A stretch of DNA of 64,000 nt from Bacteroidia bacterium (GTDB taxonomy: Bacteria > Bacteroidota > Bacteroidia > M30B66): the NCBI GenBank assembly GCA_965279035.1, contig OZ257142.1, forward strand, positions 3,776,001-3,840,000. Direction: 5' to 3'. Both the position numbers and the translations under genes were made by a program. Shown piece by piece: positions 1 through 64,000 of this stretch; positions within the stretch are counted from its first letter, which is position 1; each line of letters starts with the position of its first letter. The notes below the pieces were generated by a model that saw only the letters and a list, made by a program, of their open reading frames with translations, did not search any database and was not told the origin of the DNA.

Positions 1-5
1 TCCAG

Positions 6-33
6 AAGGCCTGGGAGAAATTCCGGGCTTTTT
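6..33 (+). terminator. Probable intrinsic terminator of an upstream gene
   Basis: Imperfect GC hairpin aaggcctgg..ccgggcttt followed by a T tract. Confidence 0.55.
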
Positions 34-112
34 TATTTGACGGATTTATTTGAGGAGAATTTGAAATAGCAGATGAATTCCACGCGAATAGATATTTCGC
101 ATCTTTACCGCG

Positions 113-1369
113 ATGAACCGTGGTCAGCTCAAAACACTGATATTCATTTTTTGCTTCCTGTTGATGGGAATCCGGCTGCTTAACATTCCGGCAACCGAAC
201 GCGATCATGTATATGGTGATGGTTACAGCGATATCAACACCTTATCGGCAACTCGTTTTTTTCATGATTCTGGATTTGTAAAAACAGCTTTTTTGCCCGT
301 TCATGGTTATCCTGAATCGCATCCAACAAAAGTCTACACACACTATCCGGCATTGCCCGATATTCTCGATGGATTTACTGCCACAGTGTTAGATTCGACC
401 GATGAGCGAGTCTTGCGACTATTTCCATTTTTACTTTCTATTTTCTTTTTCTTCCTCATTTATCGAGTATTAAACGATTTAACTAAGAACACTGAAAACG
501 CTTTTGTTGGAGCGAGTTTGCTGGTACTATCTAATTATTTTATTGCTTGGGGCGATAACCTACATCAACATTTGTATGCTGAACTAGTCAAGTGGTTATT
601 TATTGGTTTGCTCTATCGCTATCAAGAATCGAAACGAGAATCACGTAGTTCATTTATTGGTTTGCTTGTGTTGATGATGATTGCCGTGAATATCTCCTTT
701 GAATTACCTGTGTTTTTAGGTGCCGCTAGTGTTGGATTTGCCTTTATCTACCAGAAAAACATGTTCACACGCGAAACCATTGGCTTGTTTGCCGCATTGT
801 TGCTTGGTTTCGGTTTGCACATCATTCAAAATGTACTGTATTTTGGAACACTCGATTTGGCAATGGAGGACATGAAAAACGCCTTTGTGTTTCGAACCAC
901 AGGCGCTGAAGATGTTGGCTATATTCCCGAAAAGCCCTTTTCAATCCTACACGATGGCTGGAAAATCCCCATTGAATGGTTCAATCGTATGGAGCGCTAT
1001 TATGTGCTTCCCGGTTGGTTTCTTTTAGCCACTTGCTTTTGGTCGATTCCCAATTTACACAAACAAAATCCCCGTTTATTTTCGATTGTTATTGCCTTGT
1101 TTATTGCTTCAGCCGCTTGGGGTTTTGTCATGCCTCAACATGCATACGTACATCTCTTCACCAATAAGCACTTCGGACTTTGGGTTGGATTAATCATGTG
1201 CATTTCCCTTCCATTTTATTGGAATGTGGTTAAGCAGCATTTTCAACAAAAAAATAAAGCAATGATTTTCCTTCATGTTGGATTGATAGGTTATGCAGCA
1301 ATTATGTTCATCACTCAACAAGTTGTGGGATTGTGGTGGAAACATGGGTTTGGTGTGCTGGTTAGTTAG
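113..1369 (+). CDS. Polytopic membrane protein, probable GT-C fold (ArnT/PMT-like) glycosyltransferase
   Basis: 418 aa, many TM segments, an acidic loop (YSDIN) after the first TM and a YTHYP motif as seen in GT-C-like proteins. Confidence 0.5.
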   Translation: MNRGQLKTLIFIFCFLLMGIRLLNIPATERDHVYGDGYSDINTLSATRFFHDSGFVKTAFLPVHGYPESHPTKVYTHYPALPDILDGFTATVLDSTDERVLRLFPFLLSIFFFFLIYRVLNDLTKNTENAFVGASLLVLSNYFIAWGDNLHQHLYAELVKWLFIGLLYRYQESKRESRSSFIGLLVLMMIAVNISFELPVFLGAASVGFAFIYQKNMFTRETIGLFAALLLGFGLHIIQNVLYFGTLDLAMEDMKNAFVFRTTGAEDVGYIPEKPFSILHDGWKIPIEWFNRMERYYVLPGWFLLATCFWSIPNLHKQNPRLFSIVIALFIASAAWGFVMPQHAYVHLFTNKHFGLWVGLIMCISLPFYWNVVKQHFQQKNKAMIFLHVGLIGYAAIMFITQQVVGLWWKHGFGVLVS

Positions 1370-1488
1370 TGTGCTCCCTTCGACAAGCTCAGGGAGCGGT
1401 AATACCCGAGCGCATTTTCGAGAATTGACAATCTAACCTAAAATTACTCCCCCATTAAACTATCTTTGCGCCCATTTTCAGAAAAACT

Positions 1489-2589
1489 ATGGCACTTAAA
1501 TGCGGTATTGTCGGATTACCAAACGTTGGGAAATCCACTCTTTTTAACTGTTTGAGCAACGCAAAAGCACAGGCAGCCAACTTTCCGTTCTGCACCATTG
1601 AACCGAACGTGGGTGTGATTACCGTTCCCGATGAACGCATGACTGAGTTGTCCAAATTTGTTAAGCCTGAACGCATTGTTCCTACCACGGTTGAGATTGT
1701 TGATATTGCAGGTTTGGTGAAAGGTGCTTCCAAAGGAGAAGGTTTAGGAAATCAGTTTCTTGGAAATATCCGCGAATGCGATGCGATTTTGCACGTATTG
1801 CGTTGTTTCGATGATGATAATGTGGTTCACGTGGATGGTCGCGTAAATCCAGTAAGTGATAAAGAAGTAATCGACCTAGAACTTCAATTGAAAGATTTAG
1901 ATACTGTTGAGAAACGACTTCAAAAAGTGGAGAAGTTGGCTAAGACGGGCGATAAAGACGCTAAACGTGCGCATGATATTCTTTCTCAGTATCGCGATGT
2001 TTTGTTGAAGGGTAAATCGGCAAGAAGTGTCGTGTTGGACAAACCCGACGATATTGAATTTGCTAACGATCTGTATTTATTGACGAATAAACCGGTGATG
2101 TACATCTGCAATGTAGATGAAGCATCTGCCAAATCAGGAAATGCCCATGTGGAAGCTGTTCGTGCTTCAATTGCTGATGAGAATGCTGAAATCCTAATTA
2201 TCACTGCAGCTATGGAAGCCGAAATTGCTCAACTCGAAACCTACGAGGACAAAGTAGCTTTCCTAAGCGAAATTGGTTTGGAAGAGCCGGGTGTGAATAA
2301 GCTCATCAAAAAAGCGTATCACTTGCTAAATCTTCAAACGTACTTTACTGCAGGTGTGAAAGAAGTGCGCGCATGGACCATCACTACAGGCATGAAAGCT
2401 CCTCAAGCTGCTGGAGTAATTCACAGCGATTTCGAGAAAGGATTTATCCGCGCGGAAGTAATTAAATACCTCGATTTTATCAAGTTTGGTTCTGAAGCTG
2501 CTTGTCGCGAAAATGGTAAGCTTGCTGTCGAAGGAAAAGAATATGTGGTGCAAGATGGCGATATCATGCACTTCCGTTTCAACGTATAA
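1489..2589 (+). CDS. ychF: Redox-regulated ATPase YchF (Obg family)
   Basis: GIVGLPNVGKSTLFN, NFPFCTIEPN, DIAGLVKGASKGEGLGNQFL, C-terminal TGS domain ending FRFNV. Confidence 0.98.
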   Translation: MALKCGIVGLPNVGKSTLFNCLSNAKAQAANFPFCTIEPNVGVITVPDERMTELSKFVKPERIVPTTVEIVDIAGLVKGASKGEGLGNQFLGNIRECDAILHVLRCFDDDNVVHVDGRVNPVSDKEVIDLELQLKDLDTVEKRLQKVEKLAKTGDKDAKRAHDILSQYRDVLLKGKSARSVVLDKPDDIEFANDLYLLTNKPVMYICNVDEASAKSGNAHVEAVRASIADENAEILIITAAMEAEIAQLETYEDKVAFLSEIGLEEPGVNKLIKKAYHLLNLQTYFTAGVKEVRAWTITTGMKAPQAAGVIHSDFEKGFIRAEVIKYLDFIKFGSEAACRENGKLAVEGKEYVVQDGDIMHFRFNV

Positions 2590-2591
2590 GT

Positions 2592-3257
2592 TTATTCGCA
2601 GTTTTGGATGTAGGTAAATTCGCCTATTCCAACTTCGTATGCTACCAAGTAGCCCAATCCAGGTAATTCGGTATAGGCACAACCGGCATCTAAGTTTATA
2701 TCGTACTTATTCTGTTTAATGATTTCGGTATACGGTCGAGGTGTGTGACCATGTATGATTTTTCGATGTCCAATACGTTCGGGATCGATTTCCATTTTGC
2801 GTATCCAACGCATCGCATCGATATCGGCAAATAAATCACGTTTCGAAAAATTTAATCCGGCATGTACGAAAATGCATTCCGGTGTTTCGAAATACATCTC
2901 GCTGTATTGAATAAATTCTCGGTATTTAATAGGAATCTCAAGCACCGACGAAACACCAAAACTGTTGAGTGTGTCTTGTCCGCCGCAACGCCGCCAGTAT
3001 TCCATTTGATCGGAACTGTAGTAAGCCGCAATCATCAATTCTTCGTGATTTCCCTGCAATACATGAACACGAACACCTTCATTTTTCAAAGCGAAAATTT
3101 CATCAATTACGCCTTTGGTATCAGGGCCTCGATCAATTAAATCGCCCAATACAATGAGCTGATCTCCTGATTGAATCTTTAATTTAGCTCGCACCAACTC
3201 ACGAAATGTGCGCACACATCCATGAATATCTCCTATTGCAAATTGACGAGCTGACAT
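2592..3257 (-). CDS. Metallophosphoesterase (Ser/Thr phosphatase, PPP family)
   Basis: GDIHG, GDLIDRGP, GNHE, HAG and HGHTP motifs. Confidence 0.9.
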   Translation of the reverse strand: MSARQFAIGDIHGCVRTFRELVRAKLKIQSGDQLIVLGDLIDRGPDTKGVIDEIFALKNEGVRVHVLQGNHEELMIAAYYSSDQMEYWRRCGGQDTLNSFGVSSVLEIPIKYREFIQYSEMYFETPECIFVHAGLNFSKRDLFADIDAMRWIRKMEIDPERIGHRKIIHGHTPRPYTEIIKQNKYDINLDAGCAYTELPGLGYLVAYEVGIGEFTYIQNCE

Positions 3258-3315
3258 TAATATCGGTTTCTTTAATAACGCTGCAATATCGGAATTGGAT
3301 TTTTAAATGAGCAAT

Positions 3316-3903
3316 TTATCGGTTCGATATACAATTTAAAAGTTCCTGAATGGTTGTTTGACCTTTGTCTTTGTTATACCATTCCTGCATCGCCAAACCG
3401 ATTTCTTCCTTTGCTCCACCTTGTGTTTTAATCGACTTAGCTAATTCTACTGCAGGCAATGGACGAGGTCCCCAATGCCACATCACCTCAAATGTATCGG
3501 GATTCATCGAAATCAATTTTGGAATCGCTTTTCCTCCATTGGTAAGAAACTGATCCATCAAATCAAGGTGCTCATCGCGTAGCACAATACGTAGTTCAAT
3601 CGTCGCACTTTGTTCTGACATACGCACCATGATAGGTAACAATTGGGCAGCATCGCCACACCAAGCTTCCGAAATCACTACCCATAACTGACGCGGCGTT
3701 TCTGCAAGAGCGGTAACAACTTCCGAATCAAACTTCAACGTTTTGTAAACACGCTTCGATCGATGCAGATTCAATTCAGTAAAATGAATATGTTCTTCGG
3801 TTTGTTCTCCTGTGGTTTGTTTGTCGGCCACCAATTGCTCCATGAGCGCCATATAACGCTCCCAAGTAAAAGCGTTCCTAATAAGTGTTGAATTCAAAAG
3901 CAT
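3316..3903 (-). CDS. Thioredoxin-family protein (Thioredoxin_9-like)
   Basis: EAWCGDA, GGKAIP and WGPRP motifs; ATG at 3903 preferred over the longer ORF start at 3951. Confidence 0.8.
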   Translation of the reverse strand: MLLNSTLIRNAFTWERYMALMEQLVADKQTTGEQTEEHIHFTELNLHRSKRVYKTLKFDSEVVTALAETPRQLWVVISEAWCGDAAQLLPIMVRMSEQSATIELRIVLRDEHLDLMDQFLTNGGKAIPKLISMNPDTFEVMWHWGPRPLPAVELAKSIKTQGGAKEEIGLAMQEWYNKDKGQTTIQELLNCISNR

Positions 3904-4020
3904 GGCGCAAAGAACAGCAAACTCACTCAATGCAAGAATGACTTTTATCACGGATAGAAGAATTACGACCGCTTCGCTCTATGAATACTTCGCTTGAGAT
4001 TTTGCTGATTTTAACTATCC

Positions 4021-4225
4021 GCACCCTCGGACTGAAGTCCGAGGCTACTATAATCCAATTCAAAAATTCTAGATTCAATTGACCCTAATGCTTCAAATTA
4101 CCAATCGGCACCCTCGGACTTCAGTCCGAGGCTACGAATCACACATGCCAGATTCGATAGATATACCATACAGCAAATTGCTGATCAATAACATCCGCAT
4201 CCCCGGACTGAAGTCCGAGGCTACT
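4021..4225 (-). repeat. Three GTAG-type REP palindromes
   Basis: Minus strand GTAG-CCTCGGAC-TTCA/TGAA-GTCCGAGG at about 4021-4048, 4108-4135 and 4197-4224, spaced 87-89 nt apart. Confidence 0.8.
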
Positions 4226-4373
4226 AGGTCAATTTAGCTAGATTGAGGTCAGGGTGAAGACACGAATGCACGTCCTTCCAAAATTTTCGTACATCGTACA
4301 TCCCCCTTCATTTCGTTAATAATTCTCTCCTTTTCCCGCTTTCGCTTCAATTCGCAATCCTTATTTTTGCAAC

Positions 4374-6257
4374 ATGGCTGAAAATACAGATAGCACATAC
4401 AACGACGATTCCATTAAATCCCTCGACTGGAAGGAACATATCCGCCTCCGTCCTGGGATGTATATTGGGAAATTGGGCGATGGTTCTTCGCTCGATGACG
4501 GGATTTATGTATTGCTGAAAGAATCAATCGATAACTGCATCGACGAATACGTAATGGGTTTCGGGAAGAAAATCGAAATCACCATTAAAGATCGCATGGT
4601 ACGTGTGCGCGACTACGGACGAGGTATTCCGCTCGGTAAAGTGGTCGATGTAGTGTCGAAAATCAACACGGGTGCGAAGTACGATTCGGTAGCTTTTAAG
4701 AAATCGGTTGGTTTGAACGGTGTCGGAACCAAGGCGGTGAATGCACTTTCGAGCTATTTCAAGGTGCAATCGGTACGTGATGGGAAAATGAAAATGGCGG
4801 AGTTTGAGAAAGGAAATCTCACCAACGAAACCGCTGTTACCGATACCAACGATAACAAAGGAACACTTGTTCAGTTTTTTCCGGATGAAGCCATATTCGG
4901 AAACTACAAGTTCATCAGCGAATACGTAGAGAAAATGCTCTGGAATTATGCTTACCTCAACACAGGTTTGAGCATACATTTCAACGGACAAGTGTTTAAG
5001 TCGGAACGTGGATTATACGATCTACTAGAGCAAAACCTCAGTGGAGAACCGCTTTATCCGATTATTCATCTGCGTGGCGAGGACATTGAAATTGCCATGA
5101 CGCATGGTAACCAGTACAGCGAAGAATATTATTCGTTTGTCAATGGTCAGCATACAACCCAAGGTGGGACACACCAAGCAGCATTGCGCGAAGCGGTTGT
5201 GAAGGTGATTCGTGAATTCTACAAGAAAGATTTCGATGCGAATGATGTGCGTCAATCCATCATTGTTGCCATCAGTGTGAAAGTAGTTGAGCCGGTGTTC
5301 GAAAGTCAGACTAAGACCAAACTCGGTTCTCAAAACATCGCTCCCGATGGACCTGCCATTCGTACGTTCGTTATTGATTTCCTCAAAAAAGAACTCGATA
5401 ACTACCTACACAAGCATGCCGATGTTGCTGAAGCATTGTTGCATAAAATTCTACAGAGCGAAAAGGAGCGGAAAGAACTCAGCGGTATTCGTAAGCTGGC
5501 ACGTGAGCGCGCTAAGAAAGTAAGTCTACACAACAAGAAACTCCGTGATTGTCGGGTACATTACAACAGCAACCACGCAGTTCGTCTCGATACAACACTC
5601 TTTATTACCGAGGGAGATTCGGCATCTGGTTCCATTACCAAAAGCCGCGATGTGAATACACAAGCCGTATTCAGCTTGAAAGGGAAACCACTCAACTGTT
5701 ATGGTTTGACCAAGAAAATCGTTTACGAAAACGAAGAATTCAATCTCTTGCAAAGTGCCCTCAATATTGAGGATGGCATGGACGATTTGCGTTACAACAA
5801 CATTGTAATTGCTACCGATGCCGACGTCGATGGGATGCACATTCGTTTGTTGATGATTACGTTTTTCTTGCAATTTTTCCCCGATTTGGTGAAGAACGGT
5901 CACTTGTACATTTTGCAAACGCCGCTATTCCGTGTGCGTAATAAGAAAGACACGTATTACTGTTATTCCGAAGACGAGCGTCGCGAAGCCATTGTGAAGG
6001 TAGGCAAGAACCCCGAGATTACCCGATTCAAGGGATTGGGAGAGATTTCGCCAGACGAGTTCAAGCATTTTATTGGAAAGGACATTCGCCTCGAACCAGT
6101 GATTTTTAAACGTGAGGAGAACCTTCCGCAACTACTCGAATTCTATATGGGTAAAAACACACCCGATCGTCAGCTTTTCATCATTGATAATCTCAAGGTT
6201 GAGAAGGATTTGGTGGAAGAAGAAAAAGCCGCTCCTGTTGCTGAAATCGAAGAATAA
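4374..6257 (+). CDS. parE: DNA topoisomerase IV subunit B
   Basis: [16 protein letters not shown] ATPase motifs, EGDSA, DADVDG and RFKGLGE; short 627-aa Bacteroidota ParE-type sequence. Confidence 0.88.
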
Positions 6258-6290
6258 AATAACACCTGATAACTAAAACTTAAGTTTACC

Positions 6291-7075
6291 CTACAGCATC
6301 CCCGGATTTCAATCCGGGTTTTTTTGTAGAAGTTAACCTGAAACTCTTTATTTACCCTGCAAGTTCCCCGGATTGAAATCCGGGGGTGCCGAAATGTAGA
6401 AGCTGAGATACGTTGAAGTTGAACAACACTCTTTAGATTTCAAAAGAAGGTGGAGGAGGTTATAGTAGAAAAGAAAAAAGCCACTCTTGTATCGACATTT
6501 GAAGTATAACCTACAGCATCCCCGGATTGAAATCCGGGGTTTTTTGTAGAAGTTAAACTGAAACTCTTTATTTACCCTGCAAGTTCCCCGGATTGAAATC
6601 CGGGGGTGCCGAAATGTAGAAGCTGAGATACGTTGAAGTTGATCACTCTGCTTCTGATTTCTAAAGTTGAAATCCGGGGGTGCTAGAATGCCGATGCTGA
6701 GATACGTTGAAGTTGAACAACACTCTTTAGATTTCAAAAGAAGGTGGAGGAGGTTATAGTAGAAAAGAAAAAAGCCACTCTTGTATCGACATTTGAAGTA
6801 TAACCTACAGCATCCCCGGATTTCAATCCGGGGTTTTTTGTAGAAGTTAACCTGAAACTCTTTAGTTACCCTGCAAATTCCCCGGATTGAAATCCGGGGG
6901 TGCCGAAATGTAGAAGCTGAGATACGTTGAAGTTGATCACTCTGCTTCTGATTTCTAAAGTTGAAATCCGGGGGTGCCGAAATGTAGAAGCTGAGATACG
7001 TTGAAGTTGATCACTCTGACTCAGATTTCTAAAGTTGAAATCCGGGGGTGCTAGAATGCCAAAGCTGAGTTACGT
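6291..7075. repeat. BIME-like mosaic array of REP palindromes CCCCGGATT(TC/GA)AATCCGGGG with repeated linkers
   Basis: About 6 full and 3 half palindromes; the linker gctgagatacgttgaagttga is repeated 5 times; there is a ~297-bp internal duplication. Confidence 0.85.
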
Positions 7076-7352
7076 AGTAGAAGAACACTCCGCTAGGAGA
7101 TACGAGTGTTTAGTTTTGGAAACTCGGAAAAACTAAAAACGTGTCCTTTGAGGCTTTAAATGGAAGTTCTTAGTCCTTCGATTTGATTGATATTTCTTTG
7201 CAAATCACTCTAATTAGAAAAATAAACTATCCATTTCTAGCAATTCGCTTTTTTCTTACTTCCGAAATTGAAGATTAGAAATTAATATTCTTTAGAGAAT
7301 ACCCGTTTTTAAAAGCATTTAGAAAATCAAAAGTTCGCAAAAAGGTTTCTTC

Positions 7353-7414
7353 TTACATCTGTAATGAAGAGTGATTCTGAGGTAATGGAATAGGCAACCG
7401 CTTTTTGCCTTTTG
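7353..7414 (+). promoter_or_regulatory. Putative operator TTACA-TC-TGTAA plus degenerate -7 box (GCCTTTTG) for cassette 1
   Basis: Palindrome 7353-7364; 8-mer ending in TTTG at 7407-7414 with the same 42-nt gap as the three other sites. Confidence 0.6.
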
Positions 7415-7441
7415 TCGTTGAGCAATCCAAAACCTTATCCT

Positions 7442-7945
7442 ATGGGAAACCTCAACGTTTTTCTATCATTTAATCGCCTTATAAAAATCGGATTCATTGG
7501 AGCCGGTCTTTTACTATTCGGCAATACGTCTCAGGCTCAAACGCCACAGACATTTAAAGTTGTTCCGCCATCAGAAGCAAAACCGCTTTTGAAAGATACG
7601 GTGGACAATTTCCTATCCTTTTCACCAGTATATGTAGAAGGCAAAACCTATTTACGTTGGTTGGTTGAGAACGATAAGAAAGACGGCGTTTTCATTGTGG
7701 AACGTTCGGCCGATGGCGAGAAGTTCGATGCACTTGGTTTTAAAGACCGAGTGGGAACAGACAAAAGTGTCAATTTGTTTTATTCCTGGGTGGATGATGC
7801 TCCTCCTGCAGGCGCTGCACATTACCGTATTATGCAGGTAGGTGTAGATCACACATTTAACTACTCCGATGTAGTGCGTGTGAAAACTGCTGCAGCAGCA
7901 TCAACGGGTGGTAGCGCAAGCTCTACGCCTGAACAAGGTAAATAA
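7442..7945 (+). CDS. Small secreted stand-alone Ig/FN3-like protein, cassette copy A1
   Basis: Signal peptide ending AQA-like; SFSPVY..GKT..RWLV.ND.KDG.F.VERS core shared with A2 and A3; ATG at 7442 preferred. Confidence 0.8.
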   Translation: MGNLNVFLSFNRLIKIGFIGAGLLLFGNTSQAQTPQTFKVVPPSEAKPLLKDTVDNFLSFSPVYVEGKTYLRWLVENDKKDGVFIVERSADGEKFDALGFKDRVGTDKSVNLFYSWVDDAPPAGAAHYRIMQVGVDHTFNYSDVVRVKTAAAASTGGSASSTPEQGK

Positions 7946-7965
7946 TCCCACAAAATCCAACCAGC

Positions 7966-9735
7966 ATGAAACAACGTTTACGTTTAGGTAATCGTCTGAA
8001 TAACCGACTGCGCGCTCGATTGAGAGCAACAGCTATGGTTTTCACGATAGGCGCTCTGGTAGCAAGCATCTTCTTTTTGTATGAGTTTATCGGGAATGTA
8101 ACAACAGGCCGAGCTCAGAAATTGGAAGAACAGCTTCACCCAAAAGCAGGCGTAATGGAAGGATTTGCTGGGCGGAAAAAAATCAGCATTCATCCTGAAA
8201 AACTTCCCAAAGGAGAAACATTAAAACAATTTACTGTACTAGTTAGCCTTCGTTTGGATGAGCTAAAACTGGCAGCAGATGGTGGAATGGTTTCAGGTCG
8301 TGATGGTGAAGATATCGTGTTTACAGCCATCGACGGAACTACCATTTTACCATTTCAAATTGAACGTTTCGAACCAGCTAGCGGAAAACTTCTTGCTTGG
8401 GTGCGATGCGAAGAACTGAGTGCTCAACAAAATGAATTCTATCTGTATTATGGAAAATCGGAAGCTGTAAGTGAAGCTTCTAAAAATACGTTTGCTGATC
8501 CGTATCGTGCGGTATGGCATTTCAACCGTGGATTTCAAACCGACGGACCAAATCCTTTAGCGGGTGAATATCACGGTGTGAAAGATGAAGAAGGTCGATT
8601 TGCTGCTGCGAAAGATTTTCTCGCCTTCGAACAAGGACAAGCAGCTTTCGAAAAAAATGAAGAATTGAATTTCTCTGGAGATATTTCAGTATCGGCTTGG
8701 GTAAAAACAAGGGGAAGCGCATTCGACCAAACAGTCATTTCGAATCTTTCTCAAAATGGAGGATTTAGTTTATGGATTGATGATGAAAATCGTCCTGTAT
8801 TTGAAATTGCGAATACATCAGGTAAGGTTGTCACATTGAATAAATCGAAAGGTGGAAACCCTTTAGAAAAAGATACCTGGTACCAACTTACGGGTGTGTA
8901 TTCTGCAAAATCTGATTCCCTCTTACTGTATGTGAATGGAAAAGTAGATCGCAGTATGAAAGCTGGATTGGCTTATGCAGCTGGAGATCGTATAAATATT
9001 GGTGTTGCTCCAGATCAGGAAAGCAGCTTCTTTAATGGAATTATTGATGAAGTTCGGATTGCTGCAAAAGCTTTATCAGAAATAGAAGTAGCAACAACAT
9101 GGATTTCAGAATCTGATCCTGAAAGCTTTTTCAGTATTGATGGGAAGGAAGTATTTAGTGCATCGCCACGCATTGTGCAATATGGTGCTTTGGAAGTGAA
9201 AGAAAATTCTGGACATGTTGTACTTAACTGGCAAACGACCAAAGAGAATAACCTCGATTTTTTCAACCTAGAACGCTCATCCGACGGAGTTCATTTTACA
9301 AAAGTAGCCTCCAAACTTGGCGCTGGAAACTCGGAAGAAACACGCAATTATTTTCTGATAGATCCTTCTCCCATTTATGGAGAAACCATTTATCGTATAC
9401 GTTCAACAAGCTTTAAAGGCGAAAGCGATGTGAGTCGTTTGTTGAATGTCCATGTGGATGCGCCTGCTACAGCTCTAGGAATTCGTAGCGTAGAACCCAA
9501 TCCATTTAAAGAGCAGTTTGCTGTAACCTATCGTTCGATGAGCGAAACAGCCATTCAAGTAAAACTAACAAGCATCAGCGGACAAGTGGTTCATTCCACT
9601 TCCATCGACCCGAAAACGAATATCGACAACCTGTTCGAATTTAAAGAAACAGCTGCATTGCGTCCAGGCATTTACTTTCTGAGTTTGACTCAAGCGGATG
9701 AACAAAAAACAGTAAAACTGATCAAACAACTCTGA
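7966..9735 (+). CDS. DUF2341 + LamG/ConA-like + Ig-like + T9SS type A CTD protein, copy B1
   Basis: DIVFT..DG...L..IE.....G.L.AWV...YLYYG (DUF2341-like); FNGIIDEVRI (LamG); PNPF...PGIYFL...KLIK (CTD). Confidence 0.8.
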   Translation: MKQRLRLGNRLNNRLRARLRATAMVFTIGALVASIFFLYEFIGNVTTGRAQKLEEQLHPKAGVMEGFAGRKKISIHPEKLPKGETLKQFTVLVSLRLDELKLAADGGMVSGRDGEDIVFTAIDGTTILPFQIERFEPASGKLLAWVRCEELSAQQNEFYLYYGKSEAVSEASKNTFADPYRAVWHFNRGFQTDGPNPLAGEYHGVKDEEGRFAAAKDFLAFEQGQAAFEKNEELNFSGDISVSAWVKTRGSAFDQTVISNLSQNGGFSLWIDDENRPVFEIANTSGKVVTLNKSKGGNPLEKDTWYQLTGVYSAKSDSLLLYVNGKVDRSMKAGLAYAAGDRINIGVAPDQESSFFNGIIDEVRIAAKALSEIEVATTWISESDPESFFSIDGKEVFSASPRIVQYGALEVKENSGHVVLNWQTTKENNLDFFNLERSSDGVHFTKVASKLGAGNSEETRNYFLIDPSPIYGETIYRIRSTSFKGESDVSRLLNVHVDAPATALGIRSVEPNPFKEQFAVTYRSMSETAIQVKLTSISGQVVHSTSIDPKTNIDNLFEFKETAALRPGIYFLSLTQADEQKTVKLIKQL

Positions 9736-9875
9736 TTTGTCAAAAAATCGAAGATGCACGATCAAATCACTAAAAACTTACAAATAAAAACAACAATAAC
9801 CTCCTTGTAAAGCGATCAAAACTCAGGGCTGACAGGCATAGCAGAAAGAAAGAGAAAGCACATCCACACAATAAC

Positions 9876-9937
9876 TTACATGTGTAATGCAGCGAATCAC
9901 CTTCGGAATTCTACCCCAAACACCGCCGATATCTTTG
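9876..9937 (+). promoter_or_regulatory. Putative operator TTACA-TG-TGTAA plus Bacteroidota -7 box TATCTTTG for cassette 2
   Basis: Palindrome 9876-9887; TATCTTTG at 9930-9937 followed by ACGTA. Confidence 0.7.
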
Positions 9938-9963
9938 ACGTAAGCAATTGAAAAACACACACT

Positions 9964-10455
9964 ATGAAACGTAATTACTTTTTTTCTTCTTTGATCGCAG
10001 GGCTTGTAATGCTCTTGGCAGGATTTCAAGTAGAAGCCCAAACAGTTTCACATACAGGTTCAGCCTTATTAAATAAGAATTCCTTAAAGCAGGATTCTGC
10101 CAATACGTTTATTTCATTTTCACCAGTATATCTCGATGGGAAAACCTACGTTCGCTGGCTAGTGAAGAACGATAAGAAAGACGGCGTTTTCGTTGTAGAA
10201 CGTTCTGAAAATGGAACTGATTTCGAAGCTCTTGGATTCCGCGACCGTGTAGGAACTCAATTATTAGTCAACCTCTTTTATTCATTCGTCGACGAAGAAC
10301 CTCTTCCGGGTGATAATCATTATCGTGTGATGCAAGTAGGTGCTGATAATACATATCGCTATAGTTCAGTAGTAAAAGTTCATACACCAATTGAACCGCG
10401 TCAGGTTGGATCATCAGCCAATGCCGACGCACCAGTTCCAGCACCAACTAAATAA
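9964..10455 (+). CDS. Small secreted stand-alone Ig/FN3-like protein, copy A2
   Basis: Signal peptide (VEA-Q); core nearly identical in motif to A1 and A3. Confidence 0.8.
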   Translation: MKRNYFFSSLIAGLVMLLAGFQVEAQTVSHTGSALLNKNSLKQDSANTFISFSPVYLDGKTYVRWLVKNDKKDGVFVVERSENGTDFEALGFRDRVGTQLLVNLFYSFVDEEPLPGDNHYRVMQVGADNTYRYSSVVKVHTPIEPRQVGSSANADAPVPAPTK

Positions 10456-10478
10456 TTCCACCATCAACCTCTTTTCAT

Positions 10479-12239
10479 ATGAAAAAGCGTTCTACTAAAT
10501 TAGTAACCAAGGTAAAAACTAAGGTAAGACTACAGCATCGTTTGCGTTTTGTAGCGGTGGCAGGTGCATTTGCACTAGGAGTTTTCTCTGTTGCATTACT
10601 TTACAATACCATTGGAACAAGTAATCAATCGATTGCCAACAATAAATTCAATGGAGTTGAAACACTAGCTGAATATAAATTCAGAAAGCAACTCAATTTG
10701 GATGCTTCACAACTTCCTGCGGGAGAAGCTCTAAAAGATTTTCCGGTGATGGTAAACATCAAGGACGATGATTTACGTTCGGCTTCAAACGGAGGAAAAG
10801 TAGTGAGCGAAAAAGGAGCTGATATTCGCTTTACCAAAGCCGATGGAGTTAGCTTACTCGACTACGAAATTGAGTCGTACAATGCCGTTACAGGTGAGTT
10901 GATTGCCTGGGTGAAATTGGATGCTATCAGCGATAAAAAAGCTGAACCAGTATTCCTTTATTTCAGCAATAAGTTTGCGGCCGACGAAAGTTCTCAAAAT
11001 GCTTGGAACAAAACCTACAAAGGTGTTTGGCATTTGAAAGGAGCTTTAAACTCAAAGATTCCTCATTCAAATCAATATTCTCAAGAAGTTAAAACAGACG
11101 GAAGTAAAGAAGTGTATGTTGCTGCAGAGAAAAACTCTAGTCAGTATGCTTGCTTGAATACTCCCGAAGATGTTGATATTACTGGCGACATAACACTTTC
11201 AGCTTGGGTATACATTACTGATAAGAAAGAACAAACGATTATTTCCAATCAAAGTGGATTTAATGGTGGATATCGTTTAGGAATTAACAAAGATCATCGT
11301 GTTGAATTCCAGGTTCGGAATCAAAATGCAGAGCCGGCTTCTATCGAAGGAAAAGAAGGTACCGAGTTAATGAAAGAACAATGGGTTCATGTTGCAGCTG
11401 TGTATTCGGACGAAGGAGATTCGATGGCAACTTACATTAACGGAAAGTTGGAGCGCTCCATCAAAACGGATATCAGCATGGCTGGTAGTACAGAAGCACT
11501 TCAAATAGGCAGAGAACCTTCTCGTAAAATTTTCTATTTCGGTGGAAAAATGGATGAAGTTCATATTAGCAATATTGCTCGCAGTACCGCTTGGTTGAAT
11601 GCTGAATATGCAAGTCAACTGAAGCCAAAAGAATTCTTGAAAGCAGGAGTTACTGAAGCGATCGTTCAACAAATTTCAATGAGTTTACTCACGTTCGACG
11701 GTGAAGCTCAAGGCAGCACCGTTGAATTAAAATGGCTCACCGCGATGGAAATTGAGAATGATCTTTTCACAATTGAGCGTTCATCCGACGGAGTAAATTT
11801 CGCATCCATTGGAACAAAACCAGGAGCTGGAAACAGCAATGAAGTGTTGAGTTATAGCTATCGCGATAACAAACCTTTGATAGGAACCAATTACTACCGA
11901 GTAAAACTAACAGGTGCCACAGGTGAAGAGTATTCGATGATTACTCCAGTAAATGTTGAATCGGCTGGAGAAGAAGATATCCGTATATCGGCAGCACAAC
12001 CCAATCCTTTTGTAAAAGACTTTAAAGTTGACTATGTAGTTCCCAAAAGCGGAATTGCTAAAGTAAAACTGATGAGTGTAACAGGCGAAGTGGTAATGGA
12101 AGAAGAAGTTACTTGTGAAAAAGCATCCCCACGTCAATTCATTTTTAAAGATGATCAAGGATTAAAGCCTGGCGTGTATTTCTTCAGCGTTGCTCAACAA
12201 GAAGAAACCAAAATGGTGAAACTCATCAAACGAATTTAA
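10479..12239 (+). CDS. DUF2341 + LamG + Ig-like + T9SS type A CTD protein, copy B2
   Basis: DFPVMV, DIRFTKADG, GELIAWV; FGGKMDEVHIS; ERSSDG...NYYRV; PNPF...PGVYF...KLIK. Confidence 0.8.
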   Translation: MKKRSTKLVTKVKTKVRLQHRLRFVAVAGAFALGVFSVALLYNTIGTSNQSIANNKFNGVETLAEYKFRKQLNLDASQLPAGEALKDFPVMVNIKDDDLRSASNGGKVVSEKGADIRFTKADGVSLLDYEIESYNAVTGELIAWVKLDAISDKKAEPVFLYFSNKFAADESSQNAWNKTYKGVWHLKGALNSKIPHSNQYSQEVKTDGSKEVYVAAEKNSSQYACLNTPEDVDITGDITLSAWVYITDKKEQTIISNQSGFNGGYRLGINKDHRVEFQVRNQNAEPASIEGKEGTELMKEQWVHVAAVYSDEGDSMATYINGKLERSIKTDISMAGSTEALQIGREPSRKIFYFGGKMDEVHISNIARSTAWLNAEYASQLKPKEFLKAGVTEAIVQQISMSLLTFDGEAQGSTVELKWLTAMEIENDLFTIERSSDGVNFASIGTKPGAGNSNEVLSYSYRDNKPLIGTNYYRVKLTGATGEEYSMITPVNVESAGEEDIRISAAQPNPFVKDFKVDYVVPKSGIAKVKLMSVTGEVVMEEEVTCEKASPRQFIFKDDQGLKPGVYFFSVAQQEETKMVKLIKRI

Positions 12240-12263
12240 AATCAACCCTAACCTCAACTTTGG

Positions 12264-12298
12264 AAACCCCGACGATCAAATTCGCTCGGGGTTTTTTT
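12264..12298 (+). terminator. Intrinsic terminator after cassette 2
   Basis: aaaccccga...tcggggttt hairpin plus T tract. Confidence 0.75.
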
Positions 12299-12474
12299 AT
12301 GGTCGTATGCAGAATTTGAGATTTTTTTAGTGAAATCAAATCAATCATTCATTGGAGCGTAAAAACTTACGTTTTAGGAATTTGATTTTTTGAGAGGATG
12401 ATTTCTACAATCCTTCGCTGATAAGGGATTCCGAAATAAAAAAAGCGGTATTGTGCCGCATACAAACTATTTTC

Positions 12475-12536
12475 TTACACCTGTAGCGGACCTGCTTCAA
12501 ACGGACAAACACAGGGCAACGTCCGATATAGCTTTA
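12475..12536 (+). promoter_or_regulatory. Putative operator TTACA-CC-TGTAG plus -7-like box TAGCTTTA for cassette 3
   Basis: Near-palindrome 12475-12486; box at 12529-12536 with the same 42-nt gap, running into CGTA. Confidence 0.6.
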
Positions 12537-12579
12537 CGTATCAAATAGAACATTCTACGGCCCTAACCTGAGATACCAT

Positions 12580-13071
12580 ATGAAACCCGACCATTCGAAT
12601 ACACCCAAAACCATTGTGCGAGGATCCTTAGCAGCATTGCTTCTAGCATTCGGAGGATTATCGGCCGAAGCCCAAACGAAAATGGGCAAAGGTCTCACGG
12701 GTAGCGCACAATTAAAACCCGATGATCAAAATGCGATTTCCTCGTTTTCGCCCGTCTATAATAACGGAAAAACGTTTATCCGATGGCTAGTTACAAACGA
12801 TGAAAAAGACGGGATTTTTATCGTTGAACGCTCTGCCGATGGTACTGAATTCGAAGCATTAGGCTTTAAAGATCGTGTAGGCTCGCCCCTGTGTGTGAAC
12901 TTGTTTTACTCCTTCATCGATGAAGCACCTATTGCCGGACAAAGCTACTACCGCATCATGTCGGTAGGTACAGATCAAACCTATACATACAGCGACGTTG
13001 TTCGAGTACGAACCGATGTTCAATCCAATACACCACCGACCAATAGTGCTTCAAACGAAAATGGACAATAA
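12580..13071 (+). CDS. Small secreted stand-alone Ig/FN3-like protein, copy A3
   Basis: Signal peptide (AEA-Q); conserved ALGFKDRVG....VNLFYSF.D core. Confidence 0.8.
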   Translation: MKPDHSNTPKTIVRGSLAALLLAFGGLSAEAQTKMGKGLTGSAQLKPDDQNAISSFSPVYNNGKTFIRWLVTNDEKDGIFIVERSADGTEFEALGFKDRVGSPLCVNLFYSFIDEAPIAGQSYYRIMSVGTDQTYTYSDVVRVRTDVQSNTPPTNSASNENGQ

Positions 13072-13092
13072 TTAAGCTTGAAACTTCCTTCC

Positions 13093-13125
13093 TCAGGCGT
13101 CGTATCAACTAAATCCGACGCCTGA
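13093..13125 (+). other. Intercistronic 10-bp perfect hairpin without a U tract
   Basis: TCAGGCGTCG-13 nt-CGACGCCTGA between A3 and B3. Confidence 0.6.
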
Positions 13126-13162
13126 TGATTGCTTTTTAGATGGCTAGAATCTTTTGCTATTA

Positions 13163-14545
13163 ATGAAACGAAAACTACAACTCCGTACAAAAACCAAAGT
13201 CAAGCTGAGAACTTCGGTCAAGCTGGCATATGCAGGTGCGGCTTTGTCGTTGATGCTCATTGGTGGATGGTTAATCTATTCCAATTTCGGAACTTCAACC
13301 GATAGTATCGCCAGTAACGAATCAACATTACCTGATTTCAGTTGGAGACGTAAAATCAGTTTTGGGAAGGAATTAATCAAAGGCAACGAAACGCTGTTGA
13401 ATTTTCCAATGTTGGTACAACTCAGCGATCCAGATTTCAAATCGGTTGCAAATGGCGGAAAAGTTATTCATCCCAAAGGCTATGATTTTCGTTTCACCAA
13501 AGCCGATGGAATATCCATTTTCCCAACTCAAATAGATCATTACAATCCCAAAACAGGTGAAATTTCTGCTTGGGTTTTACTCGATACTTTATCAGAAAAA
13601 AGCTCAAACGAGTTATTCGTTTATTACAGTAATGCAACTATTCGAACTGAATTGCCCACCGTTTTATGGAACGATTCATTTCGCGGAATGTGGCACATGA
13701 ACGATTTGCATGCTTCCAACAACCGTAAACTACGCGCTACCATTCAAGGAACAGCCGAAGCAACAGGTAAAATTGGTTCTGCTCGATTGTTTGATGCAGC
13801 TCGTCAAGACGCTGCTTTCTTTCCATACGTGGAGGAAATTGATTTAAAAGCTGATTTCAGTTTATCGGCTTGGGTGTATTTGAATGAAAGTGGTCGTGAA
13901 CAAGTGATTCTTTCAAATCAGGGCGATCGTCCGGGTGGATATCGTTTGTTTATTGATAAGGAGAATAAAGTGTGTGTCGACTATTTGAATGCTGCTGGCA
14001 AACGAATTTCTACAGCCAATGTGAGTGGTGGTGAAACGCTTGAGAAAGCACGTTGGTATTATCTTGCAGCTACTTATTCTGTTAAAGAGAATATGGTTCA
14101 CACGTATGTGGATGGCTTATTAGATCGCAGTATTATATCGCTAGATGCTCCAGGAAACACGGCTTCGGTTTTACAAATTGGACGAGATCTTTTTCAAGAG
14201 AAATCCTATTTCAACGGAATCATTGATGAAATTCGCATTTCTTCACAGGCACATTCTCAAGCATGGATTGCTACTGAATTGTACAATCAGAATGTTGGAA
14301 AACTCTTGTTCACCTTAGGAAATGCCGAAGAACTTTCGCTCGATTTAGCTTCTGTAAAACGGAATAAAGAAGGTTTGAATAATCAAAACGCAGCAAGTCA
14401 AACTCAACAAGAAAAAGCCAATACCTTGCGTGCACAAAAATCTCCATCTACTGGAGAAGCGCCGTCAACCTTGACAAGTAGCACAGAAGCTATTCAAGCA
14501 AGAATGAATTCGATTCGCCGCGTGGCGAAAGAAAATAGCAAGTAA
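13163..14545 (+). CDS. DUF2341 + LamG protein lacking Ig and CTD, with a Q/N/S-rich helical tail, copy B3
   Basis: NFPMLV, DFRFTKADG, FNGIIDEIRIS; no PNP/GIY CTD motif; ATG at 13163. Confidence 0.75.
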   Translation: MKRKLQLRTKTKVKLRTSVKLAYAGAALSLMLIGGWLIYSNFGTSTDSIASNESTLPDFSWRRKISFGKELIKGNETLLNFPMLVQLSDPDFKSVANGGKVIHPKGYDFRFTKADGISIFPTQIDHYNPKTGEISAWVLLDTLSEKSSNELFVYYSNATIRTELPTVLWNDSFRGMWHMNDLHASNNRKLRATIQGTAEATGKIGSARLFDAARQDAAFFPYVEEIDLKADFSLSAWVYLNESGREQVILSNQGDRPGGYRLFIDKENKVCVDYLNAAGKRISTANVSGGETLEKARWYYLAATYSVKENMVHTYVDGLLDRSIISLDAPGNTASVLQIGRDLFQEKSYFNGIIDEIRISSQAHSQAWIATELYNQNVGKLLFTLGNAEELSLDLASVKRNKEGLNNQNAASQTQQEKANTLRAQKSPSTGEAPSTLTSSTEAIQARMNSIRRVAKENSK

Positions 14546-14596
14546 AATTTCTACTAAGAAATGAGAAGGGATGTATTGAAAAATGCTTCCCTTTTT

Positions 14597-15604
14597 TTAT
14601 TTGAATGAAACCGTTTTCCCAAGCCATTCGAGTGCGGTACCGTTAAGCAAACGATTTTTTTGAGATTCACTTAAATTCATGTTTTTTATCAGCGTGCCCG
14701 GAATGACTTCGCCAAGCGGAAAAGGATAATCTGAGCCCAAAGCGATGCGCTCAACTCCAGCAAAATCAATCAAAAAACGCAAGGCTGATTCATCGTGAAC
14801 AAGACTGTCGAAATACAAACGATTCAAGTATTTTTCGGGGCTGATGGCATTGTCGATAGCCACTAAATCGGGGCGACACTCGAAACCATGTTTGATACGA
14901 CCCAGTGTTAACGGAAACGAACCACCACCATGTGCAAACGCCACACGTAGCTTAGGTAATCGCTCAAAAATTCCACCGAATATCATAGAACATATTGCAC
15001 GCGAAGTTTCGGCAGGCATCCCAACTAACCAAGGCAGCCAATAGCGCTGAATGTCTTTTTGTCCAAACATTTCCCATGGATGCACAAATACAGCTGCTCC
15101 TAATTCTTCAGCAGCCTGGAATATTTCGAAGAATTCGGGTTCATTCAAATTCAGCTGATTGACATTGCTCCCAATCTGAATTCCAGCCATTCCTAATTCC
15201 TTCATGCAACGTTCCAACTCACGAATAGCCAGTTTGGGCGATTGCATCGGGATTGTTCCTAAACCAATAAATCGATCGGGATAATCGCCCACAATGCCTG
15301 CAATATGATCATTGAGAAATTCCGAAACAGCCAAGGCATCTTCGCCCTTTGCCCAATATGAAAACATCACCGGAACAGTACTTAATACCTGCATATTCAC
15401 CCCATGATGATCACATTCGTGGATTCGTGCTTTCGGATCCCAGCAATTGTTCTGCACCTCCCGAAAAAACTGATCATCCTTCATCATCCGTGCACAGCAA
15501 GGCTTGTGATGATCGAGATGAATAAAACCACCATACCCAAATCGCTCCTTGAAATTAGGAATGTGTTCGGGAAGAATATGGGTGTGGATGTCGATGGTGA
15601 ACAT
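14597..15604 (-). CDS. nbaD: 2-amino-3-carboxymuconate-6-semialdehyde decarboxylase (ACMSD, amidohydrolase)
   Basis: [25 protein letters not shown] and [11 protein letters not shown]; downstream of 3-HAO. Confidence 0.9.
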
Positions 15605-15642
15605 GCTGATGTGTTGATGTGTATTCTAGGACTTATGCAAGT

Positions 15643-16623
15643 CTATGCAGCGTATTTTTTTAGATCAACATAGGGTGTTTTTCTTTTTACGACAGCAAAT
15701 ACTCTTGATACAAGTTTGTTTTTGACTGCATTGAGTGCACAATTATAATGTTTTCCTTCCTGGATTTTACGCTCCATATATTCTCTCATTTCGGTGTTAT
15801 TTAATACTGCCGAACGCGCCGCCATTGTTAATACTCCATTGATTTTTCGATTTGATCTTCTATCGGTTTGTGTTTTCCCTTTTATGGATGTTCCTGATGA
15901 TTTTTCGAATGGAGCTATTCCACTATAACATGCATATTGACGAGCATTGTCGAAGTATTCAAAGCCATTTGTTGTGGCGATTAAATACCAACTCGACACT
16001 GGTCCAACTCCTTTTATAGATTGAACTAATTCGTCGATTTGACGAAGATTATCATCTGACTTTATCAATGATTTGATTTCCTCTTCTACCAGTTTAAGTT
16101 TATCGTTAAAGGTCTTTAACAGATCCGTTTCGATTTGAAAAACTATATCTACACCAGTGGTTTTTGATGAGTTCTTAAGTCTGTTTTTGATGCCTATCTT
16201 CTCTTTTTCCAGATGCGAACGCATACTCAAGAGCTTTCTCAGCTGCGCTACAGCACTCTTTGATAGTACCGTTGGGCTAAGCTGTTCTGCATGTAATGCA
16301 ATGAAATTTGCGATTCTTTGGGAGTCTATCTTATCATTTTTGCCTCGCTGAAGTCCAATAGAATACTTAATGTTTAAGGAGGATTCCATGTAAAAACAGA
16401 TCTTCTTTTCACTCAAAAACACAGATAAATCCTCGCTATAAATACCCGTATGCTCAAAGCAAATGGCCATCGATTTTACACTCACTTTCAACTGCTTTAA
16501 CCAAGCAAGCATCAGTGTATAACCATCGATATCATTGCTAAAGACGTTGTGCTGAGATTGATTATGTAAATAAACATCCAGCGTTAATTTTGACACATCA
16601 ATGCCAATAAAGTTCTTCTTCAT
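15643..16623 (-). CDS. IS110-family DEDD transposase/recombinase
   Basis: IGIDVSK, FEHTG, KNDKIDS (DEDD RuvC-like); GVGP and APFEKSSG (Tnp20 with catalytic Ser). Confidence 0.95.
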   Translation of the reverse strand: MKKNFIGIDVSKLTLDVYLHNQSQHNVFSNDIDGYTLMLAWLKQLKVSVKSMAICFEHTGIYSEDLSVFLSEKKICFYMESSLNIKYSIGLQRGKNDKIDSQRIANFIALHAEQLSPTVLSKSAVAQLRKLLSMRSHLEKEKIGIKNRLKNSSKTTGVDIVFQIETDLLKTFNDKLKLVEEEIKSLIKSDDNLRQIDELVQSIKGVGPVSSWYLIATTNGFEYFDNARQYACYSGIAPFEKSSGTSIKGKTQTDRRSNRKINGVLTMAARSAVLNNTEMREYMERKIQEGKHYNCALNAVKNKLVSRVFAVVKRKTPYVDLKKYAA

Positions 16624-16639
16624 ACTTTTGTTTTTAAGT

Positions 16640-16825
16640 GTTGCTCTTGGCTAAAACCTTTAATAGATCTCGAAGTCTAAAATTCTAGCTGGCCATTAAC
16701 AACATGGTTAAAGGAAACGGGGACTCATACACACCTTAGGGATTTAAAGACCTAGCTGATGAGATAGTTCACCCCGTTTCTTTGTTTATTTTCAGTCAAG
16801 ATATCTCAACTAAAATAATAGTGCA
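16640..16825 (-). ncRNA. Predicted IS110 bridge RNA (target-binding loop followed by donor-binding loop); ends approximate
   Basis: Two stem-flanked internal loops whose 6-7 nt segments match the target repeat and the RE-LE junction. Confidence 0.75.
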
Positions 16826-16835
16826 AGTCTAAAGG

Positions 16836-17141
16836 CTGGTGTGTTGGTGTGCTGATGTGTTGATGTGCTGGTGTGCTGATGAATGATGTGCTGGTGTGTT
16901 GGTGTGCTGGTGTGCTGGTGTGTGCTGGTGTGTGCTGGTGTGCTGGTGTGCTGGTGTGCTGGTGTGCTGGTGATCCCGATAGCTATCGGGAGGTGTGCTG
17001 GTGATCCCGATAGCTATCGGGAGGTGTGCTGGTGTGATGATGAATGATGTGATGGTAAATGGTGTGTTAGTGAGCTGATGGAGATTTGATGAAAGTTGAG
17101 GTTAGTTAATCAGCACATCAACTAATAAGCACATCAGCACA
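16836..17141. repeat. Tandem octamer array (GGTGTGCT/GATGTGCT)n with two embedded 18-bp palindromes and inverted copies
   Basis: More than 15 units in 16836-17035; TCCCGATAGCTATCGGGA at 16974 and 17005; inverted cagcacat copies at 17111-17141. Confidence 0.9.
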
Positions 17142-17145
17142 TTAC

Positions 17146-17661
17146 TTAAGGTTTCTCCATTACCGTTCCACACTTCTTGCACGTTCTCAATTCTTCGGAG
17201 CCATAAAATTTATTCATTACGGGAGGAAGTTGGGTGACGATATCGGAGACGTGGAGGAATTCTTCGTAGAGCTTGTTGCCACAGGATTCACAGAACCACA
17301 TGAAGGCATCGTCTTCTTGCTTAGCACGAACTAATTCTACCACTAAACCAACCGTATTTTCAGGGCGTTGAGGAGAATGAGGTGTGCGACCGGGAAGCAT
17401 AAAGATGTCGCCTTCGTTGATATGAATATCGACAGGTTTGCCATCTTCGATGATTTTTAGTATCATGTTCCCTTCTAGCTGAAAGTAAAATTCTTCGCTT
17501 TCGTTGTAGTGGTAGTCTTTTCGTTTGTTGGGACCACCTACAACCATCACGATAATATCGTCGGCAGTTTTGAATACAACCTGATTTCCAACAGGTGGTT
17601 TGAGTAAGTGGCGGTTTTCGTCGATCCACTTTTTAAAGGAAAAAGGACGCTGGATTGGCAT
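17146..17661 (-). CDS. nbaC: 3-hydroxyanthranilate 3,4-dioxygenase
   Basis: LKPPVGN, VGGPNKRKDYH, PHSPQR; rubredoxin-like CESC/CKKC site. Confidence 0.95.
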   Translation of the reverse strand: MPIQRPFSFKKWIDENRHLLKPPVGNQVVFKTADDIIVMVVGGPNKRKDYHYNESEEFYFQLEGNMILKIIEDGKPVDIHINEGDIFMLPGRTPHSPQRPENTVGLVVELVRAKQEDDAFMWFCESCGNKLYEEFLHVSDIVTQLPPVMNKFYGSEELRTCKKCGTVMEKP

Positions 17662-17705
17662 ATGCTGTATTTTTGAGGCAAGGTAATAAAACCTGAATTT
17701 GTCTT

Positions 17706-18494
17706 ATGGAACTAAATCTCGCAGGAAAAACAGCGCTGGTATGCGGCAGTACACAAGGAATTGGACGTGCTTGTGCCCGTGAATTGGCCGAAGCAGGTGC
17801 TCATATTGTGCTTCTAGCCCGTGACGAAACACGTTTAAAAGAGGAAAAAATCGAGCTCGATCGCATCAATCACCTCAACAACGACTACCTCGTTGCCGAT
17901 TTTAATGATTGGAGACAAGTAGAATCGGTGGTCAAAGCATTTATCGCCAAACGCAATCCCATTCATATTCTCGTGAACAACAATGGAGGTCCGGCTGCTG
18001 GTCCAATTACCGAAGCACGCCCCGAAGCATTTGAAGCGGCATTTACCCAACATCTTTTATGCAATCAGGTATTGGCTCAAGCGGTGTTGGAGGAAATGAT
18101 AAAAGCTGATTATGGTCGAATCATCAATATCATATCGACTTCGGTAAAAGCACCATTGCATGGTTTAGGAGTTTCGAATACTATCCGTGCTGCTGTGGGA
18201 AATTGGTCGAAAACCTTAGCGAATGAAGTAGGGAAATATGGCATTACAGTGAATAATGTATTGCCAGGAGCAACAATGACGGGGCGTTTGTCGCAGATTA
18301 TTACAAATAAAGCAGCAAGAACTCACCAAGAAATTGCGGTGGTAGAAGAAGAAATGTTGGCAGAAATTCCCTTGAAGCGTTTTGCCAAACCAGAAGAAAT
18401 TGCTCATGCCGTAATGTTTTTAGCTTCGTCTGCTGCTGCGTATATCAATGGTATTAATTTACCCGTTGATGGTGGAAGGACGGGGAGTTTGTGA
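17706..18494 (+). CDS. SDR family oxidoreductase
   Basis: CGSTQGIG Rossmann motif, NNNGG, VDGG. Confidence 0.9.
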   Translation: MELNLAGKTALVCGSTQGIGRACARELAEAGAHIVLLARDETRLKEEKIELDRINHLNNDYLVADFNDWRQVESVVKAFIAKRNPIHILVNNNGGPAAGPITEARPEAFEAAFTQHLLCNQVLAQAVLEEMIKADYGRIINIISTSVKAPLHGLGVSNTIRAAVGNWSKTLANEVGKYGITVNNVLPGATMTGRLSQIITNKAARTHQEIAVVEEEMLAEIPLKRFAKPEEIAHAVMFLASSAAAYINGINLPVDGGRTGSL

Positions 18495-18544
18495 TGTGCT
18501 GATGATCCCGATAGCTATCGGGAGATGTGCTGGTGTGCTGATGT
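18493..18544. repeat. Octamer repeat cluster with 18-bp palindrome
   Basis: gatgtgctgatg...TCCCGATAGCTATCGGGA...ggtgtgctgatg. Confidence 0.75.
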
Positions 18545-18648
18545 AATATATGTTTTGGTGATTTGGAAATTTGATAGCTATCGGATTGAAAATGAAACTG
18601 ACACGTAGGTTGAGTTAGAGATGATTTGAGAATTAAATAAAATATCGG

Positions 18649-19074
18649 ATGAAATTAATAAGTCATGTTTTAAATGGGTTGATCGTTTTGATTTCCACTG
18701 CAGGAAATGCACAAGGCATTGAAAAAACCTATCGTGGACAATGGGGAAGTAGTTTTTGGACCTTTGAATTTCATGAAGATAAAACCTACAAACGCACATC
18801 GGGCGGGCATTATGGAAATACGATTGTGGAAGGGAAATACAGGATATACAACGATACACTGGAAATAATAAATGGATTTGAGAATTCGAGTGGAACAATC
18901 AACCGCTATTATGTAATGGATGGGGATCGAATTATTGATTTAACACTCTTGTATGATTATACGATTGCAGAAGGGTTTCCAATCAGTTATAAGAATAAAC
19001 GAGTTCGTGTAAAAAATAAAGAAGGCGGCAAAGTTGAATACCACTATGTTCCTGAGAGTTTGTTGACCAAATAA
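18649..19074 (+). CDS. Hypothetical secreted protein
   Basis: 141-aa ORF with signal-peptide-like N-terminus, beta-rich. Confidence 0.6.
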   Translation: MKLISHVLNGLIVLISTAGNAQGIEKTYRGQWGSSFWTFEFHEDKTYKRTSGGHYGNTIVEGKYRIYNDTLEIINGFENSSGTINRYYVMDGDRIIDLTLLYDYTIAEGFPISYKNKRVRVKNKEGGKVEYHYVPESLLTK

Positions 19075-19119
19075 TTGAATTATTTTGCCGTTCTTAATTG
19101 CTAATCGAAAACATATTTC

Positions 19120-19740
19120 ATGAAAAATAGCTTACTCATTTTTTGGATATTCTTCACTTGTGCATCGTTTGCGCAAACCAGAACTCATGGTGATAGTGCT
19201 TGGTACGAAGGCCGATATCGCTCTCAAGAAGAGATGAAAGAGATTCGAAAAAAAGAAGCAAAGGAAAGATTTGAAACCTGGTTTATGCCCGGATTGGGAT
19301 ATTCGATCTATCAACCCAAGCAAAGCGATTCTACTGGAAGTTTTTCGGGATTAACGGTTGAATATCTCATTTACGCCAATGTGGATATGAACGATGATCC
19401 GGGTCCAAGTCACGTTCGTGTGTATTCGAAATTGAATATTTTAAATAGCGATCGAAAGTCGATCAACTCGATGTTTATGTATACGATTGGATTGGACTTA
19501 TCTTTAGAGAAAAACCCGAAACGACAGTTTTTAATACCCTATTTCGGATTAGAATTTGGCGGAATGTCGCAAAAGCAATTTGGTACTGGAATTCAGTTTA
19601 CACCTACGTTTGGATTGCATCTTTTGTCAAAGAAAAACATGTTTATTAACATTCACGGAGGATATATTTACCCAATCAATAATTTCGAAATGTTACAAGG
19701 ATGGTACGGTCAAGCAGGCTTGAACTTCGCACTATGGTGA
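19120..19740 (+). CDS. Probable outer-membrane beta-barrel protein
   Basis: Signal peptide, alternating beta-strand pattern, C-terminal aromatic (NFALW). Confidence 0.6.
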   Translation: MKNSLLIFWIFFTCASFAQTRTHGDSAWYEGRYRSQEEMKEIRKKEAKERFETWFMPGLGYSIYQPKQSDSTGSFSGLTVEYLIYANVDMNDDPGPSHVRVYSKLNILNSDRKSINSMFMYTIGLDLSLEKNPKRQFLIPYFGLEFGGMSQKQFGTGIQFTPTFGLHLLSKKNMFINIHGGYIYPINNFEMLQGWYGQAGLNFALW

Positions 19741-19895
19741 GAAATAAGTTGTGAATAAGGAAACATGATCATGAAATAAATAAAATCTGGATTCAATTTA
19801 AATGCAAAATGAATATGCATTTTGTTGCAATAAATATTTTAATTGCTTCGAGAAGAATATTTTCTAAGCTTAGAATTGGATAGAATACATTGAGT

Positions 19896-20324
19896 TTAAT
19901 AAACTTCCTCTTCCAATAGTTTTTCTTCTCTTTTCATTTTTCTATAGTGAAATAGTTGTTTTAATAAAGGCTGAATTAAATCTTCTCCTTTTTCGCGAAT
20001 TGCATCAGCATTTTTCGTTGTGACATTGGTAACAACTGATTGAGTAATGAATCCCAAAAGCATTCTTAATGGATTGATTGAATTCCCCCACAATGCTTTT
20101 TTAGCTAGTACTCCCGTAAGTGAACCAATAGCAAAATTGCCAATTCCATCCTTCATTTTTGGTAATTCCATGACATTTTGGAATGCTTTTTTGAGGATGT
20201 TCATAGGTTTTAATTCATCAACTATTTCTTGAAACTGAGCATTTAATTCTGTGAATTGAATATCCCGTGTCGATTCCAATTCAGTGATACGAATTTTTAA
20301 AGATTTAATTGAATCAGTTTTCAT
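19896..20324 (-). CDS. Hypothetical membrane-associated protein of the YtxH / phage-holin-like cluster
   Basis: N-terminal coiled coil and central hydrophobic segment; operon position. Confidence 0.65.
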   Translation of the reverse strand: MKTDSIKSLKIRITELESTRDIQFTELNAQFQEIVDELKPMNILKKAFQNVMELPKMKDGIGNFAIGSLTGVLAKKALWGNSINPLRMLLGFITQSVVTNVTTKNADAIREKGEDLIQPLLKQLFHYRKMKREEKLLEEEVY

Positions 20325-20386
20325 GTGACTAATTATTTAATAATTGATAAATAATTTTATTGCTAACGGGAATTTTAATAAATGAA

Positions 20387-21353
20387 TTGAATTAGTAGTT
20401 TAGTCAATATTGATTTCTTTAATAATTTAGGGCAATCAAAAGATACAATATGAATGCACAATTTAAAAGCCTTTCATTATTTGATTTTCAGGCTCAGTTT
20501 CCAAATCAAGAAAGTTGTTACGCATATTTGGCAAATTTGAAATGGTCAAATGGTTATTCCTGTCGACGATGTAAGAACAAAAACTTTTGTAAAGGCATTA
20601 GTCTTTACGAGCGGCAATGCACTGTTTGCAGGCATTTAGAATCGCCAACATCTGGAACACTGTTTCACAAATGTAAATTTTCAATTCTGAAGGCTTTTTA
20701 TATTGTTTTCTATGTATCAACTAGCAAGAAAGGAATAAGCAGTACTGAGCTAAGTAGAAAGCTTGATTTGGGGCAGAAGACTTGTTGGTTGTTTAAACAA
20801 AAGGTTATGAATGCAATGAAAAGCAGTAAGAAAAATCCAATGAAAGGGAAAGTTGATGTTGATGAAACATATGTTGGAGGACAAGATGATAAATCCATTG
20901 GAAGAAATGAAGGAAAGAAAAAAGTTGTAGTTCTAGCCATTGAAAAGAAATCAAGAGGCGTATCAAGATTCTATGGGAAAGTTGTGGCGACAGCTAACAA
21001 AAAGAATTTGAGTGAATTTATGAGGGATCATATTGCTCCCAATGCGAATGTTAGAACTGATAAATGGGCTGGATATAAAGGCTTGGAGTCTGAATTTCCG
21101 AACCTAATTCAAGAAAAGTCTGAGAAGAAAGGAAGGAATTTTAAAGAACTCCATCGAACAATAATGATGTTTAAAGCTTGGCTTAGAGGTGTCCATCATT
21201 CTGTTAGACATTTACAGCCTTATATTGATGAGTATACATATCGATTTAACAGGCATAAAATGAATGAAGGAATCTTCGAAAATCTAATGATGAGAATGGT
21301 AAAAGCAGAACCATATACTTATAAAATGATTATTGCTTAAATGACTAATTCAA
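20387..21353 (+). mobile_element. IS1595-family (ISXO2-like) insertion sequence, 967 bp
   Basis: Imperfect TIR TTGAATTAGTagTTTAgtCAATA / TATTGctTAAAtgACTAATTCAA; 8-bp TSD TAAATGAA at 20379-20386 and 21354-21361. Confidence 0.88.
20450..21340 (+). CDS. IS1595-family transposase
   Basis: N-terminal Zn ribbon (CRRC...CTVC), VDETYVGG, TDKWAGY, YIDEYTYRFNR. Confidence 0.93.
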   Translation: MNAQFKSLSLFDFQAQFPNQESCYAYLANLKWSNGYSCRRCKNKNFCKGISLYERQCTVCRHLESPTSGTLFHKCKFSILKAFYIVFYVSTSKKGISSTELSRKLDLGQKTCWLFKQKVMNAMKSSKKNPMKGKVDVDETYVGGQDDKSIGRNEGKKKVVVLAIEKKSRGVSRFYGKVVATANKKNLSEFMRDHIAPNANVRTDKWAGYKGLESEFPNLIQEKSEKKGRNFKELHRTIMMFKAWLRGVHHSVRHLQPYIDEYTYRFNRHKMNEGIFENLMMRMVKAEPYTYKMIIA

Positions 21354-21658
21354 TAAATGAATTTTTAAATATTAAAATAAAGAGTGTGACAAGCACATAG
21401 AAACAAGCAACTATAAAAAAACCATAATATAGTGTACCAAAAGCCGATCCGATCCAAATTGCAGCACCAATATTTATCATGGTTAAAACAATTAAAATGG
21501 ATACAAAAATTATAAGCCAACTAGCTAATGAAGAGAAAAGCTCCGCTGATTTTCCAATTGTTTTTAATTGTATTAATTCGACATTGGTTTTAGTATATTT
21601 TTCTCCTTTTTCAAAGAGTGATTCCATTAAAGTTGCTTGATTTTCCATGTGACATCTA

Positions 21659-22159
21659 TTATTGAACTGTATAATGAAATGTAATTGAAATACTACCATT
21701 CGTAATAGTTATGATATTATTTCCTCCCTGTGAAACAGGATTAAATGTACCAGTAGCAATTACTTCATCGGAACTTAGTAAATCAACATCAATCAATTGA
21801 TATTTCCACGTTTCATTTGTGAATTGTATATTGCTAATTGGCGTGAGTGAAGTAGCAAATACATCTGAAATTACATTGGTAGAATTATCAAATCCAGAAT
21901 TTGAATTCTTTCCGAAATTCAATTTTAAATCTGGACCTGATAAATCAATATCCCATTCTGTCCCAGCTGGATTAGTAGTAGGAACGTTGGAGATATCAAT
22001 TGTAGAAGCAAAGCGATATTGACATCCAACATTTTTCTTCGCATCAGAGTCATAATTGTTGGCTTGAATATCTGTACAGCCTTCTTTCTTTGTACAACTC
22101 GTTGTAAAAACGGTTCCAGTTGAAAGCAAAAATGCAACAATTAAATAATTTAATTTCAT
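21659..22159 (-). CDS. Putative lipoprotein
   Basis: Lipobox-like TTSC followed by KKEGCTD..A.NYD..A motif. Confidence 0.7.
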   Translation of the reverse strand: MKLNYLIVAFLLSTGTVFTTSCTKKEGCTDIQANNYDSDAKKNVGCQYRFASTIDISNVPTTNPAGTEWDIDLSGPDLKLNFGKNSNSGFDNSTNVISDVFATSLTPISNIQFTNETWKYQLIDVDLLSSDEVIATGTFNPVSQGGNNIITITNGSISITFHYTVQ

Positions 22160-22183
22160 CCTATTTTTGAGATTAAGTGAATA

Positions 22184-22489
22184 TTATTTTTGAGCCATCT
22201 GTCCATCTTTTTCATGGATTTGATTTTTAAAATCAGATTTCATTTCTTGGGCTTTCATTTTCCCTTTATCCAATAAATCTTCAGCATTGTCTTTTACATC
22301 TGAATATTTACGTTCCATTTGATCTAAAAAATCATTGAATTTGCCGCGAAGATCATCGGTTAAATCTTCTCCTTTTGACATAATTTTTTTCCGTGTATTA
22401 ACTCCTTTATCGGGAGCAAATAAAATTCCTAAGAAAGCACCTGTGGCTAAGCCAGCAAGTACACCTAATACTACTTTTCCTGAATTCAT
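22184..22489 (-). CDS. YtxH domain-containing protein
   Basis: G.LAGLA.GA.LGILFAPDKG..TR followed by a coiled coil. Confidence 0.88.
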   Translation of the reverse strand: MNSGKVVLGVLAGLATGAFLGILFAPDKGVNTRKKIMSKGEDLTDDLRGKFNDFLDQMERKYSDVKDNAEDLLDKGKMKAQEMKSDFKNQIHEKDGQMAQK

Positions 22490-22885
22490 GATGTTTGTTT
22501 ATTAATTAGTTTGAATGGATTTATTTAAATTTTTCTTCCTAAAAAATTTAAGATTTATGTGCCTTTTTATTTTTAATGAATCGTCATTTTAATTCAAATG
22601 AATTGATTTAAACCAAGTATCATTTAGTATTGATTCACAAATTAATATTCAACTGGAGGAAATTTATTTTTAATATTTCCATTGAATCAAAGGTGATATT
22701 CAAATACTGAATTCATATTATATTTTACTCACTAAATATTACGCTATTCACACACTGAATTTAATTTTCGTAAAGCTGAATTTTAAATAGTAACGATGTA
22801 ATTCAGATACATTAAAATATGCTGGATTATTTAGAGTTTCAAATTCAGGAAATGATTTATAATGCAGGAAGTTTATCACTGTGTT

Positions 22886-22996
22886 GCGTGAGGGATGTGA
22901 AGGGCTTGGTCCCATTGGGACGGAAGCGAAGCGTACCCCGTAACAGCCCGACCTTGTTGATGTGAAGTGAAACGAAACAGCAATAAGGGCACGCCC
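22886..22996 (+). ncRNA. Structured dispersed intergenic element, copy 1 (possibly related to a Bacteroidota RNA motif such as Flavo-1)
   Basis: Closing stem GCGTG/CACGC-CC, AGGGAT...AGCCC; covaries with the copies at 50008 and 53681. Confidence 0.45.
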
Positions 22997-23001
22997 AAAA
23001 A

Positions 23002-23955
23002 TCAATGGGCCAGAGATGCTCGTTTTAAACGGTCGTTGATGGCTAAACCTAGTCCGATGTTGGGAACTGGTTCGGCGAGAATGAGATTTGTTGCACGCTC
23101 GTCGGCTAGACGCAAATAAGCAAACAAGTTGATAGCTGCTTCGGTGATGGAATTTTTTGGACTCAAAAGCAGTTGCAAATCCTTCGGATAATTATTCAAA
23201 AACTCGGAATAACGAATAAGAATTGGGGTTTCGGAACGATGAGTCTCGAGTAGTTCGGGGATGTTACCGAGTAGCATTTTCTTTCGTGGAGCATAATGCA
23301 CATCGAGCATTCCAGGTGCTTGAGGATTGGAACTATGCGAACGCAGTTGCACTTTTCCGACGACAGCTTCAATATCTTCGAGTGAAAGTCCACCTAAACG
23401 GAAAACGGTGATTTGCCCATCAACTAAGCCAACTATGGTGCTTTCGAGTCCCACGGAACAGTTGCCACCATCCAATATGAAGGGGATTTTTTCACCCAAT
23501 TGATCGTTCACATGTTGGGCAGTAGTTGGACTGATGTACCCAAACGGATTGGCACTTGGAGCAGCCAAAGGGAAATCGAGTTGCTTGAGCAATTGCAGTG
23601 TTAATGGGTGATTGGGAATTCGCACTGCTACATGAGGCAAACCGCTGGTCACTAAATCGGGAATGTTGGGTTTTCGTGGCAAAAGCAAAGTCAGCGGACC
23701 TGGCCAGAATTTTTCTGCTAAAGGCATGAGTGCATCCGGAATGGACTGAGCAAAATCGGAAATGCGTTCGATTGCCGAAATATGAACGATAAGTGGATCG
23801 AATGATGGACGCTGCTTGACTTCGAAAATTCGTGCAACCAATGCAGCATCGTATGCATTCCCAGCTAATCCATATACGGTTTCGGTTGGAATTCCAATGA
23901 TGTTGTTTTTCAGGTGAATTGCCGCCTGTTGAATATCCGACTGGATGATTGCCAT
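23002..23955 (-). CDS. tsaC: L-threonylcarbamoyladenylate synthase (Sua5/TsaC)
   Basis: PTETVYGLA, KQRP, WPGPLT, APSAN and ESTIV motifs, plus SUA5 domain (PGM...HYAP). Confidence 0.93.
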   Translation of the reverse strand: MAIIQSDIQQAAIHLKNNIIGIPTETVYGLAGNAYDAALVARIFEVKQRPSFDPLIVHISAIERISDFAQSIPDALMPLAEKFWPGPLTLLLPRKPNIPDLVTSGLPHVAVRIPNHPLTLQLLKQLDFPLAAPSANPFGYISPTTAQHVNDQLGEKIPFILDGGNCSVGLESTIVGLVDGQITVFRLGGLSLEDIEAVVGKVQLRSHSSNPQAPGMLDVHYAPRKKMLLGNIPELLETHRSETPILIRYSEFLNNYPKDLQLLLSPKNSITEAAINLFAYLRLADERATNLILAEPVPNIGLGLAINDRLKRASLAH

Positions 23956-24142
23956 GGGGCAAAGGTAATTGATGTGCTGGTGTGATGATTTGCTGGTGTG
24001 CTGTTTATTTCTCGGAAGGTTGTGACTGAAGGTTTATACTGATAGATCCTTTATGATCGGATTGAAAATTTGAAGATTTGGAGTTGGTGATTAAATAGTT
24101 GAAGCAACAAGTTGAGCATGTCAAAGCATGCTGATATGCTGG

Positions 24143-24402
24143 TGTGCTCCCTTCGACAAGCTCAGGGAGCAGGGTTTCTCTCCCAAAAGTCCGAACGCTG
24201 AGCCTGTCGAAGCATGCTGGTTAGTTAATGTGCTCCCTTCGACAAGCTCAGGGAGCAGGGTTTCTCTCCCAAAAGTCCGAACGCTGAGCCTGTCGAAGTG
24301 TGCTGGTTTGTTAATGTGCTCCCTTCGACAAGCTCAGGGAGCAGGGTTTCTCTCCCAAAAGTCCGAACGCTGAGCCTGTCGAAGCGTGCTGGTTAGTTAA
24401 TG
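24143..24402 (+). repeat. Three tandem 86-bp units containing inverted CTTCGACAAGCTCAG / CTGAGCCTGTCGAAG REP-like pairs
   Basis: Unit starts at 24143, 24229 and 24315; single copies at about 1373, 53860-53958 and 63795. Confidence 0.9.
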
Positions 24403-24440
24403 TAAACTTTAGTTCAATTAAATGCTACTTTTGAAAACAG

Positions 24441-24857
24441 ATGCGCGGCTTATTTTTCCTACTATTTCTTTTTGTTATAGGTGATGTGTGTGTGGCGCAG
24501 AGCGATGTGGACGCCTTGATTCTTGCTAAAGAAAAAGAGCATTTAAACGAGGGAAAAGCTACCGTATTTTTAAAACGTGAGGATTGGAAAAGTCTCGATC
24601 CATTGGTGCTTTCTGCTTTGTTGGTGTTGCAAGGGTACAAGACATTTGTTTCGGGCGATTTGGGATCGAGTTGTCGGTTCAATCCTAGTTGTTCGGCCTT
24701 TAGTGCAGCTATCATCCGACAAAAAGGATTTATTCCTGGAATACTATTGACAGCCGACCGACTTATTCGCTGTAATCCGCAAGCAGAATACGATCACAGT
24801 CAACATTTGATTAATCAGCAAACTGGCAAAATTGAAGATGAAGTGGCTGATTATTAA
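24441..24857 (+). CDS. YidD-like (membrane protein insertion efficiency factor/haemolytic domain) protein with signal peptide
   Basis: CRFNPSCS...GILLTADRLIRCNP. Confidence 0.75.
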   Translation: MRGLFFLLFLFVIGDVCVAQSDVDALILAKEKEHLNEGKATVFLKREDWKSLDPLVLSALLVLQGYKTFVSGDLGSSCRFNPSCSAFSAAIIRQKGFIPGILLTADRLIRCNPQAEYDHSQHLINQQTGKIEDEVADY

Positions 24858-25602
24858 TTTGTGCTTGCTGTGCGGTAGTTTAAAAGCTTGTCCAGATAGC
24901 AGCGAAGTTGGTTTTTTAAAGCATTTAGCACAAGAACAACTATGGACAGAACGCATCGCATTCATAGATCAACATCGTTCTGATACCTGTTCGCGTTGGT
25001 TATTGGAACGAGCATGGACAGAAGCACAGCGTAAGCAAGAAAATAGGTGTGATTCTATTTTTCACAGTATTTCATTTTCAAGGGCACAAAGTCAGGGTTT
25101 TGGTGATTTCTACCGTTTGTATTTGTTTCGAACGCGCCAGTTAGAAAAGCTAAAGCAGGATAGTTTATTAGGTTCTGATGCTCGTTATTGTTTGTCTTTG
25201 TTGATTGAAAAAAATCCAGTTATGCAAATGGATAAACGCTTTGATCGACTTCATTCAATTCATACTGAATTTGTGAAACTGAAACATAAATCAGTATTGT
25301 TGGCTGGAATGTTTTCGATTATTCCGGGTTTTGGGAAATTGTATTGTGGTTATCACAAACAGGCGCAAATGAATTGGATTGTTCAAGGTGGATTGGGAAT
25401 TATTTTGACCGAAATCATCCTCGAAAAGGGCATTGACAATGGACTATTCTATTCTGCGGCTGCATTAGCAGGAACATTTTGGTTAGGTTCTATTTACGGA
25501 ACGATGCGTTCATTAAAAAAAGAAAAGAAAGACCGGCTCGATGCCTTATATCTGGAAATTACTGATCGTTTTTTATCTGCTTACGGGAATTACCCTTTCT
25601 GA
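24832..25602 (+). CDS. Hypothetical membrane protein with C-terminal TM2-like segment
   Basis: SIIPGFGKLYCG motif followed by two TMs; overlaps its neighbours. Confidence 0.6.
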   Translation: MKMKWLIINLCLLCGSLKACPDSSEVGFLKHLAQEQLWTERIAFIDQHRSDTCSRWLLERAWTEAQRKQENRCDSIFHSISFSRAQSQGFGDFYRLYLFRTRQLEKLKQDSLLGSDARYCLSLLIEKNPVMQMDKRFDRLHSIHTEFVKLKHKSVLLAGMFSIIPGFGKLYCGYHKQAQMNWIVQGGLGIILTEIILEKGIDNGLFYSAAALAGTFWLGSIYGTMRSLKKEKKDRLDALYLEITDRFLSAYGNYPF

Positions 25603-26320
25603 AGTAAAAGCTCAGGATAAAAGCAGCATTCCAGCGGAATTACTTCGACTGGAACAATCGCTATGGAACGATTCGGTATCTCCTCAAACGAAAGCTCAAA
25701 CACAATTAGCCAAGCTTCAACTGTATGCTCTATTGCAGGATTGGAATGCCTTGTTAAAAGGTGCTAAATTGATTCAAACTTCACATCTTTCGGAAAATGA
25801 ACATGGGGAATTTGAACGTCTGTATCTCCTCGCCTATCTGCAAAACGGACAAACACATTTAGCATCTGCTCGCATAAAGAAATTTGTCCCACAGAACAGC
25901 GACACGAATTTAATTTTACTACGTGCGATGGTGCACATAGAGAATTATTATTGGGAAGGATTTGCTGAAGAATTGGGGAGAATAGACAGTATTTGGAAAA
26001 ACAAAGCTTTAGATATTGCTTCGATGCCCGAATATTCTGAAGATAAAGAAGCTCATTGGTTACCCGGATATTATTTCAAGAATGGACGATTTTTTAAAGG
26101 TGGAATATCGTTAGGAATTCATGCTTTGCCACCAGCGATTATCGCTTCTGCCATTTTAGTTAGTATTCCGATAAGTGGTTTTGTGTTGGGTGGATATTTA
26201 GGGTGGCGAATTTATGGTTCCGAAAAAGATGCTATTGAACAAGCTCATGAAAAAAGAAACCGGCAAGCCGTTCTTAAAAAACAACTTGCCGGTTATGATC
26301 TGCTGAAACAGATAAAATAA
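25541..26320 (+). CDS. Hypothetical helical-repeat membrane protein
   Basis: Signal peptide, TPR-like helices, C-terminal TMs. Confidence 0.6.
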   Translation: MPYIWKLLIVFYLLTGITLSEVKAQDKSSIPAELLRLEQSLWNDSVSPQTKAQTQLAKLQLYALLQDWNALLKGAKLIQTSHLSENEHGEFERLYLLAYLQNGQTHLASARIKKFVPQNSDTNLILLRAMVHIENYYWEGFAEELGRIDSIWKNKALDIASMPEYSEDKEAHWLPGYYFKNGRFFKGGISLGIHALPPAIIASAILVSIPISGFVLGGYLGWRIYGSEKDAIEQAHEKRNRQAVLKKQLAGYDLLKQIK

Positions 26321-26321
26321 A

Positions 26322-27929
26322 TTATTCGATTGTCATTCGACCAATACGATATTCAGATGCTTTTCCACGCGATGTGCAGCAGCCTTTTTTGGTATGTGAT
26401 GCATACACAATGGCTTTGCTTTTTCCCATACGATCGGCATCACGGAAACTCATAATATAATCGCGCTTTTTATCATATGGAATGATTCCAGCTGTTTCAT
26501 ACGTTCCATTTTCATTCATCGTAACCATCACTGGAATGGTATATTTTGCCGATTGTGGAGCAGCTTCTTTATCGTAATTCCCTTTCGTTAGATTATCGAT
26601 ATCATCGTTAAAAAAGATGTACAAATTATTATTGTATAACGTTGCGTAAAATGAATTGTACGCTCCACCATCATTGGTTGACACTTGCTTTTTAGGAATT
26701 ACATCTTGCCAAATAATTTCACCCTCGGGAGAAACATTCATAATTAAAATGTCATTATCGTGATAATAATAGGTAGTTGATGAAGCTCCATTTTGCGAAT
26801 ACGTTGTAACAACCACCACGTAATTTTCTTCAAACAATACATAACTACCACCATCGGGTTTTGCAATTACATCGCGCAAATCAATATTCGCCCGTAAATC
26901 CTGATTCCGTTTCTTTTTCGATTCACTGTTATTCATCTTATGAATAATCTCTGTCGAAAATTCCTGAGAATGCTCTGCTGAAATTTCTCCCGTTTTATAA
27001 TCCAACTTATAAAAGAAGGTTCCTTCGGCAGCTGAACGACGTTTCGTTTTACTAAAAGTTCCAACGCAATACGCATTTTGATCTTCATCAAATCGAAGGT
27101 TCAAATCACGAATAAATACATTTTTCAAATTCATTTCGAAATCCTTCACTGTTCCCTCAGCAATGTCAATATTCATTGCCTTTACAAGCACTTCGGGATC
27201 ATCTTTCTGACGTTCCTTTTTAGGGATGTAGATTTTGTACAAAGCCACCAATTTTTTGTCTTTGGTGAGATAATAATCATACATGTCGGCATTGCGATTC
27301 TCATACGGCATTTCAATTTCCACATTATGCAATGCTTCTAAATTAATGTCCCAGATTTTCACAATGAATTTATCGTTCTCGTCTTTTCCAGTTTTAGGTT
27401 GACGAAACATATAAATCATACTCGAATCTTGAGAAATTCCAAAGTAATGTGATACAGACCAACGACGTTCTTCGAACTGCTCAATTTCTCTCGAAGCATC
27501 CAAAGGAGAACCTTCTAAATCATATGATTGAGCATAGTATGTTTTGATTTTTTTATCTTTCATGTAATAGATAACTATCACTTTGTCTTTGATGATATAG
27601 AATCGTTCATAGTAGTAATCATAATTCTTTTTGTCTTTCTTCCGCTTATCAATGTCCTCGCGAGAGTACTTTTTGGCCTTGCCACCAATTTTCGCACTCT
27701 TACCTAATGTCAATTCACGATAGGTTTCTGGCTTCATGTCTTCTTCACTATATGAAACCAAGTAAACAACATCATTTTCGACACTTACAGAATACAAATG
27801 TCCATTCTTAGATCCGATGATGTATTTACCTTTATCAAAGGGTTTCAAATAATCGCTCCATGCTAAGTCAACTTGTGCAGACAAGATTCCTGATACTAAG
27901 AGTAAAAAAATGAGTAGATTTTTTTTCAT
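26322..27929 (-). CDS. Hypothetical secreted beta-rich protein
   Basis: 535 aa, signal peptide (LSA-Q), W...IPKKQ motif. Confidence 0.7.
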   Translation of the reverse strand: MKKNLLIFLLLVSGILSAQVDLAWSDYLKPFDKGKYIIGSKNGHLYSVSVENDVVYLVSYSEEDMKPETYRELTLGKSAKIGGKAKKYSREDIDKRKKDKKNYDYYYERFYIIKDKVIVIYYMKDKKIKTYYAQSYDLEGSPLDASREIEQFEERRWSVSHYFGISQDSSMIYMFRQPKTGKDENDKFIVKIWDINLEALHNVEIEMPYENRNADMYDYYLTKDKKLVALYKIYIPKKERQKDDPEVLVKAMNIDIAEGTVKDFEMNLKNVFIRDLNLRFDEDQNAYCVGTFSKTKRRSAAEGTFFYKLDYKTGEISAEHSQEFSTEIIHKMNNSESKKKRNQDLRANIDLRDVIAKPDGGSYVLFEENYVVVVTTYSQNGASSTTYYYHDNDILIMNVSPEGEIIWQDVIPKKQVSTNDGGAYNSFYATLYNNNLYIFFNDDIDNLTKGNYDKEAAPQSAKYTIPVMVTMNENGTYETAGIIPYDKKRDYIMSFRDADRMGKSKAIVYASHTKKGCCTSRGKASEYRIGRMTIE

Positions 27930-27962
27930 TCTGATTAGATTTGTTGCGAATATAAAACAAGC

Positions 27963-28643
27963 ATGAATAACTTTTTTCTCCCACTCATAATTTTAGTTGC
28001 CTTGTATAATCAGGCTTCAGCACAGGTTGTAAAAATTAGAGAGCGCACTGATACTGAATCGCATAAAGAAGTAAAAGAAGCTAAATTCTATACAAAACGT
28101 CAAATTCAGGTTGATCCACTTTGGATGATTCGTGGTACTATGATGGTATCGCTTGAGCACACAATTGGTGATTTATTTTCGGCAAGAGTGAATCTTGGAG
28201 TGTGCACGCGCGACTACATGGACAATATTTTAGTAGATGGACCACTTTCCAGCTCATCGATAAACTACTTAGGCAATACTCCACAATTAGCTTACGGACT
28301 AGAAATGCGCTATTATTATAATGAGAATGCTTCGTTCGATAGTCCCTATTTCAGCCTAGGATTTTCCCGCCGCTCCTATCAATACCGTGTTAGAACAAAT
28401 TATACTATCTACAATCAATACGTTGAATCTGCTCCGACGGCTAAAAGCTTCGATATTTATGCACGTTATGGTTCTACTTTGACAATCTTGGAAAGAGAAA
28501 AATCAACTCTATTGTTTGAATATGGCTTTAGTGTAGGGTTTTCGATTGATAAGTATAGTACGTTTAATGGTCAATACATGAGTGCTGATAACACGATTAA
28601 TCGCTGGTTGCTACCTCATGCTGGTTTAGGGTTTACATTTTAA
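27963..28643 (+). CDS. Probable outer-membrane beta-barrel (DUF3575-like)
   Basis: Signal peptide, E.RYY motif, C-terminal GLGFTF. Confidence 0.6.
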   Translation: MNNFFLPLIILVALYNQASAQVVKIRERTDTESHKEVKEAKFYTKRQIQVDPLWMIRGTMMVSLEHTIGDLFSARVNLGVCTRDYMDNILVDGPLSSSSINYLGNTPQLAYGLEMRYYYNENASFDSPYFSLGFSRRSYQYRVRTNYTIYNQYVESAPTAKSFDIYARYGSTLTILEREKSTLLFEYGFSVGFSIDKYSTFNGQYMSADNTINRWLLPHAGLGFTF

Positions 28644-28714
28644 TTCAGGAAATTCGCCTTTTGCTGAACATGTGAATTATACGGCTGTTTGAGTAGCTTC
28701 CTTATCTTCGCAGC

Positions 28715-30796
28715 GTGCGTATTTATCCTGATGACAGTATTGCCCGATTTGAATTTGATCGTATTCGAACTACGGTAGAAAGCTATTGTCGTAGTTTGGG
28801 TGGAAAAGAATTAGCACAAACACTTCGTCCCGATTTTGAATATGATCCTTTGTTGGTTCAGTTGCGTCGAGTGAAAGAATATGTGGATGTGCAGCGCAGC
28901 GGAAGTGGATTTCCAAATTCAACGTTTCCAGAAATACGTCGTGAACTGAATTTGCTTGCCGTTGCGAATTCGATGTTGCAAGAAAAACAGTTGATGAATA
29001 TCCGCGAAGTGTCGGATGTGGTGAACACACTTTTGCAGTATTTAAAAGATAAAAAGACCATTCTACCTGCGATTCATGGGATTTTCGAACCCGTTTATTT
29101 CACCAAGGAAATTATCGATGCCATCGATAAGGTGCTCGATCCATCAGGAATTGTAAAATCATCCGCCTCGCGAGAATTGGCTGATATTCGTAAAGACCTC
29201 GCCCATTCGAGACGCGAACTCGATAAAGTGTTTCGTGCCCAAATTCAAAAACTGAAAAAACTTGGCTGGCTTGCCGATACCGAAGAAACTGTTTACAATG
29301 GTCGTCGTGTTCTTTCAGTTCTAGCCGAGCAAAAACGCAGCGTGAGTGGTTTGATTCAAGGCAGTTCCGATACAGGGAAAACTACCTTCATCGAACCCAT
29401 CGAAACTGTTGACCTCAACAACGAAGTATTTGAACTCGTCCAACAGGAACGCCGTGAAATCATGCGGATTCTTCGCAATCTCACACAGGAAATACGTCAT
29501 CATCATACCTTAATCAGCAATTACGAATTGGTTTTATGTGAGTTCGATTTCAACCGAGCTAAAGGCTTGTTGGCTATTGAGTTGGATGCGACAATGCCGA
29601 ATGTCGTTCGCACATCACAAATACGATTGCTGAATGCACGTCATCCAATATTAGTATTGCAAAATCGTGCTTCTAAGAAACCAGTCGTGCCAATGAGTTG
29701 CGAACTGGATCATCAAAACCGCTTGCTCATAATCAGTGGACCAAATGCAGGTGGAAAATCCATCACGCTAAAAACCATCGGACTGCTACAAATGATGATT
29801 CAAAGTGGTCTACTCGTTCCGGTTTCAGAACAAAGTGAGATTGGCTTTTTCCAACGTTTGTTCGCCGATATTGGTGATAGTCAGTCGATCGAATACGAAT
29901 TGAGTACGTACAGTTCACGCTTGACAAAAATGAAATACATCTTGGAGTTTGCCGACAAAAAAACCTTGGTGTTAATTGATGAATTCGGAACCGGAACCGA
30001 TCCTGAATTAGGCGGCGCAGTAGCAGAAGCGATGCTGGAAGAATTGTCGCGACGACGGACATTGGGCGTTATTACGACACATTACATGAATATCAAACTG
30101 GCAGCTGATCGCTTAGATGGAGTTCGGAATGCCTGTATGTTATTCGATGATGAGACTTTACAGCCGATGTATCAATTGGTGATTGGACAGCCGGGAAGTT
30201 CATACACATACATCATTGCAGAAAAAACCGGATTGCCAGTGGCGATAATCAATCGTGCGCGAAATCTCACTTCTAAAGACAAAGTAACACTCGATCGGAT
30301 GTTGCAACAATTGCAAAAGGAGCAACAAGAGTTACGAAAATTGCTTCAGATTTTAGATGAGAAACAGGCTGTTGCCGATAAATCAAAATCGAAATACGAT
30401 GAGCTTCACGAAAAAATGAAGCTGAAGATGGAGAGCAAAAAAGCTACTCAAGAGGAGTCGGGAAAATTGATTGAGTTGGGGAAAAAGCTTCAATCGATCA
30501 CCAAAGAATGGGAAACGGCTAAGGATAAGAAGCCCATTTTTGCCAAGTTGACAAAGATTTTATCAGCCGAAAAGCTCAAGAAAATTGATAAGAAACAGCA
30601 GCTTAAAAAGGAAAAAATCAAAGCTCAAGTGCTGGAGAAGAAAAAAGCTGAGATAAAAGTTGGCTCGAAAGTCAAATTGCTCAGTGGCCGACAAACGGGC
30701 ATTGTAGAGGAGATTCAAAACAATCGGGCACGTGTCATTTTCGGAAATTTGAAAACCCTTGCCAGTTTAGAAACCTTAGAAGTAGTGGAAGATTAA
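28715..30796 (+). CDS. mutS2: MutS2-family protein (no Smr domain; ends with a KOW-like domain)
   Basis: ARHP, SGPNAGGKS, DIGD.QSIE..LSTYSS, DEFGTGTDP, TTHY; GTG start. Confidence 0.88.
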   Translation: MRIYPDDSIARFEFDRIRTTVESYCRSLGGKELAQTLRPDFEYDPLLVQLRRVKEYVDVQRSGSGFPNSTFPEIRRELNLLAVANSMLQEKQLMNIREVSDVVNTLLQYLKDKKTILPAIHGIFEPVYFTKEIIDAIDKVLDPSGIVKSSASRELADIRKDLAHSRRELDKVFRAQIQKLKKLGWLADTEETVYNGRRVLSVLAEQKRSVSGLIQGSSDTGKTTFIEPIETVDLNNEVFELVQQERREIMRILRNLTQEIRHHHTLISNYELVLCEFDFNRAKGLLAIELDATMPNVVRTSQIRLLNARHPILVLQNRASKKPVVPMSCELDHQNRLLIISGPNAGGKSITLKTIGLLQMMIQSGLLVPVSEQSEIGFFQRLFADIGDSQSIEYELSTYSSRLTKMKYILEFADKKTLVLIDEFGTGTDPELGGAVAEAMLEELSRRRTLGVITTHYMNIKLAADRLDGVRNACMLFDDETLQPMYQLVIGQPGSSYTYIIAEKTGLPVAIINRARNLTSKDKVTLDRMLQQLQKEQQELRKLLQILDEKQAVADKSKSKYDELHEKMKLKMESKKATQEESGKLIELGKKLQSITKEWETAKDKKPIFAKLTKILSAEKLKKIDKKQQLKKEKIKAQVLEKKKAEIKVGSKVKLLSGRQTGIVEEIQNNRARVIFGNLKTLASLETLEVVED

Positions 30797-33141
30797 TTCC
30801 CCAATAAAGTAACCGTTCCTTTTTCTTCGAATGCTTGATCTTTAATATCGGTTCCGGTGATGATGAAGAAGTAAGTCCCATCAGGCATTTTCTCCGAATT
30901 GTACAATCCATCCCAACCAGCACTCACGTTTTCCCATGAATACAATTGTTTTCCCCAACGAGTAAACACGCGTGCTTGAAAGGTTTTTACCGCATTGTGC
31001 TTCACTTGAAATAGATCGTTAAATCCGTCAGAATTAGGCGTAAACACATTCGGAACAAACAATACTAATTTATCACTCAGCACCTTGATTACACTAGAAC
31101 TGCTGTCGATACAGCCTGTTGAATTACTCACAACCAGCTCCAATACAAAGGTTCCTGAATCAGGGAAACTGAGAGTTCCTGGTGCTGTAAAACTAATTGG
31201 ATCACCGTTAAGAAACCAAGTGTAGGTTTCCCCATTCACACTTTGATCAGTCACATTTACCGGTAAAACCACATAGCCCGAATCGACATCGGTACTAAAG
31301 TTAGCGGTAACAGGAATTCCTGTAATGATGATTTGATCTGTAGCTGTATTGCATTGTCCAGCTCGAGTTAGGGTATATGTTCCAGGCGAATTTACCGAAA
31401 TGGAATTGGCGTTAGAACCTGTATTCCATGAGTTATGATCGCTTGCATTGGAGATTAATTCAATGGCTTGTCCACTGCATAGCGATGTGTCGGAAGGTGG
31501 GATTATCATGGCAGTCAAAAGTCCGACTTGCTGAATAATAATTTCCAATGGCTCACTTTCACAACCACCTGAAGTGGCAGTTACATACAGTGTATCATTA
31601 TTTAATGTGGATTGATAACTTAATCCTGTTGTGAGAATAGTGCTTAGACTTTCGTCAGAATACCAAGTGATTGGAGAAGAACTGCTTTGTACACTCGCCA
31701 AAGGAATTGGATCAACTTCACAAAATGTTAGCAGTGTATCGCCTGTAGGAATAGCAACCACCGAAAATTCAACAGTTACACCTGTTGTATCGGAATAACA
31801 ACCTTGCTCCGATTGTACGACATAGTACCCTGCATTTTGTCCGTTTGTGGGAGTGATCGAGCTTCCGTTTGATAAAAATGTTGTGAGCGATGGATCAGAA
31901 TACCAAGAAACTGTAGCATTTTGATCTGCAATAATGCTCAATGCATTGGGAGTTTCACCGTTGCAATAAACGGTATCACCCGAAATAAAAATTGGTGAAA
32001 GACTTACAACTTGAAGTGTTTGTGTTTCACTGTCGGAGCAAGTTCCAGCACCAACAGAATAAGTAAGTTGAACATTTCCATCGAGTCCTGAGAAATTGAA
32101 TTGCGAACCCGAAACACCTGTTCCCGACCAATTTCCGCCAGGCGTTCCAGTAATTAAGGTGTTCAAATCAATCGGTGCATCAGTGGCACAAAGCAATTGA
32201 GGATTAGTAAATGAAGCATTCGCGCTTTCGATTACAATGATATTTAAGGTTACTGAAGCGGATTGTGTGATACAAGAACTCGTCGGTATTACTGTGTATG
32301 TGACTGCATACGATCCATTAAGCGAAGCGGGATTGAAAGTCGAACCTGTAACACCCGTCCCCGACCAAGTTCCTCCAGTAGTTCCTGTAACGTAATTATT
32401 CAAATCGACTGATGCTCCATTTTCGCAGAGCGGTCCTGGATTGATCCAATTAGCAGAAAATGGAACGATGGGAGCAGTACAACCTGTATTGGTATAAGTT
32501 GCTGTTCCATCGTCGGTAAAATTAACCGTGGCGCCATTTTGAGCTATATTTTGTCCAGAAGTATTGACTAATAAAGCCCGTTGATAGGTAACTTCTTCGT
32601 AGCAAGAATTTGCTCCATTAATTTGAATTCTGAGGGTTTGATCTTGTGGAGCACCAGTGTTTTGATTCAGAAAATGACCACCTTGTTGACCTGTATGTTG
32701 ATGAAAGATGATGTATAAGGTATCGCTTAAGTTAGCGAATGAATTGAGCAAAGCGGATACATCATAGCTGGTAATGGCCAATACTCTTTTGTTGGGAGGA
32801 ATTATTCCCGCTGGAGGTTCTACTAGATAACCACAGGAAGCGATGGTACTATTTAGCTCAATAGTTTTAGCTTCTGTGAATGGGTTTTGAACAAAGCCGT
32901 TAAATGGTAAAGCATTGACACTTTCTGATGGCCAGCCATTGACAACCGTTACATCCGAAATATTCAAAGCGAAATTCCCATTTCGAAAACGGAACATTTC
33001 ATTCAATCCTTCAATTGTAGGATCACCATTATCACAGGCATCTACCAGAATGCTCTCTATTTGAATACATGATTGAGCCTTTGTTTGAGAAGGTTTTAGA
33101 TAAAAAAATAATAGGAGAAAAAGTGCTAAGTATTTTTTCAT
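30793..33141 (-). CDS. T9SS type B CTD (gliding-motility-associated/CHU_C) surface protein with Ig/PKD repeats
   Basis: C-terminal VPNVFTPNSDGFND...WDG...GTYFF...GTVTLL; repeated GG.WSG.GV units. Confidence 0.88.
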   Translation of the reverse strand: MKKYLALFLLLFFYLKPSQTKAQSCIQIESILVDACDNGDPTIEGLNEMFRFRNGNFALNISDVTVVNGWPSESVNALPFNGFVQNPFTEAKTIELNSTIASCGYLVEPPAGIIPPNKRVLAITSYDVSALLNSFANLSDTLYIIFHQHTGQQGGHFLNQNTGAPQDQTLRIQINGANSCYEEVTYQRALLVNTSGQNIAQNGATVNFTDDGTATYTNTGCTAPIVPFSANWINPGPLCENGASVDLNNYVTGTTGGTWSGTGVTGSTFNPASLNGSYAVTYTVIPTSSCITQSASVTLNIIVIESANASFTNPQLLCATDAPIDLNTLITGTPGGNWSGTGVSGSQFNFSGLDGNVQLTYSVGAGTCSDSETQTLQVVSLSPIFISGDTVYCNGETPNALSIIADQNATVSWYSDPSLTTFLSNGSSITPTNGQNAGYYVVQSEQGCYSDTTGVTVEFSVVAIPTGDTLLTFCEVDPIPLASVQSSSSPITWYSDESLSTILTTGLSYQSTLNNDTLYVTATSGGCESEPLEIIIQQVGLLTAMIIPPSDTSLCSGQAIELISNASDHNSWNTGSNANSISVNSPGTYTLTRAGQCNTATDQIIITGIPVTANFSTDVDSGYVVLPVNVTDQSVNGETYTWFLNGDPISFTAPGTLSFPDSGTFVLELVVSNSTGCIDSSSSVIKVLSDKLVLFVPNVFTPNSDGFNDLFQVKHNAVKTFQARVFTRWGKQLYSWENVSAGWDGLYNSEKMPDGTYFFIITGTDIKDQAFEEKGTVTLLGN

Positions 33142-33329
33142 AATCTGGGAGAATACTTCGAGTTGGATTGAGAAAGATACAGATTTGATTTTTAAAAAAT
33201 AAATATCACCTAAAAGAAGAATTATTCTGCCGAGAAAAAAGCAAAAAAAAATCCGGCATCATTTTATGAATGACCGGATTTGAATAAATAAATAACACAG
33301 GGAAAAAATCTATTTCCCCTTTAGAATCG

Positions 33330-36080
33330 CTAATTTCTAAGCAAAGTCACTGAACCATAACGTTCAAAATCCTGAGAAGTAAAATCTTTCCCTTTAATCA
33401 CATAGAAATAAACACCATCAGCAACTGGATTTCCTTTTTTGGTTCCATCCCAACTGTTTCCAACTCCTTCCCACGAATAAACTTCTTGTCCCCAACGATC
33501 AAAAATGGTGGATTTGAATTCTGTAACACCATTGAATTTCGCCTTAAAGAAATCGTTATACCCATCACCATTCGGTGTGAAACTGTTCGGAAGTTCTAAA
33601 CTGAATGTTCCATTTGTAACCGAAACATTCCGAGAAACACTATCCAGACAGCCAGCATTGTCGCAAAGGTGTTTAATTGTATACGAACCAACATCGGTTA
33701 ATACAATCTGATTTTGTACTAGTGAAGAACTATTTCCATTAATAAACCAATCACATCCAGCTGTAGAAACAGGATTTACATTGATAGTTAAAGGTGCATA
33801 ACCTTCGAGGCTACTTAATTCAAATGAAGCGTCCGGCGTGATATCATTCACAAGAATATTATCGCTAGCAGTATTACATGTATTACTAGCTGATGCTGTA
33901 TAAAGTCCGCTTTGAGAAACAGTTAGCTCATTGGTTTGTGAACCATTGGACCATTGAACAGGTTCATTGGAACTAGCCATGAGAACGACTTCACTACCAT
34001 GACAAATATCGGCAGAACCAGCAACCGTAATTGAAACGGTAGCAAGAGGCAAACTGCTTAGCTGAATCGAAACTGTTGAACTTGCGCATTCTCCGTTTTG
34101 AGCATTGAGCCAGAAAGTTGTATTGGTTTGCGTTGGTTGATAATTTAAACCTTGATGTACTTCATTTTGAAGCGTTGCATCGCTATACCAAAAAACGGGT
34201 GTTGTTGAAGTCGCTGTTAATAAAGGGATGGATGTGTTTTCGCAATAGGTAACATTGGTTTGTGTTACAGGTGAAGCCGGTGACAGAGCAACCGTTATAC
34301 TGAATTGTGCTGTGTCGGAACTACATGTTCCAATGGATTGAATTAAATAAAATGTTTGATCACTCGTAAGTGCTGGTGTATAGGTATTTAAACTTGAAAT
34401 CTGATTGCTTAGCAAACTATCAGAATACCAAAAAACACTCACCCCCGGAATAGAATTTACACTCAACGCATTCGGTGTATCGGCAGAACAATAACTTGTA
34501 TCGCCACTAACAACTGGGATTGGAACTGTACCTGCGTATATCGTATGCGATTGGCTCGATTGACATGCTGCTCCACTAATGGAATAAGTAACAACCGAAG
34601 AATCAACAATGGCGGCTGGATCGAAAATATTTATCGAAACACCATTTCCTGTCCAAGATCCACCTGTTTGCCCTTCGATCAAATTATCTAACATAACAGT
34701 AAGGGAAGTGTCACATAAAAACCCAGGATTGGTCCAAGCTGTATTGGGTAAAGTATCGATTTGTATTGATTGTGTGTTGGATAAATTACATCCATTGATT
34801 GAAACTGAAAATGTAATAGCTGCCGCACCGGAAAGTCCACTAGGATTGAAAATGCTGTCTGTTACATTTTGTCCCGACCAAGTTCCTTGTACATTGGCAG
34901 GAGCGAAATCTTGTAAATTGATCGTACCTGATTCAGCGCAAATTGTACCTGGATTTGACCAGTTTGCATTGAGTGCTTGAATGAAGATTGTATGGGCTTC
35001 TGTATCGGAGCAGGAACCAACTCCAACAGAATAATGGATGGTAATATCTCCTGAAAGTGCTCCTGTAAATAGAGTTGTCCCACTAACTCCCGGACCAAAC
35101 CAATATCCCGGTGTTGTTCCACTTACATATTGATCTAGATTGATAAGTCCGGCATTGCTGCATAAAGTAGCTGGCGGTGTCCAAGTAGCATCAACTTGAG
35201 GATATATGGTTACTGTTTGTGTTTTGGTTTGAGTACAGGCGCCTGCCCCAACAGAATATGTAATTTGAATATCTCCGCTTAAACCTGCAGGATCGAAAGC
35301 ATTCCCTGTAACACCTGGCCCAGTCCATGTTCCACCTTGAGATCCTGTTACCAAGTTATTCAAATTGATTGGACTTGTATTGAAGCAAATTTCAGGAATA
35401 GTCCATTCGGCAGAGAATGGCGTGTATGGAGCAATGCAACCAATGTTTATATAGGTAGCCAATCCATCATCGGTAAAATTAACTGTTGCACCATCTTCAT
35501 CACCAATATTTCCAGCTGTTGTGGTGAGTTCAGTCCGATGATATGTAACAGCATCGCTGCATCCAGGTATAGAATTAAATGAAATTACAACTGTTTGAGC
35601 ATCCGGATTTGGATTGGGTTGATAATTTAAAACGTGACCGGAGTTGGTATTATCGTTAGCATAAATGACGTATAGTGTGTCACCCAATTGTGAAAAGAAA
35701 TTATTCGCAGTACTTACATTGTAACTGGTAATAAGAATTACTTCTGAATTTGCCGGTAAAACACCATCAAGTGGCTCCCGAAGTAATCCACATGAAATGA
35801 TAGATGCATTAAATTCAGCTGTTTTTTGTGCAGTAAGAGCATCCATAGTAAGCCCATTCCAACCTAAATTGGTATTTGCCCACTGAACATTCATATCGGA
35901 AGTTTGCAAATCACTGCTTTCCACTTTAAAACGAACCATTTCGTTTTTCCCTTCGGCATTCCCCGGTGCACAGGAATTGACGAGAATACTTTTTATCTCA
36001 ATACAGCCCGATTGTGCTAGAATTGACTGAGTTGAACAAAGTGTACAAATGAAAATGATAAAAAAGTAAAGACTCTTCAT
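33330..36080 (-). CDS. T9SS type B CTD surface protein, tandem paralog of 30793-33141
   Basis: LPNSFTPNGDGYND...GVYFY...GSVTLLR; shares N-terminal CI.I.SILV..C...EG.NEM.RF domain. Confidence 0.88.
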   Translation of the reverse strand: MKSLYFFIIFICTLCSTQSILAQSGCIEIKSILVNSCAPGNAEGKNEMVRFKVESSDLQTSDMNVQWANTNLGWNGLTMDALTAQKTAEFNASIISCGLLREPLDGVLPANSEVILITSYNVSTANNFFSQLGDTLYVIYANDNTNSGHVLNYQPNPNPDAQTVVISFNSIPGCSDAVTYHRTELTTTAGNIGDEDGATVNFTDDGLATYINIGCIAPYTPFSAEWTIPEICFNTSPINLNNLVTGSQGGTWTGPGVTGNAFDPAGLSGDIQITYSVGAGACTQTKTQTVTIYPQVDATWTPPATLCSNAGLINLDQYVSGTTPGYWFGPGVSGTTLFTGALSGDITIHYSVGVGSCSDTEAHTIFIQALNANWSNPGTICAESGTINLQDFAPANVQGTWSGQNVTDSIFNPSGLSGAAAITFSVSINGCNLSNTQSIQIDTLPNTAWTNPGFLCDTSLTVMLDNLIEGQTGGSWTGNGVSINIFDPAAIVDSSVVTYSISGAACQSSQSHTIYAGTVPIPVVSGDTSYCSADTPNALSVNSIPGVSVFWYSDSLLSNQISSLNTYTPALTSDQTFYLIQSIGTCSSDTAQFSITVALSPASPVTQTNVTYCENTSIPLLTATSTTPVFWYSDATLQNEVHQGLNYQPTQTNTTFWLNAQNGECASSTVSIQLSSLPLATVSITVAGSADICHGSEVVLMASSNEPVQWSNGSQTNELTVSQSGLYTASASNTCNTASDNILVNDITPDASFELSSLEGYAPLTINVNPVSTAGCDWFINGNSSSLVQNQIVLTDVGSYTIKHLCDNAGCLDSVSRNVSVTNGTFSLELPNSFTPNGDGYNDFFKAKFNGVTEFKSTIFDRWGQEVYSWEGVGNSWDGTKKGNPVADGVYFYVIKGKDFTSQDFERYGSVTLLRN

Positions 36081-36154
36081 TGGTGGTAGATTATGGAAAT
36101 CAAATTAGAGCAAGATAAGTGATGAAAATAAAATATCACATTAAAAAACAGGAT

Positions 36155-37753
36155 TCAAACATCCTGAGAAATAAGAAGAAAAGAATTGGATAGGGGTTGA
36201 CAACCATCCTTCAGCACTTCAATTATCTCAAAAGAATGCCTCAAAATGAATGTGCTTATCGATTCTTTCCTTTCCTGAAGAGAACCTAAAGGATACATGT
36301 GCTCGTGGATTTCGCGAAGTCGATTTATTTCTACTTCCAATTGTTTTTTCCGAGTTCGGATCAACTTTTTAGAAAAGCGATTGAGTTGAGATTCTACTCG
36401 CTTACCAATTGCAGCAGCGCTATTTGCAAGTGTAGCATCAATTTCTGAACTGAGCTCTTGAAGCTGATTTACCCAAATTGATAAATCGGAAAATGATTGT
36501 TTTAGTTCTAAATCGGGTTTAGAAAGCGATAGGATCGTCTTTTTTTCAAGTTGATGTAAATCCAAGAATAAATCGGTACTACTCAATTGAGCACGTTCTA
36601 TTTTTCTAGCATTTTTTACATCGATTATCATTGCCGAATTACGCAACAGCAAAGCTGGATAAGGCATACGATAATGATCAAAAATTCCTTTCAATTCCAA
36701 CCAATACGAAATCTCCGCTCCTCCACCAAAATAAGCGATGTTAGGCAAAATCGTTTCTTGATAAAGAGGACGCATCAATACATTGGGTGAAAAGCATTCC
36801 GGATTTTTAGAAATCGTTTGTTTCAATTCTTCTTCTGTCCATTGATATTTCCCATCATTCGTTAAATACCTTCCCTCCTCTTCAACAATCCGATCACGAT
36901 ATCCATCCAACAAATAAAAGAAGTTTATCTCTCTACCGTTTACTTGCGAGTGATAGCGCTCTTCAATGATTGCCCTTGTTTTTTCAACTTCACGAAAACT
37001 ATTTTTCTCCAAAATATCTTGAATCATCACAGGAGCAAATGCTTTCTTCAATCGCGCATCATCTGCATCAATCACCAAAACTCCAAGATGTCCAAATAAC
37101 TGATGTACGATGTAACGTGTAGCTAAAGATAGATTGGGCAAAGCATACGCATTTTTGAAAATCTCTGTCAAGCGCTTGGCATCTACTCCTTGTCCAACAA
37201 TCTGCTCAAATTGAACAAGTACCTCTTCCATGCCCTCCAACTGAAATCGCCCTACAGGACCAAGCTGATTTGTTTCCCATTTTAATGGCTGACCATCAAC
37301 CCAAACATGATCAATTTCTGCTACATCATGGTCTTCTGTAGCCATCCAAAACACCGGTACAAACTGATTTTGTGGATATGCTTGACTTAATTCCTGAGCC
37401 AATTTGATAGCTGAAATAATTTTCAAGGGAGAATACAAAGGCCCAAGCAAAATTCCGGTTTGTTGTCCAGTAGTTATAGTAAACGTAGTGGGTAAAAGCA
37501 GCGTTGAAATGCGAGTTTCGATTTCAGAATCGAATAATCCAGCTTGATTGTATTGATCGCGTAAAACTTCGGTTAAGGCAATCCTGTCGATTGGAACCTG
37601 ACTTTTCCTTTCAATAAACTGCTTAAAATTTTCCAGCGTTGGAGCTGCCTCATAAAGGTTTTTCAGGAATGGTTCCTGATCGAGGTAATCGCAAACGATC
37701 GGCTGAAACTTCCCGGTTTGTCGGTAGGGAACGTAGCTACATCGGGTTTTCAT
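36155..37753 (-). CDS. bshC: Bacillithiol biosynthesis cysteine-adding enzyme
   Basis: TTGQQ, VPVFWMATEDHD..EI, SPNVLMRPLYQE, GGGAE..YW, LQER. Confidence 0.92.
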   Translation of the reverse strand: MKTRCSYVPYRQTGKFQPIVCDYLDQEPFLKNLYEAAPTLENFKQFIERKSQVPIDRIALTEVLRDQYNQAGLFDSEIETRISTLLLPTTFTITTGQQTGILLGPLYSPLKIISAIKLAQELSQAYPQNQFVPVFWMATEDHDVAEIDHVWVDGQPLKWETNQLGPVGRFQLEGMEEVLVQFEQIVGQGVDAKRLTEIFKNAYALPNLSLATRYIVHQLFGHLGVLVIDADDARLKKAFAPVMIQDILEKNSFREVEKTRAIIEERYHSQVNGREINFFYLLDGYRDRIVEEEGRYLTNDGKYQWTEEELKQTISKNPECFSPNVLMRPLYQETILPNIAYFGGGAEISYWLELKGIFDHYRMPYPALLLRNSAMIIDVKNARKIERAQLSSTDLFLDLHQLEKKTILSLSKPDLELKQSFSDLSIWVNQLQELSSEIDATLANSAAAIGKRVESQLNRFSKKLIRTRKKQLEVEINRLREIHEHMYPLGSLQERKESISTFILRHSFEIIEVLKDGCQPLSNSFLLISQDV

Positions 37754-39066
37754 TTCACGAAAGTACCGAAAAGATCAAATTCTTCTGCTCGATCTATTTT
37801 CACTTGAGCAAAATCTCCAATACGCACGTAAGCATCGTCTTTGGCTTCCACCAATACTTCATTATCCACTTCCGGTGAATCGAATTCGGTACGACCAATA
37901 AAATAAGGACCTTCTTTCCGATCGAATAAAACCTTGTAGGTATTGCCCACTTTTTCTTGATTGAGCGAAGCTGAAATGCCCATTTGCACATCCATCACTG
38001 CATCTGCACGTTCTTGTTTTACTTCGGCAGGAACATCATCTACTAAGGAATAGGCATGCGTATTTTCCTCGTGAGAGTAAGTGAATACGCCTAAACGTTC
38101 GAAACGACTGTCCTGAATCCATTGCAGCATTTCTTCGTGATCTTTTTCTGTTTCACCTGGATATCCTGCAATCAACGAAGTACGAATCGCCATTCCCGGA
38201 ACTTTATCGCGAATGCTATTCACCAAATCGATTGTTTTCTGCTTGGTTGTTCCGCGGCGCATGCTTTTCAACATCGAATCGCTGATATGTTGCAAAGGCA
38301 TATCAATGTATTTGCAGATGTTTTCTCGTTCGCGCATCACATCCAACACATCCGTAGGAAAACCACTAGGAAAGGCATAATGCAGACGAATCCATTCTAA
38401 ACCATTGATATCAGAAAGTCGACTCATGAGTTCGGCTAACTTTCTGTCTTTGTACAAATCGAGTCCGTAATAGGTTGAATCTTGAGCGATGAGTAATAAT
38501 TCCTTGGTTCCGTTTTTAACGAGTTGTCGAGCTTGAGCTTCTAATTGCTCCATCGGGATGGAAATATGTCCACCACGCATAAGCGGAATTGCGCAAAAGG
38601 AACACGGACGATCGCAACCTTCAGAAATCTTGAAATACGCGTAATGAGCAGGGGTGGTAAGTAAGCGTTCGCCAACGAGTTCGTGCTTGTAATCGGCTTT
38701 GAGCGTTTTTAATAAACGAGGCAGATCGCGTGTTCCAAACCAAGCATCCACTTCAGGAATCTCCAATTCGAGTTCGGGTTTATAGCGCTCACTCAAACAG
38801 CCGGTAACATACACTTTAGCAACTTGTCCGTTTGTTTTGGCTTCGGCGTATCGTAAAATTGTATTGATACTTTCTTCCTTTGCATTATCAATGAATCCGC
38901 AAGTGTTGATGATTACAATTTCGGAATCATCGTGTTTGGATTCATGTTCTACCTCAAATTTATTCGCCTTGAGTTGCCCCATCAGCACTTCCGAATCGTA
39001 AATGTTTTTGGAGCAGCCAAGCGTGACCACATTGACTTTATTTTTCTTGAGGGTTTTGGTCTTCAT
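37750..39066 (-). CDS. rimO: Ribosomal protein S12 methylthiotransferase
   Basis: LGCSKN, NTCGFI, radical SAM CDRPCSFC, TRAM domain with DSPEVD. Confidence 0.95.
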   Translation of the reverse strand: MKTKTLKKNKVNVVTLGCSKNIYDSEVLMGQLKANKFEVEHESKHDDSEIVIINTCGFIDNAKEESINTILRYAEAKTNGQVAKVYVTGCLSERYKPELELEIPEVDAWFGTRDLPRLLKTLKADYKHELVGERLLTTPAHYAYFKISEGCDRPCSFCAIPLMRGGHISIPMEQLEAQARQLVKNGTKELLLIAQDSTYYGLDLYKDRKLAELMSRLSDINGLEWIRLHYAFPSGFPTDVLDVMRERENICKYIDMPLQHISDSMLKSMRRGTTKQKTIDLVNSIRDKVPGMAIRTSLIAGYPGETEKDHEEMLQWIQDSRFERLGVFTYSHEENTHAYSLVDDVPAEVKQERADAVMDVQMGISASLNQEKVGNTYKVLFDRKEGPYFIGRTEFDSPEVDNEVLVEAKDDAYVRIGDFAQVKIDRAEEFDLFGTFVK

Positions 39067-39183
39067 CCTATGCAGAGGAGTTTATTCGGATTGGGGCGCA
39101 AAGGTACGCAATTCATAGGGTATAAAAAGAAAACCAGTCAACCCGAATGAACGAATTGACTGGTTTAAATTTCAATAATTGAA

Positions 39184-40242
39184 TTAATTCCGAATAAATT
39201 TCTTGACTGTTATTCCTTTCGGACTTTGAATTTGTAGGTAATAAACACCGGGTTGAATAGCCGACAAGTCGAATTCTTGAATGGATGTAGAATTCGATTT
39301 AGTTGTTTGTATAGTGTTTACAACACGCCCAGATAAATCGGAAACAAGAATTTTCTCCACATCAGGTTGGATGCTCACGTTGATTTTACCAGAAGTTGGA
39401 TTAGGGAATAATTGAATGTTTTCGTTAGATAATTTCAGAAAACCTGTATTATCGTTATTATATGAATGATTAGCACTAACGCTATATCCTGTTTCACCAT
39501 CTGTGATTGTTGTATCGTAAGTGATTGAATAAATTGGGATTGAACCACCTTCAATGATACTTACCCATTCGTACATGGTTGAGCGAGTTTCAGAATAGGA
39601 TGTATCATTTTGTCCGAAGTATGAAGAATACGTAGTATCAACACTCAGGGTACGATGTTTAAAACGCAGCACATTTGTGTAAGTGCCAGACCAATTAAAA
39701 AGCGTTCCGTAGGCATCAACAATATAAGAGGAAGTTCCAGTTGTACTAGTAGAAGTTGAACCTAATCCAATATTAAGTGCGATTTCATAACGAAATGGAT
39801 CACTCAGGGTACTATTGAATGTAGCTGGGAATTGATATTGGATTTGAGGATTTGTATAAATCATATTGACATCCCCAAATGTAGTATTGAAAAAATTGCC
39901 TAATAGCTGAAAATTGTTCGTGTTCGCATTGACAAAGGAGTAGTAATTGTTTCCTCCAGATTGAGTACTAAAAGCAATGTTAGCACCTGGAAAAGAGCTG
40001 CTTTGGGATAATGTTGATGCATCAACAAAACTTGCGGACGTAACTTCACCGGTGTCGGCTAGCATAGAAAAATCCCACATTACATTCGCGCCAGAAGCGC
40101 CTTCGTTAGCACTACCTAACTCAACTGATGAGGTAGAAAAAGAATAACCTACAGATGGCATGCTTGAATATGTCATTGTAGGTTGCGCAACTAGTTGCAA
40201 AGTAGCAAATAGCGTTGATAAGAAAAGAATAGGGTGTTTCAT
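39184..40242 (-). CDS. T9SS type A CTD secreted protein
   Basis: Signal peptide; LFPNPT...PGVYYL...KKFI. Confidence 0.85.
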   Translation of the reverse strand: MKHPILFLSTLFATLQLVAQPTMTYSSMPSVGYSFSTSSVELGSANEGASGANVMWDFSMLADTGEVTSASFVDASTLSQSSSFPGANIAFSTQSGGNNYYSFVNANTNNFQLLGNFFNTTFGDVNMIYTNPQIQYQFPATFNSTLSDPFRYEIALNIGLGSTSTSTTGTSSYIVDAYGTLFNWSGTYTNVLRFKHRTLSVDTTYSSYFGQNDTSYSETRSTMYEWVSIIEGGSIPIYSITYDTTITDGETGYSVSANHSYNNDNTGFLKLSNENIQLFPNPTSGKINVSIQPDVEKILVSDLSGRVVNTIQTTKSNSTSIQEFDLSAIQPGVYYLQIQSPKGITVKKFIRN

Positions 40243-40322
40243 CGTAGTATAAAATTATTGAACGTGAATGAGACCGCAAAGACTAAGCCTTTGTTACACG
40301 TTTGATAAAATTTTACACCAAT

Positions 40323-41276
40323 TTATTCTTTAAAAAGAGAATCAACGAATTCGGTTTTATTAAAGAGTTGAAGGTCTTTCATGCCTTCACCTAAACCGAT
40401 ATATTTTACTGGGATTTTGAATTGATCTGAAATACCAATGACTACACCACCTTTAGCTGTACCATCTAATTTGGTAAGCGCAAGGGCATTTACATCCGTT
40501 GCTTCAGAAAACTGGCGACATTGTTCAATCGCATTTTGCCCGGTTGATGCATCTAAGACTAATAAAATCTCGTGTGGAGCATCGGGAACAACCTTTTGCA
40601 TTACACGTTTGATTTTACTCAACTCGTTCATTAGGTTGACTTTATTATGTAGTCGACCAGCGGTGTCGATAATGACCACATCGGCATTCCTAGCTTTTCC
40701 CATCTGCACAGCATCATAAGCAACAGCAGCAGGATCGGCGTTCATTCCGTGTTGCACGAGCGGCACTCCTACCCGATCGGCCCAGATGGTAATTTGATCT
40801 ACTGCAGCTGCACGAAAAGTATCAGCAGCACCAAGCACAACAGATTTTCCAGCTTCTTTAAATTGGTAGGCTAATTTGGCGATGGTGGTTGTTTTTCCTA
40901 CACCGTTTACACCAACAACCATAATTACATAAGGACCATCGGTTTTAGGAAGGTCGAATTCGGTTTGGTCGCTGCTACGATTTTCTTCGAGCAATGCAGC
41001 GATTTCTTCTTTTAGAATTCCATTGAGTTCGGAGGTGGTGGTGTATTTTTCGCGACCAACTCGGGCTTCAATGCGTTCGATTATTTTGAGTGTGGTAGTA
41101 ACTCCGACATCGGCACCAATGAGAATTTCCTCCAGATTATCGAGAACTTCATCATCTACCTTCGATTTACCGATGAGAACCTTTGCCAGTTTGGAAAAGA
41201 AACTCTCTTTGGTTTTGGCCAGCCCTTGATCGAGGGTTTCCTTTTTCTCACGTGAAAATAAACCGAAAAATGCCAT
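40323..41276 (-). CDS. ftsY: Signal recognition particle receptor
   Basis: GVNGVGKTTT, DTFRAAA, DTAGR, TKLDGTAKGG. Confidence 0.97.
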   Translation of the reverse strand: MAFFGLFSREKKETLDQGLAKTKESFFSKLAKVLIGKSKVDDEVLDNLEEILIGADVGVTTTLKIIERIEARVGREKYTTTSELNGILKEEIAALLEENRSSDQTEFDLPKTDGPYVIMVVGVNGVGKTTTIAKLAYQFKEAGKSVVLGAADTFRAAAVDQITIWADRVGVPLVQHGMNADPAAVAYDAVQMGKARNADVVIIDTAGRLHNKVNLMNELSKIKRVMQKVVPDAPHEILLVLDASTGQNAIEQCRQFSEATDVNALALTKLDGTAKGGVVIGISDQFKIPVKYIGLGEGMKDLQLFNKTEFVDSLFKE

Positions 41277-41369
41277 AGATGTAGGATTGAAAAGGGCTGT
41301 AGCCTGTTAGCAAAAAAAGCTCCTTCCGGTTTGGAAGAAGCTTACAATCTTGGATGCATCCATTAAAAA

Positions 41370-41525
41370 TTATTTCCCGTTAAGGAAATCTTTCACGTGG
41401 TCGTTGTGTACCACTTCTTCTTTGAATGCGTATGCGCCAGTCTTAGGCGATTTCACCATCTTAATCACTTTTGTAAATGATTTTCCGGCGCCAGTTTTCA
41501 GGGTTGCAACTACTTTCTTAGCCAT
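41370..41525 (-). CDS. DUF4295 family small protein (51 aa, not in the ORF track)
   Basis: MAKKVVATLKTGAGKSFTKVIKMVKSPKTGAYAFKEE...; usual position between rpmG and ftsY. Confidence 0.88.
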   Translation of the reverse strand: MAKKVVATLKTGAGKSFTKVIKMVKSPKTGAYAFKEEVVHNDHVKDFLNGK

Positions 41526-41535
41526 GGTTCAGCGA

Positions 41536-41718
41536 TTACTTGATTTCTTTATGAACGGTTACGCGTTTCAACACAGAATTGTATTTCTTCAACTCGATAC
41601 GCTCCGTTGTGTTTTTTTTGTTCTTCGTTGTGATATAACGTGAAGTTCCCGGTACGCCGGAAGTCTTGTGCTCGGTGCACTCCAGGATAACCTGAACACG
41701 ATTGCCTTTTTTCGCCAT
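41536..41718 (-). CDS. rpmG: 50S ribosomal protein L33
   Basis: [17 protein letters not shown]...RY.T.KN.KNT.ER.ELKKY. Confidence 0.97.
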
Positions 41719-41800
41719 GGCGATGAATCTTTAGTTTTAAGGGCTGCAAATATAGTCAAATCATTTTTCCGTCAAACAGTATCGATGAAAAATAATTAAA

Positions 41801-41928
41801 AATGTGCTGATAAGATGATGTGCTGATAAGATGATGTGCTGGTGTGTTGGTGTGTTGGTGTGTTAGTGTGTTGATTAATCAGCACATTTTCTAACTAGCA
41901 CATCAGCACATTAAATAATTAGCACATC
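41801..41928. repeat. Octamer repeat cluster arranged as direct then inverted copies
   Basis: atgtgctgat/gtgttggt units followed by cagcacat units. Confidence 0.8.
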
Positions 41929-42724
41929 AACTATTATCCCCATCCAATAATCCTCCCAATCCACCCAGTAAAGAACCTTCTTCTTTACCACCACGGCCTA
42001 AACCTGGGGCATAACGAAGTACGCGACCGGCAAGTCGACTGAATGGTAAAGATTGAATCCACACTTTTCCGGGACCGGTTAGTTGAGCGAAGAATACGCC
42101 TTCACCACCAAATAAGGTGTTTTTAATACCACCAATAAATTGAATATCGTAATCAACATTTTGGGTGAATGCAACGATACAACCGGTGTCGATACGAAGG
42201 ATTTCGCCAGGTTTAAGTTCACGCTCGATGATGGTTCCGCATGAATGAACGAATGCCCAACCATCGCCTTCCAACTTTTGCATGATGAATCCTTCGCCTC
42301 CAAACAACCCAGTTCCTAATCGTTTTTGAAATTCAATACCGATTGAAACACCACGAGCAGCACATAGAAATGCATCTTTCTGACAAATTACTTTGCCTTG
42401 ATACATGGTTAAATCCAATGGGATGATTTTTCCGGGATACGGTGCGGCAAAGGTCACTTGTTGCTTTCCTTGCCCTACATTAGTATAAACGGTCATGAAT
42501 AAGCTTTCACCCGTTAAAACACGCTTTCCGGCGGTCATTAGTTTACCAAAAAAGCTTTGCTCTTGGGCACGACCATCACCAAAGATGGTTTCCATTTTTA
42601 TGCCTTGGTCCATCATCATGAACGATCCAGCTTCGGCAACAACTGCTTCTTGTGGATCTAATTCAATTTCTACACATTGCATCTCTGAGCCAATGATGCG
42701 GTAATCGATTTCGTGGGAATTCAT
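41927..42724 (-). CDS. TIGR00266 / AIM24 family protein
   Basis: AEAG, GESLF, GGEG repeats, G.VW.QS. Confidence 0.9.
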
Positions 42725-42774
42725 AAACTATAGTTTAAAATGAAAAAGGCCGGTAATAAACCGGCCCTGAAATA

Positions 42775-43899
42775 TTAGTTATTCATCATCACTGGCATCA
42801 CCAGCATGAGTAAATCTTCGTCTTTGTCGCTTGTTTCGGCATCAGGTAATAAGATACCGGCGCGGTTAGGTGCGCTCATGTTTAGGTTGATGCGCTCCGT
42901 TTCTAAATTGCTCAACATTTCGGTGATGAATTTCGAGTTGAATGCAATCTCCATGTCTTCACCTTCGTATTGACACGTCAAGCGCTCCGATGCAGAATTT
43001 GCGTAGTCCGGATCTTCGGCAGTCAATTGCAATTCGCTTCCTTGAATGTTCAATTTTACTTGGTTGGTGCTGCGACTAGAGAAAATCGCTACACGACGAA
43101 TGGACGTCATCAAATCCTGACGAGCCATGGTGAGTTTGTATGGATTTTCTTTCGGAATAACAGCTTCGTAGTTTGGATAACGACCATCAATTAGGCGACA
43201 AACCAAATTGATATGATCGAAAGAGAATGAAGCATTTTTCGCATTGAAACTCACGGCCACATCTCCATCTACATAACCCAATAAGCTTTTTAATAGGTTG
43301 AGTGGTTTTTTAGGAAGGATGAATGAAGCATCTTCAGCAGCTTTTACATCGAGGCGACGATAACGAACCAAACGGTGAGAATCGGTCGCAACCATGGTCA
43401 TGTGATCAGGACCAACTTGCATAAATACACCCGACATCACAGGACGAAGATCGTCGTTTCCTGTAGCGAAAATAGTTTTGTTGATACCACTAAACAAAAT
43501 AGATGCATCTACATTGAAAGTAGCTCCATCTTCAATTTCAGGAATACGCGGAAACTCTTCTGGATCGTGCCCATTGAGTTTGTATTTACCGTATCCTGAA
43601 GCGATCTCGATACCGTAATTATCGCTGTTTATTAAAAAGGTAAGAGGTTGTTCTGGGAAACTTTTTAATGTTTCGAGAAGCATTTTTGCAGGAATAGCAA
43701 CACGTCCTGGCTCAGCAGCATCGGCTTTAAAGGTTGTACTGATGGTATTGTCGAGGTCGGATGCAAACACTTTCAATTCCCCTTCGGAGATTTCAAACAG
43801 GAAATCTTCCAGAATAGGCAAGCTGGTATTTGTGCTTAAAACACCCGAAATTGCCTGTAGTTGCTTGAGAAGCGTACTGCTTGATATGATAAACTTCAT
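42775..43899 (-). CDS. dnaN: DNA polymerase III beta clamp
   Basis: ATDSHRL, RLIDGRYPNYEAVIP, LVMPV. Confidence 0.97.
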   Translation of the reverse strand: MKFIISSSTLLKQLQAISGVLSTNTSLPILEDFLFEISEGELKVFASDLDNTISTTFKADAAEPGRVAIPAKMLLETLKSFPEQPLTFLINSDNYGIEIASGYGKYKLNGHDPEEFPRIPEIEDGATFNVDASILFSGINKTIFATGNDDLRPVMSGVFMQVGPDHMTMVATDSHRLVRYRRLDVKAAEDASFILPKKPLNLLKSLLGYVDGDVAVSFNAKNASFSFDHINLVCRLIDGRYPNYEAVIPKENPYKLTMARQDLMTSIRRVAIFSSRSTNQVKLNIQGSELQLTAEDPDYANSASERLTCQYEGEDMEIAFNSKFITEMLSNLETERINLNMSAPNRAGILLPDAETSDKDEDLLMLVMPVMMNN

Positions 43900-43996
43900 T
43901 GCTTTCTTTTTTTAAGGGGCGTAAAGATAGAGGATTGAAAGAAATTCCAACCAAATCAATTTTGCTTCTGAGAAGAAAATATGTTAACCAACAATC

Positions 43997-45010
43997 TTAT
44001 CGTCTTAAAAACCATCCGGCAGGCTTGATAACCTTATCGAATTGATAATATTGTATCAACACAAAGTCTTTCCCATTATTGATCATCCCATACATGCGAT
44101 CGACATCAAAAGGAGGAACTACCTCGCCTTCGGCAACATCCGAAACTAAACTCGAAGGACGACGATAGCCTTTCATCGAATTGACTTGTCCATTTTTATG
44201 GGTAACAGCTACTTCGATAAACGGTGGAGATGCGAGAATTGAATCTTTGATGGTTTTAGAAAAGGTCTCAACCACTTCGAATTCATAGCCAATATTTCGA
44301 AAGCCATTAAGGTATTCGAAAGCACGAAGTGAATCCAAAGCTGGATCGGGTTTGGGATTTCCGGGATGGTAAAACGTGGTAATTTTCCCATCATACTTCA
44401 CTGTAAAACCATCTTGAGGCATTCCGGGATATTTCACCTCAACAGAACGCATATCGCGGTAATCGTAGCGAAAAATGACAGGATCGCGCCACAATCTACC
44501 ATCCGAATTAAAACGTGTTTGGAGAAAGCCTTTGAAACCCGGAATATGAACTTCGTATGGTGAATCGGCACCGTCAATTAACATGTACGTAGCCATTTTA
44601 TCGGGTGTTTCTGCAGCCATAAAAATGACCTTACTCAATTTCCCGTTTTGATAAATCTCCACTTTCTTTTGAGATGGACCGGCAAGATCTTTCAATACTT
44701 TTTGCTCCATCGACTTCGCGACAGGCGTTCTCACCACCATTTTATTAAGCGTTTCAAGTAGCATTTTTATTCCGTCTTTTCGTGCTTCATATTTCCCATC
44801 AACCATCCACACATTTCCACTTTTGCGCTCGAGTAGGGCTTTATGATTGAATTTATCAGCAATGAAGATTCGGTCGATTGAAGCAGTGTCTTCCACCGTA
44901 AAATTCTTTAAATCTCCTCCACGTGTATTATTTCCATTATGAAGAAGCAAATACGTAACAACAGCGGCAAGCAGAATAATCCCAATGAGTAAAAGTCGGT
45001 TCGTTTTCAT
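43997..45010 (-). CDS. DUF4340-like membrane-anchored protein of the gldFG operon
   Basis: N-terminal TM; directly downstream of gldG; WRD motif. Confidence 0.65.
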   Translation of the reverse strand: MKTNRLLLIGIILLAAVVTYLLLHNGNNTRGGDLKNFTVEDTASIDRIFIADKFNHKALLERKSGNVWMVDGKYEARKDGIKMLLETLNKMVVRTPVAKSMEQKVLKDLAGPSQKKVEIYQNGKLSKVIFMAAETPDKMATYMLIDGADSPYEVHIPGFKGFLQTRFNSDGRLWRDPVIFRYDYRDMRSVEVKYPGMPQDGFTVKYDGKITTFYHPGNPKPDPALDSLRAFEYLNGFRNIGYEFEVVETFSKTIKDSILASPPFIEVAVTHKNGQVNSMKGYRRPSSLVSDVAEGEVVPPFDVDRMYGMINNGKDFVLIQYYQFDKVIKPAGWFLRR

Positions 45011-45017
45011 GAGATGA

Positions 45018-46775
45018 CTATTTTCTACTGAATTTACGTTTACGCAAAAACGTTAATAAAGCACCAGCTAATAATATAAGTATGATAGGCACTACCACGT
45101 TTTTTACTTGAATAGCAGTGCGTGAAGACTTCACTTGAGTTTCGTCGAGTAAACGCAATTTAACTTCTCTCGAACGAACCGAAATCAATCCAGAATCATC
45201 GCAGAGGTAATTCACACAATTCAACAAGAAATCTTTATTGCCAAAAAGCTCACCTGTATAACGATCATAACCTAAAGGTGCCATGCTGCCTGTTGCCCTT
45301 GAATAGCTGTTTTTGATCACATCGCCATCTCCAACTACAATCATCGCCGTTGGTTTTATACCCGATTCGAGGAAGCCAATTTTGTCGGAATTACGAATTT
45401 GTGGTGACATCCGATGGCGGAAGTTCGAGGTAAATGTTCCTTCGAGCAAAACAGCGAAAGGCAAACCTGAACTTGAATATTGTCGTGGATCGGGCGTTTC
45501 GCGTAGAATATTCAGTGAGATTCTTGCTGGAGTAGTTAAAATCCGTGATCGTTTTGAACTAGCGAGCAGAATTGTTTTCTTGATATCGGGTGCGCCAACA
45601 GTATCAACCGTACTCACAAATTCAAAACGAGTAGCATTGAGATTATTCACCACCGGATGATTGCTTGAAGGCAAACTCAAAGGAAAAAATGGCCAACGTT
45701 TCGGAATAAATCGTGGTTGATTTCCCATCATCCCTGCAACAACCGGAATGACTGAAGCACGCAAATCGGCCACTAAATCGGGATTGACACGCGCGCCATA
45801 GATGAACAATTGATCATCTAAATTGAGATCGATTGGGTAGACGAATTTGTTACTGTAAACGGTTAAGCTGTCCATCGATGCATCCACCTTATTGAGTAGC
45901 CAAAGCACTTTGCCACCTCGCATTATGTATTGATCGATGATGAATTTATCCTTTTCACTAAAAGCCGAATCGGGGCTAGCAATGATGATGGCTTTATAAC
46001 GCGGAATAAATTTAACGGTATCGTTTTTCTCCGTCCGTAGAACAAGACTTGTGAGATTGCTATCAAGGCGTTTGCGCTCAACAGCATAATATTCTTCCAA
46101 GGAAATTGTAAGGTCTTTAGTATCGAGTGAATCGAGTTCGCCATGACCTTCGATAAAGCAAATACGAGGTTTGATGACAGTTCCCAGTTTGCGAATGGTA
46201 TTGGTCATTTCGTATTCCAAATCGTTCACCGAACGGGTGATAAGTTCTTCTTCGTTCGCATAGGTTTGGCTACGCAATAATTGCAAAGGAAGTGCTCGCC
46301 CTTTGAATGTGATGATAGCACCTGGCCAGATAAGCGTTTGAGAAACTCCAGATGCTTTTTGTTCAACCGGATTGGTGTATGTTAAACCTGCTTCAAGCAA
46401 TTGCTGGTAGATGGCTTTTCGTTCTTTTTCGTTCTCACTTTCCGAAGGATTGATGAATTCGTATTCTACAAAAGAGGAATATGCGCGAAATTCATCCAGT
46501 AATTCTTTGGTTGAGTTCCGAAGCTTCTTGTAGTTTGCAGGAAGATCGCCTTCGAGATACACCTTGATGTAAACGTAATCATCAAGATTTTCGAGAAGAG
46601 AAATGGTTGCATCACTCAAGGAATATCGCCGTTCGGAGGTTAAATCGAATCGTGTGAATTTAAAAGAAGCAGCAAGGTTTGCAAGTATTAGCAATACTAT
46701 GAGCAACACCAGATTCAATATGGCGCTCCTTTTCAAACGGGATGTGGAAGAGGGTTTATTCGCCATAATTACCAA
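45018..46775 (-). CDS. gldG: Gliding motility ABC transporter substrate-binding protein GldG
   Basis: RFDLTSERRYSLS, GHGE, DQYIMRGGK, GNKDFLLN. Confidence 0.92.
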   Translation of the reverse strand: MVIMANKPSSTSRLKRSAILNLVLLIVLLILANLAASFKFTRFDLTSERRYSLSDATISLLENLDDYVYIKVYLEGDLPANYKKLRNSTKELLDEFRAYSSFVEYEFINPSESENEKERKAIYQQLLEAGLTYTNPVEQKASGVSQTLIWPGAIITFKGRALPLQLLRSQTYANEEELITRSVNDLEYEMTNTIRKLGTVIKPRICFIEGHGELDSLDTKDLTISLEEYYAVERKRLDSNLTSLVLRTEKNDTVKFIPRYKAIIIASPDSAFSEKDKFIIDQYIMRGGKVLWLLNKVDASMDSLTVYSNKFVYPIDLNLDDQLFIYGARVNPDLVADLRASVIPVVAGMMGNQPRFIPKRWPFFPLSLPSSNHPVVNNLNATRFEFVSTVDTVGAPDIKKTILLASSKRSRILTTPARISLNILRETPDPRQYSSSGLPFAVLLEGTFTSNFRHRMSPQIRNSDKIGFLESGIKPTAMIVVGDGDVIKNSYSRATGSMAPLGYDRYTGELFGNKDFLLNCVNYLCDDSGLISVRSREVKLRLLDETQVKSSRTAIQVKNVVVPIILILLAGALLTFLRKRKFSRK

Positions 46776-47500
46776 GTGCGACTAAGCAGTCGAAAGCGTG
46801 TAAGTGCTAGAAAAAATACAGTGAACGAAATGAAATAGACTAAGTCGCGACTGTCGATTACACCTCGACTCATGGAACCAAAATGGTCGTTAATTCCAAG
46901 TTTGATGATGAGTTGATCGATTGGGTGAAAAAGTTCCATGGAGGCAATCGAGTCAAATCCAGCATAGAAAAAGAAACAGAGAAAGAATCCAATCAGGAAA
47001 GAAACGATTTGATTTTCGGTGAGAGAAGAAGCGAACAATCCAATGGAAACGAATGAACCACCTAAGAAAATCAATCCAAGATAGGAGCCCCACGTTCCAC
47101 CGGAATCGATGTTCCCAACTGGATTTCCGAGTGATTTTATGCTGAAATAATAGACGATTGTAGGCAATACGGAGAAAATCACCAAAAGCAAACCAGCGAA
47201 ATACTTTGCAGTAATGATTTGCCATTCGCTGAGAGGTCGAGTGAGCAATAATTCGATTGTTCCTGTACGTTGCTCTTCGGCGAAGGAACGCATAGTAATG
47301 GCTGGGATGAGAAACATAAACACCCAAGGAGCGATGACGAATAAACTTTCAAGCGAAGCAAAGCCGGCGTCGAGAATGTTAAAGTTCCCCGGAAATACCC
47401 AGAGAAAAAGTCCAATGGCCAGCAAGAAAATCGTAATAACGCTGTACCCGATGATTGATGTGAGGAAACTGCTGATCTCCTTTCGCAATAGTGCTATCAT
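46769..47500 (-). CDS. gldF: Gliding motility ABC transporter permease GldF
   Basis: PAITMRSFAEEQRTGTIELLLTRP, GVIDSRD. Confidence 0.93.
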   Translation of the reverse strand: MIALLRKEISSFLTSIIGYSVITIFLLAIGLFLWVFPGNFNILDAGFASLESLFVIAPWVFMFLIPAITMRSFAEEQRTGTIELLLTRPLSEWQIITAKYFAGLLLVIFSVLPTIVYYFSIKSLGNPVGNIDSGGTWGSYLGLIFLGGSFVSIGLFASSLTENQIVSFLIGFFLCFFFYAGFDSIASMELFHPIDQLIIKLGINDHFGSMSRGVIDSRDLVYFISFTVFFLALTRFRLLSRTW

Positions 47501-47679
47501 TCGAAAGCCCGTGTTTTAGCAGGGACGCGCAAAAATACACCTTTTTAATTCTGAGCAACACGAACAGAAAATGTCGCTTGTCGGAAATCTCCCTTCGAAC
47601 AATCGCATAGCATAGTAACACAAAACTCATTAGCAATTTAATAATAGGGTATTATCCTACCTCGTCTTACCTTTTTTCC

Positions 47680-48066
47680 CCGGAATGAATTCCGGGGTTG
47701 CCTGGAATAATTATTCAAACATCATATTATCAAATCAAAAAAAATGTCACATCTCCCGATAACTATCGGGATAACCAGCACGCTTCGACAGGCTCAGCGC
47801 GCGGGCTTTTGGGAGAGGAACCCTGCTCCCTGAGCTTGTCGAAAGGAGCACATTAACAAATCATCGACAGGCTCAGCGCGCGGGTTTTTGGGAGAGGAAC
47901 CCTGCTCCCTGAGCTTGTCGAAAGGAGCACATTAACAAATCATCGACAGGTTCAGCGCGCGAGCTTTTGGGAGAGAAAACCTGCTCCCTGAGTTTGTCGA
48001 AGGGAGCACATTACCGGAATGAATTCCGGGGATGCCAGAAGGAATCAATCAAACATCATATTATCA
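47680..48066 (-). repeat. Composite repeat block: three ~79-bp CTTCGACA-family units bracketed by two CCGGAATGAATTCCGG palindromic direct repeats
   Basis: tcgacagg at about 47785, 47864 and 47943; flanking repeats at about 47681 and 48014; reverse complement of the 24143 unit. Confidence 0.85.
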
Positions 48067-48139
48067 TTTCAAAAAAATAACACATCATCTAACCAGCACA
48101 CCAGCACATCAATTACCTTTGCTGCCTCAAAAAACAACC

Positions 48140-49468
48140 ATGATTATTGAACAACTATACGATAAAGGGCTTGCGCATGGCTCATATATTATAATTAGTG
48201 AAGGTCAAGCTGCGGTAATTGATCCGGCGCGTGATCCTCAGCCCTATTATGATTTTGTTGAGAAGCATCAGGCAAAGATTGTAGCTGTAATAGAAACACA
48301 TCCTCATGCCGATTTTGTTTCGAGTCACCACGAAATAGCTCAAAAAACGGGAGCAACAATTTATGTAAGTAAGCTACTAGGAGCAGATTATCCACATCGT
48401 GCTTTTGATGATGGTGATGAAATTTCATTGGGAAATACACGTCTTCAGGCAATGAATACACCTGGACATTCGCCCGATAGTATTTGTGTGTTACTGAAAG
48501 ATGAACAAGGGAAAGATCATTCTTTATTTTCTGGCGATACCTTATTTGTGGGTGATGTAGGACGACCTGATTTGCGTGAGTCGGTAGGAAACGTGACAGC
48601 CCAACGCGAAGAATTAGCAAAAGCAATGTTTCATTCGGTGCAAGACAAACTCAAGAAACTTCACGAAGAAGTATTGGTATATCCAGCTCATGGAGCAGGT
48701 TCCTTGTGTGGGAAAAATTTGAGTAGCGATTTATCGAGCAGCATTGGAAGAGAATTGAAAACGAATTATGCATTTCAGATTTCGGATGAATCGGAATTTG
48801 TAAAAGCCTTGATTCAAGATCAACCTTTTGTACCGAAATATTTTGGATACGATGTGAATTTGAATAAAAAAGGTGCAAGTGCATTTGAAGCAAGTATCGC
48901 TGCTGTTCCAAGAATAGCGGCCGATTCAGTTTTAGAGAAAGGTGTATTAGTTATCGATACACGTCCGCAGACAGCTTTCCGAAATGGACATTTGCATGGT
49001 AGTATTAATTTGATGGATGGAGGAAAATTTGAGACTTGGTTGGGGTCTTTAGTTGGACCAGAAGAGCAATTTTATCTCATTGCAGAAAGTCCAGAAAAGA
49101 TTGAAATTCTCATTCGTAAGGCAGCTAAAATCGGATATGAAACACGCATCAAAGGTGCATTAACTACACCTCCTCAATTGATTGAAACATTGGAGGAGGT
49201 TGATGTAGATGATGTTCGAACGATGAGTGATGCTTATACAATTGTTGACATTCGGAATACAGGCGAAACAGCAACGCGTCGTATTTTTCCAGGAGCGCTA
49301 GAAATTCCACTCCCAGAATTACGGGAGCGTTTAGCGGAAATCCCTTCAGATAAACCCATTTTGGTTCATTGTGCAGCTGGTTATCGTTCGGCTGCTGGGG
49401 CAAGCATTATTCAACCTTATGTGAATGTTCCTGTGTACGATTTGGGTGAAGCCATTTTGACTTTTTAA
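48140..49468 (+). CDS. MBL-fold persulfide dioxygenase-like protein with two rhodanese domains
   Basis: THPHADF, TPGHS, SGDTLF, PAHGAGSLCG, HCAAGYRS; start at MIIEQ. Confidence 0.88.
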   Translation: MIIEQLYDKGLAHGSYIIISEGQAAVIDPARDPQPYYDFVEKHQAKIVAVIETHPHADFVSSHHEIAQKTGATIYVSKLLGADYPHRAFDDGDEISLGNTRLQAMNTPGHSPDSICVLLKDEQGKDHSLFSGDTLFVGDVGRPDLRESVGNVTAQREELAKAMFHSVQDKLKKLHEEVLVYPAHGAGSLCGKNLSSDLSSSIGRELKTNYAFQISDESEFVKALIQDQPFVPKYFGYDVNLNKKGASAFEASIAAVPRIAADSVLEKGVLVIDTRPQTAFRNGHLHGSINLMDGGKFETWLGSLVGPEEQFYLIAESPEKIEILIRKAAKIGYETRIKGALTTPPQLIETLEEVDVDDVRTMSDAYTIVDIRNTGETATRRIFPGALEIPLPELRERLAEIPSDKPILVHCAAGYRSAAGASIIQPYVNVPVYDLGEAILTF

Positions 49469-49477
49469 TTTTAGCTG

Positions 49478-49900
49478 ATGAAAAACATCTTTTTAATTCT
49501 TTCGATTTTAGTGGCAATTCCTGCTATTGCTCAGAAAAAAGGAAGGCTCGAAAAGCTTGATCCGAAAGCATTTCAGGTAAAGACGGTTCATTTAAAAGGG
49601 ACAATACTTGATGTTCGCAACAAGGATGAATTTGGAGCAGAGCATTTAAAATCTGCAAAAAACCTCGATTGGGATTCGAAAGAATTCAAGGAGATAGCGA
49701 AGAAGTTGCCTCATTATGAGCCGGTATTTTTGTATTGTCAAGGCGGATATCGCAGCAATTTAGCGGCTGAATGGTTTTTGGAAGAAGGATTTTCTACTGT
49801 TATTGTTTTAGATAACGGCATTGATGCTTGGAAAGATGCCGGATTACCTGTTGAAGGTGATGCTTTACCGGGAAAAAAATCGAATAGTTCTTACGAATAA
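49478..49900 (+). CDS. Secreted rhodanese-like protein
   Basis: Signal peptide, LDVR...EF...H, YCQGGYRS. Confidence 0.85.
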   Translation: MKNIFLILSILVAIPAIAQKKGRLEKLDPKAFQVKTVHLKGTILDVRNKDEFGAEHLKSAKNLDWDSKEFKEIAKKLPHYEPVFLYCQGGYRSNLAAEWFLEEGFSTVIVLDNGIDAWKDAGLPVEGDALPGKKSNSSYE

Positions 49901-50007
49901 ACTCGAGTCATTTTTTGTTCAAGAAAAATGAAGAATGTGCATTCTGAAAAGAGGTTTCGGTTTGCTTTTCTGATTCATAAAAAACGAATGATCAAACTGA
50001 CTTGAAA

Positions 50008-50113
50008 GCAGCAGCGATAGAGCGAAAAGCCCGCATTGTTCGCCGAAGCTTGAGCGAAGGGGAACAAGAGGTTCCGATAGCTATCGGAATTAGCGAAAGC
50101 GAGGGCGCTGTCC
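50008..50113 (+). ncRNA. Structured dispersed intergenic element, copy 2 (with an inserted 18-bp palindrome)
   Basis: GCAGC-AGCGAT...GCTGT-CC; internal sequence homologous to the reverse complement of 53681-53782. Confidence 0.45.
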
Positions 50114-50126
50114 AAATTATTTAAAT

Positions 50127-50169
50127 AAAAAATCCCCCGCTAATTCTTAATTAACGGGGGATTTATTTT
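50127..50169. terminator. Bidirectional intrinsic terminator
   Basis: aaaaaatccccc...gggggattt hairpin between convergent genes. Confidence 0.65.
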
Positions 50170-50178
50170 AGCTATGAA

Positions 50179-51786
50179 TTAATTAGCTGGAACAGGCTCC
50201 AACCACACTTTTAATCCTTTTTGGTTGTAGTCGTAAAGCAACATATAACCAGGCTTGAACGAAGTGATGTTCTTGTATAGTTTATATGTATCGCTGCTGT
50301 TGCTGTCGGAGTTGAAGGAGTATTGTCCACTTCCTGTTGCTTTTGCAAATTTGCCCAATTTATTGAGGTTTTCAGATACCCAACGATCCATGTCGATGCT
50401 CGGAATTCCTTCGGTGCTTTTTGCACCAACTGGGAGGAAATACGCTTTGCTCTTAAATCCATCATCGTTACGATAAACAATAATTTGCTTCCCGTTATTC
50501 TCGATCAATTCTTTGTAGCAGAAAAATCCTCTTCCGTACATGTATTGTGCAATGGCAAGACCTTTTTCGCTCGCAATTTTACCGCTTACTTTGGCTTCTT
50601 TGTTTTGTTTAGCAACGACTTCGATGCCGCTTAATTTACCACTTGCATCGAAATTGAAGAACACAAAATCCAATACGGTAAATCCGATTTCAGGACCGGT
50701 TGCAGTTGATGAAGAAGAACTTCCGCCACCTAATAAAGCACCAGCGCCAGAGCCCGTCATACTTGAGTTATTGGCTTTTTTGAATTGCTCACAAATAACC
50801 ATGTAGCTTCCATCAGTTTTCTTGATTACATCTTCTACCATGATTTTGGTTTTTCCACCTAATAATGCCGATGAAAACTCACCTGAAATCTGGTCTTTCA
50901 TGCTGTCCCAAGTTTTCTTTGTAAACTGATTCACTTTGCCATCTGTACTAATGATTGCGAAGAATAAACCATCGGAATTTTTATCATCGTACTTGCTGTT
51001 TTTAAAGTACATTCCACCCGTTGCTACTTCACCATTGGCTGTAACACGAATAAATGCAGGAGCACCACCATCTTCACCGTTGGTTAAATCGGTTGAGTAC
51101 AATTGTTCACCATCTTCTACATTAAAACACTGAACAGAATACACGTAATTATCGGAAGAACGACTTGGATTTTGCTCTCGTAGCAAATACAATTTACCAT
51201 TGCTCACTTTCGAATCCTGAGCTTTCCAAATACCATCTTCAGGGATGTGTGATTTGGTCCATTTAGAGTTCAAATCTTTGTCTAAACGTTCGATATCAAA
51301 ACCAAATTTCTTCTCTTTCATTGGACGAAGTAGAATGAATTCTTCATCATTCAAAACGTGGATAATTGGGAAGTTTTCTTCTGTCAATAAAGCGCGACGA
51401 ACATCTTCTTCTACTTTTTTCTGAATCACATTTCCGGCAGCATCCAAAGTAACCATGGTGCGATTCTTTTTCAAAGCATCCACGAAAATGAAAAGAAAGT
51501 ACTTGCCTGTAAATGCAGAAGATGCGAGTTCTGAGAATTTACTTATTTCAACTTCAGTAGTTTTGATTTCTTTTAATTCTTTGTCGTACAGCTTAAGCAC
51601 GAAGCTAGCCATACCTTTTGTTTCGGTTTTTTCGCCAAACCAAGTGGTAAATACGATTTCGCCATTGATAGATTTTACACCCGAAAAGCCTCGCGCACCG
51701 GGTGATTCAATTGTGATTTCTTGAGCAGAGAGAATTCCTGTAAAAGCTACCAGAAGTACTAAACAGGCAAGGATTTGTTTTTTCAT
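50179..51786 (-). CDS. Hypothetical secreted beta-rich protein (DUF6770-like)
   Basis: Signal peptide MKKQILACLVLL...LSA-Q; start at 51786 preferred. Confidence 0.6.
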   Translation of the reverse strand: MKKQILACLVLLVAFTGILSAQEITIESPGARGFSGVKSINGEIVFTTWFGEKTETKGMASFVLKLYDKELKEIKTTEVEISKFSELASSAFTGKYFLFIFVDALKKNRTMVTLDAAGNVIQKKVEEDVRRALLTEENFPIIHVLNDEEFILLRPMKEKKFGFDIERLDKDLNSKWTKSHIPEDGIWKAQDSKVSNGKLYLLREQNPSRSSDNYVYSVQCFNVEDGEQLYSTDLTNGEDGGAPAFIRVTANGEVATGGMYFKNSKYDDKNSDGLFFAIISTDGKVNQFTKKTWDSMKDQISGEFSSALLGGKTKIMVEDVIKKTDGSYMVICEQFKKANNSSMTGSGAGALLGGGSSSSSTATGPEIGFTVLDFVFFNFDASGKLSGIEVVAKQNKEAKVSGKIASEKGLAIAQYMYGRGFFCYKELIENNGKQIIVYRNDDGFKSKAYFLPVGAKSTEGIPSIDMDRWVSENLNKLGKFAKATGSGQYSFNSDSNSSDTYKLYKNITSFKPGYMLLYDYNQKGLKVWLEPVPAN

Positions 51787-51930
51787 GTATGATTTATTTG
51801 GGGTGAAGGTAAGGGATAATAGGTTGGGGGTAAAAAATGTGAGGACTTTTAACATTTCAAAAAAAAGTTTAAGCCTACATAGGGGAACGGCTGCTCTATG
51901 TTGTCATAGTGGAAAGGTTCAACATGACTT

Positions 51931-52670
51931 GTCTACCTCACCCTAAATCCCTCTCCTCGGGGAGAGGGACTTTTTAAACGTGAATGTTTGATTAGCATAA
52001 TTAGTATTTCACTCTAGCAGAATGCTCTCCCCTTTCTATTCGAACATTCGAGTCTACCTCACCCTAAATCCCTCTCCTCAGGGAGAGGGACTTTTTATAC
52101 GTGAATGTTTGATCAGAATGATTAGAATTTCAACTTAGTAGAATGTTCTCCCCTTTCTCCTCGAACATTCGAGTTCACCTCACCCTAAATCCCTCTCCTC
52201 GGGGAGAGGGACTTTTTATACGTAAATGTTTGATTAGCATAATTAGTATTTCACTCTAGCAGAATGCTCTCCCCTTTCTCCTCGTGGAGAAAGGGGCCGG
52301 GGGATAGAGGTCAAGGATGCCAGAAAAATTTCAATATGAAACTTTGAAATTATTAATTTCCAACTTAACAGAATGCTCTCCCCTTTCTCCTCGAACATTC
52401 GAGTCTACCTCACCCTAAATCCCTCTCCTCGGGGAGAGGGACTTCTTAAACGTGAATGTTTGATCAGCATAATTAGTATTTCACTCTAGCAGAATGCTCT
52501 CCCCTTTCTATTCGAGCATTCGAGTCTACCTCACCCTAAATCCCTCTCCTCAGGGAGAGGGAATTTTTATACGTGAATGTTTGATTAGCATAATTAGTAT
52601 TTCACTCTAGCAGAATGCTCTCCCCTTTCTCCTCGTGGAGAAAGGGGCCGGGGGATAGAGGTCAAGGATG
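51931..52670. repeat. Tandem ~120-bp units with CCCTCTCC-N-GGAGAGGG REP-like hairpins
   Basis: acctcaccctaaatccctctcctc..ggagaggg at about 51935, 52056, 52176, 52406 and 52527; two units end ccctttctcctcgtggagaaagggg. Confidence 0.9.
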
Positions 52671-52678
52671 TTAGGATA

Positions 52679-53644
52679 TCAATATGATTTGCCCTTCATC
52701 AAGTACTCCTGCACGTAATCTTTCACACCATCTTCTAAGCTGTAAAATGCGTCCGAGTAACCAATACTGCGAAGTTTTTGCATGTTGGCTTCAGTAAAAT
52801 ATTGGTATTTATCGCGAATATCCAAGGGCGTGTCGATGAAATGGATGTCGGCTTTCTTTCCCATAGCAGCAAAGGTTGCCGATGCTAAATCGAAAAATGT
52901 ACGTGCCTCGCCCGTTCCTAAATTGTATAAACCGGAATGTGTACGATTCAACATCAAGAAATAGCAAATTTTTACTAAATCTTTTACATAAACGAAATCG
53001 CGCTTTTGCCCGCCATCCGTGTAATCGGGACGATGTGAGCGGAACAAATTCACACTTCCTTTTTCGTTAATTTGGTTAAACGAATGAAAAATAACCGAAG
53101 CCATGCGTTTCTTGTGCGTCTCGTTCGGTCCATATACATTGAAAAACTTCAATCCTGCCCAAAAATAAGGTGCCCGAGCTTGTTTCAATGCCCATTTATC
53201 AAAGTCGTTTTTCGAATCTCCGTAGGGATTTAAAGGCTTCAATTTTTCAACAACTTCATGATTATCCTCGTAGCCTAATTCTCCTAAACCATACGTTGCT
53301 GCCGAAGATGCGTAAACTAAGGGAAGTCCGTATTCCACACATTTATTCCAAACAGCTTGCGAATAATGCAGGTTGAGTTCATCAAAAATTTGGGTGTCGA
53401 ATTCGGTTGTATCGGTTCGTGCGCCAAGATGAAACACAAATTCTACCATGCGGTGATTCGTATCGAGCCAAGCAATAAAATCACTCCGGTCGACTTTTTC
53501 CTTAAACGTTTTACCAGCCAAATTGGAAGCTTTTTCTTTTTTACTGAAATCATCCACGAGCACCAAATCAACATAGCGGTTTTCGTTGAGGTAAGTAACC
53601 AAGCAGGATGCAATAAATCCGGCCGCTCCAGTAATAACGATCAT
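52679..53644 (-). CDS. rfaD: ADP-L-glycero-D-manno-heptose 6-epimerase
   Basis: TGAAGFI, YASSAATYG, PLNPYGDSK, FNVYGP.E.HK..MAS, YQYFTEA. Confidence 0.92.
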   Translation of the reverse strand: MIVITGAAGFIASCLVTYLNENRYVDLVLVDDFSKKEKASNLAGKTFKEKVDRSDFIAWLDTNHRMVEFVFHLGARTDTTEFDTQIFDELNLHYSQAVWNKCVEYGLPLVYASSAATYGLGELGYEDNHEVVEKLKPLNPYGDSKNDFDKWALKQARAPYFWAGLKFFNVYGPNETHKKRMASVIFHSFNQINEKGSVNLFRSHRPDYTDGGQKRDFVYVKDLVKICYFLMLNRTHSGLYNLGTGEARTFFDLASATFAAMGKKADIHFIDTPLDIRDKYQYFTEANMQKLRSIGYSDAFYSLEDGVKDYVQEYLMKGKSY

Positions 53645-53680
53645 AAGGAAATTTTACTGCAAATATAGTATTTTGAATTT

Positions 53681-53782
53681 GGGCATGTCCCTTCGGGCCG
53701 CGCTTTCGGCTTGTAGTCCTCGCTTTTCACCTTCGCATTCGCTACGGCGAACGCTGTGGGCTTCCGCCTCAATCGCTCATGC
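53681..53782 (-). ncRNA. Structured dispersed intergenic element, copy 3
   Basis: Minus strand GCATG-AGCGAT...AGCGC...CATGC-CC. Confidence 0.45.
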
Positions 53783-54008
53783 GGGGAATAGAGGTACTCT
53801 ACAAACATAAGTGCTGAGATAACCCCGGATTGAAATCCGTACTTTAAGGAAGCAACACGCTTCGACAGGCTCAGCGCGCGACATCAGCATAACAAATCAA
53901 CATAGACTAGCTCAACGAAAAATAATATTCACGCTCCCTGAGCTTGTCGAAGGGAGCACATCAGCAAACCAGCATATTAATTACTCATTTTTTCCTTTAT
54001 TTTAGCAC

Positions 54009-54605
54009 ATGAACTTCTCATTCCTATTTCCCTTAGTGTTGCTTGCAGTTGCTCCCTTTGTTCAGCAACCTAGTCCGCATATTTTATATCCAACTTCATT
54101 TCTCAAAACACAACAAGACACGCTATACTGGCGCGAAGGTGTTCATTTAACTTGGGATGATTTCAAATCAAAAACACCTAAACAAGCAGGATTTGCAGCA
54201 TTTTCCTTTACGATTATAACCATGAGCTATGAGCTAAAATATACTGGTGAAGTATATAAGCCTAAATTCACGGTTCATAGTGCGTTTCAACGAAGTAAAT
54301 CTTGGGTTGATCGGAAAGATCCCAAAGCACAAACACCCGAAATTTTAGCTCACGAGCAGCTTCATTTCACTATTGCCGAAATCACTGCACGCAAACTTCG
54401 TAGGAATTTAAAATCAGCAACGTACACCAAAAATTACCAAAAAGAAATTAAAACTATCTACGATCAAGCATTAGCCGATGGCGAAAAAATGCAACAACGC
54501 TATGATAAAGAAACCAATCACGGCATCGACAAAACCGTACAAAAGCAATGGTCGAATTTGATCGAATCCGATTTAGGATATCTAATGTCTTTTCAAGCTA
54601 ATTGA
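54009..54605 (+). CDS. DUF922-family putative zinc-dependent protease
   Basis: [25 protein letters not shown]. Confidence 0.8.
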
Positions 54606-55564
54606 GAGAGAAATCGCTGTACATTCCCAAATACGCGCACTTCAGTTTCGTCATATACTTGAGGCTCGAATTTTTTACCGGTAATGTGTTCGTATAATTC
54701 AATATATCGCGCCGAAATTTCTTCTATAAACTCCTCCTGCATCATAGGAATTTGCTGTCCTTCTTTTCCTTGGAAACCGTTTGCAATTAACCATTGCCGA
54801 ACGAATTCCTTGCTCAATTGCTTTTGTGTTTCACCACGTGATTGTCGCTCAGCATAGCCATCAGCATAAAAATAACGTGAGGAATCGGGCGTGTGGATTT
54901 CATCAATTAAAAGAATCTCCCCAGCATCGGTTTTACCAAATTCATATTTCGTATCAACTAGTATTAATCCACGTTCGGCAGCCATTTCAGAGCCACGTTT
55001 GTATAAAGCACGTGTATATTTTTCTAATTGCACATAGTCTGCTTCCGCTACAATTCCCTGACGTAAAATCTCCTCGCGTGAAATATCTTCATCGTGCCCT
55101 TCGGCAGCTTTCGTAGTTGGAGTAATAATCGGCTCAGGTAAACGATCGTTTTCTTTTAATCCATCAGGCAAAGAAACACCACAAATAATCCGTTTACCTA
55201 AAGCGTATTCTCGAGCTGCATGTCCGGCTAAGTAACCACGAATCACCATTTCCACTTTAAAAGGCGAACACATTTTTCCTATTGCTACATTCGGATCGGG
55301 TGTACCTAAAAGCCAGTTGGGGACGATGTCGCGTGTTGCTTCCAAGAAATAAGTGGCTGTTTGATTGAGCACTTGTCCTTTATACGGAATGCCTTTCGGC
55401 AAGACCACGTCAAACGCCGAAATCCGGTCGCTTGCCACCATCACCAAGTACTGATTTTTGATGGTATACACATCACGCACTTTTCCACGGTAGAAAGCGG
55501 TTTGTCCTTCAAAATGGAAATCAGTCGCGCGCAGGCTGCTCTGGCTGGTTGGCTTGGTAGGCAT
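54593..55564 (-). CDS. purC: SAICAR synthase
   Basis: [43 protein letters not shown]. Confidence 0.96.
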
Positions 55565-56492
55565 GAAGAATAGCGGTAACGAGTTTATGACGAATCACAT
55601 CGCTGGTATCCAAATGAATGATTTCAATTCCGGCAATGTCTTTTAAAATGCGAATTCCAGTTGCTAAACCAGAAGATTGATTACGGGGAAGGTCGATCTG
55701 TGTTAAATCACCCGTGATTAAAAACTTAGCTGAACGTCCCATTCGGGTAAGAAACATTTTCAATTGAGCTTCGGTGGTATTTTGAGCTTCATCGAGAATT
55801 ACAAAAGCATTATCGAGCGTTCTTCCGCGCATAAAGGCGAGAGGAGCAATTTGTATGATACCTGTTTCGAGGAATAATTGCAGTTTATCGGCAGGAATCA
55901 TATCGAGCAATGCATCGTACAAAGGCTGCAAATACGGATCGAGTTTCTCTTTCAAATCTCCTGGAAGGAAACCTAAATTTTCACCCGCTTCCACTGCTGG
56001 ACGAGTGAGAATAATCCGTTTCACTTCTTTATTCCGCAAAGCACGAACAGCAAGAGCAACAGCTGTATAAGTCTTACCTGTTCCGGCTGGACCAATAGCA
56101 AACACCATATCGTTGGTAAACGAAGCATTTACAATTCGGCGTTGATTGGGAGTTCGGGCTTTAACGATAAGACCGTTGTTTCCAAAAACAATCACATCCG
56201 ATCCTCCATTTTGTTCAGGAGCCATTTCGGGTAGATCGTTTTCGGGATTCATCAACTTTTTTACGAGTTGTTCGCTCAAAGATCCATAGCGCTGTTGATG
56301 AGAAATGAGGGTATTCAATTTAATTTCAAAGGCATTGATATCGATTTCTTCTCCTTGAATTTTAAGATCAAGCCCTCGAGCAACTAGTCGGAGTTTTGGA
56401 AAATAAGCCCGAATTTGCTCTAAAATAGAGTCATTAACGCCGTAAATCTCCACAGGATTAACGTCCGGGAGATGGATTGTTTTTTCGATCAA
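55521..56492 (-). CDS. phoH: PhoH family ATPase
   Basis: [37 protein letters not shown]. Confidence 0.93.
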
Positions 56493-56595
56493 ACTAAAAA
56501 AGGATAATTGTTATCAATTGCTGAAAAGCGTGGTTGCATTTCACACACAAATAAATGAATTTTGGCGCGTCCCTCCAAGTCTCGAATTTCAAAAG

Positions 56596-57393
56596 ATGCC
56601 AATAATCACCCTTACCACCGATATGGGTCTCAGCGACTATTATGTTGCTGCGGTGAAAGGTGCCATATTATCGCAATTACCTGATGTGAATATTGTGGAT
56701 ATCACGCATGATATTCCCAAGTTCGATCGCATGAAAGCTGGCTTTGTGCTTCGTAACGCCTATCAACATTTCCCCAAAGGAACTGTTCATATTGTTGGTG
56801 TTGAAACACTCGAAGATGAAGATACGCCCCATGTTGCATTGAAAATCAACGGACATTATTTTGTTGGTGCTGATTCAGGAATTTTCTCCTTGCTTTTTTC
56901 GCCTCAACTTGCCGACGAAATTGTTCAACTCAATATTCGAAAAGATCAAACTCCACGATCTTTTCCAACCTTGAATTTATTTGTCACTGCAGCTTGTCAT
57001 ATTGCTCGTGGAGGCACATTAGAAATCATCGGTCGAAAAATTTCTGGATTCCGTCAAAGTTTGATGCTATCACCAACGCGAGGAGAATCACATCTTGGAG
57101 CGAGTATCATTTACATCGATTCCTACGGAAATCTCATCACCAATATCCGTCAGGAGCAATTTGATGAACGTAGACAAGGTGGAAAGTTTGGGATTATACT
57201 TAGGCGAGCATCCCAAAACATCAATCGCATTTCGAAGAGTTACAATGAAGTTCCCGAAGGTGATATGTGCGCCTTGTTTAATGATTCAGGCTATCTCGAA
57301 ATTTCGATCAATAGAGGATCAGCAGCCAAGCTAATCGGCTTAAAAGTAAACGACACATTACGCGTAGAATTCGATGTTGATACGAATCGTTGA
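56596..57393 (+). CDS. SAM hydroxide adenosyltransferase / chlorinase-fluorinase family (DUF62)
   Basis: IITLTTDMG, DITH, FPKGTVH, ID.YGNLITN, LEISINRGSA; start at 56596. Confidence 0.88.
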   Translation: MPIITLTTDMGLSDYYVAAVKGAILSQLPDVNIVDITHDIPKFDRMKAGFVLRNAYQHFPKGTVHIVGVETLEDEDTPHVALKINGHYFVGADSGIFSLLFSPQLADEIVQLNIRKDQTPRSFPTLNLFVTAACHIARGGTLEIIGRKISGFRQSLMLSPTRGESHLGASIIYIDSYGNLITNIRQEQFDERRQGGKFGIILRRASQNINRISKSYNEVPEGDMCALFNDSGYLEISINRGSAAKLIGLKVNDTLRVEFDVDTNR

Positions 57394-57673
57394 AATGCAT
57401 TTTCGTGCTGATGCTCGGGAAGAATTTTTAGAAGTCTTTCATCAGAGTAAAGAAAAGATTCGTGCTTTTGAAGGTTGTGAGCATCTTGATTTATTAAATG
57501 AGCCATCCGATCCAGCACATTTTTTCACATACAGTTATTGGAAAGATGAAGATGCATTGGAACGTTATCGAAATTCTGAACTGTTTCAAGTTACTTGGAG
57601 TAAGACAAAAATCCTCTTTGACCAGAAACCGCGGGCATGGACGCTCGATCGACTTGTATCGCTTCCATATTAA
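57374..57673 (+). CDS. Antibiotic biosynthesis monooxygenase (ABM) family protein
   Basis: RIV.M.F, IR.FEGC, FFTYSYW, YR.SELF...W. Confidence 0.85.
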   Translation: MLIRIVEMHFRADAREEFLEVFHQSKEKIRAFEGCEHLDLLNEPSDPAHFFTYSYWKDEDALERYRNSELFQVTWSKTKILFDQKPRAWTLDRLVSLPY

Positions 57674-57848
57674 ATTCTGATTTTAATCTCATTCAAACCG
57701 AAAATAGGAATTAGCCTGTTTTGGTAAAATCCTGTTTTCATTATTGAAAAAGGCTATAAATCTAACTTGGATTTTAAGCGTAGTTATTTGAGCAAACTAT
57801 TGTCCAACGGGCTTTCCCGCAATATTTATTTCAATACTTGCAATTTTC

Positions 57849-57910
57849 CTTACACTGTAAGTGAGGATGAGTTCCATCTATTATATACTAGAACATCGGT
57901 GATAGTTTTG
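57849..57910 (+). promoter_or_regulatory. Putative operator CTTACA-C-TGTAAG plus -7 box TAGTTTTG
   Basis: Palindrome 57849-57861; TAGTTTTG at 57903-57910, again 42 nt after TGTAA, followed by aACGTA. Confidence 0.65.
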
Positions 57911-57945
57911 AACGTATAAATCATCAACAGAAAAACCAAATCACC

Positions 57946-60900
57946 ATGAATCGTTTCTTTACATCCATTCTTCCATTTTTTCTCGCTGCAATAGCGGGAA
58001 CAGCCAGTGCTGCAGAAAAGACCTGGACAGGAGCTGCCGGAAGCAGTTGGAGTTCACCAGCAAACTGGCAACCAGCAGGAGTTCCAGCCAATGCTGATGA
58101 CGTTGTTTTTGATGGAAATGTTAGTTCCATCTCCTGTAATTTACCAACAACTGTTATCGTACATAGCTTGACTGTTAAACCAGAATATACGGGAACAATC
58201 ACAGCAACTAATCAATCTTCAGCCATTCTAACCATCATGCAGAACATGCATTTATCAGGTGGAACACTAACCACAGGATTATGCAAGCTCAAAGTAATGA
58301 ACGAATTACTGGTTGATGGTGGTACATTGAATAAAGGTTCAGGAAGTATCTGCTCTTTAATTGATTTAAAAATATCCAGCGGATCGGTCATTATAGGAAA
58401 TGGACCCGTTGAAATTCTTGGTAATTTTCTTTTAGATGGTGGTAGCTTTTTGACTGGATCTGGAAGCTTTTTTATTAAATCATCTTACCTACAAAATGGA
58501 GGTAGTTTTACGAAGACATCAGGTGTTGGAACATTTAATCCTACAGGAAGTGTGACAATTAATGGTGGCGATTTTAATTGTCAAGCTTCAAACATTACAT
58601 TTAAATCTCTTTCATTAAATAATGCACAATTTAATGCGGGTTCTGGATCCATTTATTTTAATGGAAACTTATCATTAAATACAGCATCGTTTTTGAAAAA
58701 TTCAGGGGCTGTTTATTTTAATTCAGGTGCACTATTTTCTGCATTAAATTCAACCTTTAATTTAGGAAGTTCAATTTGGAATGCCAATTCAATTTCATTT
58801 GATGGCGGTACTGCAGATTTAGGTTCCGGTACTTTAATCGTAAATGGATCTAGCACTTTCAATCAATGTTCTATTTCAAAATCAGGAGGGAATTCAAACT
58901 TTAATACTGCTTTCTCATTTAATTCAACCAATAGCACCATAGCATTTGGAAATGGATTAGTCAACACAGGAGTTATGAATCTCGATGGTTCAACTCTGAG
59001 TTTTGGAAATGGAAACTTAACCATTGAAGGTGCATTAACATTATCCGGATCATCTCAATTTTCGAAAACAGCAGGCAATGCTCAATTAGCGTTGGGCTCA
59101 ACAGTAACAATGAATTCGGGTGTAGTAGATTTTACTGGAAGCACTCAAATAAATACAGGAAATTGGACTCAATTGGGTGGTTCAACTACTTGTGGAAATA
59201 GTCCACTATTTATTGATGGGAATTTTGAAATTTCAGGAAATTCAATCTTCAATGCACCAACAAGTGTATTCGATTTAAAAGGTGATTTCAGAAGAATTAG
59301 CGGGACATTTAATCACAACAATGGAAGCGTTCGAATGATTGGTACTTCTTCTTTTCCTTATACTATTTTAGGTGGTCCAATATTCAATAATCTTGAAATT
59401 TCAAATACTTCAGGAGTGAATATTAAAAAGGTGGATGTGTATGGTGAAATGTCGGTGAATTCTAATTTTAAATTGAATAATGGAAGTGCATCAAATCGTT
59501 CCATTCAAATAAATACTGCTACAATTAATATTTTCGGGAATCTTGATATTACTCAATATCGCAGCACCGAAATACAGCCAGGTTCTTCTACTCTTCGTTT
59601 TACAGGAAGTCAAACACAAACCATTGTAGGAACATCATTAAATGATGGAATTGGAGTTTTACCATCCATTTATATTGATAAAACGGGTGGTGTATTTTTA
59701 TTATCAGGAAACGTTTGTTTTGGAAATGGATTTAATCAACAAAACTCTACCATAGAATTTGATCCTGAAATGATTTTTGGAATGAAAGGCGGTTCATTTA
59801 CATTGGATAATCTTTTAATTCCTCATGTTCGTGTGAGCGGAATGTCAACGCTGTTAAGCTCTATGGCAGTCCAAGGAAATTTAGAAATTCTTTCAACGGG
59901 ATTTTTAATCAATGGAAATAGTGCCCTCAATGTAAATGCAGAATTTATCAATGAAGGTCGTTTTCAAAATATGAATGGCTCATTGAATGTGACTGGTTTA
60001 CTTACCAATCGTGGTGAATTCTCGATCAATTCAGGCTCTATGAATGCTCTTTCTGGATTGCTTCAGGAAATGGGGTTTTTTGGATGTGGAACTGGTCAAG
60101 TAAATACCATCGGGATTCTTTCGCTTGTAGATGGAAGCTTTAATTGTTCCAATGCTACTGTAGTAGTAAGTGGTTCCGTAAATCAAACAGGTGGAACATT
60201 AAATGGAAATGTGAATGGAGGTTCGTTCACAATTAGTCAAAACTATAATCAAACAGCAGGTATTTTTCATGGTCAATCAGGCACTATGAATATTGGTGTT
60301 GCGTTGAATCTTGCAGGAACATTTATTCGTGGAACTGGAACAGTTAATTTTAACGGATTTGGTCCTCAAACAATTCCAGCATTATTCTACAATAAATTAA
60401 GTATTGCTGGCAGTGGAAGAATTATAACGTTAGCACCTAGTGAAATAAGAATAAGTGCAGCAACAGCAGGCTTTGCACCAAATGCAACCAATATTTATAT
60501 TACAACAAATAATACAATCAATTACAGCAATAATGGAAATCAAGATGTTGCTGGATTTGCTTATAATAATTTATCAATTACTCGAAGTGGAACGAAATCT
60601 TTGTCGGCAAATGGCTCCGTAAAAAACACGTTGAAAGTAATTAATTCGGCACATTTCGATGTAGATGGAATTAGTAATAATCGTGTATTTACATTGCTCA
60701 GTTCTCAAGCACAATCAGCTCGAATTGATCAAATTCCTGCAACTGCATCAATTGTTGGTAATTTAACATTTCAACGTTGGACACGTGGAGGAATTCGTTC
60801 AAATCGCTTTATTGGATCGCCAGTAGATACAGTAGGTGGAATTAAATTCAAGCAAGTGAAAGACAATGTTCTTTTGTACAGTACTGGAAATGCAGTAAGT

Positions 60901-62175
60901 GGTTGGGATAATCCAACCTTGTATAACAACAATGTTTACACGTATAATGAAGCATTAGCTAATGGTTTTGAATGGAGATATCCATTAACGACCAATGAAG
61001 TAATTCCTCGTGGTTCAGCCATATTGATCTACCATCTTGGAGATCGCACACAGGTGAATTTGCAAAACAATACAATTCCAAATGCTGCTATTGTTGATTT
61101 TAAAGGAGTTCCAATTCAAGGAGATATAACACTTCCTGTTAATTGCACAGGCGGATGTATTCCTACAGATAATGGAAATGGATGGAATTTAGTTGCAAAT
61201 CCGTATGCTTCACCAATCGATTGGGATTCTCCGGAATGGACTAAGACAGGAATTTCGAGCACGATTTATATTTGGAATCCACGTATCAATCAATATGCTT
61301 CGTATAACTCTCAAAACCCAGGCGCTGCAACAAATGGTGGCTCGCGGTATATTGGTCCAGGACAAGGATTTTTCATGAAAGCAACCGAAAATAATCCTGT
61401 TCTTATTGCTCATGAAAAAATTAAATCAGCTCAATTTCCAGATACTTTATTGTTTAGAATGAGTGCTGCACAGTCGCAATTACGATTAGTGATTAATCAA
61501 AAAGATTCTGAAGTACAAGATGAAGCAGTACTTGAATTTCGTAATGAAGCAAGTGATGCATTTGAAGTGAATTACGATTCACATAAACCGGAATTACCTG
61601 GAATGAGTTTGAGTTTTTCTTTGTTAAATGAATCAGGTGATGCTTTATCAGTTCATGCTTTTGCGGAACCTGATATGGCGCAAGGAGATAAAATAATTCC
61701 AATTCGATTAAAAGCTGAAGCTGGTTTATACTACATTAGCGCATCTCAGCTTGAATCATTCGGAAATAACGTTTCATTTTACCTCGAAGATCGTTTGATG
61801 AAATCGATTGTAAAATTGGAAGAAGGTAAATCGTATAATATCACTGTTGAATCAAATCAAACAACAAATTCAACAGGTCGTTTGAATTTAATTCTGCGTC
61901 ACGAACATGCAAATGCAAGCTCAATCGTTGGATCTTTTATTCGTGTTTTCCCTAATCCTAGCAATGGTTCAAATGTGCAAGTTGTATTACCAAAAGCAGG
62001 AAAAGGAACCTTGGAAATCTATTCGATGCTTGGAACAAAATTGTTGACTAAATCCATTGATACTGCTCAAAATACAATTGCTTTGGATTCGATAAATCAA
62101 TTAGCTGCTGGTATCTATACAATCGTTTGGAATTCAAGCGAAGGACGCTATAGCGAATTATTGACTGTCAAATAA
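57946..62175 (+). CDS. Large T9SS type A cargo protein with Gly/Ser/Asn-rich beta-helix-like repeats
   Basis: Signal peptide; TWTG...WS..ANW start; GG-T/S-L/F repeats; GWNLVANPYASPIDW; VFPNP...GIY CTD. Confidence 0.85.
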   Translation: MNRFFTSILPFFLAAIAGTASAAEKTWTGAAGSSWSSPANWQPAGVPANADDVVFDGNVSSISCNLPTTVIVHSLTVKPEYTGTITATNQSSAILTIMQNMHLSGGTLTTGLCKLKVMNELLVDGGTLNKGSGSICSLIDLKISSGSVIIGNGPVEILGNFLLDGGSFLTGSGSFFIKSSYLQNGGSFTKTSGVGTFNPTGSVTINGGDFNCQASNITFKSLSLNNAQFNAGSGSIYFNGNLSLNTASFLKNSGAVYFNSGALFSALNSTFNLGSSIWNANSISFDGGTADLGSGTLIVNGSSTFNQCSISKSGGNSNFNTAFSFNSTNSTIAFGNGLVNTGVMNLDGSTLSFGNGNLTIEGALTLSGSSQFSKTAGNAQLALGSTVTMNSGVVDFTGSTQINTGNWTQLGGSTTCGNSPLFIDGNFEISGNSIFNAPTSVFDLKGDFRRISGTFNHNNGSVRMIGTSSFPYTILGGPIFNNLEISNTSGVNIKKVDVYGEMSVNSNFKLNNGSASNRSIQINTATINIFGNLDITQYRSTEIQPGSSTLRFTGSQTQTIVGTSLNDGIGVLPSIYIDKTGGVFLLSGNVCFGNGFNQQNSTIEFDPEMIFGMKGGSFTLDNLLIPHVRVSGMSTLLSSMAVQGNLEILSTGFLINGNSALNVNAEFINEGRFQNMNGSLNVTGLLTNRGEFSINSGSMNALSGLLQEMGFFGCGTGQVNTIGILSLVDGSFNCSNATVVVSGSVNQTGGTLNGNVNGGSFTISQNYNQTAGIFHGQSGTMNIGVALNLAGTFIRGTGTVNFNGFGPQTIPALFYNKLSIAGSGRIITLAPSEIRISAATAGFAPNATNIYITTNNTINYSNNGNQDVAGFAYNNLSITRSGTKSLSANGSVKNTLKVINSAHFDVDGISNNRVFTLLSSQAQSARIDQIPATASIVGNLTFQRWTRGGIRSNRFIGSPVDTVGGIKFKQVKDNVLLYSTGNAVSGWDNPTLYNNNVYTYNEALANGFEWRYPLTTNEVIPRGSAILIYHLGDRTQVNLQNNTIPNAAIVDFKGVPIQGDITLPVNCTGGCIPTDNGNGWNLVANPYASPIDWDSPEWTKTGISSTIYIWNPRINQYASYNSQNPGAATNGGSRYIGPGQGFFMKATENNPVLIAHEKIKSAQFPDTLLFRMSAAQSQLRLVINQKDSEVQDEAVLEFRNEASDAFEVNYDSHKPELPGMSLSFSLLNESGDALSVHAFAEPDMAQGDKIIPIRLKAEAGLYYISASQLESFGNNVSFYLEDRLMKSIVKLEEGKSYNITVESNQTTNSTGRLNLILRHEHANASSIVGSFIRVFPNPSNGSNVQVVLPKAGKGTLEIYSMLGTKLLTKSIDTAQNTIALDSINQLAAGIYTIVWNSSEGRYSELLTVK

Positions 62176-62193
62176 TAATGCATTTAACTACAT

Positions 62194-62224
62194 AAAAGCT
62201 GCCTCCAACGAAGCGGCTTTTTTT
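62194..62224 (+). terminator. Intrinsic terminator
   Basis: aaaagctgc...gcggcttt plus T tract. Confidence 0.7.
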
Positions 62225-62352
62225 GTGCTTAAAATCAAGGGTTTCTGAAAGCAGTTCGTGGATTTTAAATTCAATTGAATTCTCGGTTTGTGCAATTTGA
62301 AAAAATGTTAGATTATTGAACTCACAAACGAGAAATCGAAAAATCAAAAACC

Positions 62353-62736
62353 ATGGGAATTTTAAAAGAATTTAAAGCATTTGCGATGCGTGGAAACGTA
62401 ATCGATCTTGCAGTTGGGGTTGTAATCGGGGGCGCATTTGGAGGAATTGTGAATTCACTCGTTGGCGATGTGATTATGCCTATTATTGGTGTATTGACTG
62501 GCGGAGTTGATTTCTCTGGATTAAGCTATACGGCAGGAAAAGCTGTGATTGCTTATGGTAAATTCATCCAAGCAATTTTCACGTTTATCATCATTGCATT
62601 TTCTTTATTTATGGTAATTAAAGGAATGAATGCAACTAAGAAAAAGGAAGAAGAATCACCTGCAACACCTCCAGCTCCAAGTAAAGAAGAAGTGCTTTTG
62701 GGTGAAATTCGTGATTTATTAAAAGATCGTCGCTAA
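62353..62736 (+). CDS. mscL: Large-conductance mechanosensitive channel
   Basis: [24 protein letters not shown]...LL.EIRDLL. Confidence 0.97.
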
Positions 62737-62747
62737 TACGGAATTGC

Positions 62748-63704
62748 ATGAAACGATTTTTTAGCATCATTGCTTCGCTAATTCTGACTACTTCCCTACT
62801 CCAAGCTCAGATTGAAGTCAAAGAAGATACAACGGTGAATGGTTGGAAAAAAGGTGGGTTTTTCGCCTTAAACTTTAATCAGGTTTCACTAACTAATTGG
62901 GCTGCAGGAGGGGAAAGTGCTTTATCTTCAACAGCTTTATTGAATGCTTTTATAAAATACCGTCACAATGATATCTATTTTGAATCAGTGTTAGATGGTG
63001 GTTTTGGATTTATCACAACTAAGTCGCAATCGCTTCGCAAGAATGAAGATAAAATAGAAATCAACGCAAAGTTCGGTAAGAAAGCCAAAGGCAAATTTTT
63101 CTATGCTGGCATGTTGAATTTCAGAACACAAATGGCTCCGGGTTATAACTTTCCGAATGATTCAACGGTTATTTCCCGTTTTCTTGCACCTGGATTTTTA
63201 TCGCTTGCTCTTGGGATGGATTACAAACCCAATGAGTGGTTTTCGATGTTCATTTCTCCTGCAACTGGAAGAGCAACATTTGTGATGGATCAACGCTTAG
63301 CCGATTTAGGTCAGTTTGGTGTAACCGCGGCCGTGATCGATCCTACAACTGGAGCAATAATTACTCCTGGGCAAAAAACACGTTTCGAATTTGGAGCGTA
63401 TTTACGCGCACGTTTGCAAAAAGATTTAGTGAAAAATATCTCTGTTGTTTCGAATCTTCAGTTGTTTAATAATTACACCGATCCAATCAAAGCTCAACGT
63501 GCTAACATCGATGTAAACTGGGAGAATTTGATTTTAATTAAAGCCAACAAATGGCTTACAACAAGCATATTCACCAATTTAATTTACGATAACGACGTTC
63601 AAGTTCCTGTGAAAAGAGTGGTGAATGGAACTGAAGTGATTGGAACAGGTCCGCGCACACAGTTTAAAGAAGTTCTCGGACTTGGGCTTTCGTTTAAATT
63701 CTAA
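62748..63704 (+). CDS. DUF3078 outer-membrane protein
   Basis: NFNQ..L.NWAAGG, K.ED, F.TQ..PGY, QFKE.LGLG..F. Confidence 0.85.
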   Translation: MKRFFSIIASLILTTSLLQAQIEVKEDTTVNGWKKGGFFALNFNQVSLTNWAAGGESALSSTALLNAFIKYRHNDIYFESVLDGGFGFITTKSQSLRKNEDKIEINAKFGKKAKGKFFYAGMLNFRTQMAPGYNFPNDSTVISRFLAPGFLSLALGMDYKPNEWFSMFISPATGRATFVMDQRLADLGQFGVTAAVIDPTTGAIITPGQKTRFEFGAYLRARLQKDLVKNISVVSNLQLFNNYTDPIKAQRANIDVNWENLILIKANKWLTTSIFTNLIYDNDVQVPVKRVVNGTEVIGTGPRTQFKEVLGLGLSFKF

Positions 63705-63723
63705 AACATATTTTGATTCAACC

Positions 63724-63753
63724 AAAAGAGGCTGCTAAATGCAGTCTTTTTTT
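63724..63753 (+). terminator. Intrinsic terminator
   Basis: aaaagaggctgc...gcagtcttttt hairpin plus T tract. Confidence 0.65.
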
Positions 63754-63829
63754 TGCTCTATTTTACCAACTTAATCAGCTATTTGAATGCTCGCTTCGAC
63801 AGGCTCAGCGAGCGGATTTTATATAGAAA

Positions 63830-64000
63830 TTGAAACTAAAATTCCTCATGTTTACTACAGCATCCCCGGATTTCAATCCGGGGACTTCGACAGGTTCTGT
63901 GTTGGATTTTATTTAGAAAATAAAACTAAAATTCCTCGAGTTTACTACAGCATCCCCGGATTTCAATCCGGGGACTTCGACAGGTTCTGTGTTGGATTTT
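63830..64000. repeat. Tandem ~90-bp units fusing the CCCCGGATTTCAATCCGGGG REP with CTTCGACAGG
   Basis: tttactacagcatccccggatttcaatccggggacttcgacagg at about 63851 and 63941; runs off the window end. Confidence 0.8.

Follow-up and report, generated by a model that had tools for sequence, protein, structure and literature searches.

A triplicated gene pair of freshwater Bacteroidota encoding a small, predicted FN3-fold protein and a putative cell-envelope DUF2341-LamG protein

The stretch of 64,000 nucleotides of Bacteroidia DNA that was analysed here (the window) carries three consecutive pairs of genes, in each of which a gene for a small protein (A) is followed by a gene for a larger one (B), which raises the question of whether the two proteins of a pair work together. 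A preliminary description made from the letters alone had placed six genes at this locus, and all six open reading frames were confirmed on the + strand in the ORF list of the window, in the order A1-B1-A2-B2-A3-B3. The features of the array are:

7352..7418, + strand: element preceding pair 1, with the palindrome CTTACATCTGTAA followed after about 30 nt by AAC-N17-CGT
7442..7945 (ORF opens at TTG 7412), + strand: A1, small, predicted exported FN3-fold protein without a Pfam or NCBIfam family
7966..9735, + strand: B1, with basic N-terminus, hydrophobic helix, DUF2341, LamG, FN3-like domain and type A T9SS sorting domain
about 9178-9480, + strand: FN3-like domain of B1
9875..9941, + strand: element preceding pair 2, with the palindrome CTTACATGTGTAA followed by an AAC-N17-CGT that overlaps TATCTTTG
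9964..10455, + strand: A2, small, predicted exported FN3-fold protein, slowest-evolving of the three A types
10479..12239, + strand: B2, architecture as B1, with the predicted contact surface for A2
about 11661-11978, + strand: FN3-like domain of B2
12474..12539, + strand: element preceding pair 3, with CTTACACCTGTAG followed by AAC-N16-CGT
12580..13071, + strand: A3, small, predicted exported FN3-fold protein
13154..14545, + strand: B3, with basic N-terminus, helix, DUF2341 and LamG, without FN3-like domain and without sorting domain

Translation of A1 more likely begins at the ATG at 7442, since the TTG at 7412 lies upstream of the promoter-like CGT and the homologue P0121 starts at the equivalent methionine. 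The orthologues of B3 start at a methionine three codons into the B3 ORF.

The three B proteins have a pairwise identity of 31-36%, and all of them scored above the Pfam gathering cut-offs for DUF2341 (PF10102; 37.7 bits for B1, 32.0 for B2 and 24.4 for B3, cut-off 23.4) and Laminin_G_3 (PF13385; 85.9, 93.4 and 85.1 bits, cut-off 27.6). The type A sorting domain of type IX secretion systems (T9SS) was found in B1 and B2 above the cut-off of TIGR04183 (57 and 29.5 bits, cut-off 23), and PF18962 gave 42.5 and 22 bits (cut-off 27); B3 had no sorting-domain match and is, therefore, no member of the type A cargo. All these domains had been read from the sequence before, and the Ig-like domain claimed for B1 and B2 was borne out as an FN3-like domain in front of the sorting domain. 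The very basic N-terminus and the hydrophobic helix were confirmed as well: about 23 basic residues are followed by a hydrophobic stretch of 18 residues and then by a conserved S-I-A (B2, B3) or G-R-A-Q (B1). Most other DUF2341-LamG proteins of Bacteroidia have short signal peptides, unlike this N-terminus, which may serve either as a long signal peptide or to anchor the protein in the membrane; an anchor would fit awkwardly with T9SS export. With DUF2341 and the LamG jelly roll, the B proteins would be lectin-like envelope proteins with predicted sugar binding. After Sec export, B1 and B2, which end in an FN3-like putative stalk and the sorting domain, would probably be passed to the T9SS and displayed on or released from the surface, and B3, without both domains, would probably remain in the envelope. 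GldM was found above cut-off in five of five related genomes with the array, and further T9SS cargo genes lie within the window. The C-terminal tail of B3 is conserved (...SAExIQARMxNIRRV...), and since it holds this motif, a decayed FN3 remnant was rejected as the whole story of the tail. A fold search with the whole B2 model returned generic jelly-roll matches (TM 0.2-0.3, rmsd above 18), among them clostridial neurotoxin binding domains and a pentraxin; kinship to toxins was rejected in favour of a common ConA-like fold. A PDB sequence search with B gave a single weak LamG match (4qvs). The DUF2341-LamG module is common to Patescibacteria, archaea and other phyla.

The A proteins have a pairwise identity of 48-56%; as DNA, their cores are 67-71% identical over 248 nt and spaced 2.5-2.6 kb. 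No Pfam family was found at the curated cut-off, the sole row being ATP-grasp_4 on A3 (13.4 bits, cut-off 27), Pfam fn3 (PF00041) did not match and NCBIfam gave nothing at E <= 0.1. A PDB sequence search returned nothing below E 0.5, and the ESM Atlas returned only Bacteroidota clusters, none with a name. The AF2 model of A2 had a core pLDDT of about 90 and a complete 8-strand FN3 fold with a disordered N-terminal stretch; the best Foldseek matches were FN3 domains (E 2.5e-4), and Ihog Fn1 (VIA) aligned over 103 residues with a Z of 10.8 and an rmsd of 3.9. Although missed by Pfam fn3, the A proteins are FN3 proteins by this model. They aligned with the region before the sorting domain of B1 and B2 at 24-27% identity, with W, F.ERS.DG..F, G and Y..D..P..G..YR in common, and the A and B profiles matched each other reciprocally; by these alignments, the A proteins are homologous to the domain directly before the sorting domain. 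Each A protein starts with a hydrophobic stretch and an invariant Ala-Gln, read by eye as a predicted signal peptide. Sorting domain and lipobox are absent and, therefore, the A proteins lack a known route across the outer membrane. A would be exported by Sec as a free-standing FN3 module, a type of domain that usually serves T9SS cargo as its stalk. A3 has retained the invariant residues of the A family despite a partner without FN3-like domain.

The host group of the array is uncultured freshwater Bacteroidota, where the array was positionally orthologous in MAG loci. A B gene follows within 200 nt in 60 of the 63 A genes of these related loci, two A genes lie at a contig end and one has no B. 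The median gap is 32.5 nt from A to B and 275 nt from B to A, and the A-to-B gap is short in all three paralogous pairs. The best match of each gene was the gene at the same array position in other genomes, and B1, B2 and B3 each formed a clade (SH-aLRT 100, 100 and 99), as did A1 (94/100) and A3 (85/84). Because best matches follow position and the gene types form clades, the A-B pairing is, judged from sequence, real and old, and the array is one vertically inherited locus. This agrees with the earlier claim of an origin through two duplications, since there are three old copies of one pair, orthologous across genomes; the branching order of the duplications is settled by neither tree. The pairing counts are not independent events, since every instance goes back to a single locus of a single lineage. 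The pairing, which had been called strict, is not absolute: A1 is missing, without a remnant, ahead of four B1-type genes, and in one genome A3 and a B3-like gene are on different contigs. One genome lacks both A1 and B1, as is expected if a pair is lost as a unit.

Each pair is preceded by the same element, a TTACA-N2-TGTA palindrome followed by AAC-N16/17-CGT, located 23-41 nt ahead of the A start codon. The composite pattern occurs three times in the window, each time ahead of an A gene. It is conserved at orthologous positions and stands ahead of 59 of 63 A genes in related loci; a relaxed pattern had 71 matches in 835,282 nt, only 7 of them away from arrays. The element also precedes three of the four B1 genes that lost A1. 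In ECF sigma promoters, the -35 region has AAC and the -10 region CGT, at a distance of 16-17 nt, and both triplets are found with a spacing of 16-17 nt ahead of all three A genes and are kept in orthologues; the element is possibly of the ECF sigma type. Its -10 part overlaps a TAnnTTTG-like box. TAnnTTTG alone was found 27 nt ahead of A2 and 324 nt ahead of A1 but not ahead of A3, and the full Bacteroidota promoter consensus, TTTG-N17-21-TAnnTTTG, was not found at the array. A sigma-70 scan gave 8 promoter-like sites (16.0 expected), terminator-like sites numbered 6 (6.3 expected), with no usable signal among them, and a search of Rfam over 6200-14700 gave one sub-threshold match, in the repeat region upstream. 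The copy of the composite element ahead of each A gene supports the earlier view that the pairs are separately promoted. The array would, in this case, consist of three transcription units, each with an A and then a B gene, which would descend from one ancestral pair via two ancient duplications and share one common regulatory input.

An interaction of A with B was predicted for the cognate pair A2-B2, in line with the preliminary description. The complex model of A2(27-163) and B2(55-586) scored 0.74, the best of three controls 0.00; among solved complexes, 116 of 157 attained the mark of 0.74, and among mismatched pairs 2 of 215, counts that apply only roughly here since custom alignments were used as model input. 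The runs agreed in at least 72% of the contacts, with a partner pLDDT of at least 71. Neither A2 nor B2 has a PDB sequence relative through which memorised structures would account for the high score. The model, from which binding is deduced here, supports that A2 binds B2. The predicted contact is the FN3-like domain of B2; since B3 lacks this domain, the modelled contact cannot hold for all three pairs, and since A and the contacted domain are homologous, a look-alike pairing is possible. In the A2 interface, 17 of 26 residues are conserved, compared to 35 of 72 in the rest of the core (hand count), a slight difference that is not significant.

We regard it as an evenly balanced proposition that the array encodes lectin-like envelope proteins under common regulation, each B protein having a small A partner of its own that binds it. 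A would be an accessory subunit of its B protein, either as periplasmic escort, as stabiliser or as passenger carried out with B, and the pair may serve in adhesion or glycan binding. As far as we found, the A-B pairing is undescribed in print, and we infer its function; the operon type had not been recognised in the preliminary description either, and no characterised family or paper covering the pair was found in Pfam, NCBIfam, the ESM Atlas or the literature searched. The functional partnership proposed there is favoured by the old pairing, the common element and the A2-B2 model, but the evidence comes from one lineage, the pairing is not strict and the interface domain is absent in B3. Of the three mechanisms put forward (chaperone-cargo, major/minor filament subunit, adaptor-adhesin), an adaptor or escort fits best; the filament subunit found no support here. 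A rather unlikely alternative is that A and B have no physical partnership and are separate exported members of a small regulon, co-transcribed and adjacent only through vertical inheritance of the block. Every instance is indeed one syntenic locus, which adjoins a parE/gyrB-like topoisomerase subunit B gene in 13 loci, and the loss of A1 beside a kept B1 in four loci, the separation of A3 from a B3-like gene and the retained A-family surface of A3, whose partner lacks the modelled contact domain, all point in this direction. So do the distant relatives: none of 28 distant stand-alone A-like genes adjoins a DUF2341-LamG gene, and none of 18 distant DUF2341-LamG loci, three of which have the architecture of B1 and B2, contains a stand-alone A-like ORF. 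A DUF2341-LamG gene follows the homologues of A in the related loci (60 of 63) but none of the 28 distant ones. The high score of A2-B2 over its controls, the short A-to-B gaps in all three pairs and the joint absence of A1 and B1 argue for a partnership.

The neighbours of the distant A-like genes bear on two further readings. Thirteen of the 28 lie beside giant PKD-repeat proteins and nine beside proteins with a T9SS sorting domain, with one locus counted in both groups, and a type A sorting domain (PF18962) is present in 11 of 16 long proteins that contain an A-like domain. It is conceivable, if unlikely, that the stand-alone FN3 modules of the A family form a general class of dedicated partners, so far undescribed, that serve large surface proteins of Bacteroidota; each module would bind the stalk of its neighbour and either escort this protein to the T9SS or be carried out together with it. 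The clearest case would then be the A-B array, and the distant relatives would serve other neighbours likewise. An A-B fusion of about 750 aa was not found among the best 150 of 19,858 profile matches. One protein of 2372 aa combines LamG, DUF2341 and eight A-like repeats. Downstream of six of the 28 lie response-regulator, PAS or histidine-kinase genes and this, like the dedicated and possibly ECF-type control element, would suit A proteins that are periplasmic signalling or regulatory modules, such as sensor partners, and not structural partners of B. We consider this highly improbable, as the window shows no regulator gene next to the array, the tight A family stays beside B (60 of 63) and the complex model favours direct contact. 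A fimbria-like fibre, with A as polymerising major subunit and B as lectin tip adhesin as in Tat-fimbriae or chaperone-usher pili, also appears improbable. The layout is similar, the LamG part of B gave weak NCBIfam TafC matches (E 5e-6 to 2.5e-10), TafC is described in the relevant passage of PMC11821415 as a TafA-like N-domain joined to a laminin G-like domain at the fibre tip, and DUF2341 proteins are proposed as archaeal pilus tip adhesins in that of PMC4858521. However, the TafC matches (NF052521) reached 26-40 bits, far under the cut-off of 410, the monomer model of A is a complete FN3 domain with a disordered N-terminal stretch and no visible donor-strand groove, no usher, chaperone, sortase or pilus-assembly gene was found in the window, and A lacks a known outer-membrane route.

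Among known systems, the haloarchaeal Tat-fimbriae TafA/TafC resemble the array in combining a small beta-sandwich protein with an N-terminal beta-sandwich-linker-LamG protein, as outlined in PMC11821415, but the match of B to TafC is restricted to the LamG part, and the fimbriae are archaeal, exported by Tat and assembled by donor strands, features not seen in the A-B array. B1-B3 share DUF2341 with proteins of archaeal type IV pilus loci and of ExbB/MotA-type channels but have neither a pilin-type N-terminus nor an ExbB/MotA domain. In the contexts described in the passages concerned of PMC4858521, PMC12505986, PMC11809585 and PMC10133366, no function is assigned to DUF2341. A dedicated A partner, if true, would offer a first way into the study of DUF2341-LamG proteins, a group found widely among bacteria and archaea and without tested function; if binding is absent, the locus would be no more than a family of lectin-like envelope proteins specific to one lineage and under common regulation. 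B1 and B2 resemble type A T9SS cargo in their order of functional domain, Ig/FN3-like stalk and TIGR04183/PF18962 sorting domain, and their stalk domain belongs to a family shared by many other cargo proteins. They differ in the long, very basic N-terminus, B3 has lost stalk and sorting domain, and a small partner gene for such cargo was not found described in the literature listings and abstracts searched. T9SS cargo is believed to require only the sorting domain and the common machinery, and accessory genes cognate to a cargo are, to our knowledge, limited to type B. In SprB/SprF, a type B cargo has a cognate PorP-like partner gene; SprF-like partners are outer-membrane proteins of the PorP family, encoded downstream of the cargo. 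No PorP-like gene was found among the annotated ORFs of the window. The array resembles SprB/SprF in that a cargo gene has its own adjacent accessory gene, duplicated together with it, but here the partner would be a soluble FN3 module encoded upstream of a type A cargo, retained through two duplications behind its own control element, and would, if true, give type IX secretion or surface display an additional layer that is specific to the cargo.

ORF calling on the window returned, exactly as in the preliminary description, six consecutive open reading frames on the plus strand, in which small, probably exported FN3-fold proteins (A) alternate with DUF2341-LamG proteins (B). Ahead of each A gene lies a common upstream element.

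Open reading frames and upstream elements of the array (window coordinates)
7352-7418, upstream element of pair 1, before A1
7412-7945 (+), A1; the ATG at 7442 is the likelier start
7966-9735 (+), B1
9875-9941, upstream element of pair 2, before A2
9964-10455 (+), A2
10479-12239 (+), B2
12474-12539, upstream element of pair 3, before A3
12580-13071 (+), A3
13154-14545 (+), B3

The copies share 48-56% pairwise identity in A and 31-36% in B; as DNA, the A cores are 67-71% identical across 248 nt and are spaced 2.5-2.6 kb. The flanks are ordinary: hairpin repeats form a block upstream, together with a parE/gyrB-like topoisomerase gene, and downstream come genes for an amidohydrolase and an IS110 transposase on the opposite strand. 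The spacer between topoisomerase gene and array (6260-7100) is filled with a 294-nt unit in 2.2 copies of 95% identity, which also contains 74-nt sub-units, each with the hairpin CCCCGGATT(G/T)(A/C)AATCCGGGG; Rfam gave only a sub-threshold match to this spacer. The IS110-family gene (15643-16623, -) lies directly beyond the downstream neighbour of the array. An IS1595-type transposase gene (20450-21340, +) was found inside a low-GC stretch (0.32-0.37; 18000-22000), whose ORFs are without Pfam matches and which may be an inserted island.

The A proteins matched no Pfam or NCBIfam family and, by sequence, no solved structure; in the Atlas only unnamed Bacteroidota clusters were hit. The model of A2 revealed a complete FN3 sandwich (core pLDDT ~90) similar to Ihog Fn1 (Foldseek E 2.5e-4; VIA Z 10.8, rmsd 3.9, 103 residues aligned). 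Since the module preceding the sorting domain of B1 and B2 aligns with the A core (24-27% identity, with a motif in common), A is, judged by this alignment, a stand-alone version of a T9SS cargo stalk module. Such modules are very common: the A profile matched 19,858 representative clusters at E <= 0.001, and 11 of 16 long proteins checked that have an A-like domain carry a type A sorting domain. The A leader is hydrophobic and ends in an invariant Ala-Gln, which fits the 'Q-rule' for signal peptidase I sites of Bacteroidota (PMC10653852). Neither a lipobox nor a sorting domain was found in A. The Bacteroidota O-glycosylation sequon is D(S/T)(A/I/L/V/M/T), and the linker before the FN3 core matches it with D-S-A in A2 (residues ~43-46, window ~10090-10101) and D-T-V at the equivalent place in A1; A3 is without it.

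DUF2341 and Laminin_G_3 scored above the Pfam cut-offs in B1, B2 and B3, and TIGR04183, the type A T9SS sorting domain, was above its cut-off in B1 and B2 and not in B3. The AF2 model of B2 (mean pLDDT 70.8) was divided as follows.

Parts of the B2 model (residues)
21-45, N-terminal helix
68-162, beta domain
168-231, disordered linker
237-364, LamG jelly roll
403-493, FN3-like sandwich
514-584, sorting domain

Its fold matches were generic concanavalin-A-like jelly rolls with low TM. B3 has no FN3-like domain and ends in a conserved tail (...SAExIQARMxNIRRV...), a candidate that could offer A an alternative docking site. GldM is present in 5/5 related genomes. Four further T9SS cargo genes are found in the window (30793-33141, -; 33330-36080, -; 39184-40242, -; 57946-62175, +), of which two, next to each other, encode type B (CHU_C) proteins that contain Ig_7 domains, and two encode type A (Por_Secre_tail) proteins, one of which has 1409 aa.

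The conservation scan, with one genome per species, gave 30 loci, all in MAGs (as are all relatives) labelled Flavobacteriales, Bacteroidia, Bacteroidetes or Chitinophaga. The pairing of A and B, previously described as strict, held in the main: a B gene follows within 200 nt after 60 of 63 A genes (window and 30 loci), the remainder being two at a contig end and one without B. Conversely, 60 of 71 B genes have an A gene ahead of them, seven stand at a contig start and four are without A, so that the pairing is not absolute. These four are all B1-type (loci L015, L016, L017 and L021), and no A remnant was found in the ~600-nt gap ahead of them. Locus L018 (genome G005) has only the A2-B2-A3-B3 portion; in L020 (G004) unrelated genes come after A3, and a different contig carries a B3-like gene. 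Every A and B had its best match in its positional counterpart in the other genomes, with identities to the window of 57-95% for A versus 34-83% for B, A thus being the slower. With more distant relatives as the root of the trees, B1, B2 and B3 each formed a clade (SH-aLRT 100, 100 and 99) within a joint clade (98) apart from seven other DUF2341-LamG proteins of Bacteroidia; in the A tree, A1 (94/100) and A3 (85/84) were clades and A2 an unresolved grade. These position-wise clades indicate that the triplication is older than the divergence of these genomes. Since the parE/gyrB-like gene lies upstream of the array in 13 loci, the arrays are copies of one vertically inherited locus and not independent events. 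The tight A family, that of the array, occurs in 12 of 400 sampled genomes of the class, a tally that takes in two genomes flagged as unpublished.

The upstream element consists of a 12-bp palindrome, TTACA-N2-TGTA(A/G), and, ~30 nt past it, AAC-N16/17-CGT, with the A start codon 23-41 nt further on. The composite pattern had three matches in the window versus none in 100 shuffles, but was derived from these same three sites; the independent support is its conservation in orthologues. A relaxed form precedes 59 of 63 A genes, and the separate promotion of each pair, as first proposed, is supported in the form of a shared, pair-specific element. A scan of both strands of 31 sequences (835,282 nt) gave 71 relaxed matches: besides the 59, three lie before B1 genes whose A1 is lost, two where A3 would fall past the contig end and seven elsewhere. 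The strict pattern had four sites in five related genomes, three at arrays and one (L120, G001:C14:48859-48925) just before a gene for a large secreted protein, which may belong to the same regulon; the reversed pattern, used as a control, had no matches in these genomes. ECF sigma promoters have AAC and CGT boxes with a characteristic spacing, which the element resembles, making it a candidate promoter of this kind. Its -10 part also overlaps a TAnnTTTG-like box, and no sigma factor gene was found in the window.

Among 28 distant stand-alone A-like proteins (140-240 aa) of other Bacteroidia, none is encoded next to a DUF2341-LamG gene. Thirteen of the genes adjoin giant PKD-repeat proteins (1300-2166 aa), nine adjoin proteins bearing a type A sorting domain, six stand ahead of response-regulator, PAS or histidine-kinase genes (L074, L076, L077, L080, L085, L086) and three fall outside these groups, some loci being counted twice. 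In L076 and L080, a T9SS sorting-domain protein precedes the A-like gene. Eleven of the thirteen lie directly upstream of the giant, which has 15-22 PKD repeats (L063, L064, L066, L067, L071, L072, L073, L079, L081, L083, L087); here the A-like proteins often have a long N-terminal part of cytoplasmic appearance, plus a hydrophobic helix, and Pfam detected no T9SS sorting domain in the giants. Six of seven giant C-termini examined (not L073) appear to stop halfway through an FN3-like domain (...W..Y..W..GV.YY.IE......G.W......DG). A conserved, divergently oriented gene of 485-486 aa lies upstream in at least nine of the eleven; two of its products matched no Pfam family. Conversely, 18 DUF2341-LamG loci of other Bacteroidia contained no stand-alone A-like ORF (~0.9-1.4 kb upstream covered for at least nine). 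Three of these proteins (556-590 aa) have the architecture of B1 and B2, and most have an ordinary short signal peptide, unlike the long basic N-terminus of the array B proteins. The DUF2341-LamG module also occurs in Patescibacteria, archaea, Kiritimatiellae and Nitrospirae.

Modelling of the cognate pair A2 (27-163) and B2 (55-586), each given as an orthologue alignment, yielded a complex score of 0.74, the best of three controls scoring 0.00, in line with the suspected partnership for this one pair. Among solved complexes 116 of 157 attained this mark, among mismatched pairs 2 of 215; these counts hold only roughly since our own alignments were used. At least 72% of contacts agreed between runs, and partner pLDDT was at least 71. 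Strands 50-66 and 92-109 of A2 are predicted to lie on the first and last strands of the FN3-like domain of B2 (398-407, 486-492), with minor touches at residues 61-65, 124, 166 and 581. We consider it an even call that the block comprises three co-regulated units, each yielding a lectin-like envelope protein B and a small FN3 partner A that binds it; all functions of array proteins are those we infer. B1 and B2 would exit via T9SS and B3 would remain in the envelope, while A might act in the periplasm, as an escort or stabiliser, or ride out on the stalk. Three points limit the A2-B2 model: the contacted domain is absent from B3, yet A3 retains the A-family invariants; the two contacting domains are homologous to each other, so that the docking may be a look-alike pairing; and, by hand count, conserved residues make up 17 of 26 positions at the interface versus 35 of 72 in the rest of the core, no clear enrichment. 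The main rival to binding, mere co-expression of A and B, appears rather unlikely to us. A signalling role for A, with the regulatory genes beside six distant A-like genes in mind, is a long shot.

The haloarchaeal Tat-fimbriae, a fibre system with TafC (PMC11821415), are an attractive analogy, but a fibre of this kind is improbable here: the array B proteins scored only 26-40 bits on TafC versus a cut-off of 410, and neither assembly genes nor an export route for A were found. In the reports seen, DUF2341 is tied to archaeal type IV pili, Methanococcus transformation and ExbB/MotA-type proteins, always without tested function (PMC4858521, PMC12505986, PMC11809585, PMC10133366). Titles and abstracts on type IX secretion with LamG, or with periplasmic chaperones and cargo, described no such pair, in agreement with its having been called a candidate undescribed system. 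In sum, the novelty of the array lies not in its parts, which are familiar, but in the dedicated small partner, in the triplication of this partner and in a control element specific to each pair.

What the first reader, a model, noticed from the sequence alone, without database searches (positions are those of the whole stretch)
15622..16835. IS110 bridge RNA decoded: target guides spell the host's octamer repeat and donor guides spell the circle junction
Seen, reading the element (minus) strand: the junctions are caccag-C-ctttaga and ctagaata-C-acatc, so the predicted circle junction is CTAGAATA-C-CTTTAG. The upstream non-coding end has two hairpin domains. Domain 1 (outer stem 16710-16722 with 16772-16783) holds CAUCAGC (16755-16761) and GGUGUG (16730-16735) on either side of an inner stem; together they specify the target CATCAG-C-ACACC, which is plus-strand GGTGTGCTGATG, the repeat unit. 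Domain 2 holds CUAGAAU (16682-16688, identical to the element end at 15623-15629) and UAAAGGU (16656-16662, complementary to ACCTTTA spanning the junction). Known: this is the target-loop-then-donor-loop layout of IS110/IS621 bridge RNAs. Inference: an intact programmable recombinase from Bacteroidota, programmed for a simple tandem repeat rather than a palindromic REP.
Basis: partly seen in the sequence, partly recalled or inferred. Interest (0 to 1): 0.85.

Follow-up and report, generated by a model that had tools for sequence, protein, structure and literature searches.

The report
IS110 element with decoded bridge RNA
This is an apparently intact IS110-type jumping gene whose own small guide RNA spells out both its insertion site in a host repeat and its own joined ends; it is a clear new example of a mechanism already described in 2024.

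Summary
Minus strand 16834..15622 is a 1,213-bp IS110-group element. It has a 211-nt left end, a 326-aa DEDD/Ser recombinase (Pfam PF01548 + PF02371) and a 21-nt right end.

The left end encodes an RNA with two internal loops. The first holds CAUCAGC and GGUGUG, which match the flanks. The second holds CUAGAAU and UAAAGGU, which match the element ends.

The decisive evidence is covariation:
- Two relatives with the same ends but other insertion sites carry other first-loop guides, and these match their own flanks (L001, L015).
- A covariance model built from 5 sequences finds the RNA upstream of the gene in 75 of 80 metagenome relatives.
- In those relatives the guides match the flanks far better than in mismatched pairs (6.1 of 8 against 3.1; 5.1 of 6 against 2.5; 0 of 10,000 permutations each).
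- 28 of 30 stem pairs show compensatory changes.

- The occupied site differs from the guides at 2 of 12 positions.
- The octamers belong to a composite repeat family that also contains a palindrome.
- Donor and target share only one base, C.

Expression, circle formation and activity were not shown. Verdict: a new member of a known kind, of moderate interest.

The parts
15622..16834 (-). The whole IS110-group element (1,213 bp). The C at 16835 and the C at 15621 are the single base shared by the target and the joined ends.
   Evidence: The junctions were read. The same ends lie next to different flanks in L001, L002, L015 and seven contigs of G003.
16624..16834 (-). Left non-coding end (211 nt), which encodes the bridge RNA.
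   Evidence: Covariance model R1 matches 16785..16633 at 183.8 bits. This match is by construction, because the window is one of the 5 training sequences.
16824..16831 (-). TAGACTTG, which resembles the Bacteroidota -7 promoter box TAnnTTTG. It would place the RNA start near 16818 (inferred).
   Evidence: The box at this fixed place matches 6 of 6 specified bases in 22 and 5 of 6 in 16 of 39 distinct junctions. The consensus comes from PMC7366714 (one passage read).
16790..16815 (-). 5' hairpin that precedes the target loop.
   Evidence: MFE fold, positions 21-46 of the folded strand. L001 and L015 have a longer insert here.
16712..16782 (-). Target-binding domain. Outer stem 16782-16772 with 16722-16712. 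Inner stem 16754-16751 with 16740-16737.
   Evidence: All 11 outer-stem pairs and 3 of 4 inner-stem pairs show changes on both sides across 67 distinct sequences.
16755..16761 (-). Left target guide CAUCAGC, same sense as the left flank.
   Evidence: The window's left flank is CACCAGC (16841..16835), 6 of 7 identical with a U:G-compatible difference. G003 flanks read CATCAGC twice and TATCAGC twice. L001 has AAAUAGC against flank AAATAGC. L015 has CAUCUAUC against CATCTATC.
16730..16735 (-). Right target guide GGUGUG, complementary to C + right flank.
   Evidence: The window's right flank is CACATC (15621..15616), 5 of 6 with a G:T-compatible difference. L001 has AGUGUG against CACATT. L015 has UAAAUG against CATTTA, 6 of 6.
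16640..16703 (-). Donor-binding domain. Basal stems 16703-16698 with 16645-16640 and 16695-16692 with 16651-16648. Inner stem 16679-16675 with 16668-16664.
   Evidence: Compensatory changes are already present among the 5 close sequences (5 pairs). They occur in 14 of 15 pairs across the family.
16682..16688 (-). Left donor guide CUAGAAU, identical to the right end at 15629..15623.
   Evidence: In relatives the aligned 7-mer (TTAGAAT, TTAGATT, ATAGAAT, TTAGGAT and others) recurs downstream of the stop codon in 58 of 76 loci.
16656..16662 (-). Right donor guide UAAAGGU, complementary to A-C-CTTTA across the predicted circle junction.
   Evidence: Variants UAAGAG, UAACGG, UAAUGG, UAAUAG and UAACAG go with left ends TCTTA, CGTTA, CATTA, TATTA and TGTTA. 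The RNA base 3' of the hexamer pairs with the last element base in 18 of 20 distinct cases.
15643..16623 (-). Recombinase gene, 326 aa.
   Evidence: Pfam PF01548 (E 2.5e-16) and PF02371 (E 2.2e-18). D9, E57, D97, D100, S243 and G244 are invariant in 16 sequences. They align with the matching motifs of ISCro4 chain 9t56_A.
15622..15642 (-). Right non-coding end (21 nt). It contains CTTG (15641..15638), which would lie 20 nt upstream of the -7 box once the ends are joined.
   Evidence: TTG occupies this fixed place in 32 of 39 distinct junctions, against 0-5 at places slid by 1-6 nt.
16835..17143 (.). Host repeat array that received the insertion: octamer units plus two copies of the palindrome CCCGATAGCTATCGGG. 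A two-unit remnant lies at 15607-15622 on the other side of the element.

Best explanation
Window 15622-16834 (minus strand) is an apparently intact insertion sequence of the IS110 group. It carries a DEDD/serine recombinase gene and, in its 211-nt left end, a bridge RNA of about 180 nt.

The RNA folds into a 5' hairpin followed by two stem-enclosed internal loops. In the first loop, CAUCAGC has the same sense as the left half of the insertion site, so it would pair with that half's bottom strand. [quoted passage not shown] Together they specify CATCAG-C-ACACC, a motif of the host's intergenic octamer repeats. In the second loop, CUAGAAU (same sense as the right end) and UAAAGGU (complementary to the start of the left end) recognise the joined ends of the excised circle, CTAGAATA-C-CTTTAG.

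The recombinase would bring the two DNAs together on this RNA and exchange strands at the one shared base, C.

Shown here: the anatomy, the element ends, the match of guides to DNA, and the covariation of guides with flanks and with ends across relatives.

Inferred from the IS621 work: RNA-guided synapsis, strand exchange and the circular intermediate. Also inferred: transcription of the RNA from a Bacteroidota-type promoter whose -33 part (right end) and -7 part (left end) come together only in the circle.
For: (1) Protein. Both IS110 Pfam domains are present. The protein matches the solved bridge recombinases ISCro4 and IS621 over 315 residues. The DEDD and Ser-Gly residues are invariant. 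Their roles are taken from passages of PMC11208158.

(2) Ends. The same ends abut unrelated flanks in L001, L002, L015 and G003, which has 4 left and 3 right junctions.

(3) Target guides change with the site while the ends stay the same. Window: CAUCAGC/GGUGUG at CACCAGC|CACATC. L001: AAAUAGC/AGUGUG at AAATAGC|CACATT. L015: CAUCUAUC/UAAAUG at CATCTATC|CATTTA.

(4) Family test. Model R1 scores E <= 2.5e-9 just upstream of the gene in 75 of the 80 metagenome loci. Of the 76 loci examined, the left end was placed in 71 and the right end in 58, using the donor guides alone. The neighbouring flanks then match the target guides. For the left guide, 49 distinct pairs average 6.1 of 8 against 3.13 in mismatched pairs. 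For the right guide, 36 distinct pairs average 5.14 of 6 against 2.51. In each case 0 of 10,000 permutations reach the observed mean.

(5) RNA structure. 90.1% of cells are paired, against 72.5% in shuffles and 32-50% when partners are slid. 28 of 30 pairs show changes on both sides.

(6) Layout. The loop order and strand rule are those described for IS621.

(7) The target motif CAYCAGCACAYY occurs 20 times in the window against 0.02 expected.

(8) In the contigs of run X1, one 1,221-nt record covers exactly 15618-16838 at word depth 747.9, while flanking records are at 165-205. This is a weak hint of several copies that share four flank bases on each side.
Against: - There is no direct evidence of RNA, circle or transposition.
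- The occupied site matches the guides at 10 of 12 positions, while three perfect sites in the window are empty.
- The folding energy of the left end alone is unremarkable (z -1.74).
- Free-RNA predictions pair the two guide strands of each loop with each other instead of leaving loops open. For the target loop these pairs break in 2 of 5 sequences.
- The left donor guide stops two bases short of the crossover C, and only one base is shared between donor and target. This departs from the CT dinucleotide core of IS621.
- No Rfam family matched the region.
- The family alignment was fitted to the model, which favours the model's structure.
- The ends of the distant relatives were located with the donor guides. 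The donor-guide test is therefore partly circular. Its independent support is that the ends so placed abut flanks matching the target guides.
Confidence: 0.93

Rival explanations
1. The anatomy is that of a bridge-RNA element, but this copy is a fixed, no longer mobile relic. It could be silent, or the host could use it only as a source of a promoter or a terminator.
For: Nothing here shows mobility. The occupied site differs from the guides at 2 of 12 positions while perfect sites nearby are empty. The element sits 17 nt upstream of the start of the amidohydrolase gene, in the same orientation.
Against: The reading frame is full length and all catalytic residues are kept. A protein 96% identical over 100% of the length exists in other samples (P0001). 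Close relatives occupy at least 4 sites in one genome. The contig depth in X1 hints at several identical copies.
Confidence: 0.1
2. The left end is an ordinary leader or promoter region. The short matches to the ends and flanks would then be DNA sites for the recombinase, or chance, and not RNA guides.
For: Seven-base matches are short. The single-sequence fold is not significant. There is no RNA evidence.
Against: The first-loop strings change together with the flanks in relatives that keep identical ends. They do so across the family. One strand of each loop is same-sense and the other antisense, as RNA pairing with two DNA strands requires. The stems that enclose the loops keep pairing through compensatory changes in 28 of 30 pairs, which is selection on RNA and not on DNA.
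Confidence: 0.03
3. It is an IS1111-type element whose guide (seekRNA) lies downstream of the gene.
For: It belongs to the same protein family. A short sub-terminal inverted repeat GTC...GAC flanks the donor sequence. In 16 distinct combinations of ends and donor guides, 3 of 3 positions are complementary in 6 and 2 of 3 in 8.
Against: The right end is only 21 nt and the left end is 211 nt. This is the IS110-group pattern described in PMC11208160 (passages). The structured, covarying RNA lies upstream of the gene.
Confidence: 0.01

Closest known systems
IS621 of Escherichia coli and its bridge RNA (Durrant et al. 2024, PMC11208160; Hiraizumi et al. 2024, PMC11208158; PDB 8wt6)
   Same: Both have a recombinase of about 326 aa with a DEDD RuvC-like domain and a Tnp domain with a catalytic Ser. 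Both have a long left end that encodes an RNA with a 5' hairpin, then a target loop, then a donor loop. [quoted passage not shown] Both have a very short right end, a 3-bp sub-terminal inverted repeat around the donor, and a promoter split across the joined ends.
   Different: The proteins are distant (phmmer E 1.5e-22). The shared crossover is a single C rather than the CT dinucleotide. The base before C follows the target guide in 26 of 28 junctions and differs from the donor's in 18 of these. The left donor guide does not cover the crossover. The promoter motifs are of the Bacteroidota -33/-7 type rather than sigma-70. The target is an octamer motif, not an E. coli REP.
ISCro4 transposase (PDB 9t56)
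   Same: It is the best solved match, E 1.6e-25, aligned over residues 4-318 with the GIDVSK, E, KxDxxD and SG motifs in register.
   Different: I saw only the chain name and the alignment. I did not examine its RNA or its target.
IS1111 group and seekRNA elements
   Same: They share the recombinase family and the principle of RNA-guided site choice.
   Different: In those elements the guide RNA lies in a long right end and the sub-terminal inverted repeats are 7-17 bp (PMC11208160 passage). Here the RNA is in the left end and the repeat is 3 bp.
REP-targeting IS110 elements (for example the ISPpu10 preprint, listing and abstract start only)
   Same: They also insert into a multi-copy intergenic host repeat.
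   Different: Here the recognised bases lie in the octamer units that flank a palindrome, not in the palindrome itself. Many 40-45% relatives do carry guides for GC-rich strings such as CTGCCGGC|CAGGCA.

Membership tests
IS110 family, IS110 group (bridge recombinase elements) | N-terminal DEDD RuvC-like domain (PF01548) | tested here: met
   E 2.5e-16, 60.3 bits against a cut-off of 29. D9, E57, D97 and D100 are invariant in 16 sequences and are in register with ISCro4.
IS110 family, IS110 group (bridge recombinase elements) | C-terminal Tnp domain (PF02371) with the conserved serine | tested here: met
   E 2.2e-18, 66.8 bits against a cut-off of 21.3. S243-G244 are invariant. They correspond to S241-G242 of IS621 as described in PMC11208158.
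IS110 family, IS110 group (bridge recombinase elements) | Left non-coding end much longer than the right, no long terminal inverted repeats, no target duplication beyond a short core | tested here: met
   The left end is 211 nt and the right end 21 nt. One C is shared at both junctions. Only a 3-bp GTC...GAC sub-terminal repeat is present.
IS110 family, IS110 group (bridge recombinase elements) | Structured RNA in the left end with two internal loops, target loop first and donor loop second | tested here: met
   28 of 30 stem pairs have compensatory changes. The loop order is as.
IS110 family, IS110 group (bridge recombinase elements) | Loop strands covary with the target flanks and with the element ends | tested here: met
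   Three different specificities occur among elements with identical ends. The family-wide permutation tests give 0 of 10,000. Donor-guide variants go with variant ends.
IS110 family, IS110 group (bridge recombinase elements) | Core dinucleotide common to donor and target and covered by all four guides (CT in IS621) | tested here: not met
   Only C is shared. It is C in 41 of 42 right junctions; the 49 of 49 at left junctions is partly by construction. The left donor guide stops short of it. This is a difference from IS621, not from the family, whose cores vary.
IS110 family, IS110 group (bridge recombinase elements) | Excision to a circle that joins the right and left ends and rebuilds a promoter | not testable with these tools
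   Only the motif is present: TTG-N20-TAGAYTTG across 32 of 39 predicted junctions. The laid runs were contigs, which cannot show rare circles.
IS110 family, IS110 group (bridge recombinase elements) | The RNA is expressed, bound by the recombinase and required for recombination | not testable with these tools
   This needs experiments.
Rfam-curated RNA family | Match to a curated covariance model | tested here: not met
   No match lies in 16624-16835. The six matches at E <= 10 in 15300-17200 are snoRNA-type or other noise outside or unrelated to the left end.

The most novel reading that the evidence does not exclude
This large Bacteroidota clade of bridge recombinases exchanges strands around a single shared base. 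Donor and target agree only at C. The base before it stays with the target side in 26 of 28 junctions, although it differs from the donor's in 18 of these. This would imply either a one-base stagger or a strict bias in resolving a mismatched two-base core, and so a mechanistic variant of the IS621 scheme. In addition, natural close relatives (67-96% identical recombinases with identical ends) already carry at least three different target programmes. That would make the clade a ready-made test bed for retargeting, with a guide-RNA promoter of the Bacteroidota type that is complete only in the circle.
Probability: 0.3. Interest if true: 0.5.

Novelty: new member of a known kind. Interest (0 to 1): 0.35.

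Why it matters
Bridge RNAs were described in 2024 and were predicted there in 85.7% of catalogued IS110-group elements (PMC11208160), so the principle is not new.

What this case adds:
- A cleanly decoded, compact (326 aa, RNA of about 180 nt) example from Bacteroidota.
- A covariance model that recovers the RNA in 75 of 80 distant relatives.
- A natural series in which the target loop changed while the recombinase and the donor ends stayed nearly the same.
- A one-base shared core.
- A Bacteroidota-style promoter split across the junction.

These points are useful for annotating such elements in Bacteroidota genomes, where they break assemblies, and as leads for engineering. They would not surprise a specialist.

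Tried and rejected
- Own genome: none is held for this window. Other copies in the same genome could therefore not be listed.
- Window search: it holds only this one copy of the left end.
- Rfam at E <= 10: nothing relevant.
- Viral-contig scan with an 18-nt donor-loop motif: 0 hits.
- Single-sequence folding: weak.
- RNAalifold on 5 sequences paired the guide strands with each other. I replaced that structure with a hand-drawn one that leaves the guides unpaired. I checked it and on the family.
- Sequencing runs: no RNA holder was listed, so nothing can be said on expression.
- The four runs laid were all contigs. No contig showed a right-end-to-left-end joint. One X6 contig joins 15605 to 16942 (skips 1,336, side 30, at 85% likeness). 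That could be an empty site in a relative or a repeat artefact, and I make nothing of it.
- Enrichment of G:U-compatible mismatches: 10 of 25 against 5.0 expected, and 8 of 23 against 4.0 expected. This is only twofold and is confounded by the general excess of transitions. I do not use it as evidence.
- The 10-nt direct repeat TAGACTTGCA at both ends of the window copy is not conserved in relatives. I dropped it as a feature.
- Low scores in the guide-flank test (for example L050, L040, L071, L068, L059) are one-base register shifts of the automatic alignment. They were kept in the counts.
- Rows dropped before the counts: L065 and L064 had truncated RNA. Loci whose flank ran off the contig or held an N were also dropped, which is why 66 of the 71 left ends found and 55 of the 58 right ends found were usable. 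Identical guide/flank pairs were counted once.
- L003 (32% identity) gave only a marginal RNA match (E 0.34) and was not used.
- Supplements of the papers were not seen. The bridge-RNA tables of Durrant et al. may already list this clade.
- In print: searches listed no paper on a native Bacteroidota bridge RNA. I judged this from listings and abstract starts only.
Full report
**What is there.** On the minus strand the host's octamer array (...CACCAGCA CACCAACA CACCAG) runs into C(16835). The element follows: CTTTAGACTTGCAC...(16834 onward). It ends ...AAGTCCTAGAATA(15622). Then come C(15621)-ACATCAACACATCAGC and the ATG of the next gene. Between these points lie a 211-nt non-coding left end, one reading frame of 326 aa (15643-16623) and a 21-nt right end.

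The protein carries the two domains that define IS110 recombinases: DEDD_Tnp_IS110 (E 2.5e-16) and Transposase_20 (E 2.2e-18). It aligns over residues 4-318 with two solved bridge recombinases, ISCro4 (9t56, E 1.6e-25) and IS621 (8wt6, E 1.5e-22). D9, E57, D97, D100 and S243-G244 are invariant in an alignment of 16 relatives of 48-96% identity. They correspond to the D11/E60/D102/D105 and S241-G242 active site described for IS621 (passages of PMC11208158).

**Checking the observation.** The ends are not a guess. The same left end (CCTTTAGACTTGCAC) and right end (AGTCCTAGAATA-C) abut unrelated flanks in a Bacteroidota MAG (L001), in a second MAG (L002, right end only), in seven contigs of a third genome (G003, four left and three right junctions) and in a metagenome contig (L015). 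The left flanks end in ...AG-C or ...AT-C. The right flanks begin with C-ACAT or C-ATTT.

**The test that matters: do the loop strings follow the insertion site?** They do. Three elements have identical ends and identical second-loop strings but recombinases of 75% and 67% identity to the window's. Their first-loop strings differ, and each matches its own flanks.

| Element | 5' guide | Left flank | 3' guide | Right flank |
|---|---|---|---|---|
| Window | CAUCAGC | CACCAGC | GGUGUG | CACATC |
| L001 | AAAUAGC | AAATAGC | AGUGUG | CACATT |
| L015 | CAUCUAUC | CATCTATC (8 of 8) | UAAAUG | CATTTA (6 of 6) |

The 5' string always has the same sense as the flank and the 3' string is always antisense. 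[quoted passage not shown]

**Family-wide test.** I built a covariance model (R1) from the five close sequences, with a hand-drawn structure that leaves the four guide strings unpaired. In the 80 loci fetched from metagenomes with the protein alignment (mostly 38-45% identical), it finds a full or end-truncated match directly upstream of the gene in 75 at E <= 2.5e-9. Three further loci, whose upstream DNA is cut by the contig end, give only weak partial matches or none.

In the resulting alignment the two first-loop strings are the most variable columns, between strongly conserved flanks (GGGGUGAACU ... GUAUYAGUCCCC). The stems are real RNA stems:
- 90.1% of cells are paired, against 72.5% in shuffles and 32-50% with slid partners.
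- 28 of 30 pairs show changes on both sides.
- 341 cells are compensatory, against 85 in shuffles (0 of 500 shuffles reach this).
- The caveat is that the alignment was fitted to the model.

I then located each relative's ends using only its second-loop strings. The reverse complement of the 3' string was sought upstream of the RNA, and the 5' string downstream of the stop codon. Of 76 loci, a left end was found in 71 and a right end in 58.

The flanks next to those ends were compared with the first-loop strings:
- Left guide: 49 distinct guide/flank pairs average 6.1 of 8 identical, against 3.13 for guides paired with other loci's flanks.
- Right guide: 36 distinct pairs average 5.14 of 6, against 2.51.
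- No permutation out of 10,000 reached either observed mean.
- The few low scores are one-base register shifts and were left in.

Donor strings covary too. UAAGAG, UAACGG, UAAUGG, UAAUAG and UAACAG go with left ends beginning TCTTA, CGTTA, CATTA, TATTA and TGTTA. The RNA base after the hexamer pairs with the last base of the element in 18 of 20 distinct cases. Because the ends were found with these strings, this second result is partly circular. Its independent support is that the ends so placed sit beside flanks matching the other loop.

**How it most likely works.** By analogy with IS621 (inferred, not shown here), the element excises as a circle that joins CTAGAATA-C-CTTTAG. The RNA's second loop holds that junction and the first loop holds a host site CATCAG-C-ACACC. 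The recombinase tetramer exchanges strands at the shared C.

The joined ends would also bring together a promoter of the Bacteroidota type. In 32 of 39 distinct predicted junctions, TTG (TTTG in 17; CTTG in the window, 15641..15638) lies exactly 20 nt upstream of a box at left-end bases 4-11. That box matches TAnnTTTG at 6 of 6 specified bases in 22 junctions and at 5 of 6 in 16. The window has TAGACTTG at 16831..16824. TTG at places slid by 1-6 nt occurs 0-5 times. The consensus TTTG / TAnnTTTG is quoted from one passage of PMC7366714. Reconstitution of a promoter across the junction is known for IS110 elements (PMC11208160). In the integrated copy the -33 part is replaced by host repeat sequence.

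**Points that do not fit perfectly.**
- The occupied site differs from the guide-specified 12-mer at two positions, C for T in the left half and T for C in the right. Both would still allow G:U or G:T pairs. Three perfect 12-mers in the window are empty, two of them 11 and 35 nt away in the same array. All six right flanks seen in this subgroup have T opposite the same G.
- The left donor guide ends two bases before the crossover.
- Donor and target share only the C. The base before it is G, T, A or C in targets (29, 12, 5 and 3 of 49) and A or T in donors. It equals the target guide's base in 26 of 28 in-register junctions, differs from the donor's in 18 of these, and is never the donor's base against the guide. 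IS621 has an identical CT dinucleotide in both partners. Whether this clade uses a one-base stagger or resolves a mismatched dinucleotide with a bias cannot be told from sequence.
- Thermodynamic folding alone would not have found this RNA (z = -1.74). Free-RNA predictions zip the guide strands together. For the target loop that pairing is peculiar to the window's repeat-derived target and breaks in L001 and L015.

**The target.** CAYCAGCACAYY occurs 20 times in the window against 0.02 expected, at seven separate places: the array beside the element, a separate site at 17132, and 18493-18543, 23971, 41833, 41901 and 48099. Each lies between or at the ends of long reading frames.

The octamers are not the whole story. 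They are interleaved with a perfect 16-nt palindrome, CCCGATAGCTATCGGG. It occurs 5 times in the window at up to 2 mismatches, against 0.00 expected, and again next to element junctions in genome G003 (L010, L011). The host therefore has a composite, REP-like intergenic repeat family, and the element is aimed at its octamer part. Many 40-45% relatives carry guides for GC-rich strings such as CTGCCGGC|CAGGCA.

**Copies and hosts.**
- No genome is held for the window.
- In the contigs of run X1, which holds 97% of the sampled words and may be the source sample, one 1,221-nt record covers exactly 15618-16838 at word depth 747.9, while flanking records are at 165-205. This is a weak hint of roughly four copies that share four flank bases on each side (CAGC...CACA).
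- Run X5 (another organism label) carries the element with the AGUGUG variant of the right target guide, in another octamer array.
- Record titles of the close relatives name Bacteroidota, Bacteroidia and a 'Chitinophaga pinensis' MAG.
- No RNA run was listed (see Tried and rejected).

**Comparison and verdict.** It works like IS621, and it passes every family test that can be run on sequence (see Membership tests). It differs from IS621 in the one-base core, the reach of the left donor guide, the promoter type and the kind of target. Bridge RNAs were already predicted for 85.7% of catalogued IS110-group elements, so this is a new member of a known kind.

The claims of intactness and programmability remain inferences. 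Two literature searches (listings and abstract starts only) showed no paper on a native Bacteroidota bridge RNA. The supplements of the 2024 papers, which I could not see, may list this clade.

Noticed in passing
window 16835-17143, 18493-18543, 23970-24000, 41802-41929, 47755-47770, 48099-48110, 50073-50088; L010 247-262, L011 242-257: A composite intergenic repeat family of the host. It consists of octamer units (plus strand GCTGRTGT) interleaved with the perfect palindrome CCCGATAGCTATCGGG. The same palindrome occurs in another genome (G003) next to insertions of the related element.
   Followed up: partly
window 6373-7051, 24113-24403, 47785-48013, 51931-52670, 63814-64000: Five other long tandem repeats (periods 294/74, 86, 79, 121/351 and 90 nt, at 76-96% matches). 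Several contain hairpin-like strings such as TCGACAGGCTCAG...CTGAGCTTGTCGA. Their nature is unknown.
   Followed up: no
window 14597-15604 and 17146-17661 (both minus): The element splits a pair of genes that look like one pathway: 3-hydroxyanthranilate 3,4-dioxygenase (PF06052, E 1.8e-58) and an Amidohydro_2 enzyme (PF04909, E 1.6e-44). It ends 17 nt before the ATG of the latter, in the same orientation, so it may affect that gene's expression.
   Followed up: no
L034 919-1018 and L035 918-1019: A second, partial match to the target-loop half of the RNA model lies about 110 nt upstream of the full RNA in two related loci (E 0.27 and 0.017). It may be a remnant of an earlier insertion or a duplicated left end.
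   Followed up: no
window 16822-16831 and 15636-15645 (minus strand): A 10-nt direct repeat TAGACTTGCA lies near both ends of the window's copy. It is not conserved in relatives, whose right ends read TAAATTTGCA, TAAACTTGCA, AAGATTTGGA and GAAATTTGGA. It is probably chance on top of the promoter-like motifs.
   Followed up: yes
L073-L094 (contigs labelled human gut metagenome and others): A cluster of near-identical elements (43% protein identity to the window's) with guides UGUGUYCUC / CCACGG sits at several different flanks, all reading CTG[TC]GTCCTC | C[CTG]GTG.... It is a widespread relative with its own repeated target.
   Followed up: partly
window 16709-16815 (plus strand): The RNA model also gives a weak antisense match (23.1 bits, E 0.0027) over the target-loop domain. 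This is expected from the long symmetric outer stem and is not a second RNA.
   Followed up: yes
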